Shown: piece by piece, positions 1 to 64,000 of the stretch
Layout: every line of letters starts with the position of its first letter
Position numbering within the stretch: the stretch's first letter is position 1
Origin: Ginglymostoma cirratum
Lineage: Eukaryota
Reading direction: 5' to 3'
Length of the DNA: 64,000 nucleotides
NCBI GenBank assembly: GCA_024137785.1
Contig: JAHRHZ010000002.1
Location: 636,841 to 700,840, forward strand
Program-made: the position numbers and the translations under genes
Notes under the pieces: model-generated
What the model was told of the DNA's origin: nothing
The model's database searches: none
Seen by the model: only the letters and a program-made list of their open reading frames with translations

Positions 1-106
1 ACCCTTCATCAGATTTCTGATGAAGGGTTTAGGCCCGAAACGTCAAGTTTTCCTGCTCCTATGATGCTGCTTGACCTGCTGTGTTCATCCAGCCCCATGC
101 TTGTTA
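1..106 (+). mobile_element. Short non-autonomous PLE-tail element (hammerhead-bearing), with an inverted partial copy at the window edge
   Basis: 13-106 matches the 3' tail of the Neptune element (52998-53126 minus; 57324-57359); 1-13 ACCCTTCATCAGA is the reverse complement of 16-28. Confidence 0.85.
13..48 (+). ncRNA. Minimal type I hammerhead ribozyme motif
   Basis: ATTT-CTGATGA-A-GGGT(TTAG)GCCC-GAAAC-GTC|AAGT: intact core, stem II GGGU/GCCC, stem I AUUU/AAGU, palindromic ACGU in place of stem III. Confidence 0.75.
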
Positions 107-117
107 ACCCTGTATCT

Positions 118-471
118 ACCTGTTGTTTCTGTGACAGGCATCGCCAGACTCAACTTTTTTGGGCATCCGTTGTCTCTAAATATTTGGTGGAGGTATTCTT
201 CATTTTGGCGTAGTTCTGGGTTATTGTAATCTGTTTTGCATCGTTTGAACAGTGTGTTTACGCAACTCCGTTTGTCGTTGTTGGGTTGGTTACTGTTGAA
301 ATTTAGGCCTTGATGCGTGCGTGTTGCCTTCCTGTGTACTTTGGTCAGAAATTCCCCGTTGGCCTTGCGTTCTACCGTTACGTCCAGGAATGGGCGCTGT
401 TTGTTCTTTTCTTCTTCTCTGGTGAATTTGATGCCGGGGAAAATGTTGTTTATAAGTTGGTGTTTCTTTCT
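118..471 (-). mobile_element. Penelope/Poseidon-type PLE, RT C-terminal segment (inverted part)
   Basis: Minus frame reads HQLINNIFPGIKFTREEEKNKQRPFLDVTVERKANGEFLTKVHRKATRTHQGLNFNS...KRSCVNTLFKRC, typical of the PLE RT thumb region. Confidence 0.8.
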
Positions 472-1026
472 GGCATCAAAGTAACACGTAATCCAACATC
501 AACCCTACACCAGCTGCTAATAAGAACCAAAAACCCCTTACCCGCTATGGACAGAACAAACGTAATATACAAGATTCCATGCAAGGACTGCGACAGACAT
601 TACATTGGACAGACAGGAAGAAAACTGTCTACGAGAATACATGAACACCAGCTCGCAACAAAAAAAGAAAACACGACCAATGCTCACTCGTCTCCATACA
701 CACAGACAAGGAGAATCACCACTTCGATTGGGACAAGTCAAGATCCTAGGACAAGCCAAACAGAGGCAAGCACGGGAATTTCGAGAGGACTGGTTGTCCA
801 CGAAGAAGGCCATCGATAAAGACGTACAATTAGATCCTATATACACACCACTGCAAAGGAAAACCGGAAATGAGGTAATTAACTCCAAAAGACCCCAGAG
901 TTTAAACAACTAGCGGGAAATCACAACAACGCTTCATCGGAGGCTGTACTGCTGATGTTACCCAGCAAGGTAATTAAACGTCTGCAATCTAACGAAGCAG
1001 CAGGGCGAGCGAACCAACCACAGCCA
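472..1026 (+). mobile_element. Penelope/Poseidon-type PLE, GIY-YIG endonuclease (frameshifted) plus 3' tail with degenerate hammerhead (945-986)
   Basis: NVIYKIPCKDCDRHYIGQTGRKLSTRIHEH; frameshifts near 660-730; tail TGTA-CTGCTGA-T-GTTACC..GGTAAT-TAAACGTC-TGCA. Confidence 0.85.
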
Positions 1027-1039
1027 AAAAAAAGCTTTG

Positions 1040-2330
1040 TTTTTTTTCAATGGGGTAAGTTGTTCTTTAGCCTATTTGGTAGATGTTTTTAAAGCAATAA
1101 CAAAGAAGGTTGATGATGTTATGCTGTTGATTCAGTGTATATGGACATTAAAAGGTATTGGATATAATGGTGCACGCAGACAGCGGAACAAATTTATAGT
1201 TGATGGAACAGGAGGGACAGCAGCAATATGCATAAGGAACTGGCTCTGACACACCGTACACAGAATAGTGGTGAACGGATGTTTTACAATCTGGAGGACA
1301 TATTGTAGAGGAATTCCACAGGGATCTTTTCTTTCCAGATGTACCACTTAATCCTTGTTGAAGAGGGAACAGCTGAACATTTGCGAATTAAATAAAATTT
1401 GGAAAATGTTTAGAACTGTGAGGAGAATAGTGTAGCACTTCGCAAAGACAGAGGCAAATTGGGAAATGAGACGGAAATGGCAGGCGCGGTTCAGTCTGGA
1501 AAAAGCTGTGATGTCTCACTTGTTTCTGGCACGAATGAGAGTTCATGCTAAATAAAGTGCCCAAGTCGAAAAGTGGGTATGGGAACAGAGGGATCTGTGT
1601 ATGCATGGGCATCCATCGTTAAATGTGGCAGGACAGGTTGATAGACTGATTGACAGGTTGATTCACCAGAGTTAAGAAAAAGTTAAGTCTGACGACGTTT
1701 GCTGAAGCAGTAATTGTAAGGAAAGTTTATAGTAACATTAAAATATTTGGGAAAATCTGTTATGTCATTGGTTAATAGAGTATACAACGGCCAACAATTT
1801 ATTAATAGAGACGTTGAGCCTCAAAGCAACGAGGTCTTGTTGAATTTGTACAAGACAGGAGTTTGGCTTGAGCAAGAATATTGCATCCACCTCTGAGAGT
1901 CACATTTTTGGAAGAACGTGATGGCCTTGGAGAGAGGTTGATGGAAACCGTTACAGGAATTTAGAAACTTCATTTGTTGAAGTACTTTGGCGAGATTAGT
2001 TCCCTGAAACAAGCGAAGACTGGGAGGAAATTTGACAGAGTTTATATGGTCATGAGAAACATGGCCCTGGACAGGGAAAGGATTCAGAATGGCAGAATAC
2101 ATACAGAATTTGCGGTTATTAGCAGAAACATAATACAGGATAAGAAAAAAATACTGTAATATGTCAAGAGGTTCCTGTCTAGAATGCTCTGCCTCAGGGT
2201 ATAGGAGGTAAGTGAAATAGAAGTATTCAAAAGAGAGAAATGTAGCAGGTTTGCTGCCCTTTCAGAGTAACCATGATGAGACGTGATGAGCCGAATGGGC
2301 GCCTCTTGCGATGAACCACTTCTGTGAGCA
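1040..2330 (+). mobile_element. Degenerate CR1 LINE, RT 3' half and tail
   Basis: Remnants colinear with the CR1 ORF2s at 47650-48900 and 60770-61770; tail GCCGAATGG..CCTCT. Confidence 0.7.
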
Positions 2331-2761
2331 CATTCTCACACACAGGGCGTTGAAAATGTCAACCTCTCCAGCGATGAATTTGAAAATGTTCAGGCGCGTC
2401 TAGAGTTTTCAGAACTGTGAAGGAGACATTATGCAAATTGAAGACATTAATGAATAAAGGACAGCATCGGGGGAAATGCTCGTCAGGGAGATCTGTGTGA
2501 ATTGCAGGAGATGGGAACGGGCTGAATGTCCAACTAGTGGATTCATGGTATTTATGTTCTGGATCCTGACCTTCTGTTAGTTGTCAGTGGAAGGATCAGT
2601 CTGAAAATAACGGATAATAATAGAAAATAACAAACACAATAGAAACCGGTACCCGCACTAAGGCGTAGAGGATCACGGGGGAATGTAGATCTCCAGAGAT
2701 TCGGTTTCAAATCTGTCAGAATGTCTTTCTTATCAAAACCTTTAGATATAAATCAGACACA

Positions 2762-2905
2762 GTAAGAACTGCCGATTCTGGAGTCTGAGATAACACAGTA
2801 TGGAGCTGGAGGAACACAGCGGGTCCCGACTCGAAACGTCAGCTTTCCTGTTCTTCTGATGCTGCCTGGCCTGCTCTGTTCCTCCAGCTCCACACTGTGT
2901 TATCT
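2762..2905. mobile_element. Fold-back copy of the PLE-tail element
   Basis: AGATAACACAGTATGGAGCTGGAGGAACACAGC ... GCTCTGTTCCTCCAGCTCCACACTGTGTTATCT inverted arms around a GGGTCCCGACTCGAAACGTC ribozyme remnant. Confidence 0.75.
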
Positions 2906-3770
2906 TTAGATATGGATGGTATTTCTGAGAACATTTGCTGCTTTCAAAAATGTCAATTTCACTCGGAAGGCTTTTTCTTTGTTTTTCACAAATGTGTCAA
3001 AAACCACAAACTCCAGTTTGTTTTTTTTACCAATTTAATTCCAATTAGTAGGGTAAATTCTCCCGCCAAAAGTCATGAAGGTTCAACCCAGTAACAGTTC
3101 AAACTCCCAGATTGAAATGGGAGAATCTCCATCACTGAGAGCAGTGTAAATCCATGTTGGAGAATTTTTGGAATGCCGTTGATTTAACAGCGGTTAACCG
3201 TGTCACAAAACAAGGAAAATTCAGTTTAAGGTATAAGCGTGAAGATACAATTAGATACAATCCGTGCATTGTTGGACACAAATACGATCAAGTTTACTCT
3301 AATCTTCGCGCTGTTGCATTGGAAACTCTCGCACACTCAATTTGGATGTAATGAGTTAGACACAAACAAAACACGAAGGGAATTGGCTGCTTGTCCTAAT
3401 CACGAGAAGTAATGCCAATTCTGCAGTTGCTGTCTGATCCGAAGGGAGATTTTTCTCAATTATACACAACAGTTTTCTCTCATTCCTCGTCTCACAGTCA
3501 GGTGGAGCGCAGTATCCAGGGAAAAGAAACAGCATCACTTCTCGGTCACAATGAGAGTTCCTCTAGACTCCTACCCATTACCGGGTGATCGCCAATTGTG
3601 CAGGCTGTAATGACATATTATCCGATTAAAGCAGCGTATGGTTTCCTTGGTCAGTGATCATATTCAGTTGCTAACTGTATAAATCAGGGATGACTGTGTT
3701 TCTGTTCTGATCTCGGACACTCTGTTTCAATGTGTCTTTTTCTCTCACTATCCCGAAAGCAGAAATCCAC

Positions 3771-3806
3771 TAACCCTAACCCTAACCCTAACCCTAACCC
3801 TAACCC
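3771..3806 (-). repeat. Interstitial telomeric repeat (TTAGGG)6
   Basis: Six perfect TAACCC units on the plus strand. Confidence 0.95.
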
Positions 3807-4139
3807 TTCCACTGTCCCCGGTCACTAGTGCATCATGCGTTGTCTTTTAAATAACGTTCATTCACCTCTCCAGTAAAGACTGTGGATTTGTTTTGCTTCT
3901 TTTCCGGTTTGAAATTTGGGTCAGCTTTAATGCAGAGTCCAGTCTCTGATATAATGAAATACTTTAAATTATTTTTGTCACCAATGTGTTCTCAGTCACT
4001 TCTTTTTCAGCCGTCTGGGAACTCTATTCTCTTCAGCCCGTGAGGGTAAGTTGGTCTCTGTCCCCTCCCGAAATCCCTGCAGCCAGACCAGAGAGAATGT
4101 TGCTTCTCCCTCAATATCAGAATTTTATCTTCAGACATG

Positions 4140-4490
4140 TTTTCTTTATTCTGCATCGCCAGCTGACCAAAATTTATTGCCCAACCTTAGTTGGTCCTCG
4201 AGAATTTAGTAGTGAGCTGCCTTCTTGAACCGCCACAGTCCATGTGCCAGCAGTAGACCCACAATGCTATTAGGGTGGGAATTCTAAGATTTTAACTAAG
4301 CAGACACTGAACGAACGGTAATATATTCCCAAATCAGCATGGCGAGCGGATTGGAGGCGAAATTGCAGTGGTCATGTTCCCACGTATCAGCTGCAATTGC
4401 CCTTCTAGATGACGATGCTGATGTGTTGAAAATATTCTGTACAAGGAAGTTTGGTGAAATTCAGTAGTGCGACGTTTAGATAGTACACAA
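4140..4490 (-). mobile_element. 3' end of the APE-RT LINE family also seen at 43535-44800
   Basis: ATTTATTGCCCA..GTGAGCTGCCTTCTTGAACCGC..CAGTCCATGTG..CCCACAATGCT colinear with 43575-43900. Confidence 0.7.
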
Positions 4491-4689
4491 AGCTTAAGAC
4501 ACATTTTTCGAAGTAGATTACTAGCAGGAAAAGTAAAGTATGGCTGCAAGTGAGGCAGAAAAGAACAGCCAGAGGCAGGAGCGCACAGATCTTAGTTTGT
4601 TTCGATGAGAGTGAGGGTTGCAGCTTGCATGTACCTACTGACCAAGGTATTGTGGGATAGGAAGCAATTCAAGTCGGGAGAAAAGGAAT

Positions 4690-6345
4690 GCAGCGGCCTG
4701 AGGAACAGAATAGTGAGGAGCATTGACACTGCTCTCTGTAACAAAAAGTGTCAGTCCAAAAGGCTGTCCTGGAACAGAGCCCATCTGCTTTGGGCTAGAG
4801 ATGAAACTACAGTCGGAGGAGTAGAGTCGAGACTTCCTGATAATGTCGGAACCAACGAGATTGGAATACATGAAAGGAGAATCTGCACGTTCAGCGTGAG
4901 GAGCTAGACCACAAAGTGTAAGCAAGAACCTCAAAGAAAACATGACCATTGCTCCCCTCCAGCTTTTAGTCATAACCGCTGATCTGTGAATATAGCCTGG
5001 CAATTTGAAGCATTTATTTTCACGAGGTATTCACGCGCTTTGGCTGATGAAGGATCCACATACAAACAGAGGGAGCTGTACTCGACCTAACTTTAGGAAA
5101 TAAAGGTTGACGAATGTTTGAAGTATCGTTTGGGATGTATTTTGCAGACAGCAATACAAATCATTTGGGAGAAGCTGATTTTAATAAGATGAGATTTTAT
5201 TTGGACAGACTGGAATGGAAGCAGATACTTTCAGTAAATCTGTCTCAGAACAGTGGGATGCCTTCAAGGGAACATGGGGAATATAACGCCAGCATGTTCC
5301 AAGAAGTAGATGGTGATATTTAAGAGGTGATTTTTTTTTTCTGACTGGAAATCTGTGTTTATCGGGGTCCCACAGGCCCTCAGTGATGGGACATTGTTGT
5401 TTCTGTTTCATGTAAATAATTTAGACTTGATGTAGGAAGGTTGATCAGAAAGTTCACACATCATAGAAAATTTGTTGCAGTGCTGAATAGTGAATCTTAG
5501 ATTTCAGAAAAATGTAGCTGGACTGGCCAATCCGACTGATCAGCAGCAAATGTAATTCAATCCAAGTAAATGTGAGGTGATACATTCGAACAGCACAAAC
5601 AAGGCAAGTGAAAACATGATGAACTGTTAGATTCGGGTAGCATTGAGGATCATATTAACCTTGGTGCGCACGCCCACCATTCCCTTAAGGTATCAGGACA
5701 GGTGGGAAAAGTTGTTAAGAAGATATACAGCATACTTTCCTTTATGAGCCAACGCTATGATTATAACAGCAGAGTGGTTACGTTGAAACTGTAAATCACT
5801 TGACCACAACTAGGGTATTGTGTGCAGTTCTGGAATCCATGTTATAACAGGGATGTGATTGCACTGGTGAGAAGTGTGAAAAGGAGATTTGCAAGGATGT
5901 ACCCCAGCGGGAGAGTTTCAGTTGTAAGGGCAAATGGACAGACTGAGATTGTCTTCCTTAAAGTAATCAATATTGAGAGGGATATGATTGAAATGTATCA
6001 AATAATGATAAGCATAGATCTGCTCGACGTGAAAAATAAACTTCCCTTAGTGGAGAAATCAATGAGCAGTGAGATAGATGTAAGTTAAGAGTAGAAGGTT
6101 TAGATGGATGTGAGGAAAAACCTTTTTTTCACACAGAAGGTGGCGGAATATGGAACTTGTTGCCTATAATGGTGTTAGAAGAAGAAACCGTCGTGACATT
6201 TTAGAAGTCTTCAGATGTGAACTTGCAAAGCCAAGAAATACAAGTGAGCCAAATGCTGTAAAATAGGATAAAATAATTAGGTGATTGTTTTTGATCAGCA
6301 AAGAGGCATGCGTCTTCTTCTGTGTTGTAGATCTCTATATCCCTC
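4690..6345 (+). mobile_element. Old, internally deleted CR1 LINE (ORF1 esterase remnant, ORF2 remnants, tail)
   Basis: RIVRSID..VGTNEIG (cf. GDSIIRGTD..HIGTNDIG at 45380-45560); CVQFWNP remnant near 5820. Confidence 0.7.
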
Positions 6346-6807
6346 TGACTCGACAGAATATTGAGTGATTTCGTTCTTTGTATTTTAAATTAATCGAATC
6401 AGTTTTTTTTTCTGTTTTCCTTACAATATTTTTTGGCTCAATATCTTGTTGTTCATTTACTCAGATAGTAAATTGGCTTCAAATTTCCTGGCGTCTCCGA
6501 TATATTTAAGACACATATTTCAGTTGCAGGATATAGGGAGAAGCTCTTGGGATTCCTTTTTCAAAACCATTTGGATCCTTTCAAGCCCTGCAGGGAAGGT
6601 CCTTATTTTATGTGTCAAATTTCTTTTCTTCTATAGAAAATTGATGCCATCATCACTTCACTTGCGTAATTCTAATCCATGCAATATTCAGATCCCATCA
6701 CGAAATCCAGAACTAAATTACACTTCATACAAAAATACTGTGAAACGGACTCATTTCTTCATCCCATGGATATTTTCCGGTTTTTGCTTTATTTTATCAT
6801 TTAACAG

Positions 6808-7735
6808 CTAACGTCATAAATGCTGTGATGCTATGCTGGGGAAATGTAATCTCTCCAGTTGTTTCACTCGCTACTTGCTAGCAATGACATCGGTAGATCT
6901 ACTGACTCTTATCACTGTTGTGATAATTCGGAGGATTGATGATTTTATTTCCCACATACACGTCTGTTCCTCACCACTGTTTGTTCTGCTAACTACCTGC
7001 TAGTTCGTGCAGCCACCGACATTTCTGTCTGGTTAACAATTATGTTCACTTTTGATCATTTTACTATCATTTGCTGCCAGAAGCTGAGGGTCAGATATTG
7101 GACTGAGAAAACTGCAGCTGTGGTTATAGAACTGTCTGTCTGTTGTTCTGCTTCAAGAACATTCCCTTCTACTTTGCATTTGGGCCGTACTTTACAATGG
7201 ACAACATAGATTGGGGCTGCAAGTTTAAGTTGGAATATTACACTGAAACTGGATGGGTCGGATTTGGCTGGTTTGATCGCTGTTTGAACTCACTGCTCCC
7301 AATCTTTCTGATCTTGCTGCTCAATGTTATGACCGTGGGATACATCTTAACAGCTATTAGAATCCGCAGGAGGATGAGAAGGAGAAAGGATGATGTGGAG
7401 AGGAATGATCCAGAGATGGAGAAGCGAAGGAAATTTATCATCTTATTCTTCCTTATATCTTGAAACTTTAACCTTTTATGGATGACATATGTGACATATT
7501 TCTTCTTAATGCAACTTACAAAATATTATTAACAAAAAGATTTCAATGACCCGGTGCTGAGCACAGATGTTACTAGCTTTATGCTCCTACTTTTGAGCTG
7601 CTGCATACGCACATGTCTTTATGCAGTGACCCAGGCTAAGTTCAAGAGGAACTGAAATATCCATTCAGAACAATATCCGAATTTTTGAAACTCTGCAAAA
7701 AACAAAGGGAAATAATCAGCACATGTATCCCATAA
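6808..7735 (+). pseudogene. Class A GPCR pseudogene, GPR139/GPR142-like (family expanded in cartilaginous fish); main coding exon, TM1 end to TM7
   Basis: Acceptor TTAACAG|6808; conceptual translation ANVINAVML..CNLSSCFTRYLLAMTSVDLL..AATDISVWLTIMFTFDHFTIICCQKLRVRYWTEKTAAVVI..KNIPFYF..DPEMEKRRKFIILFF..LLLLSCCIRTCLYAVTQAKF; frameshifts near 6843, 6947, 7129, 7645; in-frame stops 7461-7463 and 7530-7532. Confidence 0.85.
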
Positions 7736-8249
7736 CCCGTTCAGTATCCTCTCTGGGTCCAGCCTGAATTCAACAGGCTCTATCTCACACCTACTCTGCT
7801 CTATTTATAACACTGACCATATCCGATAATGTCTCCAGTTCCCACGTCTGTAACGGTGACGAGAGTTCAGGACATAACATAAGCCAAATGGTTAATGAGC
7901 ATCGCCATTCCTGTTGGTTAGCTTAGAAGGTGGTTATCTACGAAGAGGCTAAAAAGTGTTCGATAATCGAATAGCACCTATTCATAGACTTATTCACAGA
8001 AAATACATTGTATAATGCTTTGATAACAATGCTTTCTGCAGACATGTCAATTGACAATGTCGTCAACCTGAATACAGGGTAATAAAGTTATTGGATCAAA
8101 CGATAGTTGTTTTAAAGTAAAATAATGAATTGCAAATTTTTCGAATCTGGTGACCCTTCTTTCGAACTCTTTCTCTACGACGTTGCCACACCTGATGTGA
8201 TTCTCCAGCAATGTCTGTTTTTGTTTAGTTGTTTCAAAATGTTTGAAAT

Positions 8250-9062
8250 CTGTCTGCTGTCTATGTGACCTGGACAAGTTCGGTGATTGCAGAAATCCAT
8301 GGTAGATGAAGTATAATGCGAACAAATGTGGGATTAACCATTTTGGTTATCACAAAAGGAGGGCAGATTATTGCGCAAATGGCGACAGATAGCAAAAAGG
8401 ACTGAAAGTAAGCTTGCAGGAACAGCAGGCGGTGAAGACGGCAAATGGAGATTAGCCTTTATCGTGAGAGTGATCGCTTACAGGAGCAGGCAAGTCTTGC
8501 TCAGCTTGTACAGGACCTTAGTGAGACCACGTCTGGAATATTGCAACCATTTTCGTTTCTTAATCTGCAAAAGGATATCGTGACTATGAAGGGAGTGCAA
8601 TAATGTTTACCACACTGATTTCTCTGATGGCAGGACTTATGTATGAAGAGACACTGCATCGTTGACAAGATTTCACTGATGTTTCAACAAATAGGGAGGG
8701 ATCCCACAGAAGCCTCTGGCAGGAAAGTACTAGATAGGGTAAAGGCAAGAAAGATACTCCCGATGTCGAATAAGTTCACAACCAGTCACAGACGAAAGAT
8801 GCTGGAGAGGCCATTTCGGACTGAGATGAGGAGAAATTTCTTCATCCACAGAGAGATGAGTCTCTGGAATTCCCTGCTACGGCATTGAAAATTTTCAAAA
8901 AAGAGTCATATATACTTCTTAGGAATAAAGAGATCACAGTGTGAGTGAAGAAATCGTCAAAAGGATGCTGATCCAAATGATCAGTCATTATCATATTGAA
9001 TGGTAGAACAGATCTGAAAGGTTGAATTGTTTAATCCTGCTCCTTTTTGTTCATGCTTCTAT
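8250..9062 (+). mobile_element. CR1 LINE 3' fragment
   Basis: LAFIVRVIAYRSRQVLLSLYRTLVRPRLEYC; FRTEMRRNFF..LWNSL; tail CCTGCTCCT..TTCTATG. Confidence 0.8.
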
Positions 9063-9419
9063 GTAACAATGACCACGTGGCATTTCCCAGAGAGCTCAGG
9101 TTTATAAGATAGCATATCAGTTTTATGATTGAATGAACTGTATTACTATTGTGGAATTCAAAGTTACCTGTACTGCGCCCAATCTGGCAGGAATGCCCTC
9201 TGACCCCACTCCCTGTACACCCTGGGTTGCAACATTGAATTAAACGTTGTCCCCAGTTACTGATATAGCCAACGATATAATGTATCCACAACAAGTTTAA
9301 AAAGATAAATTCATCAAACAGATTTATGTAATAAACAACAAAGTTGATCATTTATCGTGAAAAGAATACGTAAGGTGATTAATAAGGTTTGAAATATGAA
9401 ATTATAAATATCAACATTT

Positions 9420-9575
9420 TAAATACTTCAAAGCATGCACTTACACAAAAAACATGCACAAAAGCACGTAAATGCATAGACAGAAACACACACAGATACA
9501 GAGACACAATGTCTCTAACACACAAATGGACACACGCAAACACACGTACAGAAACACACGCATACAAACATTCAA
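9420..9575. repeat. Degenerate (CA/GA)-rich low-complexity tract
   Basis: ACACACAGATACAGAGACAC-type units. Confidence 0.6.
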
Positions 9576-10238
9576 GAAAAGCAGAAGGCTGATTTTCCTC
9601 AAAGGTTTACTTCCTGAGGAAAAGATGAAAATATGTGTGTAATGATCAGATGGCTGTCACTCTGACATCTGGGCTCGTGTGCGCAGGTCACTAATACTGA
9701 CGGTCATATCTGAGATCTTTGCACACGCCGTCATACAGGAAACAATGAAGCAAAGCCCCGCGAAGGCTTCTCACGAAAACAGCTTGATCAGGCTTCCAGC
9801 TGGCATGCCGCGCGTGTAACAAGAAATTTTTTTTTGACAGAAACTGGAGAGGTGAGTTGGGACCTTTTCTTTTTCGCAAGGTCGGATATAAACCGGCACT
9901 ACTAACTCCAAAACATTGTTTAACCGGAAACTAGGTCTATTGCAATCATAAAATACAGGCAGGTAACTTCCAACACTGTCTGAATCCATGTGCCTTCCGT
10001 GAAATATCTTGTTGAAAACAAAAGTTCCCAAGTCCAAAGTGAACCTTTCAGCGACTCAAAGGAAAACAATTCAGTCCAACGGGATACATCTAATTGACAG
10101 ATTTCCAAATATGTGAAAATGGAAGAGAAATTGCTGTTAACAAAACTATTTCCAGCATTTTGTTATTAAACTTACAAAACCAAACTGATATATGGGGCTC
10201 TCTTTTTGTACTCTTTGAAAGAAAGTAACTGTAATGAT

Positions 10239-10464
10239 TGTAACGAGGTCAGCCAGGTGGATCTCATTGAATATGAGTTGTCTGATTAGGGCTGTTAACC
10301 TGTTCCAATTAACGTGTCGTGGCAGACAGATATAAACAAGAATGTCGGAGGTTCTGCAAATTCTTGGAACCGGTTCTGTGCCAGCTGTCTCGGTGTCGGT
10401 CCTATGCACGTGTAAATAAAGGGTGACTTGGTGACGGGATACCGGCCTTCATGGAGTTGTTTGT
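10239..10464 (+). mobile_element. Probable solo LTR (Gypsy-like)
   Basis: Starts TGTAACG, internal GATATAAA (~10330) and AATAAA (10415-10420), ~225 bp; right terminus eroded, no clear TSD. Confidence 0.55.
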
Positions 10465-12137
10465 GGCTCTTTCTTCTTCAGAAATTACTGTGCAAATGAC
10501 AGCTACGTTACAAGAATCACAGAACTCAAGGATGAAACCTAACTGCTGGCCAATACGAATAGAGAATACTGTATTAAATATAGCAAATATCCTTTAATGG
10601 CCACGAAATCTGAGCTCCAGAAAACAAACCATTCAACACTAACGGTCTTCATGGCAGTAGATCTTAAACTGAGCCACAGAAACTTACTTTCGCTCTTTAT
10701 TTCAGGCCTGTGGTATGTTTCACCTATCAGACAGGAATCCTGCTGCATTATCTTACAGAAAGATGCGATCACATGGAAACACTGTGAGAGAGTGGCAACA
10801 ATTTAAAAAGAATATATATTTCGTCAATTGATCAGCATAATTCAATTGTTTGATTATTACACGTGTCATGCGCGGTGTGGCTCAGTGGGTGCACAGGGCG
10901 CAGCCGACAGCAGCCTCAGCGAGAGCGCATGCGGCTCTCGTCAGGTTCGCGTCACAGCTTGGGGAGTATCAGCACGATCAGTGCCTGGGCTTGTCACCGC
11001 AGGAGATAACGTGGTTTCCTATCCGCGGTGTATTGTGGAGACAGCGGACGCCGTTACTCCTCGTTTGTCTATAAATGTTATACTGCAAAATGACACAAAA
11101 TCACATACCTTCGATGTTAATGACCTTTCCCTTCTCCACTAATGTTCTCTGACCTGCTGAGTATTACCGTGTTTTCTCAGATTCAATTGAAATTCTCAAC
11201 ATCTCAGTATTTTGATTTTATTTCTGGCACGCATTATTCACAGGCCCTGGTCCAGAAGCACAGACTGATCGATTGCAAGTCGATTTGCACTTGGGTGGCC
11301 TTTGAATACAGGAATAGATACTCGGCGTTTATTGGAATTATTTATCAGTTTGAGATGGATAGATGGGTGTGGAGCTGCTATGTTCAACAGGTGGGGCTCT
11401 CTTCGGAGATTCGGATGGGCCGAATGGCCTCTTTGTCCGCATTGCAGTGCTTCTTCGATGATCCTCTCAGATTCAATTTACGATGAACTCGAGGCATATA
11501 TTGTAGATATTTCTTCCATTTCCTGGGACTGTCAATGAACTTCCTGTCCTCATACGTCTGCAGCTATCCGGCCGCCTGTCCGACGCAAACTCTCTTCAGC
11601 AACTGAGACACCTGCCAAGATCCAGTCTTTTCTGCTCAGTCTATATTGTGCTCTTAGTCTCCCCCTTTGCATTTCTTATTCATTCGAACGATACTTGGAA
11701 ATAACAATTGATTTTCTCCTTTCGATGAAAAGTTTTGAAGTGAGTGGACAATAAGTTCGAAAAAGATCTTTTGTCCGGCAGTCCTGAGTTTGAATGCTGG
11801 AAGTAATGACGTATTACTGAGCTCTGAGTTCCATGATTGATATGCAGGATTTGTGGGGGGGGGGGGGGGGCCCTCGAGTCCTAGTGACCTCAAAATTTCT
11901 GACGATGCTTCATTTACTTTCATCCTCTCTAAATCATATGTAGACCTTAAGTGTACAATAACACATACTTCCACCTTTTCTATACTTTAGTGCTTATTGT
12001 AACCTCTTCACCAAAACTCCATCTTCGGCAGGCAGTGTATTTGCAATTTGCTGCAGGGACACAGTTCTGCAGCAACTGATGTCTGGCACCCTCGTCGCAT
12101 GTTTCAAGTTGTGGAAAGTATTTTTCCTGCAAATTTC

Positions 12138-12345
12138 ACTTTTTAATCCATAAAATATATTAGCAAATAGTATCTCCAAACTAGCTTTGCAAAAATTGTA
12201 AGAGTTGTATTTCATTCAGTATATTCTGTGTCACTCTGAAGTTTTACTTTTTAATCCATAAAATGTATTAATAAATGGGGTCTCAAAACTGGCGATGCAC
12301 AAAATTGTAAGTCACACTTCTTTTAGTACATTCTGTGCCACTGCG
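12138..12345. repeat. Diverged tandem duplication, ~109-bp unit
   Basis: ACTTTTTAATCCATAAAAT..AAAATTGTAAG..TTCTGTG at 12138-12240 and 12247-12345. Confidence 0.8.
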
Positions 12346-13089
12346 CTATTTCAATACATTTACAAATAGGTTAGAAAGACAATATGCATTACAAACCAAA
12401 TATTCAATGTTTTTAAAGGGATTTTTTTAAAAAAAGTATATTAAACGGCAGAACAGGCAACGGTGTGAAGGATAATGCACAAATATTGAGTAAAACCAGA
12501 CGCTGAAAAGCTTCACCGAAGCCAGCCTCATCTATCTAATTACAGTTTTCCGTGCTGCCCGCTCACACACAGTTTGAACGAGCTGCTGCTGTCTGTGCGA
12601 GACCTGAGGAAACCAAACGGTCAGAGCTCGAAATGATGGAGGGCCTCATTCCCTGTCCCTCTCACTTACCACGTGTACACACCGATGCTGTTAATATTAA
12701 CCATCAAGAGGAAATTGGATTAACAATTCGAACTGAAGTATCATTACAGAAATAAAAACATGAAAGATCATTTCAGGTCCTAAATTAGCATCGGGAGTGA
12801 AAAGACTGAAGTAATTTCAGAAACAAGATGGTTGCTACTCTGGTAGATTATTCGTTGACGTGAATAAATGTCATAACTTTGAAATCCTGTCATGCTCAAA
12901 CCTGTTTATCTCGCGATTAAATTTGTACAATGTGACCGTCTGCTGGTGGATCTGCAGTATTGCAGAGAAAAATGTGAAACGATCAAGAATTCAATTGTGC
13001 AAGAAAATACATTCAAATTTAAAAGTCCAAATATCGCTTTTGTTGCCACTCCAGCAAATCAATTCTTAACGATTGCAACTGATATTTGA

Positions 13090-13765
13090 CTGTCCCTCGT
13101 GAACGTGGATGCACAAAGGGTGTCCTAGTACACCAGTCAACGCAAGCAAACATGCAGGGGCAGCAAGCAAATTAGCAGGCAAATGGTATATTGGCCTTCA
13201 TTGCAAGAATATTTGAGTTCAGACGTAAGGAAATCTTGCTGAAGTTATACAGGGTCTTGATAAATCTACAGGTGGAGGACTGTGTGCAGTTTTTGCCTCT
13301 TCACTTATTTGTCATAAAGGAAGTGCAGCATAGTTTCACTAGGCTGGTACCAGGGATGGCAGGACTGCAAAAGGAATTGAGCAGGCTGTATCTGTATTTT
13401 GTAGGTTTGAGAAATAATAAATATGATAGCATTGAAACATATAAAATTCTAATAGGACGAGACAAACAAAAGACCTCCCCTGGTTGGGGAGTGTGGACCC
13501 AAGGTCACAGTCTCAGGATAGAGATTAGGCCATTTTGGACTGGGAAAAGGAAATATTACTTCACATGAGAGGGTGGTCAATCTGTGGAATTCGCTATCAC
13601 GGAGGCTATGAGTAGATTTTTTAAAAATGACGTGAGGTAAATTAAAGAGGTAAATGAATATGGATGGAAATTGAAATATGAGAAAGGGGACCAGCTGTGA
13701 TCATACTGAATAGTGCAGCAGTACTGAAAGGCTGAATGGCTTTGTCCTGCACCTAGTTTCTATAC
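13090..13765 (+). mobile_element. CR1 LINE 3' fragment
   Basis: AFIARIFEFRRKEILLKLYRVL..CVQF..FTRLVPGMAGL..IETYKIL..GHSLRI; tail GCTGAATGGC..CCTAGTTTCTAT. Confidence 0.8.
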
Positions 13766-13786
13766 TGTACGCTTTCGCTTCGGACT

Positions 13787-14298
13787 GCAAAGTGGCATAG
13801 TGGTAAGCACTGCTGCTTTGCAGAACCAGGTTCATTTGTAGAGATAGCAAGAACTGCAGACGCTGGAATCAGAGACAACACAGCATGGAGCTGGAGGAAC
13901 ACACAGGGTAGGCAGCATCAGAGGAGCAGGAAAGTTGACGTTTCAGGTCTGAAGAAGGTTCCCAACCCAAAACATAAACTTTCCTGTTCCTCCGATACTG
14001 CCTAACCTGCTGAGGTCCTCCAGCTCCACATTGTGTTGTCTCTGACTCCAGTATCTGCAGTTCTTGCTATCTCTGAGTGAGTTATAAACCCACTGAGAAG
14101 CCTCTTCCAAGGTTACCCACCCTGAAAACCCATTTCTGAAGAAGGGTCCCAACCCAAAACGTCAACTTACCTGCTCCTCTGATGCAGGTTCAATTGTAAG
14201 CTTTTGGGGACTGCCTCTGTGCAGTCTGTGTGCATTTGCTTTTGTTTGCTCCCACAGTCCAAGGATGTGTAGGTCATATGGCTTGGCCAGGGATTCTA
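13787..14298 (+). mobile_element. Degenerate HE1-type SINE interrupted by PLE-tail elements
   Basis: A box TGGCATAGTGG, body CCCACAGTCCAAGGATGTG, tail GGGATTCTATG; split at its B box with duplication CAGGTTCA(T/A)TTGTA at 13827-13840 and 14185-14198. Confidence 0.7.
13841..14184. mobile_element. Fold-back PLE-tail element (13841-14073) plus a second partial copy (14131-14184)
   Basis: GAGATAGCAAGAACTGCAGA...TCTGCAGTTCTTGCTATCTC inverted arms of ~100 bp; centres carry CTGAAGAAGG..ACCCAAAAC ribozyme remnants. Confidence 0.85.
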
Positions 14299-15399
14299 TG
14301 AAATTAGCTCACTAAAACCAAGAGATGACTTTCCTTGTCCTTCCATCTCCACGAGTGAGCTTGTGTGGTTGCATTTCGCAAAGTGGTGAATCAGAAAGTT
14401 GTTTTCGAATTCATGTAGCTGCAGTGGACTAGGCATGAATATATGAGTGAGCTGTTGAAGAAATGGAAAGAATTTTCTTTGCCCAGATATTAGCATTTAG
14501 TTGGTTACCAGATGAAATGCAGAAAGAGCTAGGTAATTTCATGAATCCAGTCTTTTACAGATAGCATCTTTTGGAGGAAAGCACCTTCTATTGCAACAAT
14601 TCTTAAATCTATTTATCACACATAAGTCAGAGGAGAGTGTCAGTACCATTCCCATGACCACAAATGCTGCACTTGAATGCCCTGCATTTGAGCACTTCGC
14701 AGGCTTCAGTGCACCCAAAGTGCAATGGGATAGCCTCATCTTGGGAGATCAAACATTGTTTCTCACACTTCAGTCATGAAGTTTGGAAATAAAAGCATTC
14801 CAAAAAAATGTTTCAAAATGAAATTTGAAAGATTTGCAAGAAAAAAAACCGACTTGTAATATTTTCATATTTAGCAAATTATATTTAGCATTAGCAAATT
14901 ATATTTAGCAAATGTACTCTATGTCAGGTACGCAGCCTGCAGGAAAACAATCCAAATTGGTCAATTGATATAAAGTTTTCTGGGCTTGTTTCACTTCATG
15001 GTGCCTCATTACTTTTTCTATGCTCTTGATTTACCACATACATTTTTGGAGGAACACATTTTCCAGCACCTCGGTCCCAAACCTTAGCATTTCCCTCAGC
15101 ACATAGTCCTAGAACTTGGAATTTGACAGTTTCACAACACTCTGTTAAGGCCAACTCCTTGCACTGAAAGACCACTACATTTCAGACAGAAAATAGAGTC
15201 TCATTCACTAAGTCAATAATCTTCCAAGTGCATTTTTTGTAGGTCATTCAACAAGGCTTTATTTTTGCAAACCTTATTCAAAAATTATTGATAAATACAG
15301 TAAAACAGTTCATTGCAGGAAGTCCTAAGCAATCATGACATTCCTCATTTTGGGCATCAATTCAAGTGTAAGAAGGGTAACTGTTACCAAACATGACAT

Positions 15400-15535
15400 T
15401 TAAATGGTCGTCGGATAAACATATGGATGATAATGGAATAGTGTACGTTAGATGGACTTCAGATTGTTGTGCTGACCTGTGAAACCATCGAGGGCTGAAG
15501 GGCCTGTACTGCGCTGTAATGTTCTATGTTCTATG
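15400..15535 (+). mobile_element. CR1 3' tail
   Basis: GAAGGGCCTGTACTGCGCTGTAATGTTCTATGTTCTATG; same subfamily as 61780-61920 minus. Confidence 0.8.
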
Positions 15536-15589
15536 ACAAAAATATTCCCAACACCCCCAAACCACACCCGCACCTCCCCACGCATGGAG

Positions 15590-18048
15590 CCACATCAAGG
15601 GATACACTTCTGACCAAGGAAGGTCAATTATGAAGCAGCTAAAGTTGGCTAGGCCGAGGGTACTATCCTGAGGAATTCCTGCAGGAGCTGAGATGACTGA
15701 CTGCCAATAACCAAATCATCTTCCTGCATGCCAGGTATGACTCCAACGAGCAGAGCATTTTCCCCCAATTCTTATTGGCTCCTTGATGCCACACAGTCAA
15801 ACGTGGCATTGATGTCAAAGACAGTCACTCTCACCTTAATTCTGGAATTCAGATCTTTGGCCCATATTTTGACCCTATGCTGTAATGGTGTCAGGAGATG
15901 AGTGGCCCTGGCAGAACCCAAACTGGACATCACTAAGCAGATTATTGCTAAGCAGGTGCTGCATGGTTATACAGTTGTTGACATCTTCCATCACTTTACT
16001 GATGATTGAGAGCAGACTGGTGGGATAGTAATTCACTGGATTACATTTGTCCTACTTTTCGTGTACAGGACACATCTGGGCAACTTTCCACATTGTTGGG
16101 TGGATGCCAGCATTGTAACTGGAAGAGCTTGGCGAGGGGACCAGCAAGTTCTGAAACACAAGTCTTCAGCACTATTGTCAGAGTGAATTCGGGGCCCCTG
16201 GACCTTGCAGTATCCCCTGCCTCCAATGAACAGAATGAACCAAATTGGTTGAAGACTGGTATTTGTCATGCTCGAACCACTGGAGGAGACCTAGATGGAT
16301 CATCCGCTTGGCACCAGTGGCTGAAGATTGCTGCCAAGTGTTTCAGCCTTACCTAATGCACTGATGTACTATGCTCTTCCATCATTAAGGATTTGGATAT
16401 TTGTAGAGACTCCTCCTCCAGTGGTTGTTCAACTGTCCACCACAATTCATGACTCGATATGACAGGACTGCAGAGCTTTCATGTGATCCATTGGTAGGGG
16501 GATCACTTAGCTCCAACAATCACTTGATACTTACCCTGCTTGGCACATAAATAGTCCTGTTTGATCAGTTTACCAGCTTGACAACTCATTTTTAGGTCTG
16601 CATCGTGCTGCTATTGCATACTTTCCTGCACTCTCCCTTCCAAACAGTATACCACCTCTGCTGGGCCTGTTCCTGCCGGTGGTAGAGGAAATATCCAGGT
16701 ATGGTGATTGTTGTTTGGGATATTGTCTGTCAGATATGATTCCATGAATATGGCTATGTTAATCTGTTACTTGAATACTCTGGTAGACCGCTCTCTCACT
16801 TTTGGCACCAGACACCAAATGCTAGTAAAGAGGAGTTTGCAGGATCAACAGGGCAGGGTTGATCCCCAGGCTTGATGGTAATGGCTGAATGAGGGATCTG
16901 CAAGGCCATGAGATCAAACATTGCGCTTGAGTAAAATTCTGTTGCTGTTGATGGTCCATGGTGCCTAACAGAGTTATTAGACCTGTTTGAAGTCTGTCCC
17001 ATTTAACATGGCGATGGTGCCACACACAGCACAATGGAGGGTATTCTCAATGTGAAGGTGGGATCATCGCCACAAAAACTGTGCAGTGGTCACTCTTACT
17101 GGTATTGTCATGGATGTATCTGCATACACATTTGTAAGGAAGAGGTCAAGTATATTTTTCCCTCCTTGGTTCACTCAACACATGTTACACACCCAGTTCT
17201 GGCAGTTATGTCATTTAGGGCCTGACCAGCTCGATCAATAATGCTACTGCTGAGTCACACTTGTTTGTTGACATTGACAGCCCCCTCATTTTTCCCTTTG
17301 CCACCCTCATTTCTTCCTCCAAATGTTGTTCAACATGGAGGACTACTGATTCATCAGATGAGGGAGGACTGAAAATATTAAGCAGCAGGAGGTTTCCTTG
17401 CCCATGTTTAACCTAAAACTGTGAAATTTCATAGGGTCAGGTGGCAAGGTTGAGGCCTCCCAGAGAAATTCCCTTCCAAGTATACCACTGTGCCATTGCC
17501 TCTGTTGGGCCTGTCCTGCCGGTGGTAAAGGAAATATCCAGGTATGGTGATTGTGGTGTTTGGGACATTGTCTGTCAGCTATGATTTCATCAATATGGCT
17601 ATGTTAATCTGTTGCTTGAATAGTCTGGTAGACAGCTCTCCCACTTTTGGCTTGTAAAGAGGAGTTTGCTGGATCAACAGAGCTGTTTCTGCCATTGATC
17701 TAGGTTCGTGCCAGGTGAGCCATCTGGTTTCACTTTTTTGGAGACTTCATTGTGATTGATACAACTGAGTAGCTTGCTAGGCCATTTCAGAGGGCAACTG
17801 TGAATCAGCTGTGGGTCTGGAATCACATGTAGGCCAGACCAGGTAAGGAAGGCAAATTTCCTTCCCTGAAGGACATCAGTGAGCTTTCCAACAATCGACA
17901 GTGGTCTCATAGTCATCAGTAGATTCTTAATTCCAGATTTCTTCTATTGAATTCAAATTCTGCTGTGGCATTATTCAAAGCCGGGTCTGTACAATATTAA
18001 CCGAGTTTCTGGATTAACAATCTAGTGCTAATACCACTAAGTCATCAA
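15590..18048 (-). mobile_element. Degenerate APE-RT non-LTR retrotransposon, 5' portion, with a tRNA-like head
   Basis: Minus: A box TGACTTAGTGG (18034-18044), ~300-bp leader, APE N-terminus KVGELSTRLFKQQ..LTDNVPNTTITIPGY..HRQDRPNRG, RT remnants (QHLLSNNLLSD.QFGF) near 15800-15960. Confidence 0.75.
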
Positions 18049-18699
18049 TGAATAAAGACCTGACTTCAATATCCAGTCATTCACTACCAGGCTATCTGAT
18101 ATTGACAGACAAAATCAATACATACAAGAGGGGACGACTGGTCACAGAGACATTATGTTCTTGAAGAAATGTCTACAACATGTGGTGAGCATAAGGATGA
18201 CAATTTCGTCATTGAAAATCAGAGCATTTCCTCAGACAGCACTGACAGTTTCAGGGACTTCCGCGTTTGGTTCAATTGCAGCTGGGGCTTCAGGGAGTCG
18301 GGGAGAAATTACAAAAACGGCCATATTCTAGGATACAGCATTACCTGGGTGAAGGGACATCAATGCATGAGTTGATGCTTGCTGCAGGCATGACAAGATT
18401 GATGGATCAGATGGAAATGTACAGAATGATAGGTGAGACTGTGTCTTGCCTGGCATGGTTGAGAGAGTTCTCCCAGTCAGTAACTGAGCCTAAAGACTAT
18501 CCTTCAGAGGGCAAATGCCAGTCCATCAGACATTGGAGAGTTCAGCTCTTTCACTTGCCTGTACCTCACCAGGTTCCATACAAAAATCAGACAACACAGT
18601 TCATTTATTTCCATTCCTGCTTATTTTCTGTCATCAACTTCTAACATTTAAGTCATTCAAATATAACAAAAAAATTCTAAAAAAAGAAGACAAGATTAC

Positions 18700-19905
18700 C
18701 TAAGTGTAAACAACCTCTCCTTCAACTTCTCTCATTTTCTTCAGATCAAAATGCCTCAGGTATGCATGCATCTTTGTGGGGGACGTGGAACATTTCCTGT
18801 TCCAATCCTACTCCCGTGCCTTCACACAACTCTTTCTCCATTACATCAATGATATCATCCTTCTCTCATCCAGAACTGGAAAAATTCACCAACTTTGCTT
18901 CCATTTTTCACCCTGCTCTCATGTTCACCTGGTCCATCTCGGACTCCTGCCATCCCTCCTTGACATCCATTTCCACTTCTGGGGAAGAGGCTGAGCACCA
19001 ATATACACTACAAACCCAACTCCCACAGTTACCTCGACTATACATTTTCATGCCCTCCATAGAAGATGCCTCAGAAATGTCTACCTTTTTCCTCAAATCT
19101 AAGATTCCACATCACCGTAGTTGACAGGGCCGCAGCAGTATCCCATCCAATTCCCATTTTTTTTTCTATTCACTCCCTGAACACTGATAGGGTCACGCTG
19201 GTCTTCAGTTTCCACTCTACTAGCATTCACGTCCCTCGGATCATAAGTCACCATTTCTGCCACGTCCAACAAAATGCTACCACTATCCTCTATCCGGACT
19301 TGTCAGCTTTCCACAGGGACTGTTCCCTCCAGGACACATTGGTCCACTACTCCTCCACTCGTAACATCCCTCCACACCCCCATGGCACCTTCCCATGCTA
19401 TCACAAAAGGTATATCACCTTGCCATTTACTTCCTCCCTCCTCACGCTCAAGGCCCCAGGCGTACCTTAAAGAAAAAGCAGCAACTTGCCTGCACTTCTA
19501 CAATCTAGTCATTTGTATTTGCTGTTCACAGCATTGTTTCCCCCACAGTGGGGAGATAAAACACAATCTGGGCAATGATTTGTGCAACAATGTTTTTGCC
19601 TGCAAAAATGACCCCGGGCTTCTGTATGCCTGCTACTTCAAATAACCGAGATAACAAGCGTGGGGCTGGATGAACACAGCAGGTCAAGCAGCATCATAGG
19701 AGCAGGAGAACTTGATGTTTCGGACCTAGACCCCTCATCAGAAAACTTCAAATAACCGTTGTGTTCTCTGATCAACATCTCTGCCTCAGGCTTGCTACAG
19801 TAAGCCAGTCGGTTCAGCACAATCTGAAAGAACAGCATTCTGTTTTCATCTTGGGGATGTGGCAGCCTTCAGGGCTCAACATTCAGTTCAATACTTTTGG
19901 GGCCT
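18700..19905 (+). mobile_element. Old Neptune-type PLE remnant (RT C-terminus and GIY-YIG)
   Basis: LFLHYINDI, FHPALMFTWSISD, AFHRDCSLQDTLVH, GTFPC, NLVICICCSQ..GE; colinear with 55800-57010. Confidence 0.8.
19649..19744 (-). mobile_element. 96-bp PLE-tail/hammerhead insertion with 14-bp TSD
   Basis: ACTTCAAATAACCG at 19635-19648 and 19745-19758; minus strand CTGATGAGGGGTCTAGGTCCGAAACATCAAG. Confidence 0.9.
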
Positions 19906-21249
19906 GAGCACTTTCTTCCATGTCCTTCATCCATGCCCACAACACTGGCCCTGTCATCACAGACAACCCATTTTCACCTACTAATGGTCTTTGTAACTGA
20001 CTCTCCCACACATCTTTTTCAGAACGCATACGACTGTTTCCAAGCTATAAATCAGAAGAATCAGTGAAACCAAAATATTGGTGATATCTTTTGTCCGCAA
20101 ATGCTTTCTAGATAAATTTTTGTTTTTGTTTCAGATTTCCTGCACCTACAATTCTTTTGTTTTTAGGTGACTCGAATCCACTCTGAATGACCCAGTGAAT
20201 CACACAGGAGCTGCTGGTGTCGCTCTTCCTCATCTAAGGCTCAAGGTGAAGCTGCAGAAGTTGCACCCATGCTGTGGGGGAAGCGGGAAGGGTGGTCAAT
20301 ACTTGGACATGGGGCATTAATTCCTAGAAGCTGAAAAATCACCTGTCAAACCATGAAATCCCACTTTTTGAATAAGGGCCCTGAACAGTAGCTTCTCAAT
20401 TGGATATGGTTGCACCTCTTCAGCATATCTGTTGGAAAGTTTCCCAGACCAACAGTGTCACGGCATAAGCAGCCCCTCCGTCCACTGATTACCGGTTTCA
20501 TACTGACTGTTTGCATTCCGAACAGTTAAGATATCAAGAAGTGAGTTAGGCTGGTTAATACCCTGTGGAATCAATCCCTTCCCTGTCACTCAAACCATTC
20601 AGTGAGGTGCCTGGACCAATCTGAACAGAGGTGTCTCAGAATTAACACAGAGATCCAACATCCAACATCCAACAACACCTGGCTCTGCGGTGGTCATACA
20701 CACTAGCACCAGAATGAAGACCAATGAGCCATTCAGCTTCCTCATTGCTCACTGAACTTGCACGCTCACTGTCTGGGCTCCTTGTACAAGTGCACTTCTG
20801 AACAGCAACATTTAAATGTTTACATTTAGAACAGATTTTTTTTTCTATTTTGCTGCACTCATTCAAAGCAGAATGCATCTGTCCTCAGCTCCAAGGTTTC
20901 TAAGCATCGATACTTCTGTGTATATTTGACACATATCGTGTGAGATAATTTGCATTCTGCACCTTATGCTGGCAGATATTTAATTGCTAAGCCATCAATA
21001 ATGTGAAAGCAGAAGCGAATGCTTACTCCATCCCTTTATTGTCCACACCATGAAGCGGAATCCTCTCTGACTCCTCATTTACACAATGCACATTTCAGAA
21101 ACACAGCCAAATATAAATAATCTGCTCTTTTGCCGTGATGTTTCATTAAGTGACACAGCAGAATGACTAACACAATCAATACAACTCCTTCATTTCAGAT
21201 CAGAATTAAAACCAAACCTCTTCCATAGGGGTTTACTCCCATTTTTAAA

Positions 21250-22700
21250 AACACTCTGTTGTATGCGAGTGGTATCAGTTACGCCAGCATTTCTTTCTCC
21301 TGAAAAAGGAATATTCAGCAGACTCCTTGAAACGCTGCATTCCATGTAGAGGACACTGAAGATTGCACAATCAACATTCCATTTCTGCTCTTATGATGGA
21401 AACAAGGTCACTGATGAAGCAGCTGAAGATGGACCCTAGGTCTGTAGCCTAAGGAACTCCTGCAGAAGTGTAATTGAGTTGAGAAGATGGACATCAAACA
21501 ACCACAATCACCATTTTTTGTACCAGGTATGACTCTGACCAGCAGAGAAATTTCACCAAATCCCATTGATTTCCAGGCTCCTTGATGATATCAAAGCCAT
21601 ATTTGGCTGAGCATAGCAGAGACAGCCAGGACTGCAGTAGTCCTAGTTTCTGACCTGCTTCTGTAACCACTGTGCTTGGGTGGTGACTACCATTAACCAG
21701 AAACTTAATTGGAATCACCAGGATTTTGATAGTGGGGCATTCAGTGAAAGTAACATCTTTGAATGTCAAGGACAGTGGTAAGATCGTTTCATGTTGGAAA
21801 TGGTCACTACCCAACATTTGTGCAGTGCAAATGTTGCTTGCCATTGTATGCCCAAGCCAGGATATTGTCCAGATCTTATGGTATTTGGACATGAACTTCT
21901 TCAGTATTTGAAAAATTGAAAATGATGCTGAATATCATACAATCAATCGATCACAATCCTTACTTCAAACCTTACGAGGAAGGGAAGATCATTGATGATG
22001 CTGCAGAACATGACTGCACCAAGGACACTACCCTGAAGATCTCCTGCAGAAATATCCTGGAGCTGATCTGACTGATCTCCAACAACCACAACCATCTTCC
22101 TCTGTGACAGGCATGATTCCAATCAGTGGAGGGCTTGTCCCACAATACTCATTGACTCCCACTGATTCCAGTACAGTTGGGTTCCTTGATGCCACACTCC
22201 ATCAAATGCAGCCTTGATGTCCAGGTTGTCAATCTCAACCCACCTCTGGTATTCCGTTCTTTTGCCCATATTTGCACCAAAGTTCTCATGAAGTCAAGAG
22301 TTGAGTGGCTCTAGTGGAACCCAAAGTACGCATTACTGAGCAGGTTATTTCTAAGCAAGTGCTTGGTAGTACCGTTGATGACACTGTTCAACACTTCAAT
22401 GCTGGAATAAACTGATGGAACAATAGGATAAACTTTGTCCTGATTTGTGTGTACAGAATATAGCAGGGAAATTTTCAACATTGTCAGGTCAATGATAGTG
22501 GTGTAGCTGCACTGAACTTGTACAAGAAACAGCAAGTATTGGAGCATAAGTCTTCAGCACTATTACTAGAATCTTATCAAGGCTCACAGACTTGGTGGTA
22601 TCCAGTGATGCCAAATGTCTGTCGGTACCATGTGGATTGATTCAAATTGCCTGAAGACTGGAATCTGTGATGCTGGAGACCTCTGAAGGAGGCAAATGCT
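21250..22700 (-). mobile_element. Rearranged fragments of the APE-RT LINE family
   Basis: KHLLRNNLLSNAYFGF and FKDVTFTECPTIKIL; RT segment present twice (21395-21590, 21985-22200). Confidence 0.7.
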
Positions 22701-22989
22701 TCTGCCTTATGTGCAATGTGTCTCTAATTGCCATTAATTTCTGCAGTTCAGTTAAAAAAACTTTCCTTGTAAAATCTCATTCTTCATCACAATCTCTATA
22801 TGTGGATACTGCTCACTAGTAGCCCACCTCATGCTGGCTTGGACTGCTTTGGCCAAATGACTTGCTTCTATGCCATATACCATGCCTGTGGCAGTGTTGG
22901 CTGCAGTTCAATCAAGGAGACTGAACTGCTTCAGCAATGTCCACTTTCACCTGAATATCATAGTCTGGAACGACGGATAGTGATAAGAC

Positions 22990-23890
22990 CATAAGAACTG
23001 GGAACAGGATTATGACATTCAGCACCTCGACCCTACTCCAACATTCAACTGGTTCATGGCTGATCTGACATTCCTCAAGTCCATTTTACTGTCTTTTCCC
23101 CATATCCCCACACGGATTGCGAATCAACCTATCTCAGCCTTAAATATATACAAGAACTCTGTCCTCACAGCTGTAAATGGTAAGGAATTCCAAAGACTCT
23201 CAGCCCTCTGAGAAAAGGAAACCATCCTCATTTCAGTATTAAATCTTCTGTTCTGAAACTATGCCCTCTGGCCCTAGACTGACCCATGAGTGGCAACATC
23301 CTCTCAGCATTTATCCTGTCAAACCCCTTAACAATCGTATCTATTTCAATGAGATCATCATTCACTCTTCTAAACTCCAGGGAGTAGTATCCCAACCTTT
23401 TAGCCTTTGCTTATGAAGGAACCCCTCTACACTCGACATTATATTTGTTAATGTTCTATGAACTGCCTTCAATGAAATTGTGTCTTTCCTTACATAAGGA
23501 GCCCAAAACTGTTCACAGTACTCTAGGTGTGGTCTCATTGGCACCTCGTACAGTTGCAGTCTTGCCTACTCTTTTTCTTTAACATCTTTGAAATAAGGGC
23601 CAACATTCCATTACCTTTCTTGCTGCACTTATGTACTAGCTTTGTGTCAGTGCACAAGAAACCCCAAGTCCTTTTATGTTGCAGCTTCCTACTGTTTTTC
23701 TCCATTTAAATAATTTTGATCTCCCTTCCAAAATGAACTTGGCATTTTCCCTCATTATTCTCCATTTGCCCCCAGTTCTTGCCCACTTCAATAACCTATC
23801 AATATCTTGCAACTTGCCATTCCATCTACTTTTGTGTCATCTGTAAATTTGGATTAGTACATTCACTTCCTTCCTCCAAGTCATTGTGCG
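22990..23890 (-). mobile_element. CR1 LINE 3' fragment
   Basis: MRPHLEYCEQFWAPYVRKD; tail complement CATAAGAACTGGGAACAGGA at ~22990. Confidence 0.8.
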
Positions 23891-24417
23891 AGATAATCTG
23901 GTTTCTTTTCAATACATGAGCAGAAACCTCTACGGCTCTTCCCATGTGCCATTCGTGTGTGTTGGAAGGATTTACAGGTTGATTCTCCATTTGTTTGACA
24001 TCATGCATACAATCTGATTTTGTCAAGCCCTGGCGCGAGACTCCATGCTGGAGTTTCTGACTCCGACATCACTATCCATTGCATTACCAGACCTCCCCTA
24101 TGCATTTAATCCTACTTTGACTTAGTCACATGGTCAACTGCTCTCATAGAGCAGGCATATGGTTGTGGTGAACCGGAGCTGATAAAAATGAGCTAATGTG
24201 ACCTTAAGATGTTAAGCATGTCCTTCAGGTGAGGCACTTTGTGGGAAAATGGGTGAGTGTTTGGATGAGGATTGTGCTGCAGATACACACGTCACTGAGC
24301 GTTGAATCAATTAAGGACACTGGTTATGGCTGGCCACAGTTTGAACTTCTTGGATTGATATTCATTTACAGAAGTGTGACGTTTAAAGCCAAAGCAGAAG
24401 GCAGGCAGGCAGGCAGG

Positions 24418-24970
24418 CAGGCAATGTTATGGTAATATCACTGGACCAGTGGTCCAAAGTGTCAGGATATGGTCTGGGGAAATGGACTGAAATCCCACCA
24501 TGGCAGTTTGTGGGTTTAGAATTTAATGTCTACCGTTGGATTATAAAGCTAGTCACAGTAATAAAGCTGCCATAGATTTACCAGGCCATAGGGCGACTCT
24601 CGTTAGAGTGTGACCACTGGAGGTGACCTGAGGGTTACCACACCTCAGTTGAAGGGAGAGGTTGAGAAGGAGAGTCATTCATAGTAACTTCACCTGGTGC
24701 AGGAATTGAACCCTGCTGTTGGCACTGCTCTGCATTACAAACGTGCCATCCAGCCAACTTTAACCAATCCACATTTGCAGTCAGACTGGCAATGATGGAA
24801 ATATATCTGGATCACTAATGGAAATCTGTTGTTACTAGCTGGTCTGGGCTACACATGACACCAGACTCACTGCAATGTAGTTGACTTTTAAGGGAGCTGA
24901 AGAGGAATGAGGATGGACAACAAATACAGGCCATTCCTATGACACCCACATCCCATCAAGAGAAAAATAG
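24418..24970 (+). mobile_element. Degenerate copy of the tRNA-head bipartite SINE, interrupted by another SINE
   Basis: Head ATGGTAATATCACTGGAC..GAAATCCCACCATGGCAG; body GGTCTGGGCTACACATGAC..GTTGACT; tail CACCCACATCCCAT. Confidence 0.6.
24574..24772 (-). mobile_element. tRNA-derived SINE of a different family, nested
   Basis: Minus: A-box-like GGTTAAAGTTGG, B box GGTTCAATTCC (24706-24716). Confidence 0.55.
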
Positions 24971-25209
24971 AACAGTGTCTGGACAGTAACCTTCAAAAAT
25001 TCATCATTGGCTGGGAAACATTTTGAGATCGCTACTGGTCATGAAAGATGCTATATAATGTAATACTGTTTTTCATTTCTACATTCCTCTAATATTCACT
25101 TACCTTATAACAGTCCCACCGTTTATTCATAACATTTGTAAAGTTCGCTTACAGAACAGCTCAAATTAGACATCATCTAAACTATAAGACAGGTTATAAG
25201 TAGCATAAG

Positions 25210-25900
25210 CAGCAAGTGATAGACAGAGCTAAGCAATTGGACAACCAATGGGTTGACTACGCTCTGCAGTCTTGTCTAACCCAGTCATCATAGGTGGTGA
25301 ACAATGAAACAACTCACTGATAGAGGCTCCACAAATATGTTCATCCTCAATGATGGAAGCACCCAACACATTAGTGCAAAAGCAAAGGCTGAAGCATTGA
25401 CAAAAATCTTCAGCCAGAAGTGCCAAGTGGATGATCTATCTCGACCTCCTCCAGTGGTCCCCAGCATCACAAGTACCAGGCTTCAGTCAATTTGATTCTC
25501 TCTATGTGATATGAAGAAACGGTTGGAGGCAGTGGATGATAAAATGTCTATGGGCCCTAACAACCATTCTATCAATAATGCTATAGACTTGTGCTCCAGC
25601 GCTTGCCACGCCCCTCACCAAGACGTTCCAGTGCAATTACGGCATTGGCATATATCTGTCAATGTGGAAAACTGTCCAAGTATGTTCAGTGCAGAAAAAG
25701 CAGAAAAAAAATCCAACGCAGCCAACTGCCACCCCGTTAGACTCCCCTTAATCATTAGCAAAATGGTGGAAGGTATCATCAACAGTGCTATCAACCAGCC
25801 CGCACTCAATAAACCGCTGAGTGATGCCCAGTATGGGCTCTGCCAGGCCACTCAGTGTCTGTGTTTATTACAGTCTTGATTTAAACATTGGAAAAGAGCT
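25210..25900 (+). mobile_element. Internal fragment of the APE-RT LINE family
   Basis: ILNDGSTQHISAKAKAEALTKIFSQKCQVDD; AANCHPVRLPLIISKMVEGIINSAI..LSDAQYG. Confidence 0.8.
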
Positions 25901-27484
25901 GAAGTGGATCACAAGTCTCAATTATTAACCTCCAGCACCTCCCAAGACCCTGACCTGCTGTGACAGAAATTCTGTTCCGACATGCAATCGCCAGCTAACA
26001 TTTAAGCATATTGCTGCTTTTTGAAAGCTGAAAGTTACTGTACCTTTAAAATGTACCTAGGTTATTGCACTGTCAAAGAGAGAGACCGGTCTTTACAACA
26101 TATCAGGAAATGGATCAGTAACACAATCAATTAATCCAGGTTATTCTTATCCAAAATATTGAAGAAAAACAACTCTTTTCACATTAGATAACGTTTCTTT
26201 CACAACAAGTTCATAACAGGATACATCTGTCTTAAACTTTGCATTTTTTGTCACAGTTTGATGATATCTGACACACATCCTTTCACACCTGATGTGAACA
26301 TTTGCATACTGCAACTTAAATTTGCACACAAACTATTACCGAGTACTTGTTATTAAGAATCAGGAAGGAAAATAAAAACTTAAAACATACATATTTGAGT
26401 CTCATCAACAGGTCTACTCCCCATAACATTCTTCCATCAACACTAATCTCGCTCAGTTGCCAGTGCGCAGACTCTGAACAGGAGCAGAAGAAATAAGAAG
26501 ATTTAATCAAGGGTTTACAAAATTAAGAAGTGCCTTGATGGAGTCAATTGTTTTTCCCTATCTGAGGAGTCAGTGAAGGTAACAAATGATTTTAAGTGGC
26601 GACTAAGTGGGGAGAGAGATGAGGAGGAATTTTTGTCAAGTTGTTTGAACAGAGTGAGGAAGGCGCAAATTAATTCTGATTTTTTAAAGGGGAAATGGGA
26701 CCAATGTTTGATCCTGTGGCAGAGACCTGTTGCTCAGGTTGCAGGGTTAGCAGGATGAGTCTGCCAGGGAACTGGATTCTGCAACAGGTCAGAGACCTTG
26801 AGTAGAACAAGAGGTTCCTAGAAGATTCATTTTTCAACATCACTGCAATACCAGAGAAACAAAGGAACCAGACAAATTCACACTGAATAGTTAATACTGG
26901 AATTGGTCACTGGACAGCAGTTGGACAAGAGGATTGGGAGAAACCATATTTCTCTGAGCAAGGATGAGTCCGAGGGGCTGAATGGCTTAGTTGGGCTTTT
27001 CAATATATAAGGTTCTCTTGTTATTGGGAAGTGAAGCAATGAATAGTGAGCTGCTTCAGGAGAAAAGGAGGTGACTCGAGGAGGAAGAAGGAAGTTTCAC
27101 TCTCTACCTGATCTGACTCTGGCCTGCTCAACGCTGACAAAATTAAACCATTCCTTCCACAAAACAAACAAATCAATTAAGGCCCTGTGCATTAAATGAA
27201 ACTGAATGATTCGACACCAGAGTTATTGACCTCACTACTTGGAATTGTTGTCTTTTCCAGACTGGGTCACAAACCTGGGTTTTTCCAGAGTGAAAAATAT
27301 GTCAAGTGAGAAATCAATGACTATATTCAGTCCAGTCTCTCCCCAGTACGACAGGCCCATAGTTCATGCTGGTTTGGTGCATGTTCAGCCATAAAAATTC
27401 CAGAGTGTGACTTCATACCTCAGGCCAAAGAAAAAGATTCAGGGTGATTCCCCTGAATCAGTAGCTGTGAAAAGGAAACATATC

Positions 27485-27745
27485 TGTCACACAGACATTT
27501 TATAAACATGAGAATGTGACATACAGGGACTTAGAGACAGCCAAAGAAACAGGCACACTGACATAAAAACACACACATTCACAGAGACATACAGTAACAT
27601 AGAAAGAGACAGACAAACATACACAAAACGCATACAAACACACGGATCGAGGCAGACATGAATGCATAATTGAGACAGAAATGAAAACATCCACAGAGAC
27701 AGGGAGAAATACACCAACAGACACAGGGACAAACACAGGCACAAA
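27485..27745. repeat. (CA/GA)-rich low-complexity tract
   Basis: ACACAGAC-type units. Confidence 0.6.
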
Positions 27746-28011
27746 TCTGTATTATTTTCATACTTACGGTTTGCCAGATCATAACCAGATTTCTTCTCTC
27801 CTCCTCAAAGAGACAGACAAAAATATAACTTCAGTTGCAGTTCCCTTACACTGCACCGACACAAATTTACTCTGTACACAAGGGTGACATCATTTACACA
27901 TAGCGCCCTCATCATTACCCACACAAATTTACAGTACACACACATGGGAACTTCCATGCCCAATTGGTCCCCAAACCACCTTGGGTAATGTCTCTCAACC
28001 ATGGTAGTATT

Positions 28012-28184
28012 TCAAGCTGCTCTACCTGTCAGCGACAGATCCTGTCCTGATGTCTTCCTTCTCCTCTTCCAGACAACCATACCAATGACAAGACCAATCA
28101 GAACGAGGACAGCAGCAACAATTCCAACATCCAAATGGTTATTTGTTCCCTGTCGAGATCTTGGAGGTAGTTGAAATGCCTCAA
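28012..28184 (-). CDS. MHC class I heavy chain exon 5: connecting peptide, transmembrane, cytoplasmic start
   Basis: Acceptor CCACAG|28184, phase 1; VEAFQLPPRSRQGTNNHLD-VGIVAAVLVLIGLVIGMVVW-KRRRKTSGQDLSLTGRAA*; possible donor ACAG|GTAGAG at 28026 would lead to further tail exons. Confidence 0.75.
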
Positions 28185-28689
28185 CTGTGGTGGTGGTGGT
28201 GGTGGAGGAGGAAGGGAGGGAAGGGGAGGGTAAACAATTGAGGAGGAGATCAATGATCAATGAATAATCACAATCACTGCTCAGTGAGAAACAGTTGTAC
28301 CAAGGCTGAGTCTGCATCTTGAATACAATCTATGATGTGATCAGTCATCTCACTGGAGTATGATATTGGTTAGAAATCAATGTGCACTGTGGCAGGGATT
28401 ACACTCTTGTGAAACACTTTAGGGAGGGAGATAATTAAATGAAGATTGATTTCTTTTCACAGACTTTAGAATACTCATCATTCCAAGCTCCATTCTAATC
28501 ACCGACATGAGTGATGAATCACCAGAACAACCTCACAATTAATCCCCTTTCCGGATGCACAATCAATTTATCCACTTCCCAGTCTCACAATCTCTTTGTG
28601 GAAGTAATGGGAGTTTTAAGGTTTCTAGTGGAGCAAAGAAGTGATGACATGATTATTCATAGATCCTGTTACAGCCTTGGAATGCTTGC

Positions 28690-30480
28690 TCTGTGGAATG
28701 AAGTGAGATAAGGGGTGCTGGTTTTGTGGGAAACCATTTAGGAAACACTGATTACAGTATCAAGGATAGGAATGGCTCTGGAAAAGGATATGTAAAAATT
28801 AGAAGGTTAAAAAAGGGGGTTGGCCCAGGTGAATTTCTCAACATGAAGCAGTTAAAGAGCAGACGAGGAGGAGTAGGGTTGGTTAAGATGAAAAGAAGGG
28901 TTATCTTATTTGGTACATTATATATGCCCTCTGTCTACACGTGTGTTTAAAATCGAGCTTGACTAAAGATGACGCTATCAATGAAACACTAGCGAAGAAG
29001 GTTGTGTGGGAATCAGATGGAATAAAAATAGATTGAGAAAAGGAACGGAGGTAAAAAGAACTGAAAGTCAAAAATGTCCTCTTGGCTGATGGGATGCATT
29101 TCAGGTTACTGAGGAAATGAAAGGTGAGGACTGCACAGGCCCTGATCACCATCTTCTTACCTTTCTCATATGAGGGAGATGTCAGAAGGTTGGAAAATCA
29201 CTAAGACTACACTCCAGGAGGACAGAGATAAACCTGGAAACTATTGACCAGTCACTATAACATCAACTGCTGAATAACTCAGACAATAGGAATAGGAAGT
29301 GACAATTCAGCCCATTTGTATCTGTTCCACCATTTGGAGAGATCACAGGTGATCTCTATCTGAACTACTTATTTCTTAATACTTTTAACAATCCAAAACT
29401 TTGTCCGTATCAGATTTGAAATTTATTGAGCGAATTCTGCTTTGTTTTGTAGAAGAGAGCTCTACACTGCAAAGAGGTGTTTTCAAGTGTCTCTCCTGGA
29501 TGTGCAGGCTTTCTCCTTTTTCCTGCACTCCCGATCACAAAAAAGCAATCAGTTCCATCTACCTTATCAACAATTCCTTTCAGAATCCTAAAATACTCGA
29601 TAAAATCACCATGAACCTACTCCACCCCAGTGAAGACCAGACTGGTATAAGTCAGCTTTCCTCATAATTAAACTCCTAAAATTGTGCAACATTTGAGTAA
29701 GTCTGTGCTGAACTCCTTCCAATACCTTTCTATCGGTATCTTTCTGATGGAGCAGTACCAAGAACAACATAAGAATTTAACTATACTCCAGATGTGACCC
29801 TAATTATAGCTAAACTATTAAATGAACACATGGCACCTGTCTTCCCAAAGAAAGTAGATGATTTAGTGACAGTAAACTTGGAGACAGAAGTTATGGACAG
29901 GGTAGTGATAAATGGAAAGATGTTTGAAAGTGGTTAGATTTATTATTTATTGGTTCCAGATGGAATGCGTCAGAGATTACTGAAAGAAGCTCATATGTAA
30001 ATGGCTGAAACTGGTCACATCTTTCAATCTTCGTTGGATACCGGTGTGAACCTGGAAGAGGGGAGATTCATTCCTGTTACAACATCATTCACTGAGAGAA
30101 GGATAAACCCAGGAAAGTACAGGGCAGACAGTCTAACAGCACTGGAAATTATCATAAGACGCAAAATCAAGTTTCATTTGGAAAGGCATGGATTAAGGGA
30201 AGTTATGCCTGATTAACTTGGTGGAAATCTTCGAAGTAGTAGCAGGGAAGATTGATCAAGTTTGTGCAGTACATATTATATCCATGAACTTGTTAAAAAA
30301 TTCAACAAATTACCACAAAGGAGGTTTATTAAGGTGGTGCTGGCAAATGGAATTAAGGGATAAGAAATTAGCTTTGTAACAATGAAAAGATGGAGATGAA
30401 TAAAGGTCTTTCAGACTGAAAGATGGTTTGCAATAATGTTCCCAAGTGTCCCCAAGCTATGAGCATATTACTCTTTGCAA
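28690..30480. mobile_element. Patchwork of old CR1 fragments in MHC intron 4
   Basis: Plus-strand ORF2 remnants (GGVGLVK, LFGTLY, PGKYR) with a minus-strand 3' end at ~29285-29800. Confidence 0.55.
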
Positions 30481-30611
30481 GTCTCATTACACATTTGTGG
30501 CTAAGAAGCTATACGTCCGTTAGAGTGCTGAAATAGCTGCATCAAAGGGCAAAACAGTGCATAATTGACAGCTCTGTCTGTCTGAGCAATTTTATCAATT
30601 ATGCAGACATA

Positions 30612-30802
30612 ATAGGTACTGCAGATGCTGGAGAATCCGAGATAACAAGGTGTGGAGCTGGATGAACATAGCAGGCAAAGCAGCATCATAGGAGCAGGAA
30701 AGCTTGACGTTTCAGACCTAGACTCTAGGCCCGAAACGTCAAGCTTTCCTGCTCCTATGATGCTTCTTCGCCTGTGTTCATCCAGCTCCACACCTTGTTA
30801 TC
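30612..30802. mobile_element. Fold-back PLE-tail element in MHC intron 4
   Basis: GATAACAAGGTGTGGAGCTGGATGAACA..AAGCTTGACGTTTC / GAAACGTCAAGCTT..TGTTCATCCAGCTCCACACCTTGTTATC; centre GACCTAGACTCTAGGCCC. Confidence 0.9.
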
Positions 30803-31332
30803 AATTACATAATTTGTTTTGTATAAATAAAGAGGTTTCAATACTAAGAGTTTCTGCTTTCCAAAGGTCTGAATCCTTGCCATTTTTTTTAAATCAAGCT
30901 GCAGTGAAGGGAGTTTTTATAAATCAGTGATTGACTGCTTTATAAAACCTACACTAACACATATGGTTGCCACATTGCTGGTCAGATACAGAGGTTATAG
31001 TAAATGAATGGGCCATAGTATTACCACAGATTTGCATTGTGACATGTAGGGTCAGTGTGACAGTGGGGCACAGTTTAGAATTGGCAGCGTGTGAGAAATC
31101 TTTTAACCTCATATTTCAAAGTTGACACTGAAACCCCAGTCCCTCAAACAGACACTGGTCCCACAGTCTCTGACACACACCATACGCCAAAGACCCTGAC
31201 ACAGGCACATTTATTCCCCCCCACAGTCCCTGACAGACACTCTCACACTATCTTCCGCAGTCCTTGACACACACTGTTTCTCACAGTCACCCATATATAT
31301 ATTCTATCCCCAGCAGTCACTATTGCTCTTAC

Positions 31333-31605
31333 CCCACTGTCTGGTCTCCACTCCTTTGCTGCCGTGTTCATACTGACAGGAATAAGTGGCTCTGTCTTCC
31401 AATTCGATTACTGCCCATCTCCTGAATTGGTAAGTGCCATTGTGGTTGGGCAGAATTCCAGTGGAGTACGTTTCCCCAATTGGTGTGCCATTTTTTAGAA
31501 GAATGACTTCAATATCTCGAGGGTAAAATCCTGTCACGAGACAGGACAGTTGGACTGATTCAGTTGCTGATGTGATATCCACAGTAAGGAACATCTGAGG
31601 AGCAA
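31333..31605 (-). CDS. MHC class I heavy chain exon 4 (alpha3, C1-set Ig domain)
   Basis: 273 nt, TTTCTCAG| and |GTAAGA, phase 1/1; APQMFLTV..LSCLVTGFYPRDIEV..STGILPNHNGTYQ..YSCQYEH..RQW. Confidence 0.95.
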
Positions 31606-32236
31606 CTGAGAAAGTGAAACAGATCAGAATCAGGTCAGCGAGACACAGGCATTAATAAATACCTCTTTAAACTGGAGTCTGACCCAGATCTGAAGGAATC
31701 ATAAATACCCCTTTAATCTGGGGTTAGACCCTGACCCCAAGGAATTGTAAATACCAATATAATCTGGGGATTAGACCTTTTATCAAGAGATAACATAACG
31801 AATGTCATTCAACACTGATTGACAGGCTGTCATCTCAATCTCAGCTCCTACCAACCCCCAATTCTCAGTCCTGACGACTCTCAGTTGCCCACTCTTCACA
31901 CTCATTCTCACCCCCTACCTCAGTTCCAATTAACCTCCACACTCTCAATTGCCCATCCCGAACTCCGAGTTGCACGTCAACCTCAGTTCCCCCTCACTCA
32001 CAGTCACCCCAAACCCTCACCTTCATTCAGCTGTAAGGGTTTAAGAAGGTGATGGTGTTGTGGTAATGTCAATGGACTAGCGATTCAGAACCCCAGGCCA
32101 ATCTTCTTAGCAATAAATGCTTGCCAAGCCAGCAGTACCCACATTTCATAAATGAATTTTAAAAAAACTCCCTCACTCTTAGACACTCGCACTCTCAGTT
32201 CTCCACCATCTCCCCATCCCTCACTCACTCACTCAC

Positions 32237-32509
32237 TCGGTTTTAACCCTCTCTCTCCCTGTTGCAAGTATGTTTTCAGCCACTCGATGCAGGTTCTCTC
32301 CAGGTAAACCTTCCTCTGCAGATTTCTGGCCTTGTCCTGGTCCCACTTGTTCTTGGTAATCAGTCCCCAGGATACTGGAGTCACCCACACCATGTGCTCC
32401 TTGTCAAAGCTAATGTAGTCCTGGCCATCCCAGCCTTCCTGGTGAAATCCATCGCTTTTCCCATCTGTCTGGAGCTCACAGCCGTACATCACCTGGACTG
32501 CGTGGATCC
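32237..32509 (-). CDS. MHC class I heavy chain exon 3 (alpha2)
   Basis: 273 nt, TACCAG| and |GTGAGT; GIHAVQVMYGCEL..GWDGQDYISFD..ITKNKWD..YLERTCIEWLKTYL. Confidence 0.97.
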
Positions 32510-32659
32510 CTGGTAATCAAACACACATACAGCCAATCAGCAATCGTTGCTGTGAGAACCCACCTACCCTGACCTGTCAGTCAGCAGGGAGGGCTGAGTG
32601 GAAGGATGTAACCTTCCTCAGTTCCTTCTACTCTCGAACAGTCTCCAAGGATTGAAAAG

Positions 32660-33580
32660 AAGGTAACATAACAATGCTGTCTGAAAAAGAGGCAGAATCC
32701 AGAGAGCTATAGCCTTATATCAGTCACAGGCAAAATACTGAAACCTGTTATTAGGATCACGGTAACAGGATAATAATCTGATTACAGAGTTAACATGGAT
32801 TTATCGTAGGGACATAATGTTTGACCAATCTATTTCAGCGTTTCAATGACATAATGAATATGATAAATAATGGGAGAGACAATGCCCTCTAGTTTTGGAC
32901 TCCCCTACCCTGGGGAAAAGACCTTGATGATTCACTCCATCCATTCGCCTTATGATTTTATAAACATCTATAACGTCACCCCTCAGGCTCTGTTAGTATA
33001 TAGTATTTGAATTTCAGATCAGTTTTGATAAGGTGCTAGATAAAAGGTTATTCCAGAAAATAAGGATTCATGGGATTCAGGACTGATTAATGGACAAAAT
33101 GCAGAGAGTCAGGTTAAATAGGTCATATTCAGATTGGCAAGCTGGAACTAGCAAGGACCCTGTAAGGATCAGTACCCAAGTCAGCCCTGAGGACACAGAG
33201 ATAGCAAGAACTGCAGATGCTGGAGTCAGAGTCAACACAGTGTGGAGCTGGAGGAAGATAGCAGGTCAGGCAACATCAGAGCAGCAGTTCGGATGAAAGG
33301 TCCCGACCCAAAACATCGACTCTCCTGCTCCTCTGATGCTGCCTGACCTGCTGTGTTCCTCCAGCTCCGCAGTGTGTTGAGCCTAAGAACATAATGTTGC
33401 TGAGGGATGTAGAAAAGATGTAGGATAGGGCAGTCAGAATACAATGCATACAAGCATTAAATTAGTAGAAAAACAGGAAAAGCAGCATTTTTTTGGAATG
33501 GTGAAGGAGTGAGGAATATTTACAATTGGAGGGATATAGGTATTCCCTGTTTGTCGAATCACAGGATGGTTACGGCATAG
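32660..33580 (+). mobile_element. Old CR1 RT fragments in MHC intron 2
   Basis: HGF..CLTNL, FDKV, QRVRLNRSYSDW remnants, interrupted by younger inserts. Confidence 0.55.
33198..33380. mobile_element. Fold-back PLE-tail element in MHC intron 2
   Basis: TCAACACAGTGTGGAGCTGGAGGAA / TTCCTCCAGCTCCGCAGTGTGTTGA arms; centre TTCGGATGAAAGGTCCCGACCCAAAACATC. Confidence 0.8.
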
Positions 33581-33589
33581 AGGGATCCA

Positions 33590-34395
33590 TACTGTCATAG
33601 ACATGGAGAGCATGGAAACACACTGTACCAACCAAATACCCTAAATTAATCCAGTCCCTTTTGCCAGTATTGGCCCATATCCCTCTAAACCCTTTCTATT
33701 CATGTACCCATTCAGACACCTTTTAAATGTTGGAAGTGTACCAGCCTGCACCATTTCCTCTGGCAGTTCATTCCATACACACCCCACCCTTTGTATGAAA
33801 ATGTTTGCCCCTTAGATCCCTTTTAAATCTTTCCTCTCTCACCTTAAACCTACGCCCTCTAGTTTTGGATTCCCCTACCCTGGGGAAAAGACCTTGATGA
33901 TTCACCCTATTCATTTACCTTATGATCTTATAAATCTCTATAAAGGTCACCCCTCAGCTTCCCATGGTCCAGAGAAAATTGCCTCGGCTTATTTAGCCTC
34001 TCCCTTTAGCCCAACCCTGCAGCCCTGGCAACATCCTTCTAAGTCTTTTCTGAACCCTTCCAAATTCTTTCCTATAGCAAGGAGACCAGACTTGAACGCA
34101 GCGTTCCCATACTGGCCTAACCATTGCCTGTGCAGCCACATGACGTCCCAACATACTCAATGCACTGACCAATAAAGGCAAGTGTACCAAACGCTTTCTT
34201 CACTACTCTGTCTACCTCCCACTCCAAGGAACTGTTAACCTGTGCCCCAAGGTCCCTTTGATTGGCAACACTCCTGAGGACCTCATCATCAAGCATACAA
34301 GTCCTCCCCTGATTTGCCCTACCAATATCTAGCGCCTCACATTTATCTAGATTAAACTCCAGATACCACTCATCATCTGTTGTTTCTGTGCCAGC
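33590..34395 (-). mobile_element. CR1 LINE 3' fragment
   Basis: MVRPVWERCVQVWSPCYRK..RVQKRLRRMLPGL; tail complement CATAGACATGGAGAGCATGGAAAC. Confidence 0.8.
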
Positions 34396-34720
34396 CCTCT
34401 ACAATAGTGACTCAACCAGACCCAATCCACCCACCATTTCAGAGATAAAATGGCAGGGAGTGAAACATAAATGAGTAAGGAAGGGGGAATGGAGAGACAT
34501 GAAGGGTTGAAGAGAATAGAGACATGGGAAATAGGGGCACTTAAGAGGCACGGAGGATGGAGGAATAGATAAACACTGGAATGGGGAAAATAGAGAGACA
34601 CAGAGGATGGGGGTAATAAAAAAAGACAGGGGGAGTGGGGATAACAGAGAAAAATGAGGAATAAGGGTGGGGAATGGGTAACAGACAAACACAAGGGGTC
34701 AGATAGAGGGGTAATCTCAC

Positions 34721-34981
34721 CTCCACTCTGGTTGGTGCGGTTTAAGGCTGTCTGAATATTGGTCAGCCCGATGTGCTCAGAGCTCCTCAGGACCTGAGCC
34801 TGCTGTTCCCAATACTCAGGGCCGTGACATTCTGCCATCCATCGTTGCAGAGGGATCAATTTGCGAAGATCACTGTCATAGTAATCTATCGGAATGTCAT
34901 CGACATAACCAACAGCCAGAAACTTGGGGAGACCATGAATTGGGGTCATTGCAGTGTAGAAATAGCGGAGGGAATGAGAGC
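34721..34981 (-). CDS. MHC class I heavy chain exon 2 (alpha1)
   Basis: 261 nt, TGTTTCAG| and |GTGAGA; GSHSLRYFYTAM..PKFLAVGYVDD..YDSD..GPEYWEQQ..RTNQSG. Confidence 0.97.
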
Positions 34982-35026
34982 CTGAAACAGGGAGAGAGGG
35001 AAACAATAGGACATGTACCTCAAACA

Positions 35027-35730
35027 CGTCACAGAGTTCCTTGTAAATAAAATCTGACATGAGAGACCAGACTATAAATCCCAATGCAAAAGCCCCTGTA
35101 AATAAACCCTACAACAGACAGTCTCCCGTAAGCAACCGTAACACACACAGCCCCCTGTAAATAAACCCTCGACACACAGTCCCTGTAAATAAACCGTCGA
35201 CACAGAACTCCTTCTAAAATAAACCCAAAAACACAGAGAGCCCTATCATTTTTTTTTTCTTTATTCATTCACGGGATGAGGGTGTCGCTGCCCAGGCAGC
35301 ATTTATTGCCCATCCCAAATTGCCCAGCAGGCAGTTCAGAGTCAACCACATTGCTCAGAGTCTGCAGTCACATGTAGGCCAGACCAGGTAAGGATGCAGT
35401 TTCTTTCCCTAAAGGACATTAGTGAACCAGGTGGGTTTTTCCGACAAGTGACAACAGATTAATGGTCTGTTAATTCCAGATATTTATTGAATTGACATTC
35501 CACCATCGGCCATTGCAGGATTTGAACCCAGGTCCCCAGAACATTATCTGGGTCTCTGGATTGATAGTCCACTGATAATATCACTAGACCATCACCTCCC
35601 CTTATGAATGAACCCCAAAACACAGAGACCCCTTGAAGATAAACAATAAAACGCAGAAGGCCCTGTAAATAAACCCTAAAACGCAAAGGGCCCCGCAAAT
35701 AAACCCCAACACCGAGACACCGTAAATAAG
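35027..35730. repeat. Degenerate ~30-bp minisatellite in MHC intron 1, split by a SINE
   Basis: Recurrent ACAGAG..CCCTGTAAATAAACC units at 35027-35247 and 35602-35730. Confidence 0.75.
35249..35601 (-). mobile_element. Full-length tRNA-head bipartite SINE
   Basis: Minus: GGGGAGGTGATGGTCTAGTG (A box), GGTTCAAATCC (B box), body CCTTACCTGGTCTGGCCTACATGTGAC, tail GGGCAATTTGGGATGGGCAATAAATG..GAATGAATAAAG(A)n. Confidence 0.9.
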
Positions 35731-36200
35731 ACCTGACATTGCTCCATTTCCTACTTATTAAAAGGACATTTCTATTATCCAAAGCTCTGGTTAGATTCCT
35801 CAGCAGAACTGCTTTCTGTGTTGGGCATTGCACCTTAATAAGGATAGACTAGTTGAAGTGTGCAGGTCAGCGAGACAGATACTGAGTTTTCAACAAAATA
35901 GCAGAGACCTGGCTTGTATTCCAATGAAATTATTGAGGTGATGAGACTGTTTAAAGGATTTAATTGCAGATTCTGAAAGTGACAGTGTCACAAATACAGG
36001 AATTGATTTTAAAATCATAGCTAAGCTGTTTCTCCAGCCTGACAATGAATGCCCTCCCTGACACCACCACTCACTGAGGTTTAATGTTCTAGTCCCAAAC
36101 CTGGCACAGTGACCCTGTTTGAGTCAATTATCCACTAATAAGAGTTGATGCCCCAACAGCCAGTCCGAAACGGAGAGCCCTCTCTGACCACAGTACCAAC

Positions 36201-36252
36201 CTGCACAGACCACTGCAGACAGAGAGACCAGCATTGTAAGACCAATCATCAT
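36201..36252 (-). CDS. MHC class I heavy chain exon 1 (signal peptide)
   Basis: ATG..MMIGLTMLVSLSAVVCA + G|GTTGGT; the phase-1 donor completes Gly1 (G+GC) of exon 2. Confidence 0.85.
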
Positions 36253-37223
36253 CGCTTCCTTTAACAGACTGTAATGAACAGTTTGTGAGGAATCTTTTCC
36301 AAGGAACTGTGTTTCCTGTTCAGTTCAGACCAACCGATTCATGCGTTCTGTGAGCTGCCTCCTGTGTTGTGTGAAAATGTAAGCTGAATGATACACAAGT
36401 ATCTTTAAGGGCTGCTGCACAGACCAGGTCCTCTGCAGATACAGGAAACCGCAAATGCTATCAGTTGCAACTCGTGTGCTCAGGCAAAATCTAAACAGGG
36501 CTAAGTTTGGTGGAGAGACGTATGGGCCGAGAAGGTTGGCCCCTGAGAGGTGGCAGCAGCTAGGAGGACTGCTTTAACACAGAAGTGTAGATTAGGACTG
36601 GAATCTCTACAAGGTCCCAGAGTATGTGCAGTTATCATTTTTCACACTGAGAACCTGAGACTGGGGTGAAAGAGAGGGAGGAGCTGCTATTATGGAACCC
36701 AGGTTAAAATTTGTCTTCCCCACTCAATTCACTTTCAATCTAAAAGAGGTGGGAGTGACTGTATATCCACGAAGGGCTGGCCTGAGAATAGGTCAGAGAG
36801 CGGCTGAGCTGGGTCCTGGGATCTTCCTGCAGCTGAGTGAGTTTGAGCCTCAGGAAAGACTTCATTCCAGAGGGGACCCAGACTGAGACATAACCGGTCC
36901 ACAAAGTGAGGAGTCTGAGCCCAAGGGGGAGGGAGAGAGAGGGAGCAGGGTGAATGGTGGAGGTGGTGGGGCTGTGAACAAGGGAATGGGTAAGGGAGAG
37001 CCAAAGGCGAGTGAAGAAAGAGCAATAGTTGGAAGGAGGAGATGGGGGCTGGACGAGGCCAATGGGCAGTGATGGAAGGGCACAAAGGTTAAAGAAGAGA
37101 ATAACAAGGCCTTTCTGAAGGACAGTCACTGGACCCAAAACGTTAACTCTGCTTTCTCTGCACTGATGATGCCAGATCCTGCTGCATTTTTCCAGTAATT
37201 CTCTGATTTCCAGCATCCGCAGT

Positions 37224-37511
37224 TTAGAATCCCTGCAGTGTGGAAACAGGCCCTTCAGCCCAACAAGTCCACACCGAACCTCAGAGCATCCCACCCAGAC
37301 ACATCCCCCTACAACCCACCTAATCTACACCTCCCTGAACACGACGGGCAATTTAGCACGGCCAATCAACCTAACCTACACATTTTTGGACTGTGGGGGA
37401 AAACGGAGCACCCGGAGGAAACCCACGCAGACACGGGGAGAATGTGCAAACTACACACAGACAGTCACCTGAGGCTGGAATCGAACCTGGGTCTCTAGTG
37501 CTGTGAGGCAC
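37224..37511 (-). mobile_element. HE1-type V-SINE, slightly 5'-truncated
   Basis: Minus: B box GGTTCGATTCC, V-domain TTTGCACATTCTCCCCGTGTCTGCGTGGGTTTCCTCCGGGTGCTCCG, CR1-like tail GAAGGGCCTGTTTCCACACTGCAGGGATTCTA. Confidence 0.9.
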
Positions 37512-38201
37512 TGAATTGACCTGAGTCTCTGTGGAGGTTTTAAACGACCTCAGTGAAGGGAAAGTTTTCTGGGCTTGGGGCTGTAATTCACTTAATGTTT
37601 GAGGAGATGGGCTGTCCCTCACTCCATCAAACACAAGAAGGCACTTCGAAAATCTGAGTACAAAACTGGGGAAGGGGGAACGAAGAAACTCAGCAGGTCT
37701 GGCAGCGTCTCTGTAGGGAAAACAGTGTTAACGTTTCGAGGCCAAGATGGCTCTTCTGTGGGACTGAAGTGGGCTGTCAAAATGAAGGAGTGGAACAAAC
37801 GATAAAGGTGCCTCAAAGCAAAAGGCAAAGGGTGTGTTTCCTGTGATTGGAAAAGATGTAGATGTGTTTTCTTTCCAGAAATGCAGCCAGACTGAGTTTC
37901 TCCAGAAATTTCTGATTTTTGTTCTGGCAGAGAGTATATGTTTATGGTGGCTGTTAGTAACAGAAAATGTGTAAAAAAAAAAATCCCAAAGAACTGCTGA
38001 TGCTGGAAATCAGGATCTAAAACAGAAACTGCTGGGAAAAGTCTGCAGTTCTGTCTGCGTCTGTGGAGAGAAAACAGAGTTCTGAAGAAGGGTCACTGGA
38101 CTTTGCTTTCTCTCCACAGATGCTACCAGACTAGCTGAAGTTTCCCAGAAATTGTGTCAGCTCTGTTTAGGTTAAACACATGTAAACAAGACATAGGGCT
38201 G

Positions 38202-38324
38202 AGATAACAAGGTGTGGAGCTGGATGAACACAGCAGGCCAAGCAGCATCATAGGAGCAGGAAAGCTTGACGTTTCGGGCCTAGACCCTTCATCAGAAATG
38301 GACATAGGGCAGAAATGGACAGAA
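38202..38324 (-). mobile_element. PLE-tail/hammerhead insertion with 14-bp TSD and stuttered junction
   Basis: AAGACATAGGGCTG at 38188-38201 and 38325-38338. Confidence 0.85.
38264..38299 (-). ncRNA. Minimal hammerhead ribozyme motif
   Basis: ATTT-CTGATGA-A-GGGT(CTAG)GCCC-GAAAC-GTC|AAGC. Confidence 0.7.
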
Positions 38325-40494
38325 AAGACATAGGGCTGGCAGAGTTATCAGTATTTACCTTCCAAAGTTGTTGAACTCAATGTTGAGGCCTGAAACTAGA
38401 AAACTAGAAAGTACCAAAAGGAAAACCAGGGACTTATCGTCCAGCTTGTAGTGGGTGTCACTGCAACACTGTAGTCCAGGTAAAGTGGTTGTGATTGGCG
38501 ACAAATCGGTCTCCAGAATAGCCAGGGTGGGGGGCAGCGTAAGAGTAAGAGGGTGCCACCCTCTTCTGTCTTTGACTGAGCAAGTGATTGATAGTTCTGT
38601 GAAAATGTCACTCGACTCGAAACATTAACTAATTCTTACAACAGATTTCTGAGCATTTCCAACAATTTCTGATTTGTTTGGAATTGACATCAAGCTTGTT
38701 GGAGTAAGTGTTTCATTTTCTCCATCTGTTCATTTAAGGGAATAGTCACTATATTCTTTGGACAGCAGTTGCAATAAGTGGGGTTTTATTTACAAGGGAC
38801 AATTACAAGTTGAAATCTCCACCTGATCTGCTGCTCAAAGTCTTCTACCTAACCCCTTACATTCACTCTCGAAAGCCTTAATCTTTTCCCTAACTACATC
38901 ATTCCCATCAATGTGTACAATAACTTTCGGTTTCTCACTTTTCCCCTTTAACAACATGCTTCAAACATTTTGAGATGCTCTTAATCCTGGGACCAGGAAA
39001 GCAACATATTCTAGAATCACACTCACTGCCGCAGAAGTTCTTGTCTGTACCCTTGACATTCTTTTAAATTTTATCAACCCCTGCCTAACATAAAATTTAT
39101 TCTTTGTGCCCTAGATCTGACTATCGCTTCCATTTTCCTCTGAGAGGCTATCCTTTTCAACATTACCCAAAACTGCGTATGAGAGCGAAATAGCCACAGG
39201 AGACTTCTGAACTACCTTCTTAGCTTTCCTGATGGTCATCCATCTGTCTGACTGATCCAGCTGTGTAATCACTTCTCTAAATCTACTAGCCATCTAACTC
39301 TGTGTATCTTGTTTGCCCTCAATGACTTTAAGCATAAAAAGCAGCTTACAATAGCACCTTATATCTAAAATAAACTACCTTTTGGTATTTAGGCATCACA
39401 TCAGGTGACAATAACCTGTATTATTGATTAGTTCTTGCAATAACTAAGATCATATTTCATTCTCAAATTCACTTTGACATTGGGCATCTTTTCACTGCAG
39501 TGATTGTTCCTTGGTCAGAACACTCCGATTGGACAAATAGAGATCGAGGGGCATGCCCATGTCAGTTTGAACACATTCTCGTGCATGCGGTGGAGTAATG
39601 GAGGGTCAAAAGAAATCATTGACTTGACCAAATCAAATCAGCCTGGAGAAAACAATCACTCTGAAGGGGAAGGGAAAATGTTTGTGAGAGAATCATGGAG
39701 AAAGGAGATGTGGAATTTTTTGGAAATCACAGTTAATTTTTGGCACATGGGGATCTGTGACTTTCTGGGTTGATCGAATGGAATCACTGCAGGGATCTAC
39801 AGGAATTACTAAGGATGACGTTTAGGAATAAAAGTGATCTCCAACAAGTTCTGCAACGTATATCCCATTATTGAGCTGCCAGATTAGCAACCGTTACTTT
39901 CTTATTCGTAAACCTTTCAGAATTGATTAACAATAGATTCACCATTTAAGAAAATCCAAATATGACAATGTTCGTGGATTCTGAAAATTGACCTATAAAC
40001 AAAGGACAAAAATAATTATCCATTTTGAAAATACAGAATCTGAATAATACAGATTAATGAACAAAAACAAATTCGTGGGAAAACACAGCATGTCTGGCAG
40101 CATTTGTGGAGGGAAAACAAAGTTAAAACTTCAGGTCCCGTGACACTTCTGCAGAACTTAGTTCTCCATGAGCTATGTAAGAGTGTGCGAAACTTCCACA
40201 AGTCTGAGACGTAAAATCCATGGTGCACATGTTTCCTGCCATGCTCTGTAGCTGGAGACCAAACCAGCCAGGGATTTAGCTCCAAGCCCAGAGCTCAAAC
40301 CCCTCACCTTGCTGCTGAACTTACTGAGAAAGTCAAAAGGACACATTGATTATAAAACCTCATCAACGGATTGTTAGTTTTTAATAAGCCACTAACATGG
40401 GAATGTTATTTATCCGGTGGGATGACAATAGACAGTGGACGCTGACTATGTCTCTATAAAAGCTGTGTCCGCAACTTCCACATCATAGTGACCA

Positions 40495-41410
40495 TGAGAG
40501 CTGGGTTTCACACAAAACAATCCAAATACCACCAGACACACATTTCACTCCCCTCCCTTGTCCACGTTCCACAGGGACCGTTCCCTCCGGGACACCCTGG
40601 TACACACTTCCTTCACCCCCAACACCTCCCCACAGCCCGACGGCACCCTTCCCCTGTAACTGGCAACGATGCAACACCTGCCCATTTACCTCCTCCCTCC
40701 TCAGTATCCAAGGGCCCAAACATACCTTCCAGGTAAAGCAACACTTCACCTACACTTCCCAGAATCTGGTCTACTGCATTTGCTGCTCACAATGTGGTCT
40801 CCTCTACATTGGGGAAACGAAGCGTAGACTGGGTGACCACTTCGCAGAAAATCTACATTCTGCTCGTAATAAAGACCCTGAGCTACCTGTTGCCTGCCAC
40901 TTTAACGCACCACCCTGCTCCCTGGCCAACATCTCTGTCTCTGGCTTGTTGTAGTGTTCCAGCAAAGCCCAATGCAAACCGGAGGAACAACACTTCATTT
41001 CCCACTTGTGGACCCCACAGCCCTCTGGACTCAATATTGAGTTAAACAATTTTAGGGCTTAAACTTTCCCATGTCCCAGCCCCCCACACACCATGCCTTG
41101 TTACCACATAGCGTGCCATTACACACCCTCTGTCGTTAGTCACGAACAGCCCCTATTAACAACTACTCACCCTCCCACCCTGATCGTTAGCAACTCCTTT
41201 GTCTGTCCAGCTGTCTTTCCCTCTCTTTGGGCTCTATCCTATCGTTTACTCCCTACCCCACCCACCTCCCTATTTTCTGCATATAAACTGACATTTTCCC
41301 AGCCACTATCAGTTCGGATGAAGGACCACCGGACCCGAAACGTTAACTCTAATTTTCTCTTCACAGATGCTGCCAGATCTGCTGAGCTTTTCCAGCAACG
41401 TTGTTTTTGT
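40495..41410 (+). mobile_element. Neptune-type PLE (second family), GIY-YIG end and tail with hammerhead variant at 41311-41348
   Basis: PCNWQRCNTCPF..NLVYCICCSQCGLLYIGETKRRLGDHF..VACHFN..GLNIE; tail AGTT-CGGATGA-..GACCC-GAAAC-GTT-AACT. Confidence 0.85.
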
Positions 41411-41523
41411 TCCAAATATTCATTCCTTTCACACAAGAATATTCCAGTAATTAGTGTTAAAATGACTTTTTTAGACAGTAATATCCCTAAATATCAACAT
41501 TTATCAGGTGTGTTCCAAAATCT

Positions 41524-41970
41524 TGTGAAAATCCACCATCTCCAGAAATAGCTGGGACATTGCAGCAAAAACTCACTTGTTTGAGAGATTTTCTCTGGAA
41601 GTGCCTTCCTATGTTTGATGGAAAGAGGGACAGCCCATCTCTTCAAATATTAATTGAATTACAGCCCCAAGCCCGGAAAGCTCCACCTCCACTTGGGTTG
41701 TTTAAAACCTCTGTAGGGACTCAGCTCAATGCATCCAAACCCCTCGCAATCCCGCTCTGAACCACATTACCCATGCTGCACGTGGGGACCACGCCGACAC
41801 TGAGCGGAAACCCGTAGGTGGTGTGGGGAAAGGCTACTGCTGGTATCAGAGGGTCACGCCTGCAAATGGCAACCCCTGGTGGCGGAAACTGGGATCGCAG
41901 GCTCTTCACCTGTCGAAAATGACCCATCTGTACTCCTTCCCCCAATTGGATGCTTGGAGGGCACATGACA
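41524..41970. mobile_element. Possible solo LTR
   Basis: TG...CA termini, flanks AATCT/AATAT (4 of 5 match); 41587-41730 recurs inverted at 37513-37655. Confidence 0.4.
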
Positions 41971-41974
41971 AATA

Positions 41975-42070
41975 TTTTCTGATGAAGGGTTTAGGCTCGA
42001 AACGTCAAGTTTTCCTGCTCCTATGATGCTGCTTGACCTGCTGTGTTCATCCAGCCCCATGCTTGTTATC
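41975..42070 (+). mobile_element. PLE-tail element with hammerhead motif (41975-42010)
   Basis: TTTT-CTGATGA-A-GGGT(TTAG)GCTC-GAAAC-GTC|AAGT followed by the standard tail to CTTGTTATC. Confidence 0.85.
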
Positions 42071-42627
42071 ATGGATCCCTCAATTACCATTACAAAACAG
42101 TATCGTTTAGTCATGATCACATTCCAGTTTATCGGACCTGAATGTGCACACATTAATTGCCTTGATTCCTTTATTACAACAGTGACCACATATCAACTTG
42201 AACATTATTCACTGTAACTTGAGTTTTGGTGCCCTGTTAAAGTTGATATGTAAATTCAAATCTCTCTTTCGTATGGAAGGCTTCCTATGAACTGCCATTT
42301 ATTAACCCACTGATAGACAAAGCAGGAGGTGGTGGTGCAGTAGATAGGGTCCTTGTCTCTGAGTCAGAGACTTGATGGTCAGCTCTTGACAACTATGAAG
42401 AAGTAGGGTTTTGGCTGGAAATGTTGACTTTCCAGTTCCTTGGATGCTGTCTGACCTGCTGCGCTTTTCCAGCCTCACACCTGTAGACTCCGATGACTAT
42501 GGATTGACTTCATAACAGGCAACGTGTAAATCCTTGCAATATGCTTATGTTGAGAGGCTGAGTCGATACAATGGAGAGAATTTGCTTTCTGTTCAGGGAG
42601 CTCTGTGAGTCTTTATGGGTGACCTTA

Positions 42628-42977
42628 GGGGAGGTGATGGCCTAGTGGTATTATCGCTGGACTAATTAATCCAGTGACCAGATACATTCTGGGGACCTAG
42701 TCTGAATCCCATCACAGCAGATGGTGGAATTTGAAATCACTAAATACCTGGAATTAAGACTCTAATGATGACCATGTGTCGATTGTCAGGAAAAACCAAT
42801 CTGGTTCAATAATGCCCTTTAGGGAAGGAAACTGCTATCCTTACCTGGTCTGGCTTACATGTGACTCCAGACCCACACAATGTGGTTGACTCTTAACTGC
42901 CTCTGGGCAATTAGGGATGGGCAATAAATGCCGCCTAGCCAGTGACACCGTCATCCTGTGAATTAACTTTTTAAAAA
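42628..42977 (+). mobile_element. Full-length tRNA-head bipartite SINE
   Basis: A box TGGCCTAGTGG 42638-42648; body AGGGAAGGAAACTGCTATCCTTACCTGGTCTGG; tail GGGCAATTAGGGATGGGCAATAAATG. Confidence 0.9.
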
Positions 42978-43534
42978 TACTATATCGATGCTATTCCATA
43001 AAACTCCAGCAAGGTCTGCCACTGCTGTATTAAATGTAATGAAGTCATTTATGCAACAAAGCAATTTTGTCTTTTCAATATGAGAAAGCTGACGAAAATA
43101 AGCACCATTTTAAAATCAATTATAAATGCAAAAACAAGAGAAACTCATTTCAATCTTATAACTATGACTATATTAAACTATTCCAACTGCTTCCCCTGTG
43201 TATGGGACATAACTGAAATAAACTATTAGATGTGATCCCTCCAACAAGATTGAGAGATAAAGGAAAAATAGACATAGAAGGGACAGACTGAGCAGAGAGT
43301 GGTAGCAGCAATTTCCTCTATTCTCTTCCTCCTTCTCCGACCTCTGCTTCCTTCCTTCACTCTCACTATTCCTTACACATTGTCTTGATTTCTACCTATT
43401 CTTTCGCAATCCCCTCTCTGTCTCTTTCGTGCTCTCTATCTCTCCTCCTCCAGCATTACAAAGGTTGAAGGCTTAGAGATTGAATTTAAAATGGTGGACA
43501 TCCTAAAATTTAAAAGTGGAAATTCGATTGAATT

Positions 43535-44800
43535 TTTAAAAAATCATTCATGGGATGTGGACATCAAGATCAAGACCCAGCATTTATAACCCATCTCGAA
43601 CTGCCGTTGAGAAGTTGGTGCTAAACTGCCATCTTGAACCGCTGCAGTCCATGTGTAGGTACACCCACAATGCTGTTAGACATGGAGTTTCAAAATTTTA
43701 TCTCAGCAACACTAAAAGAACAGTAATATATTTCCAAATCAGCATGATGAGTGGCCTGGAGAGAAACCTGTTGGTGGTGACTTTCTCATCTAGCTGCTGC
43801 CCTTGTCCTTTTAGATAGGAGTGACCATGAGTTTGGAGGCTGCTGCCTCAGGATCTTTGGTGAATTTCTGAAGTGTATCTTGTAGATAGTACACAATTAC
43901 TAGTGAGGTCAGTGATGGAAGGATTGCATGTTCGCTGATGTGGTGCCAATCAAGAGGCGAATATTCCATCATACTCCTGACAATACCTCTGATGGTGGAT
44001 AGGCTTCAGACAGTCAGGAGGTGTTTTATTCACTGCAGGATTCCTAACCTCTGTTCTGCTCTTGTAGACACTTTCTTTATAGGGCTGGTCTGGCTTAGTT
44101 CATAGTCAATAATAATCTCCAGGATGTTAGTAATGTGGGATTCAGTTACAGTAACAATATTGAATTAGGGAAATCATTAGATCCTCTTCTTATGGAGAAT
44201 CATTGCTTGTTGCTTGTGTGGTGTGAATATTACTTGCCATTTCTCAGTCTAAGTCTACATATTGTCCAGGTCTTGCTGTATATGGATACCACCTGCCTCA
44301 GTACCTGAATAATCATGAATGTTGCTGAGCATTGTGCATTCATCAGCAAACTTCCCCTCTTCTAAGCTAATAACAGAGGAAAGGTCATTGACAAATCAGC
44401 TGAAGATGGTTGTGCCAAGGACACTACCCTGAGGAACTGTTGCAGAGATGTCCTGGAAGACAGATGATTGACTTTCAACAACCACAAGTATCTTCCTTTG
44501 TGTTAGGTATGGCTCCAAACAACAGTAAGTTTTCCCATGATTCCATTGACTCAAGTTCTGCTAGGGCTCTTTGCACTATACCTGGTCAAATGTGGCTTTG
44601 ATGTTAAGCGCAGTCACTTTAGCCTCACCTCTGGAATTCAGCTCTTTTATCCATGTTTGAACCAAGTCTGTAATGAAATCAGGAGCTGAATGGCCCTGGC
44701 AGAACCCAAACTGGGTGTCACTGAGCAGGTTATTGCTAAGCAGGTGCTGCTTGATAGCACTGCTGATGACACCTTCCATCACTTTACTGTTTATCAAGAG
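43535..44800 (-). mobile_element. APE-RT LINE family, RT and 3' end
   Basis: SKVMEGVISSAIKQHLLSNNLLSDTQFGFCQGHSAPDFITDLVQTW..VTALNIKATFDQV; 3' end CCACATCCCATGAATGA shared with the SINE tail. Confidence 0.85.
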
Positions 44801-44922
44801 TACACTGATTATGGCAGTAATATAATTATGACTATATTAGAGAATTTTAACTCTTTTTTTGTGATTATGTGATACAATTGAAATAAACCATCACACTTAG
44901 GCCTGCAGTTTTCCTGAAATAA

Positions 44923-45792
44923 TTGTTGGCCACAGCATGTAGCTGTATGATGTGGGAGCTGGCTGATCCCATTGTGAATGGCAGCGACCACATCTGCAGC
45001 AAGTGTTGGTTGCTGGAAGAACTCCGGATCAGAATTAATAATCTGGAGTCTGAGCTTCAAACTCTGCGGCACATCCGGGAGGAGAAGAGTTACCTGGACA
45101 CTTTGTTTCAGGAGGCAGTCACACCCAGTAGATTAGGTAATTCAAATTCAATAAGTGTTCAGGGACAACAGGGTATGACTGTAAGTGAGGCAAGTAGGGG
45201 GATTCTGAGTTCAGGAGTGCAGGAGCCGCAGCCCTTGACCTTGTCCAACAGGTATGAGATTCTTGCTCCCTGTACGGATGAGGGAAAGGGCTGTGGACAG
45301 GATGAGCCAGCTGACCACAGCACCATGGTGCAGAAGGCCATTCAAGAGGGGGGAGCAAAAAGACAAGTAGTTGTTATAGGGGATTCTATAATTAGGGGGA
45401 CAGATAGTATCCTATGCAGGCCGGATTGGGAGTCCCGCATGGTGTGTTGCCTGCCCGGTGCCAGGGTGCAGGACATCTCCGACCGGCTTGAAAAGATATT
45501 GGAGCGGGAGGGAGAGGATCCAGTTGTTGTGGTCCACATTGGGACTAACGACATAGGCAAAGGTAGGGTAGAGGACCTGTTCAGGGATTATCAAGCACGA
45601 GGAAGGAAATTGAAGTACAGGTCCTCAAGGGTCACAATCTCCAGATTACTGCCCAAGCCACGTGCCAATTGGCATAGGGATAAGAAAGTTAGGGAAGTAA
45701 ACACGTGGCTAAGGGATTGGTGTGGGAAAGAGGGAGTCCATTTCAGTTTTGGAACCGGGGGGATCTGTACCGTTGGGACGGTCTCCACCTGA
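44923..45792 (+). CDS. CR1 ORF1 (Cys-rich N-terminus, coiled coil, SGNH/GDSL esterase-like domain); frameshifted near the C-terminus
   Basis: CSCMMWE..HICSKC; LEELRIRINNLESEL; VVVIGDSIIRG; CLPGA; HIGTND. Confidence 0.8.
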   Translation: MLATACSCMMWELADPIVNGSDHICSKCWLLEELRIRINNLESELQTLRHIREEKSYLDTLFQEAVTPSRLGNSNSISVQGQQGMTVSEASRGILSSGVQEPQPLTLSNRYEILAPCTDEGKGCGQDEPADHSTMVQKAIQEGGAKRQVVVIGDSIIRGTDSILCRPDWESRMVCCLPGARVQDISDRLEKILEREGEDPVVVVHIGTNDIGKGRVEDLFRDYQARGRKLKYRSSRVTISRLLPKPRANWHRDKKVREVNTWLRDWCGKEGVHFSFGTGGICTVGTVST

Positions 45793-45877
45793 ACCAATCT
45801 GGAACCAGTGTTCTAGCGAAAAGATTAAATAGGGTGGTCAGTAGGACTTCAAACTTCTGAGTTGGGGGGAAGGGAAA

Positions 45878-48835
45878 GTGACAGGGTGTATGGAGTTAAA
45901 TGGAAAGATAAGCAGCAGGATAGCATGTGAGCAGGTGGGTTTAAGCTCGAGGCAGACGAGGAGTGCAGCAAAAAGGAAGGATAACTTAGGAAATCTTATG
46001 ATTTCCAATATCTCTAATAATGATAAGAAAGTTAGCATTAAGGTACTTTACCTAAATGCTCGTAGTATTCGTAACACAGTGGATGAATTAGCGGCACAAA
46101 TCATCTTGAATGATTATGATGTGGTAGGCATCACAGAGACATGGTTGCAGGGGGTTCAGGACTGGCAGTTAAACATCCAAGGATTTACAACTTATCGAAA
46201 AGACAGGGAGGTGGGCAGAGGGGGTGGGGTTGCCTTGTTAGTTAAGAATGAAATTAAATCAATAGCACTGAATGACATAGGGTCAGATGATGCGGAGTCT
46301 GTGTGGGTGGAGTTGAGGAACCACAAAGGCAAAAAAACCATAATGGGAGTTATGTACAGACCTCCTAACAGTGGTCAGGACCAGGGGTGCAAGATGCACC
46401 AGGAAATAGATAGGGCATGTCAGAAAGGCAAGGTCACGGTGATCATGGGGGACTTCAATATGCAGGTGGACTGGGTGAATAATATTGCCGGTGGATCCAA
46501 AGAAAGGGAATTCATGGAATGCCTACAGGATGGCGTTTTGGAACAGCTTGTGATGGAGCCCACAAGGGAGCAGGCTATTCTGGACTTAGTGCTACGTAAT
46601 GAGCCAGACTTTATAAAAGACCTTAAAGTAAGGGAACACTTAGGAGGCAACGATCATAATATGGTAGAGTTCAGTCTGCAGTTTGAAAGAGAGAAGGCAA
46701 AATCGGATGTAATGGTGTTACAGTTAAATAAAGGTAATTACAGGGGCATGAGAGAGGAACTGACGAAAATCGACTGGAAGCAGAGCCTAGCGGGGAAGAC
46801 AGGAGAGCAACAATGGCAGGAGTTTCTGGGTGTAATTGAGGACACAATACAGAGGTTCAAATCAAAGAAAAGAAAGATTATCCGGGGGAAGATTAGACAG
46901 CCATGGCTGACAAAGGAAGTCAAGAAATGTATCAAAGAAAAAGAGACAGCCTATATAGTGGCCAAGAGCACTGGGAAATCAGAAGATTGGGAAAAGTACA
47001 AAAACAAACAGAGGATAACAAAGAGAGAAATAAGGAAGGAGAGGATCAAATATGAAGGTAGGCTAGCCAGTAATATTAGAAATGATCGTAAAAGTTTCTT
47101 TCAATATATAAGAAACAAACAAGAGGCAAAAGTAGACATTGGGCCGCTCCAAATTGATGCTGGAAGGCTAGTGATGGGAGATAAGGAAATAGCTGAAGAA
47201 CTTAATAAGTATTCTGCGTCAGTCTTCACAGTGGAAGACATGAGTAATATCCCAACAATTAAGGAGACTCAGGGGGCAGAGTTGAGTATGGTAGGCATTA
47301 CAAAAGAGAAAGTGCTAGAAAGGCTAAAAGGTCTAAAAATTGATAAATCTCCTGGCCCCAGTGGGCTACATCCTAGAGTTCTGAGGGAGGTGGCTGAGGA
47401 AATAGTGGAGGCGTTGGTTGTGATCTTTCAAAAGTCACTGGAGTCAGGTGAAGTCCCAGAAGACTGGAAAATCGCTGTTGTAACCCCCTTGTTTAAGAAA
47501 GGATCAAGACAAAAGATGGAAAATTATAGGCCGATTAGCCGAACCTCGGTTGTTGGTAAAATTCTAGAATCCATCGTTAAGGATGAGATTTCTAAATTCT
47601 TGGAAGTGCAGGGTCGGATTAGAACAAGTCAGCATGGATTTAGTAAGGGGAGGTCGTGCCTGAAAAACCTGTTAGAATTCTTTGAAGAGGTAACAAGTAG
47701 GTTAGACCAGGGAAACCCAGTGGATGTTATCTATCTAGAGTTCCAAAAGGCCTTTGATAAGGTGCCTCATCAGAGGCTGCTGAGTAAGGTGAGGGCCCAT
47801 GGTGTTCGAGGTGAGTTACTGGCATGGATTGAGGATTGGCTGTCTGACAGAAGGCAGAGAGTTGGGATAAAAGGCTCTCTTTCGGAATGGCAACTGGTGA
47901 CAAGTGGTGTCCCGCAGGGTTCAGTGTTGGGGCCGCAGCTGTTCACTTCATATATTAATGATCTGGATGAAGGGACTGGGGGCATTCTGGCGAAGTTTGC
48001 CGATGATACGAAGTTAGGTGGACAGGCAGGTAGTACGGAGGAGGTGGGGAGGCTGCAGAATGATTTAGACAGTTTAGGAGAGTGGTCCAGGAAATGGCTG
48101 ATGAAATTCAACGTGAGCAAATGCGAGGTCTTGCACTTTGGAAAAAAGAATACAGGCATGGACTATATTCTGAATGGTGAGAAAATTCATAAAGCTGAAG
48201 TACAAAGGGATCTGGGAGTGCTTGTCCAGGATTCTCTTAAGGTTAACTTGCAGGTTGAGTCAGTGATTAAGAAAGCAAATGTAATTTTGTCATTTATCTC
48301 AAGAGGGTTGGAATATAAAAGCAGTGATGTGCTTCTGAGACTTTATAAAGCTCTAGTTAGGCCCCATTTAGAATACTGTGTCCAGTTTTGAGCCTCACAC
48401 CTCAGGAAGGACATACTGGCACTGGAGCGTGTCCAGCGGAGATTCACACGGATGATCCCTGGAATAGTAGGCCTAACATACGATGAACGGCTGAGGATCC
48501 TGGGATTGCATTCATTAGAGTTTAGAAGGTTGAGGGGAGATCTAATAGAAACTTACAAGATAATGCATGGCTTAGAAAGGGTGGATGCTGGGAAGTTATT
48601 TCCGTTAGTTGGGGAGAGTGGGACCCATGGGCACAGCCTTAGAATTAGAGGGGGTCAATTTAGAACGGAAATGAGGAGACAGTTCTTCAGCCAGAGAGTG
48701 GTGGGCCTGTGGAATTCATTGCCACGGAGCGCAGTGGAGGCAGGGATGTTAAATGTCTTCAAGGCAGAGATCGATAAATTCTTGATCTCGCAAGGAATCA
48801 AGGGCTACGGGGAGAGTGCGGGTAAGTGGAGTTGA
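45878..48835 (+). pseudogene. CR1 ORF2 (APE endonuclease + RT) with one premature stop
   Basis: LYLNARS, GITETWL, YRPP, MGDFN, DHN; YRPIS, QHGF, AFDKVPH, GVPQGSVLGP, KFADD; TGA at 48389-48391 replaces the W of CVQFW and the frame continues to 48835. Confidence 0.9.
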
Positions 48836-50295
48836 AATGCCCATCAGCCATGATTAAATGGCGGAGTGGACTTGATGGGCCAAATGGCCTTACTTCCACT
48901 CCTATGTCTTATGGGATCATGCATATGACTGACTGTTGGTGCCTGAACATCCGAAGGCCCTGACTGTAATTTAAAGAACCACCTCAAACATGCACAGTTA
49001 TTCACTTCAGGATTCCTAGCCTCTGTCCTGCTCTTGTAGACACTTTCTTTATCGGGCTGGTCTGGCTTAGTGCATAGTCAATAATATGTCAATCATAGTC
49101 AATATAGTACCACTCTCAGTCTTCCTATCTGGGACTATACTCATTTCTGGTTGCCACCAGATTTCTGGCTGATGTTTAACAAACCAGCAACGAGGATGTC
49201 AAACAATCAATTTACACTTTCTCATGGTGCATTCCAGAAAGGGTGCTGATTCTTGAGTCCCAGGGTCATCACAAAAGTTCAAGATTTAATCCAATTACTC
49301 AAAGCCCCAATATTCCTGCCCGACGATTTCAGGTTAACAGACCACATTGACTAGGTTCTGCACTTAAGAAGAAATTACTATTTATTACAAATTAATCAGT
49401 TCTAACCTCAGAGGAACAAAATATGAATTGTCAACTGATATTTTTCTCAGTTAACTGTATCAGTTATTAATCCCCTACACACATCTACACTGACATAGTC
49501 AACCAAAACAGCATTGATATTATGAGTGGAGAAAAAATATTAGGGGAAGACATTTCAACTGAACACCTATGGGGTGAATTTAATGAGGTGTCCTGTATTT
49601 TCCCAAATCCTTCTGATTGCCAATTTCTTCTTTCCAAGATATTGGCTGCAGACATAGGGCAGTTGGCACACAAATTATTCACTCAGTCACTGCTTATAGG
49701 AAGCAATTCACAGGCAGATGGTGAATGGGAATAGTTAGCCATCTTCCAGTTCTTCATTGCTTCTCTGCGAAGAGAGCAAGAGCGAGAGAGACAGATGGAG
49801 AAAGCTGCTGACTCTTTAGAGTCTGGGGACTTTCAGCCCCTGGTTTTTAACACGCAGGCTATCCACCCACCCAGGACAATTGGATCCTGATTGGGAAAAA
49901 ATCAAAATGCTATCTCTGGGCAGAACTAGCTTGAAATAAACCCAGGGTGCTGATGAGTCACCAGCAGCTTCCCCTCCACTGCTTGAACAAAGATACACTG
50001 TAAATACATTGAGTTCCAAGAATTTGGTTTAGAACTGCATCATCTCCTTCCACGGTCTTTGGTTTAAAGCAGTATTCGTTTCCCATTTTGATGACCTATC
50101 TGAAAAATTTTAAAATATAGTCTTTATAATAGAATTTACGTCAATTTATATATTTTGGATATAGTCAATTACAGCCAGATCATTTGGACAAAAGCAACAG
50201 AAACACAAAAAAAAACACTTTCAGCCAAAACCTGTGATTGGACTTGTTGCCTATTTGTGGAGAAATTTTACTGAAATAAACATTTCTAAGAATGA

Positions 50296-50402
50296 CGAAA
50301 CGTCAAGTTTTCCTGCTCCTATGATGCGGCTTGACCTGCTGTGTTCATCCAGCCCCATGCTTGTTACCTCGGATTCTCCAGCATCTGCAGTACCTTTTAT
50401 CT
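50296..50402 (+). mobile_element. 107-bp PLE-tail insertion with 15-bp TSD
   Basis: CATTTCTAAGAATGA at 50281-50295 and 50403-50417; begins inside the ribozyme at CGAAACGTC. Confidence 0.9.
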
Positions 50403-51219
50403 CATTTCTAAGAATGATGTGTGACCAATAAGTATTTTTATTTCAGTTTGGCGCATTGTGAGCTGATTGGTTTCAATATGTAAATATCTATTGGAAAAGG
50501 TCTTTACTCATTTTACAATGTTTCTGTTTCAATAAATGGTGATGGGGTATGTTTGTACAAAGACAAGACAGCCTGAGGAATTGCTTATGTGTCTCCAGCA
50601 GCAACTGTAATCCATGTGGAATAATCCAGCTGGAACTGGACTTCTACCCACAACCTTGTTCTCTGCTTCAGGGCATTGATGGTTAAAATCCTACTCCAGG
50701 ACTTCAGCACAAAATTTGTGGCTGAAACGCCAGTGCAGTACTGAGGGATGGAAGAAATTACAGAGATAAGGAGGGGTAAGTCCATGGGGGATTTTGAAAA
50801 CAAGCTCAAAAATCTCACTAAAACTAACACTGAGTTTTCATGGGACGAGTGGATTATTCCTTGAATTTTATTTCTGACATATTTTTAGAACTGTCTAAAT
50901 AATAGAATTTTCCTGAGTGACTGAATGAAAGCAAAACAGTCCATCAGCAGTAATAATTGAAGGCAGTCTCTTAAAATGTCCTATCGCATCTGACTCCAAG
51001 GACTTCACCCCTCCCTCACAGCTTCAGGAACGCAGATATAAAGACAATACTGGCACCTATGGCTCCAACTCGTTAACACTTTAAATCAAATCAAACCAAA
51101 CTTTCAGGCCTACAGTTTCAGGAGAAACTCATTCTGTACATAGCCTTGGAGATTATACTACTAGAAACTGAAACTAATAGAATAGAAATATTACAAGTTA
51201 TTTTCACTCGCACTTATAA

Positions 51220-51600
51220 GCACTCGCTTAGCTGAGTCAGAAGACTGCAGTTTCAAGTCTCACCTAGAGTCTGGGCATTGTGGCTGACCCTCTAGTGGAA
51301 TAATAAGGCAGTGCTGCATTGTAAAAGAAACAATTAATGTTAATCCATGCTACTGTCCGCCCTTTCAGGTGAATGTAGAAGATTCCTTGAGATTAAAGAG
51401 CAGGGAAGATATCCTGGCCAGTGTGGATCCCACAATCACAAAAACAGATGATCTGATCAGTATCACATTAATATTTGTGGGGGCTTGCCATGTAAAAATG
51501 GGCTGCCATTGTTTTGAAATTAGAAACAGTGGCTAAACTTCACCAAACACATAATTGTCTAAAAGGTGCTTTCGGATAGCCTGAGTTCGTGAAACATTTG
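51220..51600 (+). mobile_element. Old Deu-domain (SacSINE1-like) SINE
   Basis: CTGAGTCAGAAG head, GTGCTGCATTGT, CAGGTGAATGTA, AAAACAGATGATCTG..TGTGGG..CTTG. Confidence 0.6.
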
Positions 51601-51711
51601 TACAGGACATATCTGGGCAATTCTCAGCTCGATGCCAGTGTTGTCACTTGGTTAGAGGTATGGCTAGTTCTGGAGCTTGACTTTTCAATATGACAGCTGA
51701 GATACAACTCA

Positions 51712-51836
51712 GGAAGGAGGGTCCAGACCCGAAACGTCAGCTTTCCTGCTCCTCTGATGCTGCTTGGCCTGCTGTGTTCATCCAGCTCTACACCTTGTTA
51801 TCTTAGATTCTCCAGCATCGGCAGTTCCTACTATCC
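51712..51836 (+). mobile_element. PLE-tail element
   Basis: GGGTCCAGACCCGAAACGTCAGCTTTCCTGCTCC..TTCTCCAGCATC..CTATC. Confidence 0.8.
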
Positions 51837-52489
51837 CTGAATCGAGATACAACTCTTGCTGTGGTCTGTGACATTTATTATATATCTGGAGGGAACCAAA
51901 CTAAGCAAAAACAAATAAAAGCAAAATATGATGTATGTTACAATTAAAAAACAGAAAAACTGCTGGACAAACATTGCAGATCTGGAACTGTCTGAGGAAG
52001 GGTAAACAGCTACAACATTTACAAGACATTTGGAGAGGTATATGGATAGGAAAGGTTTAGACGATATAAGCCAAACACAGGCAAACGGGACTAATCTAGT
52101 TTGGGAAACTTGGTTCAGCATGGACGAGTTAGACTGAAGAGTGTGTTTTTGTGCTGTTTGACCTAACAACTCTATTAGAGAAACAGAGTTCCTATTTTTT
52201 CATTTTTAAAATTATTTTTATTTTATTATCATATTTCTATTCAACATGGAAGCATTCCACACCGAGTAGAATGTTAACCAGGAAATGATCAGTGAGAGTT
52301 GCCCAGGCTGCTGAATTCCCAACTAATTTTAAAAAAGCAACTGGCCTAGTAATGGGCATCTCAGTGAAGAATTATATTCTTCTAGAAACTGCTAAACTCA
52401 TCAACACTGCTATCTTTCCACCTCTTTAACACACACCGAATGTGCACATGAAACAGGAACATGTGTGGGATCGTGTGTTATTGTACGTG

Positions 52490-52815
52490 GCACTCAGGCA
52501 TGCTGCACTGTCAGAGTTGCTGTCTTTTGGTTGACACTTTAAACTGAAACCCGATCTGCTGTCTGAACTGGACGTTCGTAATGCCATGCCACTCTTTCAA
52601 GGTGGAGCGAATGAGTTGTCCCCAGTGTTTTGGGCTATACTTGTCCCTTAGTCAGCACCAGAAAAGACAGATTTTCCAGTCATTGTCACAGTGATACTTT
52701 TGGGAGCTTGTTCTGTACACTGCAACAATGACTGACCTTCAAAAGTAGCTCATTGCCTATAGAGGGATGTGTTATTGCTGGTGGTTGAGAAAAGTTCTAT
52801 CAAAATGCAAGTCAC
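52490..52815 (+). mobile_element. Old Deu-domain SINE, second copy
   Basis: TGCTGCACTGTCAGAG..GAAAAGACAGATT..GGGAGCTTG..CTTCAAAAGTA, colinear with 51310-51600. Confidence 0.55.
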
Positions 52816-53090
52816 TTTTCAAATTAACAGGATTGTATTAAAATTCTATCCCTGAACATGAAAGAGACTTGGTTTTTAACAGCACAGTTCATAATTTGGT
52901 CAAAGCAACAAAAAACTGCTTCTATTGTTGTATCTGCTTCACGTTTAAAAATATTTTGTAGGCTGAAGTTTGACAACTAGTATTCACAGCTACCTGAGAT
53001 AAAAGGTACTGCAGATGCTGGAGAATCCAAGATAACAGGCATGGGGCTGGATGAACACAGCAGGTCAGGCAGCATCATAGGAACAGGAAA

Positions 53091-53126
53091 ACTTGACGTT
53101 TCGGGCCGAAACCCTTCATCAGAAAT
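53091..53126 (-). ncRNA. Minimal hammerhead ribozyme motif (left arm)
   Basis: ATTT-CTGATGA-A-GGGT(TTCG)GCCC-GAAAC-GTC|AAGT. Confidence 0.75.
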
Positions 53127-54167
53127 GGGGGAGGGGAAAAGGGTTCTGAAATAAATAGGGAGACAGGGGGAGGTGGATAGAGGATGGATAGAGGAGAGGA
53201 TAGGTGGAGAGGAGGCAGACAAGTCGAAGAGGCGGGGATGGAGCCAGTAAAGGTGAGTGTAGGTAGGGGGGTGAGAGGAAAAACAGGTTAGGGAGGTGGA
53301 GATGAGCTGGGCTGGTTTTGGGATGCGGTTGGGGGAGGGGAGATTTTGAAGCTTGTGAAATCCACATTGATGCCATTGGGCTGCAGGGTTCCCAGGCTGA
53401 ACATTAGTTGCTGTTCCTGCAGCCTTCGGGTGGCATCACTGTGGCATTGCAGGAGGCCAAGGATGGACATGTCATCTGAGGAATGGGAGGGGGAGTTGAA
53501 ATGGTTCGCGATTGGGAGGTGCAGTTGTTTGTTGCGAACTGAGCGCAGGTGTTCTGCAAAGCGGTCCCCAAGCCTCTGCTTGGTTTCCCCGATGTAGAGG
53601 AAGCCACAACGGGTACAGCGGATGCAGTATACCACACTGGCAGATGTGCAGGTGAACCTCTGCCTGATGTGGAAAGTCTTCTTGGGGCCTGGGGTTGGGG
53701 TGAGGGAGGAGGTGTGGGGGCAGGTGTAGCACTTCCTGCGGTTACAAGGAAAAGTGCCGGGTGTGGTGGGGCTGGAGGGGAGTGTGGAGCGGACAAGGGA
53801 GTCGCGGAGGGAGTGGTCCCTCCGGAAGGCAGATAAGGGTGGGGAGGGAAAAATGTCTTTGGTGGTGGGGTCTGATTGCAGATAGCGGAACGTGCAGCCC
53901 TCCACTCCCTCCGCTCCAATCCCAACCTCACCATAAAACCCGCGGACAAGGGAGGAGCAGTTGTAGTATGGCGCACTGACCTCTACGTTGCTCAGGCCAG
54001 GCGCCAACTCTCTGACACCTCCTCCTACCGGCCCCTGGATCATGACCCCACCCCCGAGCACCAAACCATCATCTCCCAAACCATCCACAACCTCATCACC
54101 TCAGGTGACCTCCCACCCACCGCCTCCAACCTCATCGTTCCCCAACCCCGCACCGCCCGCTTCTATC

Positions 54168-54567
54168 NNNNNNNNNNNNNNNNNNNNNNNNNNNNNNNNN
54201 NNNNNNNNNNNNNNNNNNNNNNNNNNNNNNNNNNNNNNNNNNNNNNNNNNNNNNNNNNNNNNNNNNNNNNNNNNNNNNNNNNNNNNNNNNNNNNNNNNNN
54301 NNNNNNNNNNNNNNNNNNNNNNNNNNNNNNNNNNNNNNNNNNNNNNNNNNNNNNNNNNNNNNNNNNNNNNNNNNNNNNNNNNNNNNNNNNNNNNNNNNNN
54401 NNNNNNNNNNNNNNNNNNNNNNNNNNNNNNNNNNNNNNNNNNNNNNNNNNNNNNNNNNNNNNNNNNNNNNNNNNNNNNNNNNNNNNNNNNNNNNNNNNNN
54501 NNNNNNNNNNNNNNNNNNNNNNNNNNNNNNNNNNNNNNNNNNNNNNNNNNNNNNNNNNNNNNNNNNN
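54168..54567. other. Assembly gap (400 N)
   Basis: N run. Confidence 1.
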
Positions 54568-54859
54568 GAAATGGTTCGCGACTGGGAGGTGCAGTTGTTT
54601 GTTGCGAACTGAGCGCAGGTGTTCTGCAAAGCGGTCCCCAAGCCTCCGCTTGGTTTCCCCGATGTAGAGGAAGCCACAACGGGTACAGCGGATGCAGTAT
54701 ACCACATTGGCAGATGTGCAGGTGAACATCTGCCTGATGTGGAAAGTCTTCTTGGGGCCTGGGATTGGGGTGAGGGAGGAAGTGTGGGGGCAGGTGTAGC
54801 ACTTCCTGCGGTTGCAGGGAAAAGTGCTGGGTGTGGTGGGGCTGGAGGGGAGTGTGGAG

Positions 54860-54959
54860 NNNNNNNNNNNNNNNNNNNNNNNNNNNNNNNNNNNNNNNNN
54901 NNNNNNNNNNNNNNNNNNNNNNNNNNNNNNNNNNNNNNNNNNNNNNNNNNNNNNNNNNN
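54860..54959. other. Assembly gap (100 N)
   Basis: N run. Confidence 1.
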
Positions 54960-55174
54960 ATGTGGAAAGTCTTCTTGGGGCCTGGGGTTGGGGTGAGGGA
55001 GGAGGTGTGGGGGCAGGTGTAGCACTTCCTGCGGTTACAAGGAAAAGTGCCGGGTGTGGTGGGGCTGGAGGGGAGTGTGGAGCGGACAAGGGAGTCGCGG
55101 AGGGAGTGGTCCCTCCGGAAGGCAGATAAGGGTGGGGAGGGAAAAATGTCTTTGGTGGTGGGGTCTGATTGCAG

Positions 55175-57072
55175 ATAGCGGAACGTGCAGCCCTCCACTC
55201 CCTCCGCTCCAATCCCAACCTCACCATAAAACCCGCGGACAAGGGAGGAGCAGTTGTAGTATGGCGCACTGACCTCTACGTTGCTCAGGCCAGGCGCCAA
55301 CTCTCTGACACCTCCTCCTACCGGCCCCTGGATCATGACCCCACCCCCGAGCACCAAACCATCATCTCCCAAACCATCCACAACCTCATCACCTCAGGTG
55401 ACCTCCCACCCACCGCCTCCAACCTCATCGTTCCCCAACCCCGCACCGCCCGCTTCTATCGCCTCCCCAAAATCCACAAACCTGAATGCCCTGGTCGACC
55501 CATTGTCTCCACCTGCTCCTGCCCCACCGAACTCATCTCCACCTACCCAGACTCCATTTTCACCCCCTTGGTCCAGGAAGTCCCTACCTACGTCCGTTAC
55601 ACCACCCACGCCCTCCACCTCCTCCAGAACTTCCAATTCCCAGGTCCCCAACACCTCATTTTTACCATGGACGTCCAGTCCCTATACACCTGTATGCCCC
55701 ATGCTGATGGCCTAAAGGCACTCCGCTTCTTCCTGTCCCGCAGAACGGACCAATCCCCCTCCACCGACACCCTCATCCGCCGAGCCGAACTCGTCCTCAC
55801 CCTCAACAACTTCTCTGTCAATTCCTCCCACTTCCTACAAAGGGGGTGGCCATGGGTACCCGCATGGGCCCAAGCTATGCCTGCCTCTTTGTAGGTTATG
55901 TGGAACAATGCCTCTTCCGTACCTACACTGGCCCTAAACCCCACCTCTTCCTCCGTTACATTGATGATTGCATCGGCGCCGCCTCGTGCTCCCACGAGGA
56001 GCTCGAACAGTTCATCCAATACACCAACACCTTCCACCACAACCTGAAGTTCACCTGGACCATCTCCAACACTTCTCTCTCCTTCCTGGACCTCTCTGTC
56101 TCCATCTCGGGCAACCACCTAGAGACAGATGTCCATTTCAAGCCCACTGACTCCCACAGCTACCTGGAATACACCTCCTCCCACCCACCCTCCTGCAAAA
56201 ATGCCATCCCCTATTCCCAATTCCTTCGCCTCCGCCGCATCTGCTCCCAGGATGAGACATTCCACTCCCGTACATCTCAAATGTCCTCATTCTTCAAGGA
56301 CCGCAACTTCCCCCCCACAGTGGTCGAGAACGCCCTCGACCGTGTCTCCCGCATTTCCCGGAACACATTCCTCACGCCCCGTCCCCGTAACAATAACCAA
56401 AAAAGAATCCCCCTCGTCCTCACATACCACCCCACCAACCTCCGGATCCAACGCATCATCCTCCGACACTTCCGCCAACTGCAATCAGACCCCACCACCA
56501 AAGACATTTTTCCCTCCCCACCCTCATCTGCCTTCCGGAGGGACCACTCCCTCCGCGACTCCCTTGTCCACTCCACACTCCCCTCCAGCCCCACCACACC
56601 CGGCACTTTTCCTTGTAACCGCAGGAAGTGCTACACCTGCCCCCATACCTCCTCCCTCACCCCAACCCCAGGCCCCAAGAAGACTTTCCACATCAGGCAG
56701 AGGTTCACCTGCACATCTGCCAATGTGGTATACTGCATCCACTGTACCCGTTGTGGCTTCCTCTACATCGGGGAAACCAAGCGGAGGCTTGGGGACCGCT
56801 TTGCAGAACACCTGCACTCAGTTCGCAACAAACAACTGCACCTCCCAGTTGCGAACCATTTCAACTCCCCCTCCCATTCCTCAGATGACAGGTCCATCCT
56901 TGGCCTCCTGCAATGCCACAGTGATGCCACCCAAAGGCTGCAGGAACAGCAACTCATATTCAGCCTGGGAACCCTGCAGCCCAATGGCATCAATGTGGAT
57001 TTCACAAGCTTCAAAATCTCCCCTCCCCCAACCGCATCCCAAAACCAGCCCAGCTCATCTCCACCTCCCTAA
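55175..57072 (+). pseudogene. Neptune PLE RT + GIY-YIG ORF, 5'-truncated, one frameshift near 55838
   Basis: IKPADKGG, PKIHK..GRPIVS, TMDVQSLYT, AMGTRMGP, LRYIDD, FLDL; Cys linker FPCNRRKCYTC; NVVYCIHCTRCGFLYIGETKRRLGDRFAEH..PNGIN. Confidence 0.92.
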
Positions 57073-57323
57073 CCTGTTTTTCCTCTCACCTCAAGCCACA
57101 CCCCCATCTCCTATCTACTAACATCATCCCGCCCCCCTGACCTGTCCGTCCTCCCTGGACTGACCTATCTCCTCCCTACCCCGCTACCTACACTCACCTT
57201 TACTGGCTCCATCCCCGCCTCTTCAACTTGTCTGCCTCCTCTCCACCTATCCTCTCCTCTATCCATCCTCTATCCACCTCCCCCTCTCTCCCTATTTATT
57301 TCAGAACCCTCTTCCCCTCCCCC

Positions 57324-57359
57324 ATTTCTGATGAAGGGTTTAGGCCCGAAACGTCAAGT
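57324..57359 (+). ncRNA. Minimal hammerhead ribozyme motif (right terminus)
   Basis: ATTT-CTGATGA-A-GGGT(TTAG)GCCC-GAAAC-GTC|AAGT. Confidence 0.75.
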
Positions 57360-59014
57360 TCACAGCTACCTGAATTTGTTCAGAATGAAATGACTTAGAA
57401 CATTTTTGAAAGGCATTTATTGTCAGTCACATTTCTTATGACAACTACTTGTTTCCTGATGACCAGCTTCCTGGGCTTAAAACTCTCAGGTTACAGTTTA
57501 TGCTTTGAATATTTTCTTTGGAATAGTTGATGACAAGTCTGTAGGGAAGGGGCTCTGCTCATTTCTCCTGATTCTGGAAAATAAGACTCATCATTAATTC
57601 TGACTGTCCTCCTGCAGAGCAACTCTAAGATTTCTAAACACGATGTCTCCTGAGCAGGTTGCATCTGCCAAGATCCTACGGACAACTGCCTACGTTTTGT
57701 GACACTTATACACATGTCAGAATATCAAACTATTAGCCATTTGAACAACACTAATCTTATCTTTCACCAGATGTGTCTATTTTCCCATCTTGAATCTTGG
57801 CAAGGAGAAATTTGCTTTTTCCACTTACCTAGTGTTTGTGCATGTATTTGTTTTGGGTTATCTTGAGAGGCAAGCATTTTCTGCTTCATATTACAAATTG
57901 TATGTGTGTTAACTAGTTCTGCATCTTCAATGAATGTGTTCTGTTTCATGATAAATCAATGATTTTGTCCTTACTGATGAAACCTGATCAATAGAGAATT
58001 TTTTGTTATAAGTCTAATCTAGGAAAGGAGACAACTAGACACATCAAGTACTGGGAAAATCGATTACACTGATGTTGTGTCTGTGCAGCAATGAGACGAG
58101 AGAGTGATAGTGCACTCTTTCCGTCTTGGACAGAACAGTAACGTCATGGGCAAATATTTTGGAGAAAACAGCAGTTTGAGAAAGATGCTTTGAATTAGCT
58201 TATGGTTAGACTGCACCATTACTTTCTCTTTCACAAACATGTTTGAAATGCTCACCATCAAAGAAAATATCCAGGCTCCATTTCTAAAACTGTGTATAAT
58301 GTTGTTCAGATTGTGTTAACCTTCTGAATGTAAACAAAACTGCTTGTTCATGTTGCATGGGAATTACTCTAATTCCTGTTTCACTGACACTGCCATCATC
58401 GTGTCAAAAGCACTGTAAAAACCAAAAGTAACTGTTTCAACAACAAAAAGGATTACTGACACAATCATTTAAGTGGAACAACAAATTATCTACTGGAAAC
58501 TTCTCCAAAGTCAACATCAGTCAGACAATCAGAACCCAGACACCTCCTAATGGGTTTGGAAGACTAACAGTCTAAAAACCTACCTCGAGCGGTGAGCGGT
58601 CTTCATTTTGGTGTCGGCGGCAGTTCGAAGCGGGAAGAGCGGCAGCGAGCACCAGAGGCCTGACGGGAAGGTAAGACGGTTTAAAAACTTACCTCGAGCG
58701 GCGAGCGGTTTTTTCCTCACCGGGAGCGGCGGGAGACCAGGAGGTTGTGAGGAAGGTAAGGAATTAGTATATATTTGGGCAGCAGCTGTATATTTGCTAT
58801 ATATTAGTATATATTTGGGGAGAAATGAAAGAATAGGCAGGATGAACACGTGGCTTGAGGGACGGTGTAGGAGGGAGGGGTTCAGATTTGTGGGACACTG
58901 GGACTGGTTCTGGGGAAGGTGGGACTATTACAAATTGGATGGTCTACACCTGAACCAGACTGGAACAAGTGTTCTAGGGGGAGTTTTTGCTCGGGTTGGG
59001 GAGGGTTTAAACTA

Positions 59015-61779
59015 ATGTGGCAAGGGTCTGGGAACCAGAGGAGAAGACTAGTAGACAGTGAGGTGGAAACTAGAGACTGTAAGGATCATGAAGTTAGCAT
59101 TACCAAGGGGAAGAGTAGGCAGAGAGCAGATGAACGCAAAGGAACTGGTGGTCTGAAGTGCATATACTTTAATGCAAGGAGTATAGTGGGTAAGGCAGAC
59201 GAACTTAGGTCTTGGATTAGTGCCTGGGAGTATGATGTTATTGCGATCACAGAGACTTGGTTGAGGGAAGGGGATGATTGGCAACTAAATGTCCCAGGAT
59301 ATAGATGCTTCAGACAGGACAGGGAGGGAAGTAAAAGGGGGGGAGGAGTTGCATTGCTGGTCAGGGATGATATCACGGCTGTGCTAAAGGAGGGCACTAT
59401 GGAGGGCTTGAGCAGTGAGGCATTATGGGTAGAGCTGAGAAATAAGAAGGGTGCAGTTACATTGTTGGCGCTGTACTACAGGCCTCCCAACAGTGAGCGT
59501 GAGGTAGAAGACCAAATAGGTCGACAGATTATGGAAAGATGTAGAGGTAACAGGGTGGTGGTGATGGGAGATTTTAATTTTCCCAACATTGACTGGGATA
59601 CACTTAGTGTCAGAGGTCTGGATGGGGCAGAATTTGTAAGGAGCATCCAGGAAAGTTTTCTAGAGCAGTATGTCAATAGTCCAACTAGGGAAGGGGCCAT
59701 ATTGGACCTAGTGTTGGGGAATGAGCCAGGCCAGGTGGTAGAAGTTGCAGTGGGGGATTTCTTTGGGAATAGTGACCACAATTCTGTAAGTTTTAGAATA
59801 CTCGTAGACAAAGATGAGAGTGGTCCTAAGGGAAGAATACTAAACTGGGCCAAGGCCAATTATATCAAAATTCGGCAGGAGCTAGGAAATGTGGATTGGG
59901 GGCAGCTATTTGAAGGGAAGTCCACATTTGATATGTGGGAGGCTTTCAAAGATAGGTTGAAGATAGTGCAGGATAGGCATGTCCCTTTGAAAACAAGGGA
60001 TAGGAAAGGAAAGATTCGTGAACCGTGGATGACAGGAGAAATCGTGCGACTAGCCAAGAGGAAAAGGGAAGCGTACATAAGGTCCAGGCAGCTAAGAACA
60101 GAACGGTCCTTGGAGGAATATCGGGAGAGTAGGACCAATCTTAAACGAGGAATCAAGCGGGCTAAAAGGGGTCATGAAATAACTTTAACCAACAGAATTA
60201 AGGAGAATCCCAAGGCCTTTTATTCATATATAAGAAGCAGGAGGGTAACTAGAGAAAGGGTTGGTCCACTAAAGGATAAGGAAGGAAGGAAGGTTTTGTG
60301 TCGAACCTGAGAAAATGGGTGAGATTCTCAATGATTACTTTGCATCAGTGTTCACTGAGGAGAGGGACATGATGAATGTTGAGATTAGAGATAGAAGTTT
60401 GTTTACTCTGGATCACGTTGACATAAGGAGGGAAGATGTGTTGGGTAGGCTAAAGGATATTAAGGTGGACAAATCCCCAGGACCGGATGGGATCTATCCC
60501 AGGATGCTGAGGGAGGCGAGAGAGGAAATAGCTGGGGCCCTGACAGATATCGTTGCAGCATCCTTAAACACAGGTGAAGTGCCGGAGGACTGGAGAGTTG
60601 CTAATGTTGTCCCCCTGTACAAGAGGGGTAGTAGGGATATTCCAGGTAACTACAGACCAGTAAGCCTGACGTCAGTGGTGGGAAAGTTGCTGGAGAAGGT
60701 ACTGAGGGATAGAATCTATTTATATTTGGAAAAGAATGGGCTTATCAGTGATAGGCAACATGGTTTTGTGCAGGGGAGATCATGCCTTACTAACTTAATA
60801 GAGTTCTTTGAGGAAGTGACCAAGTTGATAGATGAAGGAAGGGCTGTAGATGTCATCTACATGGACTTTAGTAAGGCGTTTGATAAGGTTCCCCATCGTA
60901 AACTAATGGAGAAAGTGAAGTCACATGGTGTGCAGGGTGTTCTAGCTAGGTGGATAAAGAACTGGTTGAGCAACAGGAGACAGAGAGTAGTAGTTGAAGG
61001 GAGTTTCTCGAAATGGAGAAAGGTGACCAGTGGTGTTCCACAGGGATCAGTACTGGGGCCACTGTTGTTTGTGATATCCATCAATGATCTGGAAGAGGGC
61101 ATAAGTGGTCTGATCAGTAAGTTTGCAGATGACACAAAGATTGGGGGAGTAGCAGAAAGCATAGGGGATTGTCAAAGAATACAGGAGAATATAGATAGAC
61201 TGGAGAGTTGGGCGGAGAAGTGGCAGATGGAGTTCAATCCGGGCAAGTGTGAGGTGATGCATTTTGGGAGGTCTAATTCTAGAGCGAACTATACTGTAAA
61301 CGGAAGAGCCTTGGGAAAAGTTGATGAGCAGAGAGATCTGGGAGTTCAGGTCCATTGTACCCTGAAGGTGGCTGCACAGGTGGATAGAGTGGTCAAGAAG
61401 GCATATGGTATGCTTGCCTTCATCGGACGGGGTATTGAGTATAAGAGCTGGCAGGTCATGTTAAAATTGTACAAGACTTTGGTTTGGCCGCATTTAGAAT
61501 ACTGTGTACAGTTCTGGTCGCCACATTACCAAAAGGATGTGGAAGCTTTGGAGAGGGTACAGAGAAGGTTTACGAGGATGTTGCCTGATATGGAAGGTGC
61601 TAGCTATGAAGAGAGGTTGAGTAGGTTAGGATTGTTTTCATTAGAAAAAAGGAGATTGAGGGGGGACCTGATTGAGGTCTTCAAAATCATGAAGGGTACA
61701 GACAGGGTTGATAGAGATAAGCTTTTTCCCAGGGTGAGGGATTCAATAACGAGGGGTCACGCGTTCAAGGTGAGAGGAG
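59015..61779 (+). pseudogene. CR1 ORF2 (APE + RT), frameshift near 60290
   Basis: IYFNARS, AITETWL, YYRPP, MGDFN, SDHN; NYRPVSLTS, GVPQGSVLGP, KFADD; GGAA slippage at 60279-60293. Confidence 0.9.
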
Positions 61780-61781
61780 AA

Positions 61782-62507
61782 CATAGAACATAGAACAATA
61801 CAGCGCAGAACAGGCCCTTCGGCCCTCGATGTTGCGCCGACCTGTGAACTAATCTAAGCCCATCCCCCTACACTATCCCATCATCATCCATATGCTTATC
61901 CAAGGACTGTTTAAATGCCCCTAATGTGGCTGAGTTAACTACACTGGCAGGCAGGGCATTCCACGCCCTTACCACTCTCTGAGTAAAGAACCTGCCTCTG
62001 ACATCTGTCTTAAATCTATCACCCCTCAACTTGCAGCTGTGCCCCCTTGTACTAGCCGACGTCATCATCCTAGGAAAAAGACTCTCACTGTCCACCCTAT
62101 CTCATCCTCTGATCATCTTGTAGGTCTCTATTAAATCCCCTCTTAGCCTTCTTCTCTCCAATGAGAACAGACCCAAGTCCCTCAGTCTTTCCTCATAAGA
62201 CCATCGCTCCAGACCAGGCAACATCCTGGTAAATCTGCTCTGCACCTTTTCCAATGCTTCCACATCCTTCCTGTAATGGGGTGACCAGAACTGTACGCAA
62301 TATTCCAAGTGAGGCCGCACTAGCGTTTTGTACAGTTGCAGCATGACATCACGGCTCCGGAACTCAATCCCTCTACCAATGAAACCTAACACACCATATG
62401 CCTTCTTAACAGCACTATCAACCTGGGCGGCAACTTTCAGGGATCTATGTACCTGGACACCAAGATCCCTCTGCACATCCACACTACCAAGAATCTTTCA
62501 CTACCAA
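61782..62507 (-). mobile_element. 5'-truncated CR1 of another subfamily nested in the opposite orientation
   Basis: DVQRDLGVQVHRSLK..LVRPHLEYCVQFWSP..WNALP; (TTCTATG)n tail at 61780-61800; GAGAA at 61777-61781 and 62508-62512. Confidence 0.92.
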
Positions 62508-64000
62508 GAGAAAAGTTTAAGGGGGATACACGCGGAAAGTACTTTACACAGAGGGTGGTAGGTGCCTGGAATGCGTTGCCAGCAGAGGTAGTAGAGGCAG
62601 GCACGGTAGATTCATTTAAGGTGCGTCTGGCCAGATGCATGAGTAGGTGGGGAGCAGAGGGATACAGATCCTTAGGAATTGGGCGATAGGTTTAGACAGT
62701 GGATTTGGATCGGCACAGGCTTGGAGGGCCGAAGGGCCTGTTCCTAGGCTGTAAGTTTTCTTTGTTCTTTGTAGTTATATTTTAATCTGTTACAGGGACA
62801 ACTGTGTCAAAGAATATCCCTCACACAATAGAACTGCAAGTTACATCCAACCCATAAGAAGATGTATTAATAACTTTCCAATAATCCTTGCAAAGGGCCA
62901 TAAACAGTTGGCCTTTGTCTCAATGCAAATTGCTTCTTCTTCACCAGGAGGCTTGGTCACATAACTTCCACAGTGTTGAATACTTTTCAACTGTGCAATT
63001 CTGAAATAGCAGACAGATCAGGGGTCAGTACTGCTCCATTCCACATCTACTGACAAAATCTACACTTTTAATTTCACGTGACAAAGGAGAAACCGATAGC
63101 TTGTAAAATGCAGCCACTCACCTGTATTGTGCACTCTGTAAGTAATTCTGCTTTCATAAAATGAGTGAAGCAGAAATCACATTTCAGCAAATCTTCATCA
63201 AAAGACTTTTAAAAATAAACTGCTGACAGCTCTTCAACAGCGGGCTAGCCAATCAACCCACAATAACAAAATGGTAAATCTTGGTCTTATTTTGAATTTA
63301 AGTGGATATCTTGTTTGTTAAGGATGACACACAGTTTACTTGAAAATAGAAACTGAAAAATGGACATTTGGATTATTAGGTTTTTCACAACTCAAAAGAA
63401 AAGTGGAACTGTGTAGTCACTTTGTGGTGACGCAGAACAGATACACGTCCTGGAAGCTGATTCAAATACATTTGTTGGATACATCAGCACTAGATGTTAT
63501 TTCATTAAAATGTAAGATGCCCAGTAACAAAATTTTGATTGGTTATAAATGGGCAATTTGTTACTGGACTGGGAGGAGAAAGATTAGTTGGGACTCAGAC
63601 CTTCAAGCCTGTCAACAAATGAAGTAATATTGAAAGAACTTGTGAAAAAAACAACAAATTCTAATTGAAACCAAGGTCTAGATATAACTGAGTAGCTACT
63701 GAATTGAGGGACTTTTGCAATCAGTAACAACAACAAACTGAGAAAGTCACCTCATTTCATTTTATGGATTGAACTCTAATCCACAGACTTTGTGCATTTT
63801 GACCCGCCTACTTTCAATCCACAATATTCCTAAAATGACTGTTTGTCTCATCGGTCTTGTCCATCTTCTGTGTGAAGTGTCTGAGTGTTTGGATTTAGTT
63901 GGGGGAGTGGGTGGTGGTGGGAAGCTTAGCTAAAGTTTGCATATTAGTAATTAATAATCTTTTTGCCACTTGTTGGTACATAAGGTTGTTACAGTGAATA

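Follow-up and report, generated by a model that had tools for sequence, protein, structure and literature searches.

On the prevailing view, Pol II transcribes the non-LTR retrotransposons, and the elements made by Pol III are short and non-coding (PMC10886601). Among retroelements other than SINEs, Cassandra, Helenus, and Ajax (TRIMp3; PMC10886601) share a Pol III promoter with the shark element described here, but they are short, non-coding LTR elements. The SINEs Bov-tA, AfroSINE, and SINE2-1_ACar likewise hold both 5' and 3' parts of a LINE, but in them a separate small-RNA head has been added to a Pol II bipartite LINE, of the RTE or Vingi groups only (PMC5786205). In the shark, by contrast, the head already sits on an autonomous element of the CR1 group. 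In HE1/HER1, a tRNA-headed SINE and a LINE share the tail only, and the head has not been reported on the partner. The pairing of SacSINE1 and CmiSINE with L2-2 is similar in that a tRNA-headed SINE and a LINE have a common tail, and dissimilar in that the tails alone are shared, the text of PMC5499810 reporting no head on the partner LINE.

Closer still are the Zenon elements. Persaeus, a SIDE of Lepidoptera, consists of Zenon 5' and 3' ends and belongs to short elements that arose several times, but it is described as lacking both tRNA similarity and a Pol III promoter (PMC6740152), whereas the shark deletion product is a SINE because it has the promoter boxes. ZenoSINE is reported to have a head of unknown origin (PMC6685494). 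Elasmobranch Zenon elements have been described as lacking ORF1 and ending in poly-A, and the published Zenon-1 elements agree with ours in these respects, in their APE and RT domains, and in a length of about 3.3 kb; the main text of that paper does not contain the word "tRNA", and the paper is not known to discuss the head, terminator avoidance, the missing AUG, or SINE derivatives (PMC13343379). Our literature search found no account of a coding LINE with a Pol III head, although one may exist in subscription journals, Repbase, Dfam, or supplements.

The window, a stretch of 64,000 nucleotides from Ginglymostoma cirratum (contig JAHRHZ010000002.1), holds at 18046-15618, on the minus strand, an old, decayed copy of an abundant LINE from the Zenon family of elasmobranchs, 3.28 kb long, with APE and RT but no ORF1. 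This copy spans consensus positions 10-2363 at 76-77% identity to the consensus and ends at consensus 2363 (window 15618), without a 3' end of its own. Its parts, and the related copies in the window, are as follows.

17973-18046, minus strand: tRNA-like head of the LINE, consensus 1-84; the boxes match in the consensus and the 5' boundary is sharp across copies
18044-18034, minus strand: A box, decayed in the window copy
18026-18010, minus strand: anticodon-arm-like hairpin of the head
17982-17973, minus strand: B box, decayed in the window copy
17788-17972, minus strand: conserved body common to the LINE and the SINEs; SINE-A leaves the LINE at 17788
17750-17787, minus strand: LINE leader absent from SINE-A; its pairing is predicted only
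17786-17768, minus strand: leader hairpin with a 7-nt anticodon-like loop, part of a predicted pseudoknot
17763, minus strand: SINE-B breakpoint in the leader
17753-17751, minus strand: GCT codon, in frame and complementary to the leader loop, mutated in the window copy
16854-17749, minus strand: basic N-terminal extension and APE endonuclease, consensus 332-1286, with stops and frameshifts
16652-16854, minus strand: internal duplication of consensus 408-611 within the window copy
15618-16634, minus strand: linker and first part of the RT, consensus 1296-2363, where the window copy ends
42628-42977, plus strand: SINE-A copy in which consensus 2-293 meets the LINE tail (3219-end) at about 42906
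35249-35602, minus strand: second SINE-A copy, junction at about 35324
43520-44809, minus strand: 5'-truncated copy of the same Zenon LINE, RT and 3' tail
4153-4489, minus strand: 3' fragment of the same Zenon LINE

The original prediction, made from the letters of the window, was that the 5' part of this LINE copy is colinear with two SINEs, and the alignments agree: 18046-17788 (minus strand) matches the SINE at 42628-42977 with 70% identity over 257 columns and that at 35249-35601 with 68% over 247 columns. Its account of a jump to the LINE 3' end stands in part. Both SINEs do leave the LINE after the motif CCCTCTG (17788) and continue into a tail like the LINE 3' end (43520-43610 and about 4150-4200), but those 3' ends belong to other, 5'-truncated copies (44809-43577 and 4489-4153). 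The window LINE copy runs on, as had been described, to the APE core, which starts at about 17668, some 120 bp past the CCCTCTG point. The proposed tRNA-like head with an A box also needs qualification: the boxes are present in the family consensus, but both have decayed in the window copy, ARAGORN calls no tRNA in the window, and one decayed copy (L062) has no tRNA match in Rfam. The tRNA features visible in the head are the two boxes and an anticodon-arm-like hairpin only, and the term "tRNA-like" is applied to the window copy because the boxes of the family consensus match, not because of a tRNA call.

Further fragments of the same LINE lie at 21379-22693 (minus strand) and 25207-25903 (plus strand). 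The window also contains an abundant short repeat of 100-250 bp, partly palindromic and MITE-like (11-106, 13837-14090, 19646-19747, 30601-30803, 33196-33379, 38201-38300, 41976-42076, 50296-50404, 51718-51842, and 52995-53128). A cluster at 53000-57400 consists of direct and inverted segments, 96-100% identical, that carry Penelope-like GIY-YIG frames and surround two N gaps (54168-54567 and 54860-54959); some of it may be an artefact of the assembly.

The head belongs to the LINE itself. With the window stretch as the query, the head-APE junction was crossed by 40 of 40 scored candidates (of 9,253), and with a younger copy as the query again by 40 of 40 scored matches. Of the 40 loci fetched at 5.5 kb, 27 align from the head to the poly-A tail; upstream of the head, flanks are unrelated between copies, and the 5' boundary is sharp, with copies starting at the first bases of the head. 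An APE-only query, used to avoid selecting for the head, returned 30 loci, eight of them already in the earlier junction search: 19 reach base 32 or earlier, nine end inside the head or body, and two end at 326 and 341, so that 28 carry head or body upstream. No other 5' UTR and no ORF1 was seen at these 30 loci, 11 of which are shortened. The suggestion that the tRNA-like head is part of the coding element, a single-ORF LINE with A and B boxes, is thus borne out by the junction counts and the APE-anchored loci, and the predicted lack of ORF1 by these same loci and by the single frame of the consensus.

That consensus, built from 40 copies, is 3,281 nt long with a short A tail. It has an A box at 12-22, a B box at 76-84, the body to 293, one APE-RT frame of 977 open codons, and a 53-nt 3' UTR. 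The first in-frame Met is codon 171, inside the APE, and no AUG precedes the endonuclease. Pfam finds APE and RVT_1 on copies, and an A tail is present at all 15 LINE 3' ends classed. The fetched copies are all dead, the best being 94% identical to the consensus. Consistent target-site duplications were rejected, 13 of 27 full-length copies having given only shared words of 6-8 nt that are not flush with both ends.

Judged by the near-identity of its first 400 nt and by its length relative to published Zenon-1 consensuses, the LINE is elasmobranch Zenon (CR1-Zenon). The consensuses of five shark and ray species in PMC13343379 (RhiTyp_Zenon-1, CarCar_Zenon-1, ScyCan_Zenon-1, SquAca_Zenon-1, and HypSab_Zenon-1) start with the head, and ours differs from RhiTyp_Zenon-1 at two positions in the first 400 nt, by eye, with lengths of 3291 and 3293. 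Table S3 of that paper gives three intact copies out of 612 for HypSab_Zenon-1. The family is therefore known and its published consensuses already hold the head; the architecture is surprising and unremarked. Searches for headed relatives outside sharks and rays gave no exact motif in viral or metagenome contigs and no viral relative, and no head similarity in 80 metagenome loci, which are distant relatives. Among known SINE domains, the motifs were not found in supplements of PMC7245038, save one chance match inside a CR1, or of PMC11481361; Meta and UCON3 were rejected as the SINE body, their sequences being unlike it by eye.

A life cycle can be proposed for this architecture. Pol III would start at base 1 from the internal boxes and continue for 3.3 kb, until it meets a T-run in the flank. 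Translation of this uncapped RNA would need no AUG, a small tRNA-mimicking pseudoknot (consensus 295-331) being the most likely starting point, and the LINE protein would copy its own RNA by target-primed reverse transcription that begins at the shared tail. Template jumps across the middle would yield head-plus-tail copies, that is, ready-made SINEs, two of which became families. Taken whole, namely a 3.3-kb coding RNA made by Pol III, cap-free translation from a cellular tRNA-mimicking pseudoknot of the IGR-IRES kind, SINEs by a single deletion, and the leader as the source of the conserved SINE body, this chain is doubtful, and its parts differ in strength.

The weakest step is the IRES-like start at the leader pseudoknot, which we propose tentatively. 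Just past the SINE-A breakpoint lies a hairpin with a 7-nt anticodon-type loop, the sole one of its pattern in the consensus, and 15 nt beyond it the APE-RT frame has a GCT codon, which is complementary to the loop AGC. In the published consensuses of five species, the hairpin is conserved together with the four complementary bases, while neighboring bases vary. The hairpin is nearly invariant, with no compensatory change seen; in the young consensus the core stem of the predicted pseudoknot has only 4 bp, with four loop-codon pairs. The closest analog is PKI of the dicistrovirus IGR IRES, where an anticodon-like loop pairs with a downstream codon and sets a non-AUG frame, as is predicted here (PMC4132737 for the IRES). 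No sign of PKII or PKIII was seen in the Zenon leader, and one decayed copy, compared with Rfam at a threshold of E 10, matched no IRES.

It is also possible, although we consider it unlikely, that translation starts at consensus 347, in a short AUG frame of about 35 codons that overlaps the beginning of the APE in a different frame, and that the main frame is reached by reinitiation or frameshift, with no IRES-like fold. Its ATG is present in all five published species. AUG-independent reinitiation at ORF2 is known from LINEs, which counts for this reading. The distance from GCT to the next landmark bears on both readings: in the 51 copies matched of 142 it is 16 nt in 38, 19 nt in six, and other in seven, older and younger LINE consensuses differ after GCT by one 3-nt indel, and the spacer is 19 nt in three further published species. 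This frame-keeping indel lies upstream of the ATG, which speaks against a start there. SquAca_Zenon-1, with 18 nt by count rather than 16 or 19, favors the short frame, since with this spacer the ATG further down would share the frame of the GCT, barring an error in the consensus or compensation past the visible 400 nt; a Squalus-type old subfamily bearing on the question was looked for and not recovered. Against the short frame, too, three non-CpG subfamily changes before the APE core are all replacements in it and two are silent in the main frame (by eye), and the main frame is there R/K-rich, like the N-termini of homologs.

For the SINEs, an origin by deletion from the LINE is probable. 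SINE-A equals consensus 1-293 plus 3219-end, colinear with the 5' and 3' parts of the LINE; SINE-B, which is older, equals 1-318 plus 3215-end; A and B boxes are present in the SINEs. SINE-A heads are 92-93% identical to LINE heads and SINE-B heads 84-88%, so the bipartite model of Kojima 2018, with a head of separate origin, does not describe a SINE whose head matches the LINE 5' end this closely. Three of 30 LINE-junction loci carry one-off head-tail deletions (382 to 3104, 332 to about 3220, and 912 to 3086), and this, with the head-plus-tail structure, makes the predicted birth of the SINE by internal deletion of the LINE likely. Large internal deletions are common in headed copies (e.g., L163, L164, L184, L236, and L242), from which we infer frequent template jumps. 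A very old SINE of this family, built of head, body, and tail, lies at window 24430-24950 (plus strand); about 300 bp of other sequence separate its head from its body.

In the reverse direction, a headless Zenon would have received head and body from an older tRNA SINE through template switching, that SINE would be the ancestor of the present ones (A from B by a small deletion), and recombination would have kept the heads alike. This reading is compatible with Pol III transcription, but we regard it as rather improbable. The head is missing from the start of the hagfish and coelacanth Zenon consensuses of PMC13343379, and the SIDE derived from a butterfly Zenon is described without a Pol III promoter (PMC6740152), so the head was gained at some time. 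The LINE head itself probably came from a SINE or tRNA long ago. The greater age of SINE-B, the single deletion that would turn SINE-B into SINE-A, and the frequency of SINE-B junctions in contigs of other organisms favor the same reading. It is countered by the head states, SINE-A sharing a shorter head with the younger LINEs, to which it is 92-93% identical, and the SINE-B consensus having the longer state of the published SquAca_Zenon, and by fresh deletions that join head to tail at new breakpoints. In a tree of 67 heads (16 SINE-A and 35 other LINE rows by choice, with 14 of 25 SINE-B and two of five very old LINE rows retained on coverage), a single SINE clade is also rejected, weakly (p-AU 0.038, bootstrap unsettled, key branch 92/70, long branches).

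The composition of the sense strand of the consensus bears on the polymerase. Of its 664 T, none stands in a TTTT, and TTT occurs twice, versus 49 AAA, 46 CCC, and 40 GGG; synonymous shuffles expect 11.4 +/- 2.7 TTT, and 0 of 2000 were as low, whereas the absence of TTTT alone is not significant under such shuffles (p 0.165). Since every fetched copy is dead, these counts were made on the consensus; in single decayed copies the averages are 9.2 TTT and 0.74 TTTT (n=27). The partial Pol III terminators given in PMC3141230 (T3VT2, T2VT3, T3VT, TVT3, and T2VT2) all hold four T in five nt. Windows of 5 nt with at least four T number zero on the sense strand of the 3,281-nt consensus and 83 on the opposite strand, against a first-order Markov expectation of 11.9, with one of 500 simulations at zero. 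The original prediction had proposed a check for depletion of TTTT terminators on the sense strand, and the consensus has none. Two CR1 copies in the window (23% T), which served as T-run controls, have 37 and 51 such windows; one, at 44923-48835 (plus strand), is nearly intact, with an esterase (GDSL) ORF1 and an APE-RT ORF2, and the other, at 58871-61793 (plus strand), is a second young CR1-type APE-RT element with one frame break. Among metagenome loci, 76 of 80 have an APE/RT ORF of at least 250 codons; none of these lacks TTTT, and their lowest TTT rate is 6.3 per kb versus 0.7, these controls being distant, with identities of about 40% at most, and for the most part richer in T. Phe makes up 1.7% of the LINE protein, below all 87 homologs longer than 850 aa among the 120 matches listed; the distant homologs P0042, P0045, P0053, P0064, and P0003 are also low in Phe (2.1-2.5%). 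Splice-acceptor avoidance was rejected as the cause of the T depletion, eight-base pyrimidine tracts being not depleted (15 versus 9.1 expected), and a T-run ahead of the A tail was rejected as a built-in terminator, being found at only two of 55 3' ends. The leader is covered by contigs of four runs, which cannot show start, strand, or level.

Because its sense strand avoids Pol III terminators, the Zenon LINE is probably transcribed by Pol III, and the head is likely the LINE's own A/B-box start, from which Pol III would transcribe the element whole. An alternative that we consider improbable is that the head is a captured SINE 5' end riding along, that the LINE is made by Pol II, through its own start or host read-through, and that the T-run avoidance is otherwise caused, for instance by escape from U-rich RNA surveillance. 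The assignment of non-LTR elements to Pol II and the weak processivity of Pol III (PMC10886601) are in its favor, as is the failure of tRNA calls on the head. ORF2 of the CR1 at 44923-48835 likewise has fewer TTTT than shuffled (2 versus 7.4), yet the TTT of this CR1 are normal and it has 37 four-of-five T windows. The avoidance in Zenon, moreover, is one-stranded, concerns T only, covers all four-of-five T windows, and spares pyrimidine tracts, while copies begin at the first bases of the head and the boxes are kept in five species, all of which argues against this alternative.

That the head-APE junction arose by chance adjacency, or by recombination of a SINE and a LINE, at one locus is vanishingly unlikely: exact 26-mer counts, which are lower bounds in so decayed a family, are 445 for the LINE junction, 6892 for that of SINE-A, 64 for that of SINE-B, and 0 for control patterns, and with the two sets of 40 scored matches and the APE-only loci this genome-wide count refutes a junction unique to the locus, the outcome that the original prediction had named as fatal to it.

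In Zenon, a LINE that encodes a copying enzyme is, as its sequence suggests, likely made by the polymerase that usually produces only short non-coding RNAs, and the common SINE of this genome is likely a shortened version of that LINE. If true, the division between Pol II and Pol III elements would fall to a naturally occurring Pol III element of 3.3 kb that codes for protein, and a vertebrate genome would offer a testable case of cap-independent, AUG-free translation. A LINE with the head and body of its SINE would be what Kojima 2018 lacked; with both already on the LINE, the birth of a SINE would need only one deletion.

What the first reader, a model, noticed from the sequence alone, without database searches (positions are those of the whole stretch)
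19635..19758. Ribozyme-plus-tail inserts on its own as a ~100-bp element with 14-15 bp TSDs
Seen: 19649-19744 (TSD 14 bp), 38202-38324 (14 bp), 50296-50402 (15 bp) and 13841-14184 (14 bp, one mismatch) contain only the hammerhead and downstream tail; the long parent (52998-57358) has a 15-bp TSD, so the same machinery is implied. Ends look non-random: the distal end falls at one of two ..ATC(TC) motifs (CTTGTTATCTC or TTTTATCTC/GCTATCTC), and the proximal end clusters at the start of, or within, the ribozyme rather than at the cleavage site. Inference: either a retrozyme-like non-autonomous family or stereotyped RT arrest at the ribozyme or the adjacent C-rich tract.
Basis: partly seen in the sequence, partly recalled or inferred. 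Interest (0 to 1): 0.7.

Follow-up and report, generated by a model that had tools for sequence, protein, structure and literature searches.

The report
Promoter-capped run-off copies of Penelope retrotransposon
These ~100-130-base insertions are real, very abundant pieces of a Penelope-type jumping gene that start at one fixed spot next to a promoter-like signal, so they are likely dead-end copies of just the front of the element's RNA rather than a separate ribozyme element, and they offer a testable clue to how this poorly understood class copies itself.

Summary
The duplications are real (14, 14, 15, 15 bp exact; 14 with one mismatch). The parent is a Neptune-type Penelope-like element. 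The two 3' ends, 34 nt apart, match the known PLE 'tail', published as two internal priming sites.

The 5' end is sharply fixed. Of 71,929 exact hammerhead starts genome-wide, about 39% lack the upstream sequence. Truncation per base there is 20-50 times the upstream rate; the ribozyme cut site shows no peak.

That point is an Initiator-like CCATTTC with a conserved TATA-like TATTTATT at -31, the only such pair in the element stretches scanned. Copies running into the ORF start there too, and G is in excess in front of +1 (29 of 48), as cap copying would give. Short and long copies share haplotypes, arguing against a separate retrozyme family.

Best reading: run-off cDNAs of the RNA leader, joined in as solos, inverted pairs or direct dimers. 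RNA data could not confirm the start site. Only one of the four named copies keeps an intact hammerhead core. This scan noted the fixed start before, in this and other genomes.

The parts
19635..19648 (.). target-site duplication, left copy (14 bp; right copy 19745-19758)
19649..19744 (-). solo short copy, element positions +2 to about +97; hammerhead helix III palindrome altered (GAAACATC)
19745..19758 (.). target-site duplication, right copy
38188..38201 (.). target-site duplication, left copy (14 bp; right copy 38325-38338)
38202..38301 (-). solo short copy, -2 to about +97, intact minimal hammerhead core
38302..38324 (.). 23-nt patchwork at the 5' junction, made of pieces of the target and of the element's 5' end
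50281..50295 (.). target-site duplication, left copy (15 bp; right copy 50403-50417)
50296..50402 (+). solo short copy, +24 to about +131 (long 3' end); lacks CUGAUGA and stem II
13827..13840 (.). target-site duplication, left copy (14 bp, one mismatch; right copy 14185-14198)
13841..14184 (.). composite old insertion: inverted arm (13841-13953, -), sense arm about +4 to +184 running into the 5' body (13948-14126, +), third piece about -2 to +55 (14130-14184, +)
52983..52997 (.). parent target-site duplication, left copy (15 bp; right copy 57359-57373)
52998..53890 (-). parent inverted arm: 3' part of ORF, 3' UTR, TATA-like box, Inr-like site, hammerhead, tail; 3' end points at about 53030 (+97) and 52996-52998 (+131)
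53150..53157 (-). TATA-like TATTTATT at -31 in the inverted arm
53091..53128 (-). Inr-like CCATTTC (A+1 = 53126) overlapping the start of the minimal type I hammerhead; predicted cut after 53095
   Evidence: motif assigned by eye against PMC4209133
55169..57072 (+). parent ORF remnant, frameshifted: RT region, CX4CXXC linker, C-terminal GIY-YIG endonuclease
   Evidence: RT domain scored on the close relative L218
57293..57300 (+). TATA-like TATTTATT at -31 in the sense arm
57322..57358 (+). Inr-like CCATTTC (A+1 = 57324) and hammerhead; this arm stops 3-5 nt after the predicted cut site
30606..30802 (.). head-to-head pair of short arms (one long 3' end, one short)
33198..33368 (.). head-to-head pair of short arms, old
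2768..2906 (.). head-to-head pair of short arms, old
41976..42076 (+). short copy starting at +2 with the extra-T form
13..106 (+). short copy starting at +1
51718..51840 (+). short copy of the older subfamily with a 12-bp duplication
42405..42484 (-). old short copy

Best explanation
These are target-duplicating insertions of a Neptune-type Penelope-like element that likely arise when its reverse transcriptase primes at one of two internal sites about 97 and 131 nt behind the inferred capped 5' end of the element's RNA and runs off that end. Shown: the duplications, the two 3' end points, the sharp 5' boundary, the TATA-like and Inr-like motifs at that boundary, shared haplotypes of short and long copies, and the three layouts (solo, head-to-head pair, direct dimer). 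Inferred: RNA polymerase II starts at A+1 from a core promoter whose TATA-like box lies in the upstream 3' UTR copy. The GIY-YIG nuclease makes a 13-17-nt staggered cut. A nicked target end pairs with 1-3 nt of the RNA and primes. The finished short cDNA is then joined to the other target end (solo), joined to a second cDNA primed from the other strand (inverted pair), or the enzyme jumps to another template (direct dimer). Because they start at +1, the short copies would lack the TATA-like box and be dead ends. The template may be the full mRNA or a read-out transcript from any promoter-bearing terminal repeat. The hammerhead is carried along uncut.
For: (1) Sharp boundary. Exact genome counts are 71,929 for the hammerhead start, 40,037 with 5 upstream bases and 32,949 with 15. 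That is 44% lost over the first 5 nt against 9% expected, or about 27,800 copies. In 753 kb of sampled DNA, 44 of 72 arms at risk end in the 10-nt bin at the boundary (0.061 per nt, against 0.001-0.003 upstream), and 1 of 101 ends in the bin holding the cut site. (2) Copies that run on into the 5' body start at the same point: 8 of 30 loci. The ORF's likely ATG lies at +171. (3) An Inr-like CCATTTC with a TATA-like 8-mer 30-32 nt upstream occurs once in the 2,176-nt parent sense arm and once in the 3,115-nt L218, exactly at the boundary. TATTTATT starts at -31 in 92 of 106 long copies. It is 95% conserved in 11 divergent copies (69-83% identity), against 75-77% for its flanks. (4) G precedes A+1 in 29 of 48 copies against 23% background (p 2e-8), and in 13 of 49 copies that start 1-3 nt earlier. 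An extra G marks cap copying in L1 (PMC11702581, passages). (5) Shared haplotypes, short/long: 24/29, 10/7, 5/5. 19 of 29 nearest relatives of the 19649 copy are long. (6) Two internal RT start sites, extension of both strands and uncut template RNA were shown in vitro for anole Poseidon (PMC11167929). Here 18 of 19 inverted pairs have exactly one long-end arm and none has two. (7) 3' microhomology of at least 1 nt in 39 of 56 junctions against 14 expected.
Against: No direct RNA evidence: the poly(A) library (unstranded by the equal mate depths) showed no place where many molecules begin, and its reads mostly run on into unlike sequence, as embedded copies do. The G excess weakens under strict filtering: 15 of 25 overall, 4 of 7 in the second set (p 0.095), and the contrast with earlier starts is then not significant (Fisher 0.09). 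TATTTATT has two mismatches to TATAWAWR. Short and long labels cluster somewhat more than chance on the tree (49 changes against 60.5 +/- 3.7 shuffled; 0 of 200 shuffles as low), so some templates may favour short products. 48 of 121 arms end inside the unit and need trimming during joining, or ordinary truncation, as an added step. The extra T at the boundary (9,210 of 49,820 exact hits) is explained only by assumed slippage.
Confidence: 0.72

Rival explanations
1. Reverse transcription of a longer RNA stalls or falls off at a sequence or structure barrier where the hammerhead meets the C-rich tract, giving a truncation hot spot.
For: The boundary abuts a long pyrimidine tract, and template switches into pyrimidine-rich sequence are common in this family. 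An MFE fold pairs +5..+14 with the sequence just before the long 3' end (z -1.5, weak).
Against: The stop comes after the structured part has been copied. Truncation falls to background within the C-tract itself (2 of 28 arms over 60 nt). It does not explain the unique TATA-like/Inr-like pair or the G excess.
Confidence: 0.12
2. The element's own GIY-YIG nuclease cuts the new DNA at the ATT motif of the boundary while resolving the intermediate.
For: Anole Poseidon protein cuts 5'-ATT-3' in its own repeat on both strands (PMC11167929), and the boundary reads CATTT.
Against: Target duplications show no ATT motif, only mild A/T richness (60% A+T). The A-rich TATTTATTT 20-30 nt upstream is not a hot spot. 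A DNA cut would not add G or an extra T.
Confidence: 0.07
3. A separate non-autonomous retrozyme- or SINE-like family that propagates from its own short master copies.
For: Very high copy number, own duplications, a boundary-linked extra T, and mild clustering on the tree. Animal retrozymes are proposed to derive from PLE terminal repeats (bioRxiv 10.64898/2026.07.22.740005).
Against: No diagnostic column in the young subfamily (best p 0.025 among 96 columns, at the 3' junction base), and haplotypes are shared with long copies. No head-to-tail arrays of the short unit were seen among the clusters. Ends ignore the cut site. Copies lack the upstream TATA-like box. Joints differ from copy to copy.
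Confidence: 0.07

Closest known systems
EN+ Penelope-like elements, Neptune type (PMC8557442 and PMC3846280, passages read)
   Same: RT with C-terminal GIY-YIG, CX2-5CXXC linker and DKG motif; hammerhead in the pseudo-LTR; partial tandems; inverted 5'-truncated arm; optional 30-40-bp tail on one end; target duplications. Adineta pLTRs also hold a putative TATA box and Inr-like site.
   Different: Here about four in ten copies share one exact 5' end and many insert as only 97-131 nt. Duplications are longer (mostly 13-16 bp, against 8-10 bp in Adineta).
Poseidon of Anolis carolinensis, PAc (PMC11167929, main text and methods read; supplements not read)
   Same: Two internal RT start sites bounding the tail, both strands extended, uncut RNA as template, no sequence ends at the ribozyme cut site.
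   Different: PAc's ATG lies inside the hammerhead; here it is likely at +171. PAc priming was reported as non-homologous; here 1-3 nt of microhomology is enriched. The text I read does not describe a fixed 5' end or short run-off insertions.
Minimal type I hammerheads of metazoan PLEs (PMC4209133, results and discussion read)
   Same: CUGANGA ... GAAAC-GUC core with palindromic helix III; thousands of dispersed single motifs and close opposite-strand pairs, which the authors read as probably truncated PLEs.
   Different: That paper does not map ends or duplications. The dispersed motifs here are bounded units with a fixed start.
Non-LTR retrozymes (PMC7229834, passages; bioRxiv 10.64898/2026.07.22.740005, abstract to discussion)
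   Same: Type I hammerhead, PLE-related sequence, long duplications.
   Different: Retrozymes are tandem repeats of 150-450 bp whose monomer is cut out between ribozyme sites and circularised. These copies are solos or inverted pairs bounded by +1 and the priming sites, with a minimal core.
Minus-strand strong-stop DNA of LTR retroelements (recalled, not from a call)
   Same: Internal priming near the RNA 5' end, run-off at the cap, then a template jump.
   Different: Here priming is by nicked target DNA, not tRNA; there is no integrase; and the run-off product itself is inserted.

Membership tests
EN+ Penelope-like element (parent) | single ORF with RT and C-terminal GIY-YIG endonuclease | tested here: met
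   GIY-YIG E 6e-4 in window ORF 55708-57069; RVT_1 E 1e-6 in L218; both below Pfam's curated cut-offs; these copies are frameshifted
EN+ Penelope-like element (parent) | pseudo-LTR from partial tandem, with hammerhead | tested here: met
   L218 and 6 of 30 loci show 3' UTR + hammerhead + tail running on into the 5' body
EN+ Penelope-like element (parent) | optional 30-40-bp tail and inverted truncated arm | tested here: met
   3' ends 34 nt apart; inverted arms in the parent and in 19 short pairs
Neptune clade | CX2-5CXXC zinc-finger linker between RT and EN | tested here: met
   CNRRKCYTC in L218; criterion from PMC8557442
Neptune clade | placement in an RT phylogeny (Nematis also has a linker) | not tested
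   no tree against reference PLE RTs was built
Minimal type I hammerhead | CUGANGA, stem II, GAAA, palindromic helix III, NUH triplet | tested here: met
   met by eye in the parent and 38202-38301, not met in the other three named copies; no Rfam hit
Minimal type I hammerhead | self-cleavage | not testable with these tools
   no footprint in DNA: 1 of 101 5' ends in the cut-site bin; 2 of 248 arms have a 3' end within 5 nt of it
Non-LTR retrozyme | tandem repeats with a hammerhead in each unit | tested here: not met
   solos, head-to-head pairs and body-containing dimers; no array of the short unit seen among 124 clusters
Non-LTR retrozyme | monomer bounded by ribozyme cleavage | tested here: not met
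   5' ends lie 31 nt upstream of the cut, 3' ends 65 and 99 nt downstream
Non-LTR retrozyme | own lineage apart from the autonomous element | tested here: not met
   shared haplotypes; 49 label changes on the tree, though fewer than shuffled
Non-LTR retrozyme | small linear and circular RNAs in cells | tested here: inconclusive
   fragmented poly(A) library cannot show them; second run gave 12 reads

The most novel reading that the evidence does not exclude
Penelope-like elements replicate much like LTR retroelements. All copying starts at the two leader sites and makes a strong-stop cDNA that runs to the cap, then transfers to an RNA 3' end. Hammerhead cleavage in the downstream repeat would leave a 32-nt terminal redundancy for that transfer. 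Long copies and the promoter-restoring pseudo-LTR would be successful transfers, and the ~40% short copies failed ones. For: 9 of 30 body-containing loci show a jump directly behind a +1 end, and PAc needs RNA downstream of its priming sites. Against: the boundary-linked extra T is nearly absent from long copies (3 of 151), ribozyme mutants did not affect PAc insertion in vitro, and linkage across the hammerhead was uninformative.
Probability: 0.15. Interest if true: 0.82.

Novelty: new variant of a known kind. Interest (0 to 1): 0.5.

Why it matters
How Penelope-like elements, the closest mobile relatives of telomerase, copy themselves and rebuild their pseudo-LTR is an open question. Schostak et al. 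state there is no obvious mechanism (PMC2377424, passages), and the role of their hammerhead is unknown. About 28,000 exact-match junctions here pin a candidate transcription start to the base, give a candidate core promoter, and record priming from both strands and template jumping. Each is directly testable with CAGE and with the published in vitro assay. They also explain many dispersed minimal hammerheads in such genomes as passengers, not working ribozymes or retrozymes.

Tried and rejected
Rfam scan: no hammerhead family hit. PDB sequence search: nothing meaningful. Genome search with the 38202 copy returned nothing, which the tool says shows nothing for common words. Five of the first eight 100-kb sample blocks read wholly as N and were dropped. 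Later blocks were taken beside earlier hits, so the 753-kb sample is not random. First read lay covered the 3' half of the ORF of L218 by my orientation error. The second covered the leader but could not show RNA ends. Linkage across the hammerhead: r2 was low everywhere, so uninformative about strand transfer. Ribozyme cleavage as the source of either end: rejected. Splice acceptor as the boundary (in D. virilis the intron ends at helix I): rejected, the nearest AG is about 19 nt upstream. Short copies of the CCAGTCC family: none found in held DNA. The bacterial promoter scan is irrelevant to this genome. Literature searches for Penelope + strong-stop + template switch and Penelope-like + microhomology + internal initiation returned 0 papers. 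Shark + Penelope + non-autonomous + SINE gave two unrelated papers. The library lacks most subscription journals and Repbase/Dfam, and supplements were not read, so absence from print is not shown.

Full report
Numbering. +1 is the A of CCATTTC just before the hammerhead (window 57324 on +, 53126 on -). On this scale CTGATGA begins at +5, the predicted cut follows +32, and the two 3' end points are about +97 and +131. The window lies in a 4.36-Gb genome. Earlier notes of this scan call it a shark; I did not test that.

Observation. The five duplications are present as stated: four exact (14, 14, 15, 15 bp) and one of 14 bp with a mismatch. The four inserts are not uniform. 19649-19744 runs +2 to +97 with an altered helix III. 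38202-38301 is complete and followed by 23 nt of patchwork. 50296-50402 begins at +24 and is no ribozyme. 13841-14184 has three pieces, one of which runs past the tail into the element's 5' body. The window holds at least seven more short copies or inverted pairs.

Parent. 52998-57358 is an inverted arm plus a sense arm with assembly gaps. Its ORF remnant has a C-terminal GIY-YIG match. A close relative, L218, gives an RT match and shows the DKG motif and a CX4CXXC linker, which PMC8557442 (passages) lists for Neptune-type elements. L218 shows the unit order: 3' UTR, hammerhead, tail, 5' body, ORF, with the likely ATG at +171. The short copies therefore match the leader of the unit as much as its 3' end.

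The 3' ends. In 753 kb of sampled DNA, the 140 arms peak at +97 (25) and +131 (51). This is the known 30-40-bp PLE tail, which Frangieh et al. traced to two internal RT start sites (PMC11167929, parts 1-3 of 4 read). In 56 junctions with a duplication, 39 share at least 1 nt and 22 at least 2 nt with the template continuation, against 14 and 3.5 expected. Loci picked by their 3' junction were left out of this count. Duplications are mostly 13-16 bp (the search floor was 12). Of 19 inverted short pairs, 18 have exactly one long-end arm and none has two, as expected if each cut strand primes at a different site.

The 5' end. After dropping 19 arms that abut assembly gaps, 44 of 72 arms at risk stop in the 10-nt bin at the boundary. 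That is 0.061 per nt, against 0.001-0.003 upstream. 19 more stop in the next bin inward, and 1 of 101 in the bin with the cut site. Blast ends are blurred in old copies, and the sample is not random. Genome-wide exact counts confirm the step: 71,929 for the 20-nt hammerhead start, 40,037 with 5 upstream bases, 32,949 with 15. The loss over the first 5 nt is 44% against 9% at the rate of the next ten, leaving about 39% or 27,800 copies that begin there.

Not a separate family. Of 29 nearest relatives of the 19649 copy, 19 are long, 7 start at the boundary and 3 abut gaps. Among 82 boundary and 101 long copies of the young subfamily no column is diagnostic, and the main haplotypes are shared (24/29, 10/7, 5/5). 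In the smaller old subfamily one column reached p 0.003 of 96 tested. On a tree of 217 copies the label changes 49 times, fewer than shuffled (60.5 +/- 3.7, 0 of 200 as low) but far from separate clades. These sets were gathered by queries and patterns, not at random. One boundary-linked feature exists: an extra T (ATTTTCTG), in 9,210 of 49,820 exact hits and 3 of 151 long-context arms. I read it as slippage near a template end; that is inference.

What the boundary is. Three lines point to the RNA's 5' end. First, among 30 loci chosen by a motif in the 5' body, 8 begin at +1/+2 and run on into the body, and 6 are preceded seamlessly by 3' UTR. Second, an Inr-like heptamer (YYANWYY, consensus recalled) with a TATA-like 8-mer 30-32 nt upstream occurs once in the 2,176-nt sense arm and once in L218, at the boundary. 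'TATA-like' means at most two changes from TATAWAWR, as in PMC10005294 (passages); the spacing rule is recalled. TATTTAT starts at -31 in 92 of 106 long copies. It is 95% conserved in 11 copies at 69-83% identity, against 75% and 77% on either side. Two distant copies keep an Inr-like CCAGTCC. Third, G precedes A+1 in 29 of 48 copies against 23% background, and in 13 of 49 that start 1-3 nt earlier. A second set fetched for this test gave 10 of 18. After removing bases explainable by element or target sequence the figures are 15 of 25 and 4 of 7, and the positional contrast is no longer significant. An extra G marks cap copying at L1 5' junctions (PMC11702581, passages). D. virilis Penelope is known to initiate within its upstream repeat (PMC2377424, introduction and passages). 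RNA reads did not settle it: 36,242 reads of a poly(A) run showed no pile of starts, and 86% ran on into unlike sequence.

Mechanism. Transcription likely starts at +1, using a TATA-like box supplied by the upstream 3' UTR copy, which would explain why active PLEs need a partial tandem. The protein binds the leader, cuts both target strands with a 13-17-nt stagger, and primes at +97 or +131. When the priming site is the leader copy, synthesis reaches the RNA end after about 100-130 nt. The product is joined as a solo, paired head-to-head with the other strand's product, or extended by a jump. In 9 of 30 body-containing loci a +1-starting unit sits directly behind a body fragment. Interior 5' ends (48 of 121 arms) would come from trimming during joining or ordinary truncation. 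The hammerhead leaves no mark on either end, in line with the PAc result that uncut RNA is the template. Short copies lack the TATA-like box and should be dead ends. Any of the tens of thousands of long copies that keep TATA, Inr, hammerhead and tail could also serve as a template; I cannot tell these sources apart.

Known and new. The element class, tail, inverted arms and dispersed minimal hammerheads are published (PMC8557442, PMC3846280, PMC4209133 parts 1-2 of 4, PMC11167929). It fails the tests for a non-LTR retrozyme (PMC7229834, passages; bioRxiv 10.64898/2026.07.22.740005, parts 1-3 of 5). The fixed promoter-like start and the run-off reading were not found by my searches. These miss subscription journals and repeat databases, and no supplements were read. 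Earlier AI notes of this scan reached the same run-off idea in this and other genomes. I had stated it before looking. A look-up for TATA, initiator and cap with it returned none.

Verdict. A real, non-random and very abundant class of short insertions, best read as run-off by-products of a known kind of retrotransposon and not as a new element. Interest is moderate, because the junctions make an open mechanism testable.

Noticed in passing
window 34350-35108 (-): Open frame with an MHC class I alpha1/alpha2 match (E 1e-19); the window is probably in or near a class I locus.
   Followed up: no
window 44923-48835 (+) and 58871-61793 (+): Two LINE-type elements with AP endonuclease and RT; the first has an upstream frame with a GDSL/SGNH esterase match.
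   Followed up: no
window 14629-14784 (-): Degenerate U1 snRNA-like copy, 29.7 bits, below Rfam's gathering score.
   Followed up: no
window 53667-54167 and 54960-55460: A 501-bp block is duplicated at 100% across assembly gaps inside the parent; likely an assembly artefact, so the parent's true length is below 4.36 kb.
   Followed up: partly
window 57322-57360 (+): The parent's sense arm ends 3-5 nt after the predicted ribozyme cut; only 2 of 248 arms end within 5 nt of it. It may be a rare insertion primed on a cleaved RNA.
   Followed up: partly
L218:2860-3007 (-): The MFE fold pairs +5..+14 of the hammerhead with the sequence just before the long priming site, a fold that would exclude the active ribozyme (z -1.5; covariation not tested).
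   Followed up: partly
L279-L285, L292: Recurrent template switches from the pyrimidine-rich 3' UTR to a similar pyrimidine run about 250-290 nt into the 5' body, giving internally deleted tandem copies.
   Followed up: partly
many loci, e.g. L178/L179, L340/L341, L342/L343: Opposite-strand arms lie 450-600 nt apart, and many arms abut runs of N; hairpin insertions seem to break this assembly, so inverted pairs are probably undercounted.
   Followed up: partly
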